Below are positions 1 through 64,000 of a DNA stretch of 64,000 bases, piece by piece; within the stretch, counting starts at the first letter, position 1, and each line of letters starts with the position of its first letter. The DNA is from Paraspadella gotoi (taxonomy: Eukaryota; Animalia; Chaetognatha). The position numbers were made by a program, and so were the translations under genes. The notes beneath the pieces are model-generated. The model was given only the letters and a program-made list of their open reading frames with translations, was not told the origin of the DNA and ran no database searches. The stretch spans positions 21,233,775-21,297,774 of the forward strand of contig CM119270.1 of the NCBI GenBank assembly GCA_051294375.1. Reading direction: 5' to 3'.

Positions 1-1630
1 TTATAATCTCAGTTTATTGAAAGCACTTTCTAATTAGAGTCTGCAGTGAACTGCTCGTAAAAAAATTCCACAGAATTTGGAGAGCCATAAAAAAATCACG
101 AAGACCTCCCTTCGTTTAAGGTTCAAGTCGGTTATCTTTACAAAATCACAACCTTCACTAATCTTATCTCGGTGTAATCAGTCGAATCTGGGGTCGATTA
201 TCTTTAATCTTCGAAGAACCTTATTTGCATTAACTTTATCGAATTTACTGCTGCAGTGGGTTCATTCCGTTATGACTCTTTTGTTTAATTCATTGAAATA
301 ACAAATATTTTAACCGATTAAAATAAAACGCTAATTTTAACCGTTTCTGAGCTATAAAGACTAACTTAATACCAAAAATTGGCAATTCAAGCATCGTGAA
401 TTAAACTTTAAGCGTTAAAGTGTCCACGATATTAAGAATACAAGGTCGCATTGTAAAGCCGAGGATTGGTTAAAAAATTTCTAATGTAATCATTTTCAGT
501 GGGGGACAATCAAACCGGGGACACCAATATTTCGGCATGTATAGTATAAAATAAACGACGTAATTAATTAACATTTCCGTAACCGTGATCAAACCTTTCC
601 GAGGAACTGTTAAAGAAATTGCATAGAGATTCCAATATATCTCCCCCAAAAATGGTCAATAATATTAATCTTACTAAATAACCAGAATTTACTCCGGAAG
701 GCGTCCTCGTAAGTGGGAAACGCGGGACAACCTTCCAATGAGAGCATTTTGTTCAAATTTGGTCACAAACTACAATAATTTCCAGCGCGGGTTAATTGAC
801 GTAAAATATCCAACCTGCGGAAAAAGGAAACAGAGATTGCGCGAACAGAATCTTTAGCATCACATGATTACAAAACATCTAAAAATGATCCAAAAAGTTG
901 GAAATTACAATTAACATAAGTTTTAACTTTTATAATAAGAAGACTAGTTCGTTGTGTTGCGGTTTTCTGATTTGAGGAAATTTAAAAAAAGACCAAAAGA
1001 ATAAGGATAGAATAAAAAAGAATGGAGACGCCGCAATCACTCGTTTATTATTCAACCAGGAGTTTTTTGGCTTCGTTTTGACAGTCAAATATTGTCATCT
1101 GTTCGTCGTCTGTCGCCATCTCGAGAGTCAAAGAGAAAACTAAAGAAAAAAGGATTTTTGAGAAGAAAAACAACAAAGGGGCAACTCCAGTTGTCTAATT
1201 CATTAATGGATGATCTTTATAAATTAATGCTTAGGACAATGGTTAGTGCGATAAATCATAATATCGAATTAACTCTGAAAACTAGAGCTAAATTCCGAGC
1301 GGTTGAAACCTCGCAATGCCTTAAAAACGAAAGTTTAACAATAAATATGATTATTTCAATACGCTTTAATACCTTAAATTGTGAAACTTTTTAACCATTT
1401 TAAAATTCTCACCCTGTTTTGCTTATTTTAAACAATATGTAAAAAAAATATAATCATTTGAAAAGAATACGGATTTAAGCTTTATTTAAAGGTTTTAACT
1501 ATAATTAGCAATGAATCGCCAAAAAATGAATTATCTGAATTTATCAAGATATCAATTATCAAATATCAAATATCAAAAATCAATATCTACATGTGTTCCT
1601 AATTATTGATACAGTTTTCAAGCTATCCAT
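1..1630 (-). repeat. Inverted copy of 10284-11795 (probably continues beyond the window start)
   Basis: 1-120 (ttataatctcagtttattgaaagcactttc...cttcgtttaagg) is the reverse complement of ~11690-11795, and 1590-1630 (gtgttcctaattattgatacagttttcaagctatccat) is the reverse complement of ~10284-10320. The differences are mostly single-base indels. Confidence 0.9.
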
Positions 1631-2198
1631 TCCATTAAAAAGCCGCTTTAGTTAATATTTCTCTTCCACAACTAAATTTCCTATTTATTATCACTATATC
1701 CACGATTTAATTGGTAAAAAAAAAAACATTTTACAACATTTTAGATTCAAAAATAACTTTATACGCAAACTGATAACATCAATTCATTATCATTGTATTA
1801 TTAATTAGTGGGACAGTCTTGATTGAAAAGCTTGCAGGGACTGCTTTTTATTGCCTACTAGTAAGTGGGACGAGAGCCATGGGGCAACTTACCTTATTTG
1901 TTGAACGAATGGAATGATTGGTGGCTTCAATTTCATAAAGGACAGAATACCACTTCAAAAGGATAACTCCATCCCCACGAAGGACCGATATGAAACTGAA
2001 TGGAATTTATTTCTAATTGCTACTCTGTTCTCTTGTAATTTTAGAGACTCTGTCTCTAGAATTCTATGACTCTAATCTCTAGAATTCTTTTGGGAACGGT
2101 CGACGCCGTCGCCGATGCGTAAATTCTCAACTCCTTAAGCGCTAACCTTTCAAAATATCGATAAAAGATTTTTAATTGAATCCAGTTCAATTAAGCGG

Positions 2199-2237
<39 letters not shown>

Positions 2238-3503
2238 CTCTCTCTCTCTCTCTCTCTTCTCTCTTCTCTCTCTCTTTCTCTCCTTCTCTCTCTCTCTCTC
2301 TCTCCTCCTCAACTCACCTCGCTGCTCGGCTCTTGATGTTCGTAATTAAGGGGCGTATATTAAGGTTTCACACCAAATGACCGTCGAAGCCGGATCGGTG
2401 TGATGATGATAGATGAATGATGATGTGATGATATGATGATGATGATGTGATGATATGATGATTGATGATGAATGATGATGATGATCACGATGATGATTTG
2501 ATGTCAATGATGATGATGATAATAATGATGAAGAAGCTTCACGCTTTCTTCATCGATGACAGAAGTGACCCCGAATGAAATTTGCAGTCACGTCACTAAA
2601 AAGTATTGCGTGAATGTGTGACTAATTAACTTCGGGATTAAGAACAGGCGTTAAAAACAGATTTGGCTCATACATTGTGTATGAATAATTTGAAAATGTC
2701 TTATAACGGTTAAGAAAATTAAATTGTTGTTTACTTTTTCATTAAGAAGTTTTTTTAAAAATGTCCATCTGCGACTTGATAAAGTCGCTACTAAGATAAA
2801 CGAAAAATTATAATATTTTTTTTTGGAGTAGAATATTTTGAGATGACTTATGTCATTCGATGTAATCAAAATGACAGATGGTTACACTAATGGTTAATAA
2901 ACCAGATAATTAATTATATCAAACCCAGGGCAGCGATTCGACCCGGAGGGAATTACGGCTAAGATTGATTTTTATACGAGTTTAAATTTAATTAAGGGTA
3001 TTATGTACAATATGGGAATTGGTTTTCTAAAATTTCTCTATGTATTATTGAGAGTAATTTCAGAATGGCTGCAATGTATGTGCTTAATGCTATGATACCA
3101 ACATATTTAAACTCACTTTATCAAGTTTCTCGTATCAATTTTTTTTTATGATAACTGTTATCAAAAATTAGTTGTTAGGTTATGGGTTACCCTTAAAATT
3201 TTTAACCATTTCCCTCAACTTTTTTAAAGTCAATTTTTAGACAGTGAACGTAATTGATACGCGTTTTGATCAAGCAATCTCAAGCTTGCTAAAGCTTTCC
3301 CTGAGCTTGCTAAAGCTTTCGCCAAGCTTACATCTCCAAGGCGAGAAAAAGACGGACGACGAAAAATTAGATTTTCAAAAGTTTTTTTTTTCGTCCGTCA
3401 CCGAATCCGCCCTCTACGTTACCCAATTAGCCAACTGGAATAATTTTTAAACATTACTTCATTAGTATTTGTTAAGTTGAACTCGGAATCACTGATCGTG
3501 TTC

Positions 3504-3575
<72 letters not shown>

Positions 3576-3750
3576 TGTTCACCGTTGAGGCCTTACTTTT
3601 AGTTTAATGAATGTTAATGCTAGATTTTTTTCCCGCCTTTTAATTTGGTATTTATTATAGTTTAATTTCGCATTTTTAGACGAAATGAATTTTTTATTTT
3701 GTTAGTTTTTTGCATCTGTCACTCANNNNNNNNNNNNNNNNNNNNNNNNN

Positions 3751-3785
<35 letters not shown>

Positions 3786-4777
3786 GATCAGTGATTCCGA
3801 GTTCAACTTAACAATACTAATGAGTAATGTTTAAAAATATTCCAGTTGGCTAATTGGGTAACGTAGGAGGGCGGATCGGTGACGGACGAAAAAAAAAACT
3901 TTGAAAATCTAATTTTTCGTCGTCGTCTTTTTCTCGCCTTGGAGATGTAAGCTTTGGGAAAGCTTTAGCAAGCTCAGGGAAAGCTTTAGCAAGCTTGAGA
4001 TTGCTTGATCAAAACGCGTATCAATTACGTTTTCATGTCTAAAAATTGACTTTAAAAAGTTGAGGGGAAATGTTAGAAAATTTAAGGTAACCCATACCTA
4101 ACAACTAATTTTTATAACAGTTATCATAAAAAAAATGATACGAGAAACTTGATAAAGTGGTTTCAAATATGTTGGTATCATAAGCATTAAGCAACATGAC
4201 ATTGCACCATTCTGAATTTACTCTCAATGACATAATGAAATTTTAGAAACCAATTCCATTTGTACATATACCTTAATAAATTTAAACTCGTATGAAAAAT
4301 CAATCTTAGCCGTAATTCCCTGCCGGGTCGAATCGCTGCGCCTGGGTTTGAATATTAATTAATGTCTGGTTATTAACCATTAGTGTAACCATCTGTCATT
4401 TTGATTACATCGTGAATGACATAAGTCATCCTCAAAATATTCTACTCCACAAAAAAAATATCTAATTTTTCGTTTATCTTTAGTAGCGACTTTATCAAGT
4501 CGAGATGGACATTTTTAAAAAACTCTTTAATGAAAGTATAAAAACAATTTAATTTCTTAACCGTTATAAGACATTTTCAAACATTTTCATACACAATGTA
4601 TGAAGCCAAATCTGTTTTAACGCTGTTCTTAATCCCCGAAGTTAATATCACACATTCACGCAATTACTTTTTAGTGACGTGACTGCAAATTTCATTCGGG
4701 TCACTCTGTCATCGATAGAAGCGTGAAGCTTCTTCATCATTATTATCATCATCATCATTGACATCATCATCATCGTG

Positions 4778-4811
<34 letters not shown>

Positions 4812-4942
4812 CTCATCATTCATCATCATCACACCCGATCCGGCTTCGACGGTCATTTGGTGTGAAACCTTAATTACGCCCCTAATTACGACATCAAGAG
4901 CGAGCAGCCGATGAGTTGAGTGAAGGGAGAGAGAGAGAGAGA

Positions 4943-5035
<93 letters not shown>

Positions 5036-5838
5036 CTCCGCTTAATTGAACTGGATTCAATTAAAATCTTTTTATCGATATTTTGAAAGGTTTAGCGCTT
5101 AAGGAGTGAGAATTTACGGCATCGCGACGCGTCGACCGTTCCCAAAAGAATTCTAGAGATAGAGTCATAGAATTCTAGAGACAGAGTCTTAAAATTACAG
5201 AGACAGAGCAATTAGAAATAAAATTCCATTCAGTTTCATATCGGTCTTCGTGGGAGTGGAGTTCATTAAAAAGCCGCTTATAGTTAATATTTCTCTTCCA
5301 CAACTAATTTCCTATTTATTACTCCTTATCCACGATTAATTGGTAAAAAAAAAAAAAACATTTTACCAACATTTACGATTCAAAAATAACTTTATACGCA
5401 AACTGATAACATCAATTTCATTATCATTGTATTATTAATTAGTGGGACAGTCTTGATTGAAAAGCTTGCCAGGGCTGCTTTTTTATTGCCTACTAGTAAG
5501 TGGGACGTGAGCCATGGGGCAACTTACCTTATTTGTTGAACGAATGGATGATTGGTGGCTTCAATTTCATAAAGGACAGAATACCACTTCTAAATGATAA
5601 CTCCACTCCCACGAAGACCGATATGAAACTGAATGGAATTTATTTCTAATTGCTCCTGTCTCTTGTAATCTTTAGAGACTCTGTCCTCTAAGAATTCCTA
5701 ATGACTCTAATCTCTAGATTCTTTTTGGGGAACGGTCGACGCCGTCGGATGCCGTAAATTCTCAACTCCTTAATGCGCTAAACCTTTCAAAATATCGATA
5801 AAAAGATTTTTTAATTGAATCCAGTTCAAGTTAAGCGG

Positions 5839-5922
<84 letters not shown>

Positions 5923-7131
5923 CCTTCTCTCTTCTCTCTCTCTCTCCTCTCAACTCAATCATCGCTCTCGCTCTTGATGTCGTAATTAGGGGCGTAATTA
6001 AGGTTTCACACCAAATGACCGTCGAAGCCGGAATCGGTGTGATGATGATGATGAATGATGATGTATGATTGATGATGATGATATGATGAATGATGATTGA
6101 TGATGAATGATGATGATGATCACGATGAGTGATTTGATGTCAATGATGATGATGATAATAATGATGAGAAGCTTCACGTTCTTATCGATGACAGAAGTGA
6201 CCCGAATGAAATTGCAGTCACGTCACTAAAAGTATTGCGTGAATGTGTGATAATTAACTTCGCGGATTAAGAACAGCGTTAAAAACAGATTTGCTTCATA
6301 CATTGTGTATGAATAATGTTGAAAATGTCTTATAACGGTTAAGAAAATTAAATTGTTGTTTACTTTTTCATTAAAGAAGTTTTTTTACAAAATGTCCATC
6401 TCGACTTGATAAAAGTCGCTACTAAGATAAACGAAAAATTAATATTTTTTTTGTGGAGTAGAATATTTTGAGATGACTGTATGTCATCTCGATGTAATCA
6501 AATGACAGATGGTTACACTAATGTTAATTAACCAGATATTAATTAATATTCAAACCCAGGGCAGCGATTCGACCCGGAGGGAATTACTCGCTAAGATGAT
6601 TTTTATACGAGTTTAAATTTAATAAGGGTATATGTACAATATGGAATTGGTTTTCTAAAATTTCTCATATGTATATTGAGAGTAAATTTCAGAATGGCTG
6701 CAATGTCATGTCGCTTAATGCTAATGATACCAACATATTTGAAACACTTTATCAAGTTTTCTCGTATCAAATTTTTTTTTATGATAACTGTTATAAAAAT
6801 TAGTTGTTAGGTTATGGGTTACCCTTAAAATTTTTTACCATTCCCTCAACTTTTTTAAAGTCATTTTAGACATGAACGTAATTGATACGCGTTTTGATCA
6901 AGCAATCTCAAGCTGCTAAAGCTTTCCTGAGCTTGCTAAAGCTTTCCCAAGCTTACATCTCCAAGGCGAGAAAAAAGACGACGACGAAAAATTAGATTTT
7001 CAAAGTTTTTTTTTTCGTCGTCACCGAATCCGCCTCTACGTTACCCAATTAGCCAACTGGAATATTTTAAACATTACTTCATTAGTATTTTAAGTTGAAC
7101 TCGGAATCACTGACGTGTTCTTCTCTCTCTC

Positions 7132-7172
<41 letters not shown>

Positions 7173-7339
7173 CCTCTTCTCTCTCTCTCTCTTTGTCACC
7201 GTTGAGGCCTTACTTTTAGTTTTAATGATGTTAATGCTGATGTTTTTTCCCGCCTTTTAATTTGGTATTTATTATAGTTTATTTCGCATTTTTAGACTGA
7301 AATGAATTTTTTATTTTTTGTTTTTTGCATCTTCACTCA
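1631..7339. repeat. Direct-inverted-direct triplication of a ~2.1 kb segment (1631-3725, inverted 3751-5262, 5263-7339), likely an assembly artefact
   Basis: Both direct copies start at cattaaaaagccgc and end at gcatc(t)g/ttcactca. The middle copy is the reverse complement of ~1965-3540. A 25-N gap lies at 3726-3750 and the copies differ by scattered indels. Confidence 0.85.
3726..3750. other. Assembly gap (25 N)
   Basis: Run of 25 N. Confidence 1.
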
Positions 7340-10029
7340 CTCTCTCTTCTCTCTCTCTCTCTCTCTGCTCTCTCCTCTCCTCCATCTCTTCTCTCTGATT
7401 TTCCTTAATCCCTTTTCAACCTCCATTAATACAATAAAAAAATCAGTATATAACTCGCAAGTTATTAAAAGTCCTTCTTTTTTTTTCATACTCCGCAGTG
7501 AAGCTGAGATTTATTGGCTTCTAAGCGCGGCGGCTTCTCTCTTCCAAGGCGAGATAAGAATAAAGATGAATGACAATAATTAGCCAAGAAAAAATTTCGT
7601 TTCTCCTCTGATGTCGTCGTCGTCGTCGTCGTCGTCGGTCGTCGTCCACTGCTAAATCTCGAAAGAGATTTTTTTCCTCTCTCACCGTTTCCTGGGAATA
7701 ATCTTGGCTATAAATCTTGCCATAAATTGGGTTGGAGGACTTTATGAAAGCGAGGCGTTGGAGAAAAAAAATAATTCGTTCGTTTCGTCCGTTTGTATTT
7801 TTGTATTTTTGTGTATTTATAATTAATGATTTAGTTAATCAATGTTTTATTTTAGATTTGTTTAATCTATTGTTTTAGTTTAGATTGCTAAGAAGACTTA
7901 CAAGTTTAACTAGAACATGTACCAGTTTATTTTAATATTGACAAATTTAAAAAAAAAAAGGGTCAGTTAGATTTTCACTGATGAGTCCATGTTTTGAAGA
8001 GAGAATATTATACAAAAATATTATACAGCACTCTCATTGATAGGGAAGTAAATAAACTAGAATATGAGCGAGTCTTTTGGAATTAACCCACTATTGCCTT
8101 TCAATGTCATAAGGCAAGATAGGTAATTTAATACATTTTTATATTGGGTTTGTATTGGGTTTTACTAATTAAATTTTTAAGGTGCGAACAGACTTAGTTT
8201 TTTGCCAACTTGTAATTTTGTTTTTCTGTCGCTAACTTTTTATCACTTTACATCTTGCTAGCAATTGCTCTTTTTTTCCTCAATTTGTTATAATTTTATT
8301 TACTTTTTGTTTATAAAGTTTTCCCTTTTGTTCAACCGACTTTGCTGCCACCAACGGCGAACGTTATCACTTCCGCGTTTTTCAACTTATTTCTTCTTTT
8401 CTCTTCCTTCTTCCTGCTCTCCTGCAAATATATTTTTTCTTCCTCTTCTTCCTCTTCCTCTTTTCCGCATTTATTTCTGTATTTTTTTTGCTATTTCTTA
8501 ATTTTGTTTTATCTTTATTAAGAACAATATTCGAATATTTAATGGAAAACTGAAAAGAATTAGAAGATTGAAATATACTACGCAATTGCGGTTTTTCTTT
8601 CTATCTTTCTCTTTTTTCTCTTTCTTCTCTTTCTCTCTTTTCTCTCGCTCTTTCAGTCTTCTCATCTCTCTATATTTTTAAAACTCAAACTACTTTACAG
8701 CAAATACTCTCTTGATTCAGAATAATAATAATAATTATAATAAATGTCTAATTTGAACTATATCCAAAATAAAACAAAGAAGCAAGAGAATAGATTATAA
8801 AACGTAAAGTTTGAAAGATTAATTCTCATTTTTTTTAAGAGAGAATGAAAAAAAAGAAGAAAAAGGCGAAAATTTCGGCGCCAAAGTTTTTGATGGTTTT
8901 CCGGTCTTGGGAAAAAACTTTTTAACGACTCAACGCAACAAGAAATCGTTCGCGAAAAGACGCTCTCTCTCTCCTCTCGCTCTCTCCCTCTCTCTCCCCT
9001 ATTTCTCTCTCTCTCTCTATCTCTCTCTCTCTCTGCTCCTCTCTCTCATTCTCTCTCTCTCTCTCCACCTTTAAATGAGAATTATAATGATGAAGGAGAA
9101 AAAAAAATGAGGAAATTAAAAGATAAAATTCGGCGGAAACCGCGAAACTTCAAAAGCAATAATCGAAAACCTGACGACCAGCCTGTGTCGGGGGAGAGTG
9201 AGAAGAGAGAGAGAGAGAGAGAGAGAGAAGAGAGAGAGAGAAGATAAACAGCAAGAAGAGGAAAGGGAGAAAAGATAGAGAGAGTGAAAGGAAGAAAAAA
9301 TAAAGATAGAAACAGAAAGAGCATGAAATTTTTTGTTTCTTAAAGAATAAGAGAAACCAGATAGAGGAGGGAGTGTTTTTTAAACCCCCCTTCCCCTTTT
9401 CTTGATGATCATCGAAATTTCCTCCCACTGTTTTTTTTTATCGCTTAATTCCTCCTCCTCCTTCTCTCTTCTCCTCTACCCTAGTTCCTCTCTTCCTCCC
9501 TCCTCCTCCTCTTCTTCTTCTTCCTCCTGTCCTCCTCTAATCATCAACCGTCTATTTCTAATTGTCATTTTCCTTTCTCTCCTTCTTTTTATCCTCTCTT
9601 TTTATTCTGCTCTCTCCCTGACTTTGGAGGCAAGAGATTCTCTAAGACCCTCCCACCGCCGACGACGACGAACGACGAATCGACGACGACGACGAACGAC
9701 GACGAGACCGACGAACGACGACGACGACGACGAACGAACCGAACAATGAATTCCTTGTTCCAAGAGTTTTCCTTTTTTTTTCTCACCCATGAATTTTTCC
9801 AATCGGAAGAATAAGGGATAGTAAAATTTTTGTGTCGCACATGAATGTAAAGAGAAAACAAAGGCAAGACACCTCTCTCTCTCTCTCTCTCGTCTTCCTC
9901 TCTCTCTCCTCTCTCTCTCTCTCTTCTCTCATCTCTCTCCCTCTCTCTCTCTCCTCTCTTCCTTTCTCGGCGGCGCCGATCGGGAACGACGAGCGGGATG
10001 AAGATGGAGAGAGAGAAAGAGAGAGAGAG

Positions 10030-10085
<56 letters not shown>

Positions 10086-10258
10086 GAGAGGGCCTCTGTC
10101 AAATGAAAATGCAAGAGCGGGTGGAGGAAATCCATTCACTCACGCGTGTCAACGAGGAAGAAGCGAATAAAAAAAAAAGATAAAAAAAACATAAACATAA
10201 CAAAATGTAACAACATAGACAAGTAAAACACAACATAATAAAAACAACATCTTCTCGC

Positions 10259-10283
10259 NNNNNNNNNNNNNNNNNNNNNNNNN
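10259..10283. other. Assembly gap (25 N)
   Basis: Run of 25 N. Confidence 1.
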
Positions 10284-11835
10284 GATGGATAGCTTGAAAA
10301 CTGTATCAATAATAGGAACACATAGTGATGAATATTTGATATTTGATATTTGATATTTGATATTTGATATTTGATAAATTCAGATAATCATTTTTTAGCG
10401 TTATTGCTAATTATAGTTAAAACTTTAAATAAAGCTTAAATCCTATTTCTTTTCAAATGATAATTTTTTTTACATAGTTTGAAATAAGCAAACAGAGTTA
10501 GAATTTATAAATGGTTAAAAGTTTCACAATTAAGGTATTAAGCAGTTTGAAAATAATCATTTATTGTTAAACTTTCGTTTTAAGGCATTGGAGGTTTCAA
10601 CCGCTCGGAATTTTAGCTTAGTTTCAGAGTTAATTCGATTATTACTGATTTATCGCACTAACCATTGTCCTAGCATTAATTTATAAAGATCATCCATTAT
10701 TGAATTTGACAACTGGAGTTGCCCTTTGTTTTTCTCTCAAAATCCTTTATTTCTTTTAGTTTCTCTTTGACTCTCGAGATGGCGACGACGAACAGATGAC
10801 AATATTGACTCAAACGAAGCCAAAAACTCTGGTGAATAATAAACGAGTGATGGGCGTCTCCATTCTTTTTATTCTACCTTATCTCTTTGTCTTTTTTTAA
10901 TTCCTCAATCAGAAAACCGCAACACAACGAACTAGTCTTCTTATTTAAACAGGTTAAAACTTATGTTAATTGTAATTCCAACTTTTGGATCATTTTTAGA
11001 TTTTTGTAATCATGTGATGCTAAAATCTGTTGCGCAATCTCTGTTCTTTTTCCGCAGGTGGAATTTTACGTAATTAACCCGCGCTGGAATTATTGTTGTG
11101 ACCAAATTTGACAAAATGCTCTCTTGAAGTTGTTCCCCGTTTCCACTTACGACGCCTTCTCGAGTAAATCTGGTTAATTTAGTAAGATTTAATCATTATT
11201 GACATTTTTGGGGAGATATATTGATCTATTGCAATTCTAGTTCCTCGGAAAGGGTTATGATCAGGTTAGGAATTTAATTACTCGTTTATTTTATACTTAA
11301 CTGCCGAAAATATCCCCCTGAAAATATTACATTGAAATTTTACCATATGCCCGGCTTACATGTGACCTTGTATTCTTAAAATCTCGGCTTTAACCTTAAA
11401 AAAGTTTATTCACGATGTTGAATTGCCAATTTTGGTATTAAGTTAGTCTTTATAGCTAGAAACGGTTAAAATTTAGCGTTTATTTTAATCCGGTTTAAAA
11501 TATTTGTTATTTCATGAATTAAACAAAAGTCAATAACGAATGACCCAAACATGCAGCAGTAATTTCGATAATAGTTAATGCAAATAATGGTTCTTCGAAG
11601 ATTAAAGATATCACCGCAGATTCGACTGATTCACCGAGATAAGATTGTGAGGTTGTGATTTGTGAAGATAACCGACTTGAACCTTAAACGAAGGGAGGTC
11701 TCGTGATTTTTTTATGGCTCCAATTCTGTGCGAATTTTTTACGAGCAGTCACTGCACTCTTAATTAGAAAGTGCTTCAAATAAACTGAGATATAACCATT
11801 TAAATTCGCTTCATTAAAGTAATAAAAGATTCTTA

Positions 11836-11979
11836 GGATAAATTTTACTTTCGCCGACTGCGGTTTTGGCGTCTTTTGAAAAACCATTTAAAAATATATA
11901 TTTTTTTTTTAAAAATTACCTAATAACCCTCACCACCCTTAACCCTAACCTCTCAGGTCGGCGAAAGTAAAAGTAACCC
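11836..11979. mobile_element. MITE with 23-bp TIRs and 8-bp TSD
   Basis: Left TIR GGATAAATTTTACTTTCGCCGAC; the right end reverse-complements to GGGTTACTTTTACTTTCGCCGAC. A perfect direct repeat GATTCTTA flanks it at 11828-11835 and 11980-11987. The interior has degenerate (CCCTAA)-like repeats. Confidence 0.85.
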
Positions 11980-12035
11980 GATTCTTAGATATAAAATATT
12001 TACAATTTCATCTTTTAGATTTCAATTAACACAAG

Positions 12036-14185
<2,150 letters not shown>

Positions 14186-15841
14186 TGTGGATTGGGGCTG
14201 GGGCTGGAGGAGGTGGAGATGCTGGGGTTGAGGTAGTTGGTGACACAGAGCTGAGCTGGTCAAAAGTCAGGGCCGCGTATTTTCAAGAGATTTATTTTTA
14301 TTTTTAAACAACCCGCAGTAATTCTTTTTTTTTTTCAATATAACAAATATTTAATTACAAAAAGTTTTTTTATTTTTCAAATGTTTATCTTCAAATTTTG
14401 TCTCTTTTATTTACCCCCCCCCTATTTCGCCTTGAGCGGTGAGAAAATAAACAGCTCGGTCAAATCAAAAGACGTGAATTTGTAATGTGACAATCCGAGA
14501 GAGTGAGAGAGAGAGAATGGGATCGTGAAAGATGACCCCTTTTGTGAAACCCGAGGCGAAAAAATGAAAAGCGAAGTCCCTTCAATTCAGTCACACTTAA
14601 AACTTTTTCCCGCTGCCGGTTTAGTTTCTTATTCATTATTAATTTTTTTTTAAATTGAACGTAATTTCGGCTCAACTGTTCCTTTTTTATTAACAAACGT
14701 TACTCCGTGTTAATGGTACGAGCCTTCTTATCGACACGTCGCTAATTTGCACTGAGGAAGGTTCAGTGAAAATGACGGATCCTCTTTTATTTAAGCGACT
14801 TCCAATTAAACAAGTTCTCGCTGTAATTTGTTTACAAATTGCCATGTCACAATTTTGTTATTGCGTAAACGAAAAAAAAAGTGGGGTGGATAAGAATTTG
14901 ATTTCAATATGTCGTCTAGGTTTAAATTATTAGTTTTCTTAACGAGTTTGTATTATTAACAAATTCCTGTTCTGTTCGTAACATCGGTTCAGGGGATAGA
15001 TTAGAGTTCGCTTGTAAACTGTTTCGTAAAAAAAATTTATAATAATCATAATATATTTTATATATCGTATCGCTATTTAAAAAATCGTTTTTTAAAAAAA
15101 ATATCACATTGACAAGTGTAACAAACTAGACTTGTTCATGAATATAAATTTCATTGGTTTCGTTCGCTTTCCGACAGCCAGTCAGTTGTAGGGTATTCTT
15201 TCTGGCTTTAACGAGTTTATCTTTCGTTTGTTTGTATACAATTCCACGTTCGATTTGTTTCTCTAAATTTTTATATTATTACCCCAATGAAAGATATTCA
15301 TGTACAGTGTTATATATTGTTAAATATATGGTTCACTTCGAGATCAAAAATTCCCCGTATTGAAAATTCCGAAAAAGGCCGAGTTAAACAGGATGTAAAG
15401 ATTTTTTAAATAATAGTTGGCTGTTGTGAAATTTGCTAGAAGCTGTTCCAAATCTTAACTTACGTGTTCACTATTTACCAACAAACTGCTCTTTAAATAA
15501 TTTGCTTATTTATCATTAAGAAAAATGTAAAAAAAATAGGTCGCCGAGAATGGATAAATGGAGAACATGAACTTAATCGATTTATTAAAATTATAAAAGC
15601 GAATGCAATCGAATTGGCTAATTGTTCTATCAACAATTAATTTGCCTTTCATTTTTATAGCTGGCGAGATAAAAAAAACTTTGGTTTACAATTGTGAACA
15701 AAATGCTAATGAAAGAAATCCATATAACTATAAAGTATAAAACAATTTTTGCTACCGGCGTTTCAACGGAGGGAGTAAAATGATTACTTAGCGAGAAGTA
15801 CTATTTTTTTAAAGAAATCGACTTTCGTTCATTTATATATA

Positions 15842-16120
15842 TGTGGATAAGGCGCTAAGTGGGCAGAAGATCCGTAACTTCTATAACCCCCTCTAGCAGA
15901 CATGGAACGGGTCCTGGGCTTGGAACCAGGGTTGAGGGTTTGCCACGCCCCCAAGTCGGGTTACGGCCGTCCTCACTCTTCCCGCAGGGTAGGTACCGGG
16001 TTGGGATTGAACCCGGTACCTAGTGGTCATGAGCTGACGGCTTTACTCAATGAGCCACCGGGTCACAACTGAAAGGGTCATGCTTATAGGCGGGGTGAAC
16101 CTAGGCAATGCCCGACTACA
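15842..16120 (-). mobile_element. Family A element copy 1: TG...CA ends, tRNA-like head, twister-like motif
   Basis: 279 bp; reads TGTAGTCGGG...CCTTATCCACA on the minus strand and is flanked by TATA/TATA. Contains an A-box-like TGGCTCATTGAG, a B-box-like GGTTCAATCCC and the twister-like core CCTGG-TTCCAAGC-CCAGG. Colinear with 18945-19219 and 28983-29283. Confidence 0.85.
15907..15985 (-). ncRNA. Type-P5 twister-ribozyme-like motif in family A copy 1
   Basis: Minus strand GCGGG-AAGA-GT-GA-GGA-CGGCCG-TAA-CCC-GA-CTTGGGGG..CCCTCAAC-CCTGG-TTCCAAGC-CCAGG-A-CCCGT. P5 is GCGGG/CCCGT, T1 is GGA/TCC, and P3 and P4 hairpins are present. T2 GC reads GA in this copy and GC in copy 2. Confidence 0.6.
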
Positions 16121-16627
16121 TATATGTCATTACAAGACTCTTGTCAAGAGATTTAGAAACTCAAAAGATGGAATCTAGTAGAACCGGATGGAATCAGATC
16201 GAAGACTCGAAGAAATCACCGAAATTGAATCAAACTTTCTAATTGGTCGAGACCCAGATGGAACCGTCCAATAGGCGGATGGCCTTCCTTACCTCTTACT
16301 CAAATTATATATATATGGATAAAAATTAATTATACTAACGATCTCCTCTGAATATAATGGTATTTTAGTAATCTTCCTTATCAATTTCAGATCTGTCAAT
16401 TTTTTTGAAAAACTTCCCATTAATTAGAATTTTTTATCTAGTGTAAATAAAATGTCAGAGATTTTAAGCGAGTCGGCATGCTATGCTTCTACTATCATCC
16501 CGCAAATAGTAACAGTCAAACGCTACGAGACAACGACGACGACGATAACGATGATAACGACGACGATAACGATGCATTCCCTTTCTACGTCATCGTCGTC
16601 ATCGATTCTCGATGCCCTTGACGGCCG

Positions 16628-16669
<42 letters not shown>

Positions 16670-16732
16670 TCTCTTACTCTCTCTCCTCTTCAGTCTCCTC
16701 TCCTGTCCTCTCCTCTCTCTCTCTCTCTCTCC

Positions 16733-16771
<39 letters not shown>

Positions 16772-17677
16772 CCCTCTCTCTCGTAAGTCCCCTACCTCAA
16801 GTTGGCGATTCTGATTGGCCGAGCGCTTTCGACGAATCAGCGTCCGCCGTTGCCTAGCTTTGGCTCCGAGGTTACGCAGTTTGCCGAGTGCACTGATGTT
16901 CGTATTCTTCTTCCTCCTCCTCCTCCTCTTGCAATAGAGGCGATGCCGGGTTTCCTTTCCTCCTCCAACATCATTGCTTCCATTGCCTCCTCTTCTCGTT
17001 GCCACTTGCAATGGCACACGCGAGAGAGAGAGCGAGAGACCAGAAGGTCGAAAAGGACGTCGAGCCAAAGAAAAGAGATGGAACACAGTTTTTTTTTTCT
17101 CCATAAAATTAATTTTTTAATCAAAATCACAACGGATTTCGGTATAAACGACAAGTTCTTCTGTTCACAGTGAATTTGTGATCTCAAGTTTCTCCCGTCT
17201 GTTGGAAACTAAGAACGGAACGTAAAACTCGTACGAAAACCTCTGTGCATTACAGAGTGCTGTGGTGATTTAGTGATGTACATATTGTAACGATGTAACT
17301 TCAGAGATTGAAGATACAATATTTTGAAATTTGAATTTTAGCAACACGTCTCTGTTATTTTCTAAATTGGTTGATCGGAAATCATGTCGGTCGGTCGGTT
17401 AATGTTACAATACAATGTTACAATGTTAAAAAAATTTCCTCATTTCGTAAATAAAATTCACACAAAAATTTCTAAATATTTTCTTCCAGCTTTAAATCAA
17501 ATTTTTTTATAGACGGTTTTCCCGCCGAAATTCGGGCCACTTCGCCTCTCTCTCCCTCTCTATCTCTCTCTCCCCCTCTCTTCACTCACCCTAATCGCTC
17601 TCCCACAAATATCCACTTTTCCACCATCCAAAAAAAAAACCACCTCGGAACCACCTTTTCGAACCACCCTGTCCACC

Positions 17678-19425
17678 ATGTCCGAATCGGAAGTGAAGGA
17701 ACGCGGCGGGTTCGCCAATTTTATCTACAATCCCGAGACGGGAGAAGTGTTCACCCGAACGCCGGCCTCTTGGGCCAAAATTGGCCTCTTTTATCTCATC
17801 TACTACTCGGGATTGGCCGCTTTTTTCGCGGGAATGTTGGCCATTTTTCTCTACGCTTTCACCGACGATAAGGCCCCAGGTGAGGACTCCTCGCTGCTCA
17901 CTGGTTTATGGTTTATGGTTTTGTCAGTTGCTGTTCTTTTTACGAGAAATACTAACTTATGTTAAAACATTAAAACTAAAAATACAGAAACACGATACAA
18001 ATTTAATACATGAAAAATTGTGACAAATGAACGAAACAAAATGACACAAAACATAATGAAACGAAACGAAAACGAAAGGACAAAGGAAACATGATTAGGA
18101 AATTAAAGGAAAAGAAAATCAAATCAAATCACTGAAATTAAAAATAAAACGTCTCATCTCCATAATAAACCTTATTTTTATTTAATTGTTTGTTTGTTAT
18201 CTCTATTTTTATTCTTCTTCGTTTGGAAAGGTTAAGATTTAATTTATTTTCAGATGACTAGTGATACTTTTTATATCAAATAAACTTTTCCAGTTTTGAC
18301 GGGCAATTACTGTAGTAAACCCTGTATCCGCATTCCTTTAGTTTTGACGGGCAATTACTCGGTGCTGCCTCAAAATCCTGGCATGGGATTTCGTCCGATG
18401 CCGGTGCTGGAGAAGACCCTCATTAAGTACAACATGCAGAAGGAGTCGACCTACAAAGAGTACATAGATCATATCCATTACTTTCTCAAGCCCAACGATA
18501 CAAGTATGTTGGGGAGGGAGAGAGAGATGGAGAGAGAGGGTAAAACAGCGAGAGAGAGAGAAGAGAGAGAGTCAATTATTTTTTTTGAGAGACTTTTTGA
18601 CAAAACTGAAAAAATAAATATTGAATAAATTAAAAACGTACTTTGTGTACTTTATGCACTTTATAAGATGGGAGAAATACGGTTTTAAAGCTCAACTAAT
18701 TTTTTTCTTTCTCAGAATATAATTATCTCGAGGGACAACGAACTTCGCAGTTCCGCGTGTGTGACACGAAGAACATGTCGGAGGCCAAACGCACTGACTT
18801 ACCTTGCAGATTCGAGGTAAGTTCGACTATTTAGTGTAAGGTTGATGATTAACTTTAAATTTGTCGTGGGCTGCATGTTCGTTTGTGTTTTGTTGAAATT
18901 AAAAAACAATATGAGAGGACTTACCTCACATCAACTTTTCGCCATGTAGTCGGGCGTTGCAATATCTTCACCCCGCCTATAAGCATGACACTTTGAGTAA
19001 TGACCCGGTGGCTCAATAGGTAACTCCCTCAGCTAATGATCATCAAGTACCGGGATCGATCCCCAATGCTACCTACTCTGCGGAAATCGTGTGGACGGCC
19101 GTAAACCGCCTTGGCGGCCTGGAAAACACTCAAGCCTGGTTCCAAGTCCCGGACCCGTTCAATGCCTGCTAGAGGGGGTTAGGATAGCACTCTTCAACCC
19201 ACCTAGCGCCTAATTCACTGCCGCACCTTTAACCACCCATCTCTCCCCCCCATCCACCCCCCCAAAGGTGGACAAAATGGAGGACGTCCAACAGCATTGC
19301 CTCCGCAAAGGAGATTACGGCTTCCACGACGGTCAACCTTGCGTCGTCGTCAAACTTAATAAGTTGTTCGAGTTCATCCCTATTCTTAAGGAGGGCACGC
19401 CGGATTATCTGCAGATTGAGTGCAA

Positions 19426-19465
<40 letters not shown>

Positions 19466-19719
19466 GAGAGCTCGCCAGAATATCTGCAGATTGAGTGCCA
19501 GGGTGAGAAATTAAAATTGAAATTGAAAAACGAAAGTGCGAGCTTTGGGCTTATACTTTAAACTGCCCTAAAAAGCTACCTTATCTTATCATTTGTAAGT
19601 ATTAATAGTTTTCTTTAGTTTTCATAAATGGTCCTGAAAAAATGATCAATTCTAATTTTCTAGTGGACAATAGGCAATGGGCTCTTTCCAACTCACAATT
19701 TAAGCAGACATTTTTGTAG

Positions 19720-19766
<47 letters not shown>

Positions 19767-20517
19767 ATTTGCTCTCTCCAACCCCGTAACTTACCAGGCG
19801 AACATCCCGCGGACGTAGACAACATTGGTCCGATCAAGTACTTCCCAAAGGACGGATTTGACATGACCTTCTTCCCTTACCTCAACCAACCTCGATATTT
19901 GTCGCCGCTGGTCTTTGTTCAGTTCGTGCGACCGCAGCCGGGCGTGCTCATCCAGGTCAGGGAATTGGGAGGGCTCGTCCGTCTGTCGGAATTTCCTGTC
20001 AGTCTGTTTGTCACTCCTCGGATTCTTCAGATTACCTCTTAATGTCGATTATTCTTCTGAGTGTGTATGTATGTCTTTTTTTTTTTCAGTCAGTATTCCC
20101 TGTCAGTCGATTTCGTCTGTCAGTTTTCAGAATCTTCATGTCCGTTTTTTTTTTTTGTGTTTGAGTGTGATTGAGTATTCAGTGTCAATCCATCTTTAAA
20201 TTATCTTTATCTGTCAGTCTGTCAGTCATTTTCTTAATCGCTCAGTAAACCTTTGGTTTATATCTGTATCAGTCAATATCCACGTCTCTCTGTCTCTCAG
20301 TCCGTCTTTTGTCTGTTAATCATTTTTCTGTGACTGTCCGTCCTTCCGCTCCTTGGTCGATTCGACAGTGAACATCACGAAAGCCTTGCCACTTGCTCGT
20401 TTCTTTGAACAGGTGGTGTGTCAGACAGTGAATGCTTGGAACATCAAGCAAAATCGCTACAGTCGCGGCGACGGACGAGTTCACTTCGAACTCATGATCG
20501 AAGGAAAGTCGGACTGA
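17678..20517 (+). CDS. ATP1B: Na+/K+-transporting ATPase beta subunit (nervana/ATP1B family), 295 aa; exons 17678-17879, 18342-18503, 18716-18816, 19268-19427, 19798-19955, 20413-20517
   Basis: Family motifs FIYNPETGEVFTRTPASWAKIGLFYLIYY (single TM), NPGMGFRPMP, YGFHDGQPCVVVKLNK, CKGEHPADVDNIGPIKYFP, FFPYLNQPRYLSPLVFVQF and GRVHFEL; six ectodomain Cys. GT-AG introns with consistent phases (888 nt). The paralog cannot be assigned. Confidence 0.95.
18945..19219 (+). mobile_element. Family A element copy 2, on the sense strand of ATP1B intron 3
   Basis: 275 bp, TGTAGTCGGG...GCGCCTAATTCACT, flanked by GCCA/GCCG. TATAA at 18978-18982, tRNA-like head from 19002 (TGGCTCAATAGG, GGATCGATCCC), and a twister-like region at 19080-19158 with GA>GT and AAGC>AAGT changes. 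Confidence 0.85.
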
Positions 20518-22037
20518 GGCCCAAGTAAACAAACAAAACCAACAAAATGTAAACAAATGAAAAAGTGTAAGTAGTGATGGAAAAAAAAACTTGGAAGAAA
20601 AACTCAAATTTATTTAAAAAAAAGAACAAAAGATTAACGACGGTGTAAATTTTTGTTTTTTTCATTGTTGATTTGAATATATAAATGTATATTTACCGAT
20701 CGATAAAAAAATATTACGCTTGAATTTAGACGAAAATATTAGTTTTCTTAGATTATTTTTTTTTGGGGGGGATAAGTATCAAATTTTTTGAATTAATAAT
20801 CAACCTTAGTTAGTGATTTTCCCGGGTCAAATAATGTTCATTGCTCTTTTTTTTTTTATTAGAATTTAATTTTCTTGACGGTGGTGGCCATTTTTTCTCC
20901 GAGTTTGCCACACCAACTTTTAATCCCTCAAAAAGAATTACGCCGATTTTAAGTCAAACAACATAATTTTTTTTTGTTGACAATGTAAAGCTGTAAAATA
21001 GCCAAAGTATCGAATGTGTTTTACTGCCAGTAGCGAAGTCTTTGTCCATTGTTGTTTATATTCAAACGATGCTAAGTAAATTCGATGGATTTTAATTAAG
21101 GTACTTTTTAAACAAAAGACTAACGGGTGATCGAAAAAAAAAATATGTAACACCCATTTTATTTCCCTGTACTTCTAATTTTTGGCTTACGAGATCTTAA
21201 CTTGAACAAAATATCTTCGCGTTCGAAAAATAAGCTAATCATTTCTGACATTTTTATCTGTTAACGTTTGTGTTAGTTATTGCCTCCTGTTTTATTTTGT
21301 TACGAGATCCAGAGATAAATTTACGAAGTTAAAATACTAAAAAAAAAAAATACATATTGGATATTGGATCCAATAAGCGTTTTAAACCTTTTAACATCAG
21401 ACGGTATTTTGTAGAAGTGTATTTTCCCCCGATTGGGTTAATTTGTAATCATCTCGACTTCATCATTTATGTTTTATAGTCTTAAACAAACGAACTAAGT
21501 TTTTTTTTAAATCTAAAAGCGCAGGAATTTTTTCTCTGCTTTGTATCATTCGACTTGTATTGCCGAAGACACTTAAATATCCTTTTCCTGTTGTAATTCG
21601 CACAACTTGAAATTATTGGGTTTTTTTTTTCTTCCTTTGTTATTTTGCTTATTTTGTTTATTCTTATTTCTATCCATTCGTTCCCAAAAGGCTTATTGAA
21701 AATAATAAAGAAAAAAATAATTCATTTTTTTCTTCTTTATTATTTTTTGACAGCAATGCCAAAAATAAAAACATTCCGTTAACCTTTTGTTTCCGTCCTG
21801 AGTTTCGATGCTGCTCTTTTCCGACGGAGGGAACCGCCGATATTTTTTTTTCTGACAAAAAGACATGAGCGGTTTTTCGGTTGAGCATCGTTTGTTTTTC
21901 TTATTCATGAGTTTTTCATTTGCTCCTTGTTTGGAAATACAGGGTTTTTCCTAGGCCGTTTCCATAGTAACCGAAAATCAAACGCTGATCGTGAGATTTT
22001 TATCTGAAATTTTCGTTTCCCCTACGTTTCGTTTCTG

Positions 22038-22151
<114 letters not shown>

Positions 22152-23589
22152 CTCGTTGTCCCTGAGGCGCCCCCCAGAACCGCCTCCGAAAAGCCAAAAC
22201 CCAAAAAAGGCTACTTAAAACCAACGTAACCTCATGATGACAATAAAAGACAACGATGAAGAAAGCATGACGAAAAAAAAAAAAAAGAAATAGTGAGCAT
22301 CTCCCGTTCTTTTGTTTTTCTTTCCATCGACAAAAAGCGCCATCTCGGCGGGAGAATTCGCTCGAAAACTAAAAAAGAAACAACAAAATGGCATCGGAGG
22401 CGGAAACGGGAGCGAGGCGCCCTTGACGTTTCCATCTTGACGACGGGAAAGAAGGGGGGGTTTGAGAATAGGAGGATGAGTGGTTTGATTGGGGGTGTTA
22501 TAGGGTGGTTCAAAGGGGTATTGATTTTGAGGGGGCGGTGAATCTGATACCCTGAAACTCGGAGTGGAAGCGATAAATATTTTTGAATCGATTTAAATCC
22601 ACGATTAAGTTTTGTATTTTTTGTGATTATTTTTAATTTAAAACAATTATTATTAATTTATTACTCTTATGTTTTTTATTTTCAAATTTTGTTTTCTTTT
22701 TGTTTCTTTCTTGTGTTTTTGTCTGTTTTTTTTCTCGATTCTTGTATTCTTCGAAAGAAGATTTTTAGACTGAGAGAAAAAAAAATCTTGTTATTTTGTT
22801 CATTTTAAATTCATCTGTTTTTTTTTTTAGAAATAAAATTTAAGGTTAAAAAAATTTGTTTTTATTTCAATGTCAAAACAATGAGTGATTACAGCGTGCA
22901 ATAGTTAGAGAGAAACAAAGTTGATAAAAAAAATGTAAATTAGTTAGACAAATTGATAAAATTCTGTTTATATCCTTCCTTATATCTGCTTCTAAGTCTT
23001 TCACTTGCAATTCAAGTCACGATTAATGGTTACAATCACTTATCACTTTGAGATAATCCCAGCTTAACTGGCGAAAGCTACGGTTATTAAATAGTTACAA
23101 CCAGTATAAAAATTAATTATTCATTCAGTTTGGACAGGCCTCTCATCCCTCTTACCAGATAATAATATTTTAAGTCTCTCACAATAGTAGCTGGTTTACT
23201 AAACAATAAGTTACTATAATATTTATCTGTTTTTAATTGCGTGTCAGTCAGAAAATTGTCGTTCTAGCCGGAGCTTGCTTTTATAAAATTGGGAAAACTT
23301 GAACAAAATCATTTACTTTTTACTCCACATTTCACGTTAACGATTAACCTTTAACCTTTATTAATTAACCTTTAACCTTTATTCATTAACTTTTAACCTT
23401 TAACTGTCACCCAACAAATTTCCTCCTATTTTCCTCCGACTTAACGAAAATTGGCTCCGCCCAAGCTCCGCCTCTTTCTCCTCCTCTTATTCCTCCCCAT
23501 CCTCTCGTACTTCCTCCTTCCTCCTCCTCTCCCTTCCTCCTCCCTCTCCTCCTCCCCGTCCTTCCAGAGGGAAACCTGAAGAAAGGAGG

Positions 23590-23852
23590 AAAAGACAAGA
23601 TGAAGGGGAGGAAGTTGGCGAGGAGGAGGAAGAGGAGGAGAAAAGAAGGAAAGAGAGGAAGTGAAAGAGGAGGAGAAACGAGAGAGAGAGAGAGAGACAG
23701 AGAAACGAGAATTTTATGATGAGACAGTGGGAGAAGAAGGGGAGGAGGAGGAGGAGGAGGAGAGAGGAGAAAAAAAAGGAAATTAAGGAAAAATTCGTGG
23801 AGAAAGGAGGAAGAGGACAAAAACGAGAGGAGAAAGAGGAGAAACTCTCGAA

Positions 23853-23908
<56 letters not shown>

Positions 23909-24007
23909 ATGATTTTATTTCTCTGTGAGAAACCGGAAGAAGAAGACGCGAAGGAGGAAGAGAGACAGGAAGAGAGAGAGGAGAAGGAAGCGAAAGAGAG
24001 AGAGAGG

Positions 24008-24053
<46 letters not shown>

Positions 24054-24545
24054 AAGCCTCAGCCGAAAAAGATCGAGGATAAAAAGAGGAGGAGAAAGAG
24101 AAAGGGGAGGTGGAAGAGAAAGAGCGAGAGCCAGAGAGCGAGACCGAGAGCGAGAGAGAGACGACGAGAAAAAAGAGGAAAAACAAAGAAGAAGAAGAAG
24201 AAGAAGAGGAGGAGGAGGAGGAGGAAGACGAAACCGAAGAAGAAGACGAAAGACGAAGAAGATTAAAGATGAGGAAGAAAAAAAAAAAGAAAGATGTTCT
24301 TTTTTTGTCTTTTTCCCATTTTTTTACTTTTTTTTACCCTAGGATTTTGGTCCTCAGTTTTATTCTTTTAACTTTTTCCTTTTTTTTCTCCCTTTGTTCT
24401 TCTAGTCTTTTTTCTTTGGTGGCCTTTTCCTTAATTTTCAGTATTTTTGTCCCTTTTCTCTTTTTCACCCTTTTCTTCCATTTTCTCCCATTTTTTTCCA
24501 TCTTCCAATTTTCTTTTTTTTCCCTGTTTTTATTTTTTTTTCTTA
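23590..24545. repeat. Polypurine low-complexity block followed by a T-rich polypyrimidine block
   Basis: (GA)n/(GAG)n/(GAA)n mosaic up to ~24293, then a T/C-rich tract. No recognisable protein domain. Confidence 0.8.
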
Positions 24546-26077
24546 AAATAATCTAAAAAATTTCACCATTCATTGTCTGTTTAATAAATAATTATTTAAT
24601 ACATAGATGACAAAATTTTCTTCTTTGCGTATCATGGAAATAAATATTACAATATTTAGCTGACAACACAGCGTGTTAGATTTTCGCTCATTACCCAGTT
24701 GTTGTTTTTTCATGCAACATTGAGTTATAGTTTGAGTCGTGAAAGAAAAAAAATTATTGTTTAGGTTTAAGCCTTAATAATTTAAAAAAGTACACCATTT
24801 ATTCAGGTAAACTTGTGGCATGTAACGTTGAATTACTACGCCACTACTTATGAACAACATTCGTCCACCTTTTCAGCTTAAATTAAGATTCCATTTGAAT
24901 AAGGATCGTTCGTGGTAATCGTGCGGGTGAGTACAACGACGACAACGAGCGAACATCCCGCTAATCTCTTAAGGACATAGCAACTTTGTTTTCTGACTGC
25001 GGCCCGGATTTAGGGAAAATACCCTAGTGATTTTTTTCGTGATAAAAACGATGTAAAAATAATCTTACAATTAGGATCAAAAATAGAATCGAATTATCAA
25101 AGACGGAATTTATTTTCAGATTAAGTTTCATTTCTTAATTTCGTCATTGATTTTTGTGTTTTTTTTTTGTTTTTTGTATTTTTTTGTGTTAGGAATTTGA
25201 GTTATTTTCCAGGTTTCGTCTTCGCTGAAAAAAACCCCAGACTTTTAGTCAATTTTATCGGTTTGAAGGATTTTGGTTAAATTTCAATGACAACTTTACT
25301 TAGAAAAAGAAGTTGATAAATGCGTAAATAAAGAAGCTTAATGACTTTAACGCTGAAAATTTGGGAAGACGATGCATGTGATTTCAAGACTCACATTTTC
25401 GACTACTACGACGAATGTGGCGAGATGACTTGACAAAATATAGTGGTTAACTATTTTAGGGCTTCGGAAAGAAACGCATTTGCATTGCATGAATTTTTGA
25501 AAATAAAATTATAATTAAAAGTCGAGTTCGGGCTTTCGCTTCCGCCTTTTGTATATTCCAACTAACTTTGCATCAAAGCGACATCTCTCGACCGACTCGA
25601 TAAACCTTCGCATAAAAACATGCTACTTTATTCTTGCGAAAAATTTCTCCCTTTTTCTCGGACTTTCTCCGAATTCAGAAATCCTGTTGAGGCCTGACCC
25701 TGAGGCTAATGAATCAGATGAGCGGGTGTGTTGAAGCTAAACAAGTAAAGTTAAGCGGGGAATCCCAGATCGAGGAAAAGTCGGAAATTAGCCAACCCTT
25801 CCTCTTTTTTCGTATTATTTTTTTCTTTATTTCTGCGAGGCCGTTGGGAAATAACCTGCCTTTTGAGTAAAAATTCTTATCGAATTGTAATGATTAAGTC
25901 TTCTATCCTTTCAATTCGCCAATCCGGGCCTTTTGTGGTCGGGTGCTTCCCCGAAAATGTTTCATTTCTCGTATATAAGTCGTCGTGAGGCGAGGAGGAA
26001 CCAAGCAGTCGAAGAACCAAGCAAAAGAACTTAGATATTCTTTTTTTTTTTCTTCATCAACAAAAAAAATAATTCGA

Positions 26078-27571
26078 ATGAATTCGCCGATGGAACCGAT
26101 TGGCTGCAGCGGAACGGAGATGCGGCTCTGCAGCGTCGAAGATGCCGCGAGAAAGAGTCGCTGTCGCAGCAACGAAAGCCTCCATCAGGTATCGAAAAAG
26201 TTCATCGACAGCAAATGTACCATTGATGCCAGAAATTGCTTCATTGACGGCGCCATGTTCATCTTCCCCAAGGCCGGCGACGCCGCTTTGACTTCTTTGC
26301 CGGCGCTCTTCAATCAGCGTCTCTCGCGGCGCCGTTTTCGTCGCGGCGTAGCGTCTCGAAGCGGCGTCACGAGTTCTCAAGTTCCGTCGTTGATTTGGCG
26401 CCGATCTTTCGACGCCGGAATCTTGACCGAGAAGACTACGACGCCGGTCGTCTCTTTACTTTCACACGACGCAGTAAAAATGACGCCAACGACGCCGCCG
26501 AAACTGACGACGCCAACCTCACCCAAAACGACGCCGCCGATTAAAAAGCGCGACTTTTTTGGGCGGCGAACGCCGAACGAAAAATCGGCACCGGGAGAAT
26601 CAACTTCGATACAATCGAACGACGAACCGCGAGTCAAGCATCGGGCGATGGCGCCGGTGGCGCCAAAAACTGAGAACGTGAGTCCGGGAACTGGAGCGGC
26701 GTCGATCTCGTCTGCTGGAGCGGCGACATCCTCAGCATCAGTGACGGGAGTGGAAGGAGCTCCGTTACCGTCGCCGGTGAAGATTACGGTGAAGACAGAA
26801 CCCGTGACCGAAGATAGCGCCCCCACGATTTCGGTGAAAGAAGAGCGACGATCTCCGACGCCAAGAGGGCGCTCTCTCGGCCTTCTTCCCTCTCTCTCTT
26901 CCTCTTCCTCCTCCTCTTCTTCCTCCTCCTCCGTTCGCGTCTTCATCCAACTTCGCTTCCTCTCTCTCCCTCTCTCTTCTCTCCTCTTCTCCTTCCCCAA
27001 ATCTTCAAGTCGTCGACTCGTTCTCGTCTCCTCTCCTGCAGCCGCCGCAGCCGCCGCAGCCGACCCCGTCCTTTGCTTTCCAGCGCCCTCTTCCACGCGG
27101 TTGACGCCGTTGGCGACGGCCGTGACGTCTCGCATCTTGGACGATCTTCTTCCGGGTCACGTGACGGTGGATTTTGATGGAGAAGAGGTTTCAGTGACGA
27201 GGCGGTCCAAATCGGCGGTGTTCGCGTGGGACGCCGGGAAGGCGGCGGCGGAAGCGGCGGAAGCGGCGGAAGCGGCGGAAGCGGCGGAGGCGACGGCCCA
27301 GAGGCCCATCGCGTCCGGAGCCGCTTTTGAGATTCCCTTCGGCGTTTTGACGTCAGTCGTTTCGACGCCGTCAAACTTTAGCGGCGGCGGCGGCGGCGGC
27401 GTGACAAGATCTGCGCTTCTGATTCTCGGACAGAACCCGGAACCGAAAGTGGATTGGCTCAACGCGTTCAGACATTTCGTTACAGTTTGGATCGAGACTT
27501 CGACTGATTTCGGAGATGGAATACAGGGTGGTTGGAAAAGAGATTTAAAGGGAAGTATTGTGCGCTGTTGA
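26078..27571 (+). CDS. Hypothetical Ser/Thr/Pro/Ala-rich protein (497 aa from the first ATG), or a large exon
   Basis: Uninterrupted ORF (25985-27571) that coincides with a GC-rich island in AT-rich DNA. Contains VKTE and VKEE SUMO-consensus motifs, SP/TP clusters and poly-S/poly-A/poly-G tracts. No domain recognised; strand and boundaries are uncertain. Confidence 0.45.
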   Translation: MNSPMEPIGCSGTEMRLCSVEDAARKSRCRSNESLHQVSKKFIDSKCTIDARNCFIDGAMFIFPKAGDAALTSLPALFNQRLSRRRFRRGVASRSGVTSSQVPSLIWRRSFDAGILTEKTTTPVVSLLSHDAVKMTPTTPPKLTTPTSPKTTPPIKKRDFFGRRTPNEKSAPGESTSIQSNDEPRVKHRAMAPVAPKTENVSPGTGAASISSAGAATSSASVTGVEGAPLPSPVKITVKTEPVTEDSAPTISVKEERRSPTPRGRSLGLLPSLSSSSSSSSSSSSVRVFIQLRFLSLPLSSLLFSFPKSSSRRLVLVSSPAAAAAAAADPVLCFPAPSSTRLTPLATAVTSRILDDLLPGHVTVDFDGEEVSVTRRSKSAVFAWDAGKAAAEAAEAAEAAEAAEATAQRPIASGAAFEIPFGVLTSVVSTPSNFSGGGGGGVTRSALLILGQNPEPKVDWLNAFRHFVTVWIETSTDFGDGIQGGWKRDLKGSIVRC

Positions 27572-28584
27572 TTTTTTGTGGGTTGACAAAGTTTTTAAAG
27601 TAATAAAATGTCTAATATAAAGTCTAATATAATTGATAATTGATAATTATAAATTTTAGTGAATCAGAGATATGTAGTTTTTTAAACCATTAAATTTTTT
27701 TCCCTTTTTTTTAAAATATATATATTTTTGAACGACTACCTCGAAATGTTTTTACGTAAAAGCTTTCATTTTTCGTGTATATAATTTAGTCACAATTATT
27801 TTTAGTCACAATTATTTTTATTTATTCCTATGCGTTTGTTTTGTTAAAAAATCCCCAAAGGATATATTCGTTTTCTTTCTTTTAATATCGAATAACAGAT
27901 ACTGTGACTTTACAGCAACGAAGGAAGTAGGCGATTTTGGTATTTTCACTTCCTTCCTGATTCGCTTTAGTCACGAGGACAAACGCTGTATTTACTTCGT
28001 TAAAACAAAAAATGTAACGCGAACCGAATGGGAAGGAAATGATGTCTGTTTCATGATCTTGACTCACGAGTTCGAATTCGGTGATAATGATGCATGATAA
28101 ATATCTTATTACAGGGTTTCACTATCTAATCAATATCTAATTGTTTACGTATTTAAAATTTTGTTATCGGTGCTAATATCATAAATTTTAAAATCATTAA
28201 AAAAAGCGAAAGCTCAACTCTTTTTCTATTATCATTTTTCTAGTTCCATTTAAGTAAGTAGACAGGGATTTCAACATGAAACCAACGTGGTAATGGTTCT
28301 AACATCAAAGCTTAAAAAATTGGAGTAAGGCTTTGTTTTCAAATTTAAAATAAACTAGTTACTTGAATACAAAATCTTCTTCACACGAGGCCGACCGAGA
28401 CTGTCTATGAGACCAGTAAGTTGATTTAATTGTTAAAATAGTTAATAATTAAAAAAAAAAAGTAGAAAGCTCTTGCTGAAAATGTATAATTAAATCTCTA
28501 ATGAGTAGCTGAACGCAATTGTTTTAATTGTAACAAATAAATTCACAAAATTTAAGATTTTTTCAACGACTCAATTTACTTCGC

Positions 28585-28659
<75 letters not shown>

Positions 28660-28982
28660 CAAAAACTTGTCTGTCACGTGATCAGCTTTAATCTTTGTCG
28701 CAAACATAAAAGGAATATGATGTGGTTTATTTCCGGATGCAGTATCTTATCTCTTCTATATAAGTCACCTTTCGGTCGGTCAGTCGGTATGTCTGACCCT
28801 CGGTCGGTCACACTTACATTAAATATGCCCACATTTTTTTATTTTTTTTATTCAGAAAGCTTGTCCGAGGTACAAATAATCGCAAAAAATATACACATTT
28901 TAACGAGAGTTAAAAAATGAGAAAATAAAATCAGAGGATAAGAAATATCTTTTCAAATACGAATTCCTAGATCCTGTTAATG

Positions 28983-29283
28983 TGTGTACAAAGCGCTAAG
29001 TGGGCCGAAGATGACTATCCGCAACTTCTTTAACGCCTCTCGCAGCCATGGAATGGGTCCTGGGCTTGGATCCAGGCTTGAGGGTTTTCCACGCCCCCAA
29101 GGTGGTTTATGGCCGACATCACGATTCCCGCAGGGAAGGTACCGAGTTTGGTTTGAACCCGGTTTGTGGTCAATGGTCAAACCCACGTTTGTGGTCAATG
29201 GGGTCATGAACTTTACTTTACTCAATGAGGCACCGGGTAAAAACTAAAAGTGTCATGCTGAACTTAGGCAATGCCCGACTACA
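28983..29283 (-). mobile_element. Family A element copy 3 (more degenerate)
   Basis: TGTAGTCGGGCATTGCC...GCGCTTTGTACACA on the minus strand, flanked by AATG/AATT. It has an internal duplication of gtttgtggtcaatgg in the tRNA head, has lost the TATA segment, and retains the core CCTGG-ATCCAAGC-CCAGG. Confidence 0.8.
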
Positions 29284-29936
29284 AATTATTCAGGTATAAC
29301 CTGAAGGTTAAAAATTTAAACCAATTAATCGTAAAGGATTGGCAGATTACTTAATAAACTAATCTTACTAATAATTTTGCCAAAATAAGGGTATTTATTT
29401 ATTCGCTAAGTACTCGGGTAACAATGGACTTTTTTCAATTTCAAATGCCGCCTTCAGGAAATTCTAAAACTATAAAGAATAAAAGGCGGAATTCCGAGGC
29501 AATGCGTGTCATAAATACAAATACAATATAAATACGTTAGTTATTCATAAATTTCCTAAGGAAAAGAAAGTCACTGCAGCGCAACACATTGGATGGACCG
29601 ATCTTGTTGAAAGATATGTCGAAAATGAACGGAAATACTCGGGATAACAAAGTCACTGTGGCGCAACACAATATTAGATTTTCCGTTCATGTTTCCTTTT
29701 TTTTTTTGACAGATTCTGTTATCATTTATTAGCTCAAATCGTTTTTTATATTTTGTTTATCATCTAATCTACTGTTATTTTCTCTCTCTCTATGTCTCTC
29801 TGTCTCTCTCTCTCTCTCTCTACTTATTTCTCTCTATTTTTCTCTCTATCCTGCTCTCTCTTTGTTTATCTGTTATGTTTTTCTCTTTTTATTTTGTTTT
29901 TATTTTATTCATTAGGCACATATTAGTTACGCACAT

Positions 29937-29973
<37 letters not shown>

Positions 29974-30202
29974 TGCCGTCAGCAATCAGAGATTGCAAAA
30001 GGATCACAGATTCTCATCAACGACTTTTCAATAAATTACAACATCAGTGGATTCTGGCGCCAGCAATCTCGTCCACTTGTCCGATTGCAATTTGCAATTG
30101 TATTCTGCAGCTCGAACCAAGTGGGCGTGAATGCCGACGCCAACAGTGACGCCATCCATTGCTTCCTGCAACGTTGCAATTGACTGTGGGAGGGTTCAGA
30201 CG

Positions 30203-30295
30203 CTGCCACCGCCGCCACCACCTCCACCGCCGCCGCCAGCGCCACCGCCTCCACCGCCACCGCCGCCAGCGCCACCACCTCCACCGCCACCGCCA
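30203..30295. repeat. GC-rich (CCG/CCA)n trinucleotide repeat
   Basis: ccaccgccgccaccacctccaccgccgccgccagcg iterations; poly-Pro on + and poly-Gly on -. Confidence 0.85.
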
Positions 30296-31299
30296 AGGTT
30301 GCCTTCAAAACCGATCTCGCAAATTTTAGTTTTAAATGTTTCAGTTTTTTTTTTTTATATAAAAAAAAATATATTCAACGAAAAAAAAAAGAAATTCTCT
30401 AGGAAGTAAAATTAAAATGAGTTAAAATATCTTAACCTTTAAGTTAAAATTTGAGCTATTTAAATATACGCTTCCTTAAAAGATCGAGAGTACATATATG
30501 ACGAATGTTATTTCATATTTTTCAATTTAAAGTCACGAAAACATTTGAGTGTTTTTATGTTTATATATACTTTGTTTTTTATTTTACTTCGTCGAGAAAG
30601 AAAGAGAGCTCAAGGGGAAAAAATACCAAGACTTGAGAGACGAAATAGTCGTTTTGAGAAAGAGAGAGACGGAGACGAAGCCTGATAGAGACAGAGTCGT
30701 CCCCGGGTTTTTATGCCTCCGATTCTTTTATTCCTTTGTATTTATGCAAAAATTTGCTTTCGCGTCACCGACAAGATCGTAATGCGATTTCTCGTTGAAT
30801 TCACTACGGGGAGGAACACACTCCGAGCGGATATAACAAACCTTCGAGATCGGTTATAACGAAAGAAATAGAGAAAATACTCTGTTTCACGTTCTCCAGA
30901 AATACGACACAGATATTCACACAGATAATATTTTAGCGATTTGCGAAGAATGTCAGTTTCGTTTTAATAATTAAAAGCCAAATCACAACGATACTGGTTT
31001 CCCTGTTTCTACCGGGAAATAATTTCCAGAAGCGGAATTACATGAAAGTGAGATTCACGGACACAAAGCTTCTTCGTGGTTTCGTCACGCCTTACTTGTT
31101 ATTCACTTTGTCACAGCTCACTCTCACCTCACTTTATCTCAATTTATCTCACTTTACCCTAACTTTCCATTCGTCGCACTTCACCTCAACTTCACTTTCT
31201 CTCCCTTTATCTCACTTTCTCTCACCTTACCGCAATTCCACTTATAAAAGTTGTACGAGCAATAACAAAATTATCCATTCATTTAATAAATAAGCTATC

Positions 31300-31410
31300 T
31301 TGCTCTTGACTTTGGACAGGCTTTGGTGGCTTAAGGCCTCCATCACTCTTACAAGATAATGACATAGCAGGTGCCTGCAAGCTTTCAATCAAGACTCTCT
31401 CACAATCTAG
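31300..31410. repeat. Fragment of a dispersed repeat family
   Basis: cctgcaagctttcaatcaagactctctcaca matches the reverse complement of ~1803-1840. ttggacaggc...ctctta(c)cagataat...ctctcacaat recurs at ~23130-23185. Confidence 0.5.
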
Positions 31411-31624
31411 TTTATTCACTTGCAAAGTACTTTGCTTATGTATTAATGTAGTTGAATAATAATTTATTAAACTGTTTTAATGATACCTGACCTTCCATTT
31501 ATTTCGCCTCACCTGATACTCACCCACTCTCTTGAGTACTTCACACCGGAGTTGAACCCGCGATGAAAAAGGGCGACTAAAAATAAAAGGAGTAATTGAT
31601 GGTAAGTCGGCTTAAAACAGAACC

Positions 31625-31690
<66 letters not shown>

Positions 31691-31760
31691 AGAGTAAATA
31701 GCATTTCTCTGTCTTCGAACTATATCTGAAAAACAAACAACTAGTTGCGCATCACAGAGA

Positions 31761-31800
<40 letters not shown>

Positions 31801-33284
31801 AGTAGAGAGAGTAGAGGAGAGTAGAGGGAGAGGGAGAGAAAGCCAATAATTTATTTCGTTTCGCAGCAAAATCGCGAAAAGTTGAGCTTCTTTCCTCTCG
31901 ATAATGTACAGAAGGACCCGTATAAGCCGCATGACAAAAGCGGCAATCCTGTACGGTCAAAAACCTTTTAATACGATTTAAAAAACCAAATAAAAAATGG
32001 TTAAAAGTGGAAGAAACTTTTTCGAAAGCTTCGTGAGCGAGGCAAAATGTAAAACTATCGAATAACCTTATCAATTAAAAATTCAAAAAATTAATTAAAA
32101 AATTTACTTAATGACGATAGAATTACAGTTAAAATCGCTTTTTGCGACTTTTGATCGGATGCACTTCAAAAGTCATAAACCGATTTTTTTTCCTTCTTTT
32201 TATTTCAAAATCCGATGAAAGATTTTTCTTCTCTTGACGCCGAAATTAATTCCCTTCTTGATTTAAAACCGGAAATTGGTTCCGCCCAGACGGCGACGCG
32301 TTGGAAGTCGAGGAGTATCGTTGGCGAAGTTGCGGGTTCGAGACCCACGACCGATGGGGATTTTCTATCAGTAGGATCAGATGCTGAGGCTTGGTAGTTA
32401 CTATTTAGTATTTACCATATCAGAGCTCGCTTATTTAATCAAAGATAAAAAAAACTAACTTTGGACACGAGTTAATTTTAGACGAATCACAACAAAAAAT
32501 GAAAACCGAGCTTAAGACTGCAACGGCTGAATAAGCGGTTTGGCAATGGAGTTTTTGTGGGATATGTGCAATCTGCAATTGCAATCTGCAATTTCTCGGA
32601 TGATAAACGACAATGTGATCCCGATCCTTTTTGTTGGAAATGACTTATTTACCAGCAAATGCTACAAAGAGACCCGCGGGACCCTACTCACATTTTTATT
32701 TCATCGTCTATTGCAATTGCAACTGTAGCATCAACGATTGTAATTGAATCTTCAACCAACCCGCGCACACCACCTTGGGTTCGCCAGACGCGCGACGCCG
32801 TTCCGGAAGTCGAGGATCCCATCAGTTTGGCGAGCTCTCGGTCTCGCACCACCCTGCACGACGCGATGGGATTTCTATAGTAGGTCACTACGCATACGCC
32901 TGAGGTTGGTAGTTCACACTATTAACTATCGTACTATACTCAGCAGCTCCCTCTCACCTTTAACTAAAACGCACCCTCCCCACCAAAAACTCAACCTCTT
33001 CCCGACACCGAGTTACTGCTTTAGTAACACCCACTCCCACACAAACACGGACCCCACACACCGCAGCTTCCCAACGCACTCGCCCACACGCGCTGAATAA
33101 GCGGTTTGCAATGGCAGTTTTTGTGGGATATGTGCAATCTGCACATTTGCAATCTGCAATTTCTCGGTAATAAACGACAATGTGAGTCCTGGACCTTATT
33201 AAATGTTGGAATTGACCTATATCCAGCAAATCGCTACAAAAGAGACCCGCGGGACCCTACTCACATTTTTTATTTTCATCGCTT

Positions 33285-33990
33285 ATTGCAATTGCAACTG
33301 TAGCATCAACGATTGTAATTGAATCTCACTCACGTTTCGCTATGCAATGTGATCAACGATTGTAATAATTTGCCATACGTTTGCTATTGCAAACTGTAGC
33401 ATCAACGATTGTTTTCAGAATCGCAGGCATCACGTTTGCTATTTGCAACTGTAGCATCAACGATTGTAATTGAGAATCTGCAGCATCACACGTTTGCAAT
33501 TGCAACTGTAGCATCAACAGCACTTGTAATTGATCTGCAGCTATCAACGTTTGCTATTATGCACTGTGCAATAACGATCTTGATAAAATGGAATTTTGCA
33601 GGCATCAACGTTGGCTATTTATCAACGTAGACATCAACGATTGTTACTTGGAATCTGCAGCATCAATGTTTCTAATTGCAATCTGTAGCATCAAGATTGT
33701 AACTNNNNNNNNNNNNNNNNNNNNNNNNNGAATCTGCAGCATCAACGTTTGCTATTGCAACTGTAGCATAATCGTTTGCAATTGCAACTGTAGCATCAAT
33801 AATTGTAATTTAATCTGCAGCATCAACGTTTGTAATTGTAACTGTAGAATCAACGATTGTAATTTAATCTGCAGCATCAACGTTTGTAATTGCAACTGTA
33901 GAATCAAAGCTTGTAATTGCAACCGCATCATAAACGATTGCAATTGTAACTGAGGCATCAACGATTGCGATTGCAACTGCAGCATCAATG
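33285..33990. repeat. 54-bp (2x27-bp) minisatellite spanning a 25-N gap
   Basis: Unit GCAACTGTAGCATCAACGATTGTAATT-GAATCTGCAGCATCAACGTTTGCTATT; gap at 33705-33729. The array recurs at ~44855-45585. Confidence 0.9.
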
Positions 33991-34118
33991 ATTTTCCGAA
34001 AATGAGTCACTGACAACGAAATCCATGATTCATTTCTTTGCAAAGAAAGTGACGCGCGAAGCCACTGAAAAGAGGAACGATTGAAAATCGTCGTTATCGT
34101 CGTCGTCGTCGTCGTCAC

Positions 34119-34161
<43 letters not shown>

Positions 34162-34740
34162 GTCATCACCATCACCATTATTATTATTATCCAGGTCCAG
34201 CAATCACTCTTCACTCTTCACAAAACAGTTACTCCGATAATCATAGAAACGCGGTAGACATCGTTCGACGCTTCTTTCTTTTCGTTGTGTTTATATAATT
34301 AAGAAAAAACGATTTATTTAAATGCAGGGTAAATTTTTGGAAGTGAATGAGTAATAAGAAGCTATTAAAAATGTCATGAATTAATAATAGAAAGAAGTAA
34401 ATTGTAGGAGTGAATAAATAAGACAAACAAATGAATTAGATAATTAATGAATAATAGAATAAGGATAAAATCGAAAAAAATCCGCCAGAGGAAAAAGGAC
34501 TTTTCTTCCTCGCGACAGAAGGAAATCTAATCCAAACAAAAGATACACAAGACGGAATAAACAACGATGATGAAGATGACGACGACGATGACGACGACGA
34601 AGACAACGACGACAAAGCTCCAGGATGTTTTCTCTCTCAATTCTGATCAAAATACAAAAGAAAAGAAAGACAAGGAAAAGAAAGTTAACCTGTTTATTTT
34701 TTCGATGCGAAATAAAGGTTGTCACAATATCAATCTGGAT

Positions 34741-34782
<42 letters not shown>

Positions 34783-34932
34783 CTCGTCTGCTATTTCGAT
34801 TGCTTTTTACAATTTCCTATAGACATGTTTGTTTCGATTAATTGGTTTCTCCGGTTTTTATGCTTGCTCCCACATTTTCTTTGTTCGCCTCTCTCTCTCT
34901 CTCACTCTTCTCTCTCTCTCTCTCTCTTCGAT

Positions 34933-34973
<41 letters not shown>

Positions 34974-35661
34974 CTCTCTCTCTCTTCTCTCTCTTTAATC
35001 TTTCAACGTTCTCTCGCTTTCTTTTGCTTCCATGAAAAAAAATCTTTCCATCAAATCTTTGCCAATATTCTCAATGCAACACTGTTTTACTTTCTTCCAC
35101 TCATCCTCTCTCTTGTCTCTCTCTCTTTATCCCCCCTTCTCTCTCTCTCAATCACCCAGGATGCCCCTCGGGTTATCGGGCCCGACGCACCCTCTGAGGC
35201 CTTCGTCTATCTTTTCAATGCTTCCATCCGCACAAAGTACAGGCGGCCATACTTTCAAAAGGGATCTAAGTAGGCCAGAGGAGAGAGAGGAGAGAGAAGA
35301 GAGGAAGAGAGCGACAGAGAGAGAGAGAGACGAGACGAGAGAGAGAAGAGAGGAGGACGAGAGAGAGACAAGGAAAGAGAGTCTTGAGGAACACAAGAGT
35401 TTTTACTACCGCGAGATTTAACCTCTCAACTAAGGGCCTTATATCTCGTCTCACTTTCCTTTCTGTCCTGACTGATTTATTTCTATTCTATCTACAAAGA
35501 GATAGTTATATATGATAGTTCGATATGGGGAAAATTTAGATCGAAGCTTCATCCAAATGATAAACAAAAAAAATAGTCCTAAAATTAAAAAAAAAACGAA
35601 AAATTGACGATTTGTTTTTCGCCCAAAATGAGGTCAACGTTTAACCCTCTCTCTCTCTCTT

Positions 35662-35716
<55 letters not shown>

Positions 35717-35900
35717 CTCTCTCTCTCTTCTCTCTCTCTCTCTCTCTCTCTGTCTCTGTCTCTCTCCTTAGACTCTCAGACTCCGTGTCTTTGTTCAATA
35801 TAAGCTACTCTCAACTTTCTCTCTCTTCAAAGTAAACAATTCCTGTCGGTGACCTCGAAAAGCCATTGAGCTAAATAACTTTGGAGAGAGCAAGATAGAG

Positions 35901-35955
<55 letters not shown>

Positions 35956-35994
35956 AATATTGTAAGAAAAAAATTGATAGAAGGCAAGCAAAGT

Positions 35995-35995
35995 T

Positions 35996-36027
<32 letters not shown>

Positions 36028-36113
36028 AAAGAAAGAAAAAAAGAAAAGAAAGAAAGAAAAAAGAAGAAAGAAAGAACTAAACAAATAAAAACGAAAGAAA
36101 GAAGAAAGAAAGA

Positions 36114-36144
<31 letters not shown>

Positions 36145-36660
36145 AAAAGAAAAGAAAGAGAAAAGAAAAAAGTTAAATGTTCGCAAAGAAAGCGAACTTT
36201 ACAAAAAAGTGTATATTATAAAGAAGAAATAAAAAATAAAACAAACCAAAAAAATTACTAAACAAACAAACAAACACATATATAATACATCTCCTCTCTT
36301 TCAACTAAAAAGGTCAAAGTCTTTCTCCTAAAAATCCTTTCCTCATTTTTAATGATCCAAGATTTTAGGAGAAACACCGCTGTTTTCTCTCTTTGTCTCT
36401 GTTTTTCTCTTTTTTTCTCTCTTTTCTCTGTTTTCTCTTTTCTCTGTTTTCTCTTTTCTCTTTTCTCTGTTTTCTCTGTTTTCTCTTTTCTTTGTTTCTC
36501 TGTTTTTATCTTTTCTCTTTTTATCTGTTTTCTCTTTTCTCTGTTTATCCGTTTTCTCTCTCTTTTTTATCTTTTCTCTGTTTTCTCTGTTTCTGTTTTC
36601 TCCTTTTTCTTTTTCTTTTTCTCTGTTTCTCTTTTCTCTGTTTTTTCTTTTCTCTGTTAA
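35995..36660. repeat. (GAAA)n tract and (TTTTCTCTG)n-like tract
   Basis: Simple repeats visible directly at ~35995-36170 and ~36380-36660. Confidence 0.85.
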
Positions 36661-38376
36661 ATAGTATTAATTTTTTAAAATCTTTTTAGAATCATTAAAC
36701 GGAGTTTCAGGAACGCCTAGAAAATCCAATAGAATGTAGGAAAATGTTTACAAAACTTAATGAGATTTTTTAACAATTTTTTTTCCTCAAAATTTAGAAA
36801 CTAGAATAAAACGCTTTGAGAATCGGATAAAAATTGTAAAAAAATTCGTAAAATTTGTCAAAACGTGACGTAAATCGATAAAATGAGTGACGACTGGAAG
36901 AATGAAGCCTAAAATCGAAATCCATATCTTAAGGGATTAACCTAAAAACCAGGACAGAGATTGATCGATTCTCTTTTATTTAAGTATTTAACTTAAACTT
37001 TAAATTCAAAATTTTTGTCACACACGTTTTTTTAAGAGCGGGTGCGTATTTTAAGAGGAAATTTATGTCGTCACACAATTTTGAAAGTAAAAAAGGGAAA
37101 AAAACATTGGACGAAGAATATGTAAATTAGAAAAACAACGTCTTCGGTGGAATGTTTGGTCAAACTTTTAAAATCCCCCTTTCTTAGCTAGAGTATATTT
37201 TCCATTTTCTTGACCCAGCCAATTGCCCCGTCCATGCTAATCTGACATGCCCGGTCGCCCGTCCATGCTAGTCCCACAATCGCCTAAATCGTCGCATGAT
37301 TCTTGTCATTTCATTTCAACTTACCACAAATTTCTCATTTTCTCTCCGAATCGAGAAAGGGCCACGCCTACCAAGCCATCGCCCAATCACGAAGCTTCAT
37401 CCCATGAGTCACGAATCAACGTACTTCCGACGGTTCACTTCAGTGCACATTGATCGGCGTTCGTGAGAAACGGGACGCAGTTGTTTTGTCTGTTATTTGA
37501 GTTTTTAAATAGGAAATCGAGTTAAACTTTCATAATTGCAATTAATACTTTCTTTTTGTTGCTTTTTAGTTAAAGAGAAAACAATAGTTTATTTATTATA
37601 ATCCCGTTGTTTTTAAATCAATAAACTTTTGTTTTCACTCTATTCAATAACAAAAATGTATGGAAACGAATAATAAATGAAAAAAAGATATATAAAATAC
37701 TATAAAAAAAAGTAAAAAATAAATAAAGAAATAATAAAGAAAGAAAAAAAAGAAATTAGAAGGAAAGAAAGGAGGAAAGAAAAAAGAAGGAATAAAAGAA
37801 ATAAAAAGAAGGAAGGAAAGAAGATTAAAGAAGAAAGAAAGAAGAAGGAAAGAAAGAAAGAAGGAAGAAATAAAGAAGGAAGGAAAGAAAGGGAAGAAAA
37901 GAAAGAAGAAGAAAAGAAAAGAAAAAAAAAAAAAGAAAAGAAAGAGGAAAGAAGGAAATAAAGAAATAAGAAAGGAAAATAATATATAAGTATTGCCTTT
38001 TTTCATTTTTCCTGCGGTTTTTCTTCCCTCAATAATTCCATAACAAACATAAATCATTCATGTTTCATACAAGTTTAAAGCAAAAAAGGTTTTAAGCAAT
38101 TCTAAAATATATGCATATTAATAATCATTTTTATATTAAAAATACTTACAAATTTACGTAATATCCTAGATTAAGATCAATAATCATAATATCGGATGAA
38201 GAAAGTTTCGTTAAAGAATTGTCATTAAATAAGTGGAAAAAAATTAGGAGAGAATCGAACGTCTTGTCTTGCCTTGAATTAAATAAAGTAAACTAAATAA
38301 TTTTTATTATATCAATATTCACAGATGAATAAAACGCGGAAACAGATAAATNNNNNNNNNNNNNNNNNNNNNNNNN

Positions 38377-40456
38377 TCAACTTCGGATACAATCGAGACA
38401 ACCGCCGAGTCAAGCAATCGCGGCCGAAGGCGCCGGTGGCGCCAAAAAAAACTGAGAACGTAGTCCGGGAACTGGCAGCGGCGTCGATCTCGTCTGCTGG
38501 AGCGGCGAATTCCTCAGGATCAGTGAGGGGAGTGGAAAGGAGCTCCTTACCGTCGCCCGGTGAAGATTACGGGTGAAGACAGAAAACCCCGTGAACCGAA
38601 GATTAGCGCCCCCACGATTTCCCCGCGTGAAAGAAGAGCGGACGATCTCCGGGACGCCAAGATGTGCCTCTCTCTCTCTTTCCCTTCTCTCTTCTTCCTC
38701 TTCCTCCCCTCTTTCTTCCTCCTCCTTCCGTTCGCGTCTCACCTATATATAATATCTTCCGCCCTCTCTCTCCTCTCTCTCCTCCTCTTTCTTCCGTTCC
38801 CCAAACTTCCAAGTTCGTCGACTCTTCCTCGTCTCCTCTCCTGCAGCTCTCCGCAGCCGCCGCAGCCACCCCGTCCTTTGCTTTCCACGCGCCTCTTCCA
38901 CTGGGGTTGTACGCCGTTGGCGTACGGCGTGACGGTCTCGATTTCTGGACGATTCTTCTTCCGGGTCACGTGACGGTGGATTTTGATGCGAAGAAAGATG
39001 TTTCAGTGACGAGGCGGTCCAAAATCGGCGGTTGTTCGCGCCTGTGACGCGGGAAGGCCGGCGCGGAAGCGGCGGAAGCCGGCGGAAGCGGCGGAAGCGC
39101 GGAGGCGAACGGCCCAGAGGAACCATCGCGTCCGGAGCCGCTTTTGAGATTCCCTTCGGCCCGTTTTGACGTCAGTCGTTTCGACGCCGTCAAACATTTA
39201 GCGGCGGCCGGCCGGCGGCGGCGTGAACCAAGATCTTGCCGCTTCTGTTCTCGGACAAGGAACCCGGAACCGAAAGTGGATTGCTCAACGCGTTCAGACA
39301 TTTCGTTACAGTTTGGATCGAGACTTCGACTGACTTCGGAGATGGAATACAGGGTGGTTTGCGAAAAGAGATTTAAAGGGAAGTATTTGCGCTGTTGATT
39401 TTTTGTGGGTTGCACAAAGTTTTTTAAAGTGATAAATGTCTAATATAAAGTCTAAAATATATTGATAATTGATAATTATAAATTTTAGTGAACAGAGATA
39501 TGTTAGTTTTTTAAACATTAAATTTTTTTCCCTTTTTTTTAAAATATATATATTGTTTGAACGACTACCTTTCGAAATGTTTTAACGTAAAAAGCTTTTC
39601 ATTTTTCGTGTATATAATTTTAGCTCCACAATATTTTTAGTCACAATTATTTTATTTATCCTATGCACGTTTGTTTTTGGTTAAAACAACCCCAAAGGAA
39701 TATTCTTTTCTTTTCTTTTAAATATCGAATAACAGATACTTGTGACTTTAACAGCAACGAAGGAAAGTAGGCCGATTTTGGATTTTCACTTCCTTCCTGA
39801 TTCGCTTTAGCACGAGGACAAACGCTGTATTACTTCGTTAAAACAAAAATGTAACCGCGAACCGAAGGGGAAGGAAAATGATGTCTGTTTTCATGATCTT
39901 GTTTTTTTTACTACGATCCCAATACGAATTCTCGGTGATAATATGCATGTAAAATCTTACATTACAGGGTTTCACTATCTAATCAATATCTAATTGTTTA
40001 ACGTATTTAAAATTTTGTTATAACGGTGCTAATATCATAAATTTTAAAATCATTAAAAGAAAAAGCGAAAGCTCAACTCTTTTTCTATTATCATTTTCTT
40101 TCCATTAAGTAATAACAGGGCATTTCAACATGAAACCAACGTCCGGTAATGGTTCTAACATCAAGCCTTAAAAAAATGAGTAAGGCTTTGTTTTTCAAAT
40201 TTAAAAATAAACTAGTTACTTGAATACAAAATCTTCTTCACACGAGGCTGACCGCAGATGTCTATTGAGACCAGATAAGGTTGAATTTAAATTTGTTAAA
40301 ATAGTTAATAATTAAAAAAAAAAAGTAGAAAGCTCCTTGCTGAAAATGTATAATTAAATCTCTATGGTAGCTAACGCAATTGTTAATTGTTAACCAAATA
40401 AAATCACAAAATTTTAGATTTTTTCAAACGGACTCATATACTCGCCTCCTTCACTG

Positions 40457-40532
<76 letters not shown>

Positions 40533-43500
40533 GAAATACTTGTCTGTCACGTGCATCAGCCTTTAATCTTTTGTCGCAAACATAAAAGGAATATGATGTG
40601 GTTTATTTCGGATGCAGTATCTTATCTCTGTCTATATAAGTCACCTTTCGGTCGGTCAGTCCGCTATGTCTGACCCCTAGGGTCGGTCACACTTACATTA
40701 AAATATGCCCACATTTTTTTGTTTTATTTTTTTATTCAGGAAAGCTTGTCCGAGGTACAAATAATCGCAAGAAAAATATACACATTTAACGAGAGTTTAA
40801 AAAATGAGAAAATAAATATCAGAGGATAAGAAAAATTTCTTTTCAACGAACGAATTCCTAGATCCTGCTTAATTGTGTACAAAGCGCTAAGTGGGGCCGA
40901 ATGATACTATCCGCCAACTTCTTTAAACGCCTCTCGCAGCCATGGAATGGGTCCTGGGCTGATCCAGGCTAGAGGGTTTTCCACGCCCCAGGTGGTTTTA
41001 TGCCGACATCACGATCCCGCATGGGAAGGTACCGAGTTGGTTTGACCCGGTCTTGTGGTCAATGTCAAACCCACGTTTGTGGCCAATGGCAGGGTTCATG
41101 AACTTACTTTACTCAATGAGCACCGGTAAAAACTAAAAGTGTTTTTTTCACCCCCCCCCCCCCCCCCCCCCCCCCCTGCTTGAACTTAGGCAATGCCCGA
41201 CTACAAATTATTCAGGTATAACCTTGAAGGTTAAAAATTTAAACCAATTAATCGTAAAGGTATTGGCAGATTACTTAATAAAACTAATCTTACTAATAAT
41301 TTTTGCCAGAAAATAAGGGTATTTATTTATCGCTAAAGTACTCGGGTAACAATGACTTTTTTCAATTCAAATCTCCGCCTCAGAAATTCTAAAAACTATA
41401 AAAGAATAAAAGGCGGGAATTCCGAGCAATGCGTTGTCAATAAATACAAATTACAATATATAAATACGTTAGGTTATTTCATAAAATTCCTAAGGAAAGA
41501 AAGTTCACTGCAAGGCGCAACACATTGGATGGACCGATCTTGTGAAAGATATGTCGAAAATGAACGAAATACTCGGCGATAACAAAAGTCACTTGTGGCG
41601 CAACACAGATATTATATTTTTCCGTTCATGTTTCTCCTTTTTTTTTTTTTGACAGATTCTGTTGAACATTTATTAGCCTCAAATCGTTTTTTATTTTTGT
41701 TTCATCTAACTCTACTGTTATTTTCTCTCTCTCTATGTCTCTCTTCTCTTCTCTCTTCCTCTCTTCTACTTATTTCATCTCTATTTTCTCTGCTATCCTG
41801 CTCTTCTCTTTGTTATTGTTTATGTTTTTCTCTTTTTATTTTGGTTTAAATCTTACTTTCATTAGGCACATATTAGTACGCACATAAAAAAAGAAGAGAG
41901 AGAGAGAGAGAGAGAGATGCATTGACCAGTCAGCAATCAGAGATTGCAAAAGGATCACAATTCTCATCAACGACTTTTCAATAGAATCTACAACATCAAG
42001 TGGATTCAGGCGCCAGCAAATCTCGTTCCACTTGTGCCGATTGCAATTTGCAATTGTATTCTGCAGCTCGAACCAAGTGCGGCGTGAATGGCCGACGCCA
42101 ACCAGTGACGCCATCCATTGCTTCCTGCAACGTTGCAATGACTGTGGGAGGGTTCAGACGCTGCCACCGCCGGCCACCACCTCCACCGCCGCCGCCAGCG
42201 CCACCGCTCCACGCCACTCGCCTGCCAGCGCCACCACCTCCACCGCCACCGCCAGGTTGCCTTCAAAACCGATCTCGCAAATTTTAGTTTATAAATTATT
42301 CAGTTTTTTTTTTTATATATAAAAAAAAAAATATATTCAAACGAAAAAAAAGAAGAAATTTCTAGAAGTAAAATTAAAATGAGTTAAAATATCTTAACCT
42401 TTAAGTTAAAATTTGAGCTATTTAAATAACGCTTCCTTAAAAGATCGAGAGTACATATATGACGAATGTTATTTCATATTTTTTCAATTAAAGTCACGAA
42501 AACATTTGAGTGTTTTATGTCTTATATATACTGTTTTTTATTTATACTTCGTCGAGAAAGAAAGAAGAGCTCAAGGGGAAAAAATACCAAGACTTGAGAG
42601 ACGAAATAGTCGTTTTGAGAAAGAGAGGACGGAGACAAGCCTGATAGAGACAGAGTCGTCCCCGGGTTTTTATGCCTCCGATTCTTTTATTCCTTTTGTA
42701 TTTATGCAAAAATTGCTTTCGCGTCACACGACAAGATCGTAAATGCGATTTCTCGTTTGGAAATTACTACGGGGAGGAACACACTCCGAGCAGGATATAA
42801 CAAACCTTCGAGATCGTTATAACGGAAAGAATAGAGAAAATACTCTGTTTCACCGTTCTCCAAAAGAAATACGAACACAGATATTCACACAGCATAATAT
42901 TTTAGCGAATTTGCGAAGAATGTCAGTTTCGTTTTAATAATAAAAGCCAAATCACAACTATACTGGTTTCCCTGTTTCTACCGGGAAAATAATTTCCAGA
43001 AGCGGAATTACATGAAAGTAGATTCACGGACACAAAGCTTCTTCGTGTTTCGTCACGCCTTACTTGTTATTTCCACTTTGGTGTCACCAGCTCACTCTCA
43101 CCTCACTTATCTCAATTTAATCTCACTTTACCCTAACTTTCCATTCGTCGCACATTCACCTCCAACCTCACTTCTCTCCCTTTATCTCAACTTTCTTCTC
43201 ACCTTACCGCAATTCCACTTATAAAAGTTGTACGAGCAATAAAAAATTACCATTCATTTAATAAATAAGCTATCTTGCTCTTGACTTTGGAACAGGCTTT
43301 GGCTGGCTTAATGGCCTCCTATCACTCTTACAATAATGACATAGCAGGTGCCTGCAAGCCTTTTCAAATCAAGACTCTCTCACAATCTAGTTTAATTCAC
43401 TTGTGCAAAGTACTATTTGCTTATTTGTATTAATGCTAGCTTGAATAATAATTTATTAAACTGGTTTTAATGATACCTGACCTTCCATTTTTCGCCTCAC

Positions 43501-43631
43501 CTGATTACTCACCCACCTCTCTTGAGTACTTCACACCGGAGTTGAACCCGCCGGATGAAAAAGGGCCGACTAAAAATAAAAGGAGTTAATTGATGGTAAG
43601 TCGGCTTAAAACCAGAACCGACGAGAGAGAG

Positions 43632-43664
<33 letters not shown>

Positions 43665-46422
43665 GAGAGAGAGATAGAGAGAGTAAATAGCATTTCTCTG
43701 TCTTCGAACTATATCTGAAAAACAAACAACTAGTTGCGCATCACAGAGAAAGAGAAGAAGAGAGAGAGAGAGAGAGAGAGAGAAGAGGAGAGAGGATGAG
43801 AAGAGAAGAGGGAGAGTAGGGAATGCGCTATTTTCGTTCGACAGCAAGAAATCACAAGGATTTTCTTCGATTGTACAGGAAGAAAGCACGCATGAGATTA
43901 TTCATGAGAACGGCGGTATGGAGATGACTTTCCTTTCCTCGAATAACAGAATGACCCGATAACGGCTACAGAAAGAAATCCCACGCGCAAATTTTAAATA
44001 ACGAGTTTAAAAACCAAATAAAAAAATGGTAAAAAGTGGGAATAGAAACTTTTTCGAAAGACTTCTTTGAGCGTAAGGTCAAAATGGTTAAAAAACTATC
44101 GAAATAACCTATATTCAATATATAAAAATTTTCATGCCAAAAAATTAATTTAAAAAAGATTATATCTTATATGATCGTAATTAGATTTACAGTTAAAATC
44201 GCCTTTTCTTTTCTGCACTTTTGATTCGGAATGCACTTCAAAACGTCATAATACCGATTTTTTTTCCTTCTTTTTATTCAAAAATCCATGAAAGATATAT
44301 ATTACTTCTCTTGACGCCGGAAATTAATTCCCTTCTTTGATTTAAAACCGGAAATGGTTCCGCCAGAGACAGCGGCGACGAGCATGTTCGGAAGTCGAGG
44401 AAGTATCGTTGGTTCGAAGTGCGGGTTTGAACCTACACGACCGCATGGGATTCTTCTTTACTCAGAATAGGAGACAGATGCTGAGCTTCGAGTTGTCACT
44501 ATTTACGTATACTTCATGAGTCAGAGCTCGCTTTTTATTAGTTTAATACAAAGCATAAAAAACTCAATCTTTGACCACGAAGTAAAATTTTAGACGAATC
44601 ATCAACAATAAAAGTGATATAATCTCGAGCTTAAAGACTTGCAACGGCTGAATAAGCGTTTTGGCGAATGGAGTTTTGTGCGTGGGAATACCGGTGTGCA
44701 ATCTGCCAATTGCAATCGTGCAATTTCTCGGATGATAAACGACAATGTGATCCCGAATCCTCTTTTTGCTTGGAATAATAGACTTATACCAGAACAAATT
44801 GCACAAAAGAGACCCTGCCGGGACCCCTACTCACATTTTATTCATTCGTCTATTGCAATTGCAACTGTAGCATCAACGATATGTAATTGAATCTGCCGCA
44901 TCAACGTTTGCTTAGTGCAACTGTAGCATCAACGATTGTAAATGAATTTGCAAGCATCAACGTTTGCTATTGCAACTGTAGCATCAACGCATTGTTTATG
45001 ATCTGCCAGCATCAACCTGTTTGCTATTGCAACTGTAGCATCAACGATGCCTCAATGAATCTGCAGCATCAAACGTTTTGCAATTGCAACGTGTAGCATC
45101 AACGATTGTAATGAATCTGCCTAGCATCAACGTTGCTATTGCAACTGTAGCGAATGCAACGATTTGTAAATGACATTTTGCTGCTATCAAACGTTTGCTA
45201 TTCAACTGTTAGCATCAACGATTGTTATTGAATCTTGCAGCATCAATGTTTGCTGATTGCAATCTGTAGCATCAACGATTGTAATTGAACTGTCCTGCGT
45301 AAAGCATCAACGTTTGCTATATGCAATCTGTAGCATAATACGTTTGCAATATTGCGAACTGTATGTCTACATACTACCATCTGTAATTTAAATCTGTCAG
45401 CCATTCAACGTTGATTGTAATTGTAACTGTAGAATTTCAACGATTAGCTGAATTAATCATCTGCAGCATCAACGTTTGTAATTGCAACTGTAGAATCAAA
45501 GCTTGTAATTGCAACCGCATCATAAACGCATTGCAATTGTAACTGCAGCATCAACGATTGGCGATTGCAACTGCAGCATCAACGATTTTCCGAAAATGAG
45601 TCACGGACAACGAATACCATGATTCATATTCTCTGCAAGAGAAAAGTGACGCGCGAAGCCACTGAAAAAGAGAACGATTGAAAATCGTCGTTATCGTCGT
45701 CGTTCGTCGTCACCATCATACCATCATCATCATCATTCATATCATCTTCATCATCATCATCATCATCATTCATCATCATTAATATTATTATTATCCAGGT
45801 CCAGCAATCACTCTTCACTCTTCACAAAACAGTTACTCCGATAATTCATAGAAACACGCGTGTAGGTAGACATCGTTCGACGCTTCTTTCTTTTCGTTGT
45901 GTTTATATAAATTAAGAAAAAACGATTTATTTAAATGCAGGGTAAATTTTTGGAAGTGAATGCAAAAGTAATAAGAAGCTATTAAAAATGATATCATAGA
46001 AATTAATGAATAGAAAAGAGAGTAAATTGTAGGAGTGAATAAAATAAGACAAAAACAATGAATTAAGATAATTAGATGTAATAATAGAATAGGATAAAAT
46101 CGAAAATAAAAAAATCCGCCAGAGGAAAAAAGGACTTTTCTTCTCGCGACAGAAAGGAGAATCTAATCCAAACCAAAAGTACACAAGACGGAATAAACAA
46201 CGGATGATGAAGATGACGACAAGACGATGACGACGACGAAGACAACGACGACAAAGCTCCAGGATGTTTTCTCTCTCAATTCTGAATCAAAATACAAAAG
46301 AAAAGAAAGACAAGGAAAAAAGTTAACCTGTTTATTTTTTCGATGCGCAAATAAAGGTTGTCAACTAATAATCCAATCTTGGATTATCTCTATCTCTTCT
46401 CTCTCTCGTCTCATCTCTCTCG

Positions 46423-46462
<40 letters not shown>

Positions 46463-46614
46463 TCTCTCGTCTGCTATTTCGATTGCTTTTTCAATTTCTT
46501 AGACATGTTTGGCCGATTAATTGTTATTCTCCGGAGTTTCTTATGCTGCTCCACATTTTCTTTGTTCGCCTCTCTCTCTCTCTCACTCTCTCTCTCTCTC
46601 TCTCTCTTCTCGAT

Positions 46615-46679
<65 letters not shown>

Positions 46680-46939
46680 TTTATCTTTCTACTTTCTCTC
46701 GCTTTCTTTGCTTCATGAAAAAAAATCTTTCCATCAAATCTTTGCCAATATTCTCAATGCAACACTGTTTTACTTTCTTCACTCATCTCTCTCTCTGTCT
46801 CTCTCTCTTTATCCCCCCCCTTCTCTCTCTCTCTCAATCACCAGGATGCCCCCTCGGGTTATCGGGGCCGCGACGCCCCTCTGAGGCTCTCGTCTAATCT
46901 TTTCAATGCTTCATCGCCAGTCAGGCTTTCAAAGGGATC

Positions 46940-46975
<36 letters not shown>

Positions 46976-47073
46976 NNNNNNNNNNNNNNNNNNNNNNNNN
47001 NNNNNNNNNNNNNNNNNNNNNNNNNNNNNNNNNNNNNNNNNNNNNNNNNNNNNNNNNNNNNNNNNNNNNNNNN

Positions 47074-47104
<31 letters not shown>

Positions 47105-47765
47105 AAGAGAGTCTTGAGAACAAAGAGTTTTTACCCGAGATTTTAAACCTCTCAAACTAAGGGGCCTTATATCTCTGTCTCACTTTCCTTTCTGTCTCTG
47201 ACTGTTTATTTCTATTCTACTACAAAGAGATAGTTATATATGGGATAGTTCGATATGGGAAATTTAGATCGAAGCTTCATCCAAAATGATAAACAAAAAA
47301 AATAGTCCTAAAATTAAAAAAAAAACGGAAATTGACGAATTTGTTTTTCGCCCTAATATGAGGTCACGTTTAACCTCATCTCTCGGGTCCCTTATCATCT
47401 CGCGGTCTATCTCTCCTTCATGTATTCTCTCTCTCTCCCTCTCAATGATGACAATCTCTCTTCCCTATCGCTTTCTCATCGTCTCTCTCTCCTTTCTATC
47501 TCGTTCTCTTCTCTGGGGCCTCACTCTCTCCTCACGCTCTCTCATCATCTCTCTCAGGCTCTCTCACCAACCATTCTCCCACTCAAGCTAGCGACGATCC
47601 TTCAGTCCTTCTGTCCTCTGTCTCTCTCCTCTTAGACTCTCAGACTCCGTGTCTTTTGTTCAATATAAGCTACTCTCAACTTCTCTCTCTTCAAAGTAAA
47701 CAATTCCTGTCGGTGACCTCGAAAAGCCATCTGAGCCTAAAATGAACTTTGGAGAGAGCAGATAG

Positions 47766-47805
<40 letters not shown>

Positions 47806-48002
47806 AGAGAGAGAGAAGAAGACAAATATTGTGAAAAAAATTGATAGAAGGCAAGCAACAGTTAAGAAAGAAAGAAAGAAAGAAAGAAAAGAGGAAAGAA
47901 AAGAGAAAAGAAAAGAAAAAAAAGAAAGAAAGAAAGAAGAGAGAAAAAAGAAAGAAAGAAAGAAAGAGAAAAAGAAAAAACGAAAGAAAGAAAAGAAAAG
48001 AA

Positions 48003-48046
<44 letters not shown>

Positions 48047-50339
48047 AGAAAAGAAAAAAGTTAACATGTTCGCAAAGAAAGCGAACTTTACAAAAAAAGT
48101 GTATATTATAAAGAAGAAATAAAAAATAAACAAACCAAAAAAGTTACTAAACAAACAAACAAACACATATATAAGACATCCATCCTCTCGTTCAACTAAA
48201 AAGGTCAAAGTTCTTTCTTCCTAAAAATCCTTTCCTCATTTTTAATGATCCCAAGATTTTAGGAGAAACACCCGCTGTTTTCTCTTTTCTCTGTTTTCTC
48301 TTTTTTCTCTCTTTTCTCTGTTTTCTCTTTTCTCTGTTTTCTCTCTTTTCTCTTTTCTCTGTTTTCTCTGTTTTCTCTTTTCTTTGTTTTCTCTGTTTTA
48401 TCTTTTCTCTGTTTTATCTGTTTTCTCTTTTCTCTGTTTTATCCGTTTTCTCTTTTCTCTTTTTTATCTTTTCTCTGTTTTCTCTGTTTTCTGTTTTCTC
48501 CTTTTTTCTGTGTTTTCTGTTTTCTCTGTTTTCTCTTTTCTCTGTTTTTTCTTTTCTCTGTTAAATAGTTATTAAATTTTCTTAAAATCTTTTTAGAATC
48601 ATTAAACGGAGTTTCAGGAAACGCCTAGAAAATCCAATAGAATGTAGGAAAATGTTTACAAAACTTAATGAGATTTTTAACAATTTTTTTTCCTCAAAAT
48701 TTTAAGAAACTAGAATAAAACGCTTTGAGAATCGGATAAAATTGGGTAAAAAATCGGATAAAATTTGTCAAAACGTGACGTTAAATCGGATAAAATGAGT
48801 GACGACTGGAAGAATGAAGCCTAAAATCCGAAATCCAATATCTTAAGGGGATTAACCTAAAAACGAGGACAGAGATTGATCGATTTCTCTTATTTAATAT
48901 TTAATTAAACTTTTAAATTCAAATTTTTGTCACACACGTTTTTTAGACGTCGTATTTTAATAGGATTATTATGCGTCCACAGATTTTGAAAGTAAAAAAG
49001 GGAAAAAAACATTGGACGAAGAATATGTAAATTAGAATAACGAACGTCTTCGGTGATGTTTGGGTCAAACTTTTAAAATCCCCCTTTCTTAGCTAGAGTA
49101 TATTTTATCCATTGGCTTGTCTGACCCAGCCAATTGCCCCGTCCCATGCTAATCTGACATGCCCGGTCGCCCGTCCCATGCTAGTCCCACAATCCGCCTA
49201 AATCGTCGCATGATTCTTGTCATTTCATTTCAACTTAACCACAAATTTCTCATTTTCTCTCCGAATCGAGAAAGGGCCACGCCTACTCAAGCCATCGCCC
49301 AATCACGAAGCTCATCCCATGAGTCACGAATCACGTGACTTCGCGAGGCGGTTCACTTCAGTGCACAGTTGATCGGCGTTGAGTGAGAAACGGGACGCAG
49401 TTGTTTTGCTGTTAGTTTGAAAGTTTATTAAATAGGAAATTCGAGGTTAAACTTCATAATTGCAAATTTAAGACTTTCTTTTTGTTGCTTTTTAGTTAAA
49501 GAGAAAACAAAGTTTATTTATTATAATCCCGTTGTTTGTAAATCAATAAACTTTGTTTTCACTCTATTGCAATAACAAAAATGTATGGAAACGAAGAAAG
49601 AAATGAAAAAAAAGATATAGAAAAAGAACTAGAAAAAAGGGAAGGTAAAAAAGAAATAAGGAAAGAAAGAAAGAAAGAAAAAAAGAAATAAGGAAGGAAA
49701 GAAAGGAGGGAAAGAAAGAAAGAAGGAATAAAAGAAAGAAGGAAAGAAGGAAGGAAAGAAGGAAGGAAAGAAGGAAAGAAAGAAAGAAGGAAAGAAAGAA
49801 AGAAGGAAGGAAAGAAAGAAGGAAGGAAAGAAAGAAGGAAGAAAAGAAAGAAGGAAGAAAAGAAAGAAGGAAGAAAAGAAAGAAGGAAGAAAAGAAAGAA
49901 GGAAAGAAGGAAATAAAGAAAGAAAGAAAGAAAGAAAGATGGGAAAAGTCGTCTTGACCTTTCGCTTTTTCATTTTCCTGCGTTTTTCTTTCCCTCAATG
50001 GAATTCCATACACGAAACATAAATCATTCATGTTTCATACAAGTTTAAACCAAAAAAGGTTTTAAGCAATTCTTAAAATATATGCATAACTTAATAAGTC
50101 ATTTTTTATATTAAAAATACTTACAAATTTACGTAATATCCGAGATTAAGGATCAATAATCATCAAACTTCGGATGAGAGAAAGTTTTCGTGTCAAAGAA
50201 TTTCCGGTCATGAAATGAAGTGGAAAAAAAATAGGAGAGAATCGAACTGTCTTAGTCTTGGCCTTGAATTAAATAAAGTAAACTAAAATAATTTTTATTA
50301 TATCAAATTATTCACAGATGAATAAAACGCGGAAACAGA
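38377..50339 (+). repeat. ~11.8-kb direct duplicate of 26600-38347 following a 25-N gap (38352-38376), likely false duplication
   Basis: Starts tcaacttc(g)gatacaatcga like 26600 and ends atgaataaaacgcggaaacaga like 38325-38347. It is colinear throughout, with dense 1-bp insertions that frameshift the ORF copy. It includes a 98-N gap (46976-47073) and a duplicate family A element at 40874-41205. Confidence 0.9.
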
Positions 50340-51841
50340 GAAAAGAGAAGAGTATTTTGTGTATAAATATAGTTTAAATTTAAGTTTAAGCGAAGAAATT
50401 ATTATCTATATTCTTATAAAGTACACAATTGTAAATATAAAAGACCTTTACAAATATAATACAATTATAATATTATCTCATAAAATTAGCTTCTTGAAAA
50501 AGTATCTAATCGAGTCTCCGCAGCGAGCGAATCTATTAACATCCCGGCCGCACCTTTGGTCAGTTATAACCGACAGACGCCTTTCGAGAATCATGAACGA
50601 ACTTACCCCAAAATCTCATGAATGAACTTACCTAAAACCTCATATGGAAACTGACCCAAAAATAACAACTGCGCAGAACCGGTAATTGAAATGAAATCCT
50701 AATTCAACCCAGACATTAGAAAAGACATTCTTCTAAAAAGGAACTTGTAAAGAAATAACACAAATAAAAACAACAAAACTAAAATTAAACTTAATTAAAC
50801 TAATCTAAAATAAATTCCTCCCGATGACAAATTGGAAAAGTCTTTGTGTCAGTGTTAGTCATTATTTTTAGTAGTGAAATATTTAAAAAGTATTAATAAA
50901 TAAAATAAAATAAAAAGAGAGAAAAAAAATATCCATTTCACCAAATTGTCCTTTAATTAAAGCTTGAATAATTAAAAAAAAAAAAAAAAAGTAAAAAGAA
51001 CTAATGAACAATTTAGTCGGAAAAGGAAAGTAATTAAACCTCTATTTTTATTTTTTAATATGCAGCTTTTGTGTTTTAGAAAAAACTTAATTGTGCGGAA
51101 AATTTTGAAAAAAAAGGAGGAGGAGGAGGAGGATGAGAGAGGAAGAGAAGGGAAAGAAAGGGAGAGAAAGGAGAGAGAAAGAATAAAGAGGAAAAATAGG
51201 GAAGAGAAGGGAGAGAGAGAGGAAAGATAGGGAAGAGAAGGGAGAGAGAAAGGAGAGATAGGGAAGAGAAGGGAGAGAGAAAGGAGAGATAGGGAAGAGA
51301 AGAAAGAAAAGAGAGACAGGAGGAAGAGTTGATAGAGAGGTGTAAGAAGATAGAAAGATGGGAGAGAGAGGAGAGTGTCAAGAAAAAAGGAGAGAGAAGA
51401 AAGAGTGGAGAAATAGAAGGGGACCCAGTGAAGAGAGAAAGAGACAGTAGAAAGAGAAGGGAAGAGAGTGGAGAAAGACAGAGAGAGTAGAAAGAAGGGG
51501 AGAGAGTGAAGAGAGAAAGAGAGAGTAGAAAGAGAAGGGGAGAGTGTAAAGAGAGAGTAAAAAGAAAGGGTTACGGTTTTGACAAAACGGATTGAATCAA
51601 GATAACAGATTGTTTTGACAGTTTTCTAAAATTAGATTTTCGTTCATGTCTCGAAATCATCTCGCTCTCCCCATCGAATCCGGGAAAAGAAAATTCGTCT
51701 CCTTCTCCCTCTGTGCGTCTTTCAACAGTGGAACAACAGTTTCCGGTCGGCGGATGCTGTTGTCGTTGTTGTTGTAGATGCGTCATCACGGTCGAGCTGG
51801 TTCTGTGGCAGAAGGGGGCAGAAGATCTTCATGGTTGATAT

Positions 51842-51880
<39 letters not shown>

Positions 51881-52537
51881 GGAGAGGCTTGAAACGGCCT
51901 AAACTTTAAAAAGTAGATTGACAAAATGATGGCATGATAGCTTATTTTTTAATTATCTTCATTACTTGTATACTTTTAATGAAGAATTAGTTTAATAACA
52001 GAGTCTGTTCAAAACGACTTTGATTTTGTAAAGAAGATCTAGTAAACCCACTGTGGTCTTCGGACCGAAGTGAGTAGCGTCAGAAATCCTGGTCGATATC
52101 TAAAACCACTGTGATTAGATTCTTAATCTTAAGAAGCAGAGATTCTCTCTGAGCTGAAATCAGCTTTTGTTGTCTGCGGTTTAAACGAAGGGCAGAATTA
52201 TTAACTAATATAACGAGAACGATGTATGATCTATGTTAAAAAACTAGAACAGATTGTACTCTAATCTCCCTGTATTTCCCGAACAAAATTTTAAACAATA
52301 TAATAAATAATGAAATAAAGATAAAATAATAAAAACTTGAACATTAATATTATAAAATATAAAAATAGTGAAACAAGTAATTTGAAAATTTTCATAAATT
52401 GTAACTGAAACTTGTTTGTTTTGATTCCTTTGTTTATTGTTTTGTTTTGTTTTCTTTTCCTCGATAAAACGAGAAGTTTTAACTCGTTGTATTTCGGGGT
52501 TTTTTGCATAGAAGCGTTAAGAACGAAGAGGGTAGGA

Positions 52538-52586
<49 letters not shown>

Positions 52587-52595
52587 GAGAGAAGA

Positions 52596-52645
<50 letters not shown>

Positions 52646-53259
52646 CAGAGAGAGAGAGAGAGAACTGGCGAAAACTCAAAAGTGATAGCGAGATGAAAAA
52701 AAAAAATTTCTGGCTGCGAAAACCTTTTTCCTTTAAAAATTAATTCCTTGGCAGCAAAAAAAAATATAACGATTTTCAATACAACATTTTTTTATAATTG
52801 GGTTTATTTTTTTTTCTACGACATAATGACAATAAAAAAGATTCACATGTATATTCGGTTAAAAAAAAGTAATAATAAAAATTAATATAGATTTTCATGT
52901 GATGACGGGAAGAGGGAAGAGATTAAAAAGTCGAGAATGAAATAAAAATGATGAGAAACAACAAAGGGAATTAAAAAAAGTATATATAACCGGGGGGGGG
53001 GAAATATAACGAATTAATTAAAAAGGTAATTTGTTTGATTGATATATTTTTTGGATATTTTGTATCAATCAATAACAGATACACATGCAACAACTTGGGT
53101 TTTTTTTATTTGAAAAATAATTTTCTTTCAATAACTTTTTTTGTACAGATGAAAATAGAAAATGTGACCAGTTTTTGTTTTTTAATATATATTTTTTTAA
53201 ATGACTGACGAAAAACTGTGATAAAACGAAATAGGAATCACGCGAAACTAGAAGGATAA

Positions 53260-53313
<54 letters not shown>

Positions 53314-54357
53314 CATTATGCAAAGTTGTAGAAATAAAAAAAAACTAGTTTGAATGAAACAAAAAACGTCTGAAGGATCTAAAAACTAATTGGGAAATCT
53401 TTATACAAAAGTGTCATATTTACATATTAGCCAATGAAAAAAGACTAACTCTGGTGTTTGCCCTGATTTGGAATTAAAAGCTCAGGGAAAAAAATATTAC
53501 AAAATTTTGTTATTTAAAACGAGTGAAACATAAATTGGGGAAAAAAAATAGAACCAGAAAAAAAAAAGTTGTGGCCGTGAATATGGATAAATATTTATGT
53601 AAATATAAACCTAAAGATGAAAATACTAGTTTAGATATTATAAACCTTTTTTCATTATTTTCCTCTGGAGAGAGAGAGAGAAAGGCGATATTTTAATTTT
53701 TTTAAAGCGAAAAAGAAGAGACACAACAAAATGTACTAAATCTTTTAAGTAAAAAAAAAAATTATACAATTAGCGATTAAAAGAAATAAAAATGAGATAG
53801 TTTAGTGAAAACTAAGTACACTTTGACTGACTGTCCCTTGGCCTTTTTGATACATACATACATACTTGATACATAGTTTAGCAATAACTGAGTAGACTTT
53901 GACTGCCTGTCCCTTGGCTTTTTTGATACATAACGAAGATCTTAGTCGTCAAAAACCTCAAAAACTTGACTTCCAGTTTTCAAGCTCTCAAGTTTTAAAA
54001 ATACATTTTGAGATCAATTATTTCCTTGGAATATAGAATATATCATTTCGACAAAATAACAACTTTCGGTTTTATAAGTTTCATATTTTTTATTAATCAG
54101 ATGAAATATATTTGCAAAAAAAAAAAAAAATTCTTAAAAATGGTCAAATTTGCTTGTTCGATGGATTTGCTTGTAACGGATGCTTGGTTTCGTAGGCGCG
54201 AGATACACATTTTGTTATGAGGAAAAAAATTACTGGCACCGAATTCATTTGTTGTTTATGAATATAGAAGTTCTGAATTTAAAAGGGTTCATATATTCTG
54301 GGTCGGGTCAATTTATTCACCGAAGGTTAATACTAAATTGGAAGAGGAAATGGTGGG

Positions 54358-54403
<46 letters not shown>

Positions 54404-55346
54404 TACTCTAAATAAGGGGAGAGAGGAAGTATAATTAATTCCCTGATGGCCAAAAATGAGCCCATTACAAATTAATATATATATATATGCGCACAATTTT
54501 TTTAGGTTTTGTATTTATTCGGCCTGAGAGAGAAATAGAGACAGAGACAAATCACTGGATAAAAAAGAAAGAGAAAAAAAAAAGTAAATTTGTACAGTAA
54601 AGCCGAGTTTTTGTATTTAGTTTTACGGTGAAGGTATTCACGGTAATATCACAATTAAATTCTTTTTAATATTTGGCTCGCCCGTGACTTTAGCTGACGT
54701 TTCAATAAAAAGTTTGTTTGTTTCATTTCTTTATGAGAAATTAAAAGAAATAAAATTGTTTTTTGTTTTTTGTTTGGCGCGTCAGTCCGTCGCGAACGAT
54801 TTGACTATTTGAGAAGGAGAGACTATTATTACTTGGCCCACTGACTTGTCGATTAAACAAAATAAAAATAATAATAATAATAAACGGGGGATTGTCCAGA
54901 AAAATGATAAAAAGAAAAAACCTCTGACCAAAAAGTTTTGACTATTACGAAAAATAAAATAAAAAAAAAAAGAAAAAAACTATTGCGTTTCTTTTTTTGT
55001 TTTAAATTGAAATCCGGGATGGTCAGAAATGAACCGAGGGGACGGACGGGGACCGGGTCGAAGGTCGAAGGTCGAAGGTCGAAGGTGGGGCAGAATTCGC
55101 AATGGTAACTTATTTTTTCTTCTTTTTTTTTATGATGGGAAATTAAGGTGAGGAAAAAAAGTTTGAGAATAAAATGTATTCCGGTTTTTTCCTTTTTTTT
55201 CCTGTTTTTGAAATCTTTTTTTTTCCAAAATCCAGTTTTTCGTTTTGTTTTTTCTCGATGTGGGATTTTTGTTTCGTTTTATATCCTGGTAGCGACAATG
55301 ACGCCGGCGGACGCCGCCGCCACGACGCCGCCACCACGACGCCGAC

Positions 55347-58300
55347 TCATCTGACGAAGGACGTCAAGGGGGCGTGGCTCGTCGCAGAATGGACGCCGGC
55401 CGCTTTGACTTTGGACGGGGACACGCCCACATCGCGAAGACAGAGTCCGGTGCGAGATTGGAATTGCTCTTTGCAGGTGGACAGACCTGATAGAGAGGGA
55501 GACGGGGGGGAGAAAGAGGGAGAGAGATGGAGACGGGGGGAGAGAGAGGGGGGTGTGGGAGGAATTAAATTATTATTTATTATGATTATTATGATTATTA
55601 TTATTATTATTATTATTATAATTATTATTATTCGAGACTTATAAAAATTCATATAAATGGAGCTGAAAAATTTAACAATATCTTCTCAAGATGACTGTTA
55701 TTATAATGTATTTACATCTTATTAAGCTTTTATTTCTCAACGTATACAGAGAACGGTGCCGAAAGCCAACGGGAGATCATAATGAAAACGGAAGGAGCAC
55801 GAAGGGATTCTCTTAACGAAGTTCGATTGAAAACAAAACGGAGAAATGATAAGCAAAACAAAGGGAAATAATTAGCAAAACAAATAAAAATAAAAACAAG
55901 ATAATTAAGCAGAAAAAAAGAACTAACAGAAATACCAAAAGAAAATCGGGGAAATTATCGAACCAGAAAAAAAAAACTTGTTTCGATCGATAATGATTTG
56001 TTAATCTTTTTTTTATCTCGATTTATAAATCATTCAATTCAATCAATCAATCAGTCAATCAATCAATCAATCATATCAATCATATCGGTCGCGACAAAAA
56101 CTCGTTTTTTTACTTGACAACCATGAACCAAAAAAAAACTTTGGATTTTCATTTGAGCCTCAAAAATGTCAACGACGTAATTTGATAATTTTTTTGTCAA
56201 GAACGAACGATCGAAACCAGAAACTTGTATAATTAAACTTTTCTTAACAATTTCAAGTTGGTCTACAGAAAAATTATTGCATTAATTGAAATAGTACTAG
56301 ACAGTCGAGTTACTTAGATATAGATTAGAATAAATTAGTAATAACTACTAACGGTCAACGGTCAATAAGAAACCTAATATCAAAATGGAGTCAACGAAAA
56401 TAAAGTTCAACACAATAAAATTGGGTCGAACTATTTCATCGTTCAATTGTCATGAAATAAAGACGAAATATGACACGAATCTTTCGTTTCAAGTTTAATT
56501 CTTGCATCATTCCTGATTTCATTTCGTTTGGCAAACAACGCATAAATACACGTGTCACTAGAAAAGAATTAACGATCTCTGATAAGAAAGCTTAAGGCCC
56601 CTGAATGCAAGGGTACTGACACACCGAAGTTGGGATTGGCCAGCGATCAACACTCTTGGAGTGAAAGAGAGAGAGGAGTGAGAAAAGACCGTTAACCGCC
56701 ACGTGGTTGAAAAAGAACAAGTTGATTGACCGATTAAGTTGACAATATTTAAACAAAATTGCAATCTTTACAAGGCCTGTACAAAATATTCAAATACTTT
56801 TTTTAATGAAGAAACAAAAAACTACGGATACAATCAGGCGGGATAAATTAAGCAAAATTATCACTACAAACTTAAGCCCCAAAAAATATTTAAAATTGAC
56901 CAATTATTTAATAAAATTCACTTATTCGTATTTAAATTAATGAATTCAAGATTAATAAAAACAAAATTACTTGAAAATTGAGAAGTAAAAGCCAAATTGC
57001 CAAAATTACCCCCAACTCACATAAGTAGGAAAAATCGATGCGTGGTCGGTCGGTCAACCCACTGATCTGGTTTGATCCAATTTTTAGCCACTTAAAGCAA
57101 AACGGACAGAGAAGGCGGGCAGACGGACGAACGGACGAATAGACAGACCTCGTGGACTTTTGCCAAACTTAAAACTCATAACAATATATAGTTTAAATTG
57201 ATCCCACGAAGAGGTCCCAAGAAATTTGCCAACGCCCAACGCAATCAATCAATCAATCGATCAAGCAATCAATCAAGCACATTCGTTAACCCCGATTCTC
57301 TCGACGGTGGTTGTAAACTAAATCTACTGTCTACTCCAATCAATCGACAGACTACCAATCAATCAATCAATCCGACTCACTTGAAGGTGGTTGTTCCCTG
57401 ATTGGCGACGCCAAAGGCGACGACGACGGCGAAGACGAGTTTGAGATCGCGTTGTTGCTGCTGCTGCTGCTGCTGCTTCCGCTGCTGCCGCCGCTGCTGT
57501 TCGGTCTAGGCGATGAGGACGGACTCAACTCGATTCCGGAATCGTCGGACGCGAGAAACGCCGTCTCTCCGGCGCCGGAAGACGTCGCCCCGCGAAGCCG
57601 AGCCGTCGGTTTCTCCGGCGTCAACGCTCTCGAAGCCACGCCGCCCGATTTAGAGTTTGCCTTCGCCGCCGCCGCCGCCGCCGCCGCCGAAGACGCCAAG
57701 GACGCCGACGTCGCCGCCACGGAAGACGCCGGTTCCGTCTTGGACGCCAACATGTTTTCTTTCTCGGCGCCGAAAAGACAGCAGACGCTGCCTTGTTCTC
57801 CGATGCGATAAGCGACATCTGCGGGATCGATCCACAGCGCCATCTCGACGGGGAGGAAACGCCGAAGGAGGAATTCCGGGATGCCCGCTCGACGGCCCAC
57901 CTTTGGAGAGAAGGGGGGGGAAATGAAATAACATACGTTTATATCAATTCGACTTTTTTGAGAAATAAATCATTTAATATGTATATATCGTTTCAGAACT
58001 GTGGTTTGATATCAATTTGTTTTTTTTATAATCTTGTTTTTTTTTGTTTTTTTTTGATCAAGTGATGATTTTGAATATTTAGTATTTAGTTTTCAATAAG
58101 CGTTTTCGTTAATTTATGATTACCTTCGACGTCCATACTTTGTGCAGCAAGAGGAGATTTGTAGCAAACGACATTTTACCATTTACCATTTTTAGTATTT
58201 TCATTTTATATTATACTATGGTATAATATATGTATATTATATATTATATATATTATAATATATATAATAACTAATGGTCACCTTGAGCAAAAGCGGATCC

Positions 58301-58527
58301 ACTTTTCCGTTCATCGATTGATTGATGATGCAACGATAGCCGCTCCCTCTTAAAGGATGACCCGGATGCCAGTGGCCGCGGAAACGATCGTGCAACGTCT
58401 GACGAAGCAGTCGACCGAATTCGTCCACTTTGTCCACGTTGATGGATTGACGTCCGTTGTAGGCGTGGCTCTTCGATCTTAGAAAGTCGGACAAGAAGCG
58501 AACCGCAGTTTCAATTTCGTCTATCAT
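55347..58527 (-). CDS. BTG: BTG/Tob-family antiproliferative protein, BTG1/2-like, 301 aa; exons 58527-58282, 57900-57381, 55486-55347
   Basis: MIDEIETAVRFLSDFL...; box A FRGHWHPGHPLRGSGYRCI; KVDPLL; box B LPVEMALWIDPADVAYRIGE; box C-like QGSVCCLF. The C-terminal TCKEQ...SPSK resembles the BTG1/2 tail. GT-AG introns in phase 0 and 1 (246+520+140=906 nt). Exon 3 is less certain than exons 1-2. Confidence 0.9.
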
Positions 58528-58538
58528 CTTGGAGGCCG

Positions 58539-60317
58539 TGACGTCATCAAGATATGGGCGTGGAGAATGGTGGACGAGTGTGGGCGAGTGTGGGCGCGCC
58601 CGGGTTTCTGTGTGGAGAGAAGTGTGGGCGATAGTGTGTGGAGGAAGATATTTTTGTTTTGTTTTGAGAGTTCGTTTTATTTTTTATTTTTTTTTTTTTT
58701 TTTGTAGTTGAGAGGAAATTTTTGGAATTGATCGCCTAAAGTTGTCCGTCGGTCCGTTTTTGTGTGAGAGAAATATATGGAGAGAGAGACAAATATTTGA
58801 GAGAATACAGCGTTTTTCGTATAATTTGGTTTTTTTTTCTGAATCCACGTTCGGATTAAAAGTGTTTTTCGATTTTTTTTTAAATGTGTTTCGGCACAAA
58901 GAAAAAAATTATATAAAAAAGAAAATCGGAGATGAAGGAGCGAATTTTATTTTTTTGGATGCGTGGATGAAAAAAAAAAGAAAAACATTGGGTAATGATT
59001 TTTGTATTTAATGTTTTTTTTTTTTTTTTCAATTTTTTTTTAGCAAAAAAAAATGTTTTTTAATGATCTGTACACTAAGATCTAGAAGCGTCTTTGTCGA
59101 AAGAGGCTGTCGGGACAAAGGGCGGAATGTGGAAGGCTGAAGAGAGATGTAGAACGATACGTCTCTCTCTCTCTATCTCTCTCTCTCTTTCTCTTTCTCT
59201 CACTCTTACGACGTCACTGACATAATGATCGAGAACGGACAAATCAGCGAGGAGGAGCTCAACCAATGAGAGAAGAGGCCAGGCCACGTCAGTCCCTGCA
59301 TCGGGCAGAGCGTCGTGTTTCTATTATGCTTTGCCAGGCCGACGGGCTGCTGCCGACAGCTGATATCATGAGATGGGTTATGAAAGGGACACGGATATTA
59401 AAATTAAATAAATGTTAAAAAAATATTAAATATAAAAAAATAATGTATAATCGTAAGGAAGAAATACATATTTCAATGTCAATCAAGAAAATGTTATAAA
59501 GATTTTTACAAAAATGACATTTTATGAATTTAATTTAATTGTTCAATATAAAATTTTACTGTGTTTATTAAATATAAATAATATATGACTTTATTAATTT
59601 ATTTTTTTAATTTAATTATAGTATCATGGTGGACTAAAATCCACCAACATATTTTAGTTCACCATAATATATTAGTTTTTATGATTCTTACGAAATATCC
59701 GAGTTGCCTCTTTATGTTCGTTCGACCCTTTTCTCTCTTTTCTAAACGTCCAACGCAAATGTTAAATCCTTTTAATTCTCTATGAAAAAGTGTCTGACGA
59801 TTTCGAGAAAGATCCAGACTGCAGGAGGATGCCGCTGCAGGACGCCGCTCGAAGCACGGCGACGCCGAGCGACGCCGCCCGTCGCCGTACGCCGCTGCTG
59901 CGGTGGAGAAAGAAAGCAAAAACGAGAAAGATTAAAGAAGAGAGAAAGAAAGAGAGAGAGAGAGAGAGGGTGAACATTCACCCCTTTTTTCCATTTTTTT
60001 TCCTTTCTCTGAAAATCCTCAACGCTCCTTTCTTTCACTCTCTTTGAATAGGGTTGTTCTGCAGGCACTGTTTGCCCAAGCTGTTTCGGTCGAGGAAAAC
60101 AAAGAAAAGAAAGACTTTCTCTTTGTGCTCTTTTTTGCACCTTTTTTTTTCTTGCAATCTTGATTGGATTTTTCTCTGAGCGCAAAACATTTTTAAGCTG
60201 CTTTTCAGTTGACGCTTGCAAAAAAAATAATTTGCAATGTGACAAATTAAAAATATTAAAAGTAAGAAAAGTAAATTTGAATAAATAAAACGAAGCTTTT
60301 GAAAAACTTCCACGTCA
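58539..60317 (-). promoter_or_regulatory. CRE/ATF-like sites and a CCAAT box upstream of BTG
   Basis: TGACGTCA at 58539-58546, CGACGTCA at 59209-59216, CCAAT at 59263-59267, CCACGTCA at 59284-59291 and 60310-60317. Motif matches only. Confidence 0.4.
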
Positions 60318-60422
60318 TCATTTGGAATTGACCGATTTTTTTATTTAGGTTTGCGTTGCTTGAGGTTAAAATCGATAAAAAGGAAGCTAGGATTTCCTTT
60401 CTGAAAAACCTGCTATTAAATA

Positions 60423-60565
60423 TGTTATTTTATAAATTTAATGTATTGCCTGTCAATAATTGTTAGATATCTTGTTATTTTATTAATTTAATGTATCGCC
60501 TGACAAAAATGGTTAGATATCATGTTATTTTATAAATTTAATATATCGCCTGTCAATAATTGTTA
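60423..60565. repeat. 50-bp tandem repeat, about 2.9 copies
   Basis: tgttattttataaatttaatgtattgcctgtcaataattgttagatatc recurs at 60423, 60473 and 60523. Confidence 0.85.
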
Positions 60566-63135
60566 CTGGATACTCGTTGGCTCGTCGCTCGCTAACGGGC
60601 ATCGGCATCATAAACTAAAGAAAGAAATGTCCTTGGACAGATTTTAACTTGCTCTCTCTCTCTCTCTCTCTCACTCATTCGATTTGTGTACTTATTCTAT
60701 GTTTTTTTCGTTGTTTTCTCTTTTTTTTCTTGCTTGACTGGCGACCAAGCTCCTGGGTTTTCCTCTGATTGGTTGATTAGTTTTTTTTATTTCTTTTTCT
60801 TTATTAAATGCCATATTACGTATTCATTCCGTGGAACCGGTTAAAACCGAGCTCTTCTTCGAAACTTCGTCAAAAATCAAAATCCAGTTTTCGAGTCTTT
60901 TGTGTCAAAATCGTGAAATTTCCGTCCGACGTCGAAGCAAAGGTTGAGAATCAAAATAAATGTCGCTCCAAGCTTAAATGCGGCAGCGCTACTCGCTTCC
61001 TTAAGTTATCGAAGAAACATTACAACAAGTAATATAATATCCAAATTTATTGTTAGACATTCCCGAAACTTCAATAAAATTTAAGTTGAAACGGCATTTG
61101 TAAAACACATGATCCATTTCGATTTTTAAATATAACCGATGCTTTTCACCTTCATTCATTATAATAATTCATAAATTTAATTCTGACGATTATAGAAATC
61201 CAAACACAAACCCGAGGTTAACAAAAAAGAGTTTTGAAGGTTTTGAACAATAATTTGCCATTTTTTTCGCTTTCATACAAACATTTTTGTCAATTGTTAA
61301 AAAACTTAAAAAGCAATATCCACCTTCTGCAATATGCAAATGAGAATGATAGTATCAACATTTCTTCAGTTCTCCTTTTTCCCATTCAGTTCTCCTTTGG
61401 ACCTTTCTGTTCTTCTCTTTTCTCTCTTCAGTTCTCCTAATTGCCATTCAGTTCTCCTCTCTTCTCTCTTCAGTTCTCCTCGCGTCTCCATCCAGTTTTT
61501 CGAGCTTTGATGTTTTTTTTCTCGTTTTTAGCGAAATTCGGTTTAGAGCGAATTTTAAATCCAAAGCATCGAAACTCACGTAGCGAATGAAATGACTCGA
61601 GGCGGTGATGCGCCTTGGCTAAGATTATGATGGAGATTAATATGTTACGAGAGAGAGAGAGAGAGAGAGAGAAGAGAAGAGAAGAGAAGAGAAGAGAAGA
61701 GAAGAGAAGAGAAGAGAAGAGAAGAGAAATAGAAACGCAGAAAGCTGGACAGACAAACGGAAGAGACAGACAAAAACAGAGGCTTAAATAGAAAGAGAGT
61801 GAAAGAGATAAATAGAAAGACAGATAAACGAATACTGAGACTGACAGACAAACAGTCAGAGAAAGAAAGAGACAGAGAAAGAAAAAAAAGAAAGAAAGCA
61901 ATAAAAGAAAGAAAGCGAACCGAGAGAAAGACTCGTATTCCCAAATGAAAAGAGATTTGAATATCAAAACCGAGGAGGGTAAAGAAAGGCTTCCTTTATT
62001 TCCCTTTTCCTTTATTCCTTCCTTTCCCTTTCTATTCTTAGAGGAAAAAGGTTTTATTTCCCCTCAGTGATTTTCAGCGTCGATTTCATCCTTATTTCGA
62101 AAAAAGTCGATTTCATTCTTATTTCGAAAAACCTCTAAATTTGTTTCAATTTCTTTTATTCTTTTACTTTTCTTTTTCCTTCTCTTTCTTTTCTTTTTTA
62201 TCTTTCTTACACTTTTTTTCCTTTTCTTTAATTATTTTATTTGATTTTACTTCACTTTTTTTCTTTTTCTTTCCTATTTTTCATTTCTTCCTTTTTTTAT
62301 TACTTTTTTGGTTTTCTACTTTTTTCCCCCAACTTTGTCATTAAATTTCTTCCCCTAGTAATTTACAATTTATGCTTCATTCTGTCTTTCTTTAATTATT
62401 CCGTCTTTCTTTAATCTTTCTTATTTCTTTCCGTCTGTTAAGTCACGTCTTTTTTATTATTTTTTATTTCTCTCTTTCTTTCACAACGATAATGGCAAAA
62501 AACAAATGTTTTGACCGAGATAAGCAAGATGGTGAACTTCCTTTGTAAATAAATTCTCACCAAAAAATAAGTGAAATTCGCGTCGATATTTACAGCGTTT
62601 ATGTCAAGTTGGTAGGAATTAATGTCAACTGATGTGACTTGGCATGACAAACTGTAAAGCGAAAGGAGAGAGAGAGAGAGAGAGAAGAGAAGGAAGAAGT
62701 AGGAGAGAGAGAGAGAGAAGAGAGAAAAGAGGGATAGTTTCAAAACAAGACACGAAAAGTTGCGTTGAAATAAGTTTTACGAGGTAGCATTGAAACTAAA
62801 ATATTAGAGTCAATTAAGATATTAAACTCGTAAATAGTACTATTGAAACAGTAAAAAAATAGTCATTTCATTGTTAGGAAAACTGACTGTGAGAAAGCTT
62901 GTAAGAATTATTTTGGTATTATCAGGGGCAAAAGAGCTTATTTACGGAATGAATGGATTAATTTTTATATTGGTATATTTACATAAAAACATTTTGTAAT
63001 ATATACATATTTATAAAAGAAAATTACAGTGAAAGTCAATTAAGTTAGTAATTTTATTAACTTGATAAATCCCTTATTTTTTTGGTCAAAATGGAAAAAG
63101 TCTAATATGATATGACGCAAGAGAAATACGATAAC

Positions 63136-63190
<55 letters not shown>

Positions 63191-64000
63191 TTTTTCTCGT
63201 TGGCGTCTCGCTCTCGCTCCGGCAAGTCCGGTTTGAGTCGGGACTTGTCTCTCTTCGCCTTCTTACGTATTTCGCCCCTCGAAAAGTAGGACGATTTAGA
63301 GAGAGAGAGGGAGAGAGAGAGAAGGAGAGAGAGAGAATCGGGTCATCGAAATAAAAAGAAAGTTTAAATTTTATAATTTCTTATCTTGTTAGTAAAAAGA
63401 GAAGTAAAACCGATAAGATAAAACTAATTCATTCATCCAGCATTTTGTTTTGTTTTGTTTTGTTCTGTAATTGAGAAACATTCATGTAAATAATTGTGAT
63501 CTTGTGTTGTATTTACGACGTCGGTACACAACGCCTAAATGTTTTTATTAATAAAATTAATTGTTTTAACCATTTTTTTTCTCCTGTTACATTTTTTCAT
63601 TTCATGTTAAGAAATCCTGTCAGCTTTTCTTTCCTTCAGTCTATATGAGTTTCTGTTTGTTTTTTTTTGTTTTTTTTTCTCATTCGTGTTTATCTCTGTT
63701 TTGTCTCTAGTTTTTCTCTGTTTTGTTTTTTCTTTTTTTCTTTTCCAATTCGTTTCGTTTCTTCGTCGTCATCGAGTTTCTTGTTTTTCCAAACACACAC
63801 TCTCTCTCTCTTGTTTTGTTTGTTCCTAAGCAAACAGGTCGGCGTTTAACTAATTAAAACTAAATTACAAGATGGCTATTCGATTTTAATAGTTTTCTCA
63901 TTTTTCGAAACGTCTTTCGAATTAACCTGCTGCGAACGATAAATAAACTATGCAATTAAATCGTCAAATGAAGTTCCTTTAATTAAATTCTCTCCTCTCT

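What the first reader, a model, noticed from the sequence alone, without database searches (positions are those of the whole stretch)
15842..16120. Family A looks like a solo LTR (TG...CA, 4-bp TSD) carrying a Pol III cassette and a ribozyme, not like a SINE
Seen: three independent copies of 275-301 bp start at exactly TGTAGTCGGG and end at ...CACA/CACT. Their 4-bp flanks are TATA/TATA, GCCA/GCCG and AATG/AATT, and there is no A-rich or tandem tail. All keep a leader upstream of the tRNA head (56-57 nt in copies 1 and 2, with TATAA about 24 nt before the head). Established: Pol III starts at the tRNA head, so a LINE-mobilised SINE does not normally copy upstream sequence. TG...CA ends with a 4-bp TSD are typical of gypsy-type integrases (also Ginger transposons). 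Plant retrozymes carry hammerheads in short LTRs and Cassandra TRIMs carry 5S Pol III cassettes. Inference: this is an animal non-autonomous LTR element combining both features with a tRNA and a twister, seen here as solo LTRs.
Basis: partly seen in the sequence, partly recalled or inferred. Interest (0 to 1): 0.82.

Follow-up and report, generated by a model that had tools for sequence, protein, structure and literature searches.

The report
tRNA-promoter solo LTR carrying twister ribozyme
This is a very abundant 280-base mobile element in an animal genome, likely the leftover single terminal repeat of a known kind of miniature retrotransposon with a tRNA-type promoter (Helenus), and it also holds a twister-like RNA motif that, if it still cuts, would let the element copy itself through RNA circles, a route so far described for LTR elements only in plants.

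Summary
Observation largely confirmed. Three independent copies (275-301 bp) start TGTAG, two end in CA, none has a tail, and flanks match at 4/4, 3/4 and 3/4 bases. Thousands of contigs from public runs fit the element and stop at its two ends, with unrelated flanks. A fourth copy duplicates copy 3.

The architecture is published: Helenus TRIMs (Kojima 2024) have tRNA boxes inside TG...CA LTRs, 4-bp TSDs in animals and solo-only families. The new part is the twister-like motif 3' of the tRNA head. It stays below Rfam thresholds and copy 1 is broken, but most family contigs carry the twister-type letter at those positions. It fits a type-P5 layout with a short P2 and a palindromic minimal P1. 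No covariation, cleavage or RNA evidence was obtained, and no PBS/PPT-bearing full-length copy was found (no genome held).

Side finding: two published gall-wasp Helenus consensus LTRs contain an apparently intact type III hammerhead at the same position, unremarked in that paper's main text.

Verdict: new variant of a known kind; Helenus-type solo LTR about 0.75, with a working ribozyme about 0.45.

The parts
15842..16120 (-). Copy 1, putative solo LTR, TGTAG...CCACA, 279 bp
   Evidence: depth steps and loose ends at both termini
15838..15841 (.). 4-bp flank TATA (3' side of the element)
16121..16124 (.). 4-bp flank TATA (5' side of the element)
16065..16120 (-). 56-nt leader upstream of the tRNA-like head (U3-like, inferred), TATAA at 16088-16084
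15990..16064 (-). tRNA-derived head: A box 16057-16046, B box 16013-16003; no cloverleaf; in copy 1 the B box sits in a 13-bp hairpin 16022-15990
15907..15985 (-). Twister-like motif, best read as type P5: P5 15985-81/15911-07, GAGGA 15974-70, palindromic P1 15969-64, UAA 15963-61 (predicted cut between 15963 and 15962), P2 15960-58, T2 15957-56, P3 15955-31, P4/L4 15930-13
15842..15906 (-). 3' part of the LTR, with a second GAGGG at 15893-15889 (alternative type-P1 reading); ends CCACA; no tail
18945..19219 (+). Copy 2, 275 bp, flanks GCCA/GCCG, sense orientation in an intron of a Na/K-ATPase beta gene; twister motif decayed
28983..29283 (-). Copy 3, 301 bp, flanks AATT/CATT on the element strand, indels in leader and head
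40874..41205 (-). Copy 4, duplicate of copy 3 (same flanks) within an assembly duplication; not independent

Best explanation
The 279-bp element is a high-copy repeat with fixed TG...CA ends, tRNA A and B boxes and a twister-like motif, and is likely the solo LTR of a non-autonomous, likely gypsy-mobilised miniature retrotransposon of the Helenus (TRIMp3) type whose master copies would self-cleave. Shown: the termini, flank matches, leader, boxes and motif sequence, and family-wide fixed ends. Inferred steps: (1) a master has two LTRs around a short PBS/PPT segment (not found); (2) Pol III starts near LTR nt 57, and copies 1 and 2 have no T4 run on that strand; (3) the twister cuts near nt 158 in each LTR, possibly with the two palindromic P1 segments of one transcript pairing with each other; (4) the 5'-OH/cyclic-phosphate monomer is ligated to a circle, which makes the LTR continuous again; (5) a gypsy reverse transcriptase and integrase copy and insert it with a 4-bp TSD. 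Solo LTRs then arise by LTR-LTR recombination or directly from the circle, as proposed for plant retrozymes. Identity as a Helenus-type solo LTR about 0.75; the working-ribozyme route about 0.45.
For: Fixed ends: depth rises from about 250 to over 170,000 at 15842 and falls to about 460 after 16120 in run X1; loose ends at 16120 in 111, 108 and 52 contigs with agreement 0.38-0.39, and at 15842 in 15 contigs with 0.40. The leader is covered nearly as deeply as the head (0.72 versus 0.9-1.3 million). Flank matches about 3e-4 by chance. Helenus has tRNA boxes in LTRs, 4-bp TSD in animals, gypsy-type PBS and solo-only families; nearly all its animal LTRs that I read begin TGT and end ACA. Twister: L4 matches the Rfam P1 consensus at 9 of 10; a loose core descriptor hits copies 1 and 3 and 54 of 180,000 simulated sequences. 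At the three core positions where copy 1 breaks pairs, 99%, 99% and 92% of laid depth in X1 carries a pairing letter (15956, 15931, 15960). The L4 triplet UCC has an exact complement in the upstream GAGGA, a double change from the consensus CCC/GAGGG. P5 and P4 form in the minimum-energy fold. Helenus-2_SyJa and Helenus-2_SyUm (LTR 277 bp, 4-bp TSD, PBS and PPT) carry a hammerhead at the same place (read by eye).
Against: No internal region: none of 3 copies has a PBS or PPT beside it, and none of the 15 joints shown of 120 links LTR end to LTR start. Only 1 of 3 TSDs is perfect. P2 has 3 nt and 2-3 pairs against 4 in the consensus. No Rfam-level score. No pair changes on both sides among the 3 copies, and type-P5 and type-P1 layouts score alike (82.7% and 81.3% paired). 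Fold energy is no better than shuffles (z -0.47). The descriptor was loosened after seeing the copies and misses copy 2. tRNA-head-plus-decayed-twister modules also occur in ordinary SINE-like repeats, so the motif can be a passenger.
Confidence: 0.45

Rival explanations
1. Ordinary Helenus-type solo LTR whose twister-like part is an inactive passenger of a tRNA-headed SINE that inserted into an ancestral LTR; replication by normal strand transfer.
For: Kojima proposes SINE insertion as the origin of Helenus. SINE-like repeats with tRNA head plus decayed twister-P1 at similar spacing were found (L012, L016, L022, L003; 24-44 bits). Short P2, no covariation.
Against: Catalytic and pseudoknot letters show no variant at 10% or more other than the copy-1 breaks, and the T1 partner differs from consensus on both sides. 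The SINE-like examples have lost UAA while this family keeps it in 3 of 3 copies. A young family would look conserved without selection, so this is weak.
Confidence: 0.3
2. A non-autonomous DNA transposon (Ginger-like) that captured a SINE core; no LTR biology.
For: Ginger ends are TGTNR with 4-bp TSD; both ends here fit TGTNR, and copy 1's site fits the Ginger2 preference RTATAY. No internal region seen.
Against: Ginger TIRs are 40-270 bp; here the inverted match is 3-5 bp. Sites of copies 2 and 3 fit neither Ginger preference.
Confidence: 0.1
3. An LTR-only replicon: the unit spreads as a single LTR-sized circle with no separate internal region.
For: Very high abundance with only solo copies seen; the retrozyme model allows solo-LTR cDNA from a circle.
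Against: Integrase ends normally come from PBS and PPT priming (established knowledge); a lone copy has one cut site and its Pol III transcript lacks the leader.
Confidence: 0.08
4. A LINE-mobilised SINE with an unusual transcribed leader.
For: SINE-like abundance and size; tRNA plus twister module known from SINE-like repeats.
Against: Exact ends, no tail, 56-nt leader before the head, 4-bp flank matches; L012 and L022 begin at the head with unshared upstream flanks and end in short repeats.
Confidence: 0.05

Closest known systems
Helenus TRIMs / TRIMp3 (Kojima 2024, PMC10886601)
   Same: tRNA A and B boxes inside a short TG...CA LTR, no functional tRNA, 4-bp TSD in animals, solo LTRs, LTR size within range.
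   Different: Most animal Helenus LTRs that I read have the tRNA part near the 3' end followed by a T-rich tract; here about 150 nt with a twister-like motif follow and there is no T4 run. No twister is reported there (motif searches). Internal region unknown here. Sequence relatedness was not tested by alignment.
Helenus-2_SyJa and Helenus-2_SyUm (gall wasps; consensus in the supplement of PMC10886601)
   Same: 277-bp LTR with leader, tRNA head, then a self-cleaving motif; 4-bp TSD.
   Different: Motif is a type III hammerhead (my reading by eye); internal region with tRNA-Trp PBS and PPT is known.
Plant LTR retrozymes (Cervera 2016, PMC4918200)
   Same: Ribozyme in a roughly 300-bp LTR, 4-bp TSD, gypsy dependence, solo LTRs.
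   Different: Hammerhead, not twister; no tRNA cassette in the passages read; circles shown experimentally; plants. Animal retrozymes were described as lacking LTR, PBS and PPT (PMC7229834).
Twister at the 5' end of Perere-3 (PMC8501958) and tRNA-headed SINE-like repeats with twister-P1 remains (L012, L016, L022)
   Same: Twister within a retroelement; tolerance of a reduced P1.
   Different: Non-LTR elements, type P1, TSD next to the cut site or tailed 3' ends.
Ginger1/Ginger2 DNA transposons (PMC2836005)
   Same: TGTNR ends, 4-bp TSD.
   Different: Need 40-270 bp TIRs, absent here.

Membership tests
Helenus (TRIMp3) | tRNA-derived A and B boxes inside the LTR | tested here: met
   TGGCT A box and GGTTC/GGATC B box, 56 nt inside the 5' end
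Helenus (TRIMp3) | TG...CA LTR termini, short LTR | tested here: met
   TGTAG in 3 of 3, CA end in 2 of 3; fixed ends in reads
Helenus (TRIMp3) | 4-bp TSD (animal families) | tested here: met
   4/4, 3/4, 3/4; about 3e-4 by chance; only three insertions
Helenus (TRIMp3) | Two LTRs around a PBS and a PPT | tested here: inconclusive
Helenus (TRIMp3) | Gypsy partner sharing the PBS | not testable with these tools
   no genome, no PBS
Twister ribozyme | L4 loop, P4, T2, UA cut site, G before T1, T1 pairing | tested here: met
   by inspection against the Rfam consensus, with family-majority letters at copy-1 breaks
Twister ribozyme | Four-pair P2 and a P1 stem | tested here: not met
   P2 2-3 pairs; P1 one pair within a molecule or an 8-bp palindrome duplex, -16.3 kcal/mol in copies 1 and 2; P1 is dispensable according to PMC5408937
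Twister ribozyme | Rfam gathering score | tested here: not met
   16.2 of 37.6 bits for copy 1, none for copy 2
Twister ribozyme | Self-cleavage | not testable with these tools
   needs an assay
LTR retrozyme | Hammerhead in the LTR | tested here: not met
   motif is twister-like; no hammerhead match
LTR retrozyme | Circular monomer RNA | not testable with these tools
   only contigs available
tRNA SINE | 5' end at the tRNA head, tail, variable TSD | tested here: not met
Ginger | TIRs of 40-270 bp | tested here: not met

The most novel reading that the evidence does not exclude
An animal LTR retrozyme driven by Pol III: a gypsy-dependent miniature element whose LTR couples a tRNA promoter to a type-P5 twister that cuts only when two LTRs pair their palindromic P1, replicates through RNA circles and floods the genome with solo LTRs. 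The hammerhead in gall-wasp Helenus-2 would be an independent origin of the same design.
Probability: 0.3. Interest if true: 0.8.

Novelty: new variant of a known kind. Interest (0 to 1): 0.55.

Why it matters
LTR retrozymes are described from plants with hammerheads, and animal retrozymes as LTR-less tandem repeats (PMC4918200, PMC7229834). A Pol III LTR element has a real problem: its transcript starts inside the LTR and needs a defined end and a way to rebuild the leader. A ribozyme in each LTR with circularisation would solve that. Two ribozyme classes at the same place in unrelated animal Helenus LTRs would show convergence, give twister a second retroelement role besides Perere-3, and offer a simple in vitro test. 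If the motif is dead, this is one more Helenus family of modest interest.

Tried and rejected
No whole genome is held, so no census of termini, TSDs, paired copies or gypsy partners. ARAGORN 0 genes; Rfam gathering 0. B-box-plus-twister pattern: 0 in viral contigs; 56 loci in metagenome contigs, none a family member by BLASTN; 4 of 56 were scanned with Rfam as SINE-like controls, the other 52 look prokaryotic or chance and were dropped. A family-specific 30-mer: 0 in prokaryote genomes and viral contigs. Sequencing runs: no RNA holder listed on record; X9 is only a guess as RNA and was not used as evidence. A finer variant table across the ribozyme and an empty-site test were not obtained, so selection on the motif and the TSD at an empty allele remain open. 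The host lineage was not determined (beta-subunit homologues carry no taxon), so whether this extends Kojima's six animal phyla is open. Type-P1 reading (downstream GAGGG) considered: three Watson-Crick P2 pairs with majority letters and a possible 4-bp P1, but five extra bases separate P2 from the catalytic G, and about 14% of X1 depth changes that G (15893); ranked second, not excluded. Earlier scan findings: none. My first descriptor and helix indices were mis-specified and were redone.

Full report
Observation. The element lies on the minus strand at 15842-16120. BLASTN within the window finds three more copies. Copies 1-3 have unrelated flanks; copy 4 shares the flanks of copy 3 and lies in a tandem duplication of about 12 kb at 87-90% identity bounded by N gaps, so it is not independent. 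All start TGTAGTCGGG; ends are CCACA, TCACT and ACACA; flanks on the element strand are TATA/TATA, GCCA/GCCG, AATT/CATT. In this window 6.7% of 63,254 tested 4-mer pairs at this spacing match at 3 or more bases, about 3e-4 for three insertions. The perfect case sits in a (TA)n run, and three insertions are few. There is no tail and the inverted match between ends is 3-5 bp.

Family-wide view. No genome is held. Nine public runs of one coded organism hold the stretch; four were laid: 7363, 6806, 2199 and 532 contigs fit. In X1 summed depth is about 100-250 on the left flank, 0.3-1.5 million inside and about 460 just right of the element. The tool warns that this is no copy number; with three independent copies in 64 kb it still marks a very abundant family. 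Loose ends pile up at 16120 (111, 108, 52 contigs; agreement 0.38-0.39) and 15842 (15 contigs in X5; 0.40), that is, many different flanks at the same two points. The leader is covered nearly as deeply as the head, so it is a regular part of the unit. The lower depth near the 3' end coincides with six bases that many contigs have and copy 1 lacks, and loose ends there continue into the same terminal sequence. None of the 15 joints shown (105 not shown) links the end of one unit to the start of the next; this is weak evidence that short two-LTR forms are rare. None of the three copies has a PBS or PPT beside it.

tRNA part. A box at nt 64-75, B box at 108-118, TATAA at 33-37 in copies 1 and 2. 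ARAGORN finds no tRNA. Copies 1 and 2 have no run of four T on this strand; copy 3 has two, in the leader. Pol III use is inferred, not shown.

Ribozyme-like part. Rfam gives only a partial Twister-P5 match, 16.2 bits, and nothing for copy 2. By inspection against the Rfam twister-P1 consensus printed, copy 1 has UAA, a three-base P2 strand, the T2 position, a 7-bp P3, P4 and an L4 loop matching at 9 of 10. Copy 1 breaks the T2 pair, the P3 closing pair and the first P2 pair; at these positions 99%, 99% and 92% of X1 depth carries a letter that pairs. Two layouts are possible. Type P5: a 5-bp P5 closes next to P4 (present in the minimum-energy fold), an upstream GAGGA is the exact complement of the L4 triplet UCC (the consensus has CCC with GAGGG; the three-pair register rests on the env22 pairs described and on my own knowledge), P2 has 2-3 pairs, and P1 is reduced to a palindrome that could pair between two copies (-16.3 kcal/mol in copies 1 and 2, -8.9 in copy 3). 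The other variants at or near 10% or more in this span fall in the P3 loop (15939, 15942, 15946), at the P2 bulge (15977) or keep a wobble or standard pair (15984, 15960); two of them are CpG sites, and the layout was chosen with these data in view. Type P1: a downstream GAGGG, but five extra bases lie between P2 and the catalytic G. Among the three window copies neither layout shows a compensatory change, and fold energy is no better than shuffles. A loose core descriptor hits 2 of 3 copies and 54 of 180,000 simulated sequences. The motif is very likely twister-derived; activity is open. P1 is dispensable for twister (PMC5408937), and hammerheads of animal retrozymes can act as dimers (PMC7229834).

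Controls from elsewhere. The B-box-plus-L4 pattern found 56 metagenome loci and no family member. Four that looked like animal repeats were scanned with Rfam and gave twister-P1 scores of 24-44 bits. L012 and L022 start at the tRNA head with unshared upstream flanks and end in short repeats: the same module behaving as a SINE, unlike this element. This also shows how a twister could enter an LTR as a passenger.

Comparison with the literature. [quoted passage not shown] This element meets every feature I could test; the two-LTR, PBS and PPT feature is untested. The main text has 0 occurrences of 'twister', and 'ribozyme' only in a reference title. In the supplement 'ccaagccc' has 0 hits and the 13 'ccaagc' hits are not in a twister context; line breaks and unread parts can hide a motif. 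A search for the hammerhead core showed, in Helenus-2_SyJa and Helenus-2_SyUm LTRs, a type III hammerhead just 3' of the tRNA head, with three stems, the cut triplet and complementary loops (read by eye, not computed). These families have 277-bp LTRs, a 485-487 bp interior, a tRNA-Trp PBS shared with a gypsy element and 4-bp TSDs. Plant retrozymes (PMC4918200, passages) supply the circle model, including direct solo-LTR products. Animal retrozymes were described as lacking LTR, PBS and PPT (PMC7229834, passages). Twister is tied to the non-LTR element Perere-3 (PMC8501958, passages). Ginger needs long TIRs (PMC2836005, passages). PMC10085705 and PMC13570524 (passages) added nothing on this combination. 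Nine searches (most hits seen as listings only) showed no report of a twister in an LTR or of a ribozyme in Helenus; the library lacks most subscription journals and Repbase.

Mechanism and verdict. Most likely a master with two LTRs is read by Pol III from nt 57, cut by the twister in each LTR, ligated to a circle and copied and inserted by a gypsy element; solo LTRs dominate. Steps from the master onward are inferred. Helenus-type solo LTR about 0.75 (0.45 with a working ribozyme, 0.30 with a dead one), Ginger-like 0.10, LTR-only replicon 0.08, SINE 0.05. Novelty: new variant of a known kind. Interest 0.55.

Noticed in passing
Supplement of PMC10886601, Helenus-2_SyJa-LTR and Helenus-2_SyUm-LTR: Apparently intact type III hammerhead with complementary loops directly 3' of the tRNA head, in families with PBS, PPT and 4-bp TSD: by sequence a complete animal LTR retrozyme, not mentioned in the paper's main text. 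Read by eye.
   Followed up: partly
L012:1121-1330, L016:1480-1760, L022:547-860, L003:1481-1605: Animal SINE-like repeats with a tRNA head followed by a decayed type-P1 twister (24-44 bits).
   Followed up: partly
window 17678-20514 (+): Na/K-ATPase beta-subunit gene, six coding blocks; copy 2 lies sense in an intron and copy 1 about 1.5 kb upstream, antisense.
   Followed up: partly
window 57370-58683 (-): BTG/Tob family gene in at least two exons.
   Followed up: no
window 26600-38350 against 38377-50343; 1633-3725 against 5264-7339; 1-1630 against 10285-11795: Large direct and inverted duplications at 83-93% identity separated by N gaps; likely uncollapsed haplotypes or error-prone long-read fill.
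   Followed up: no
window 11823-11928 and 13699-13804: A second short interspersed repeat (79% identity, inverted pair) with an internal inverted repeat and CCCTAA-like units; resembles Helentron-associated or MITE-type repeats (label recalled).
   Followed up: no
window 16156-16250: Moderately repeated sequence right beside copy 1 (depth about ten times the left flank).
   Followed up: no
window 33286-33993: 27-bp tandem array that reads as a Cys/Asn-rich repeat in one frame; no Pfam match.
   Followed up: no
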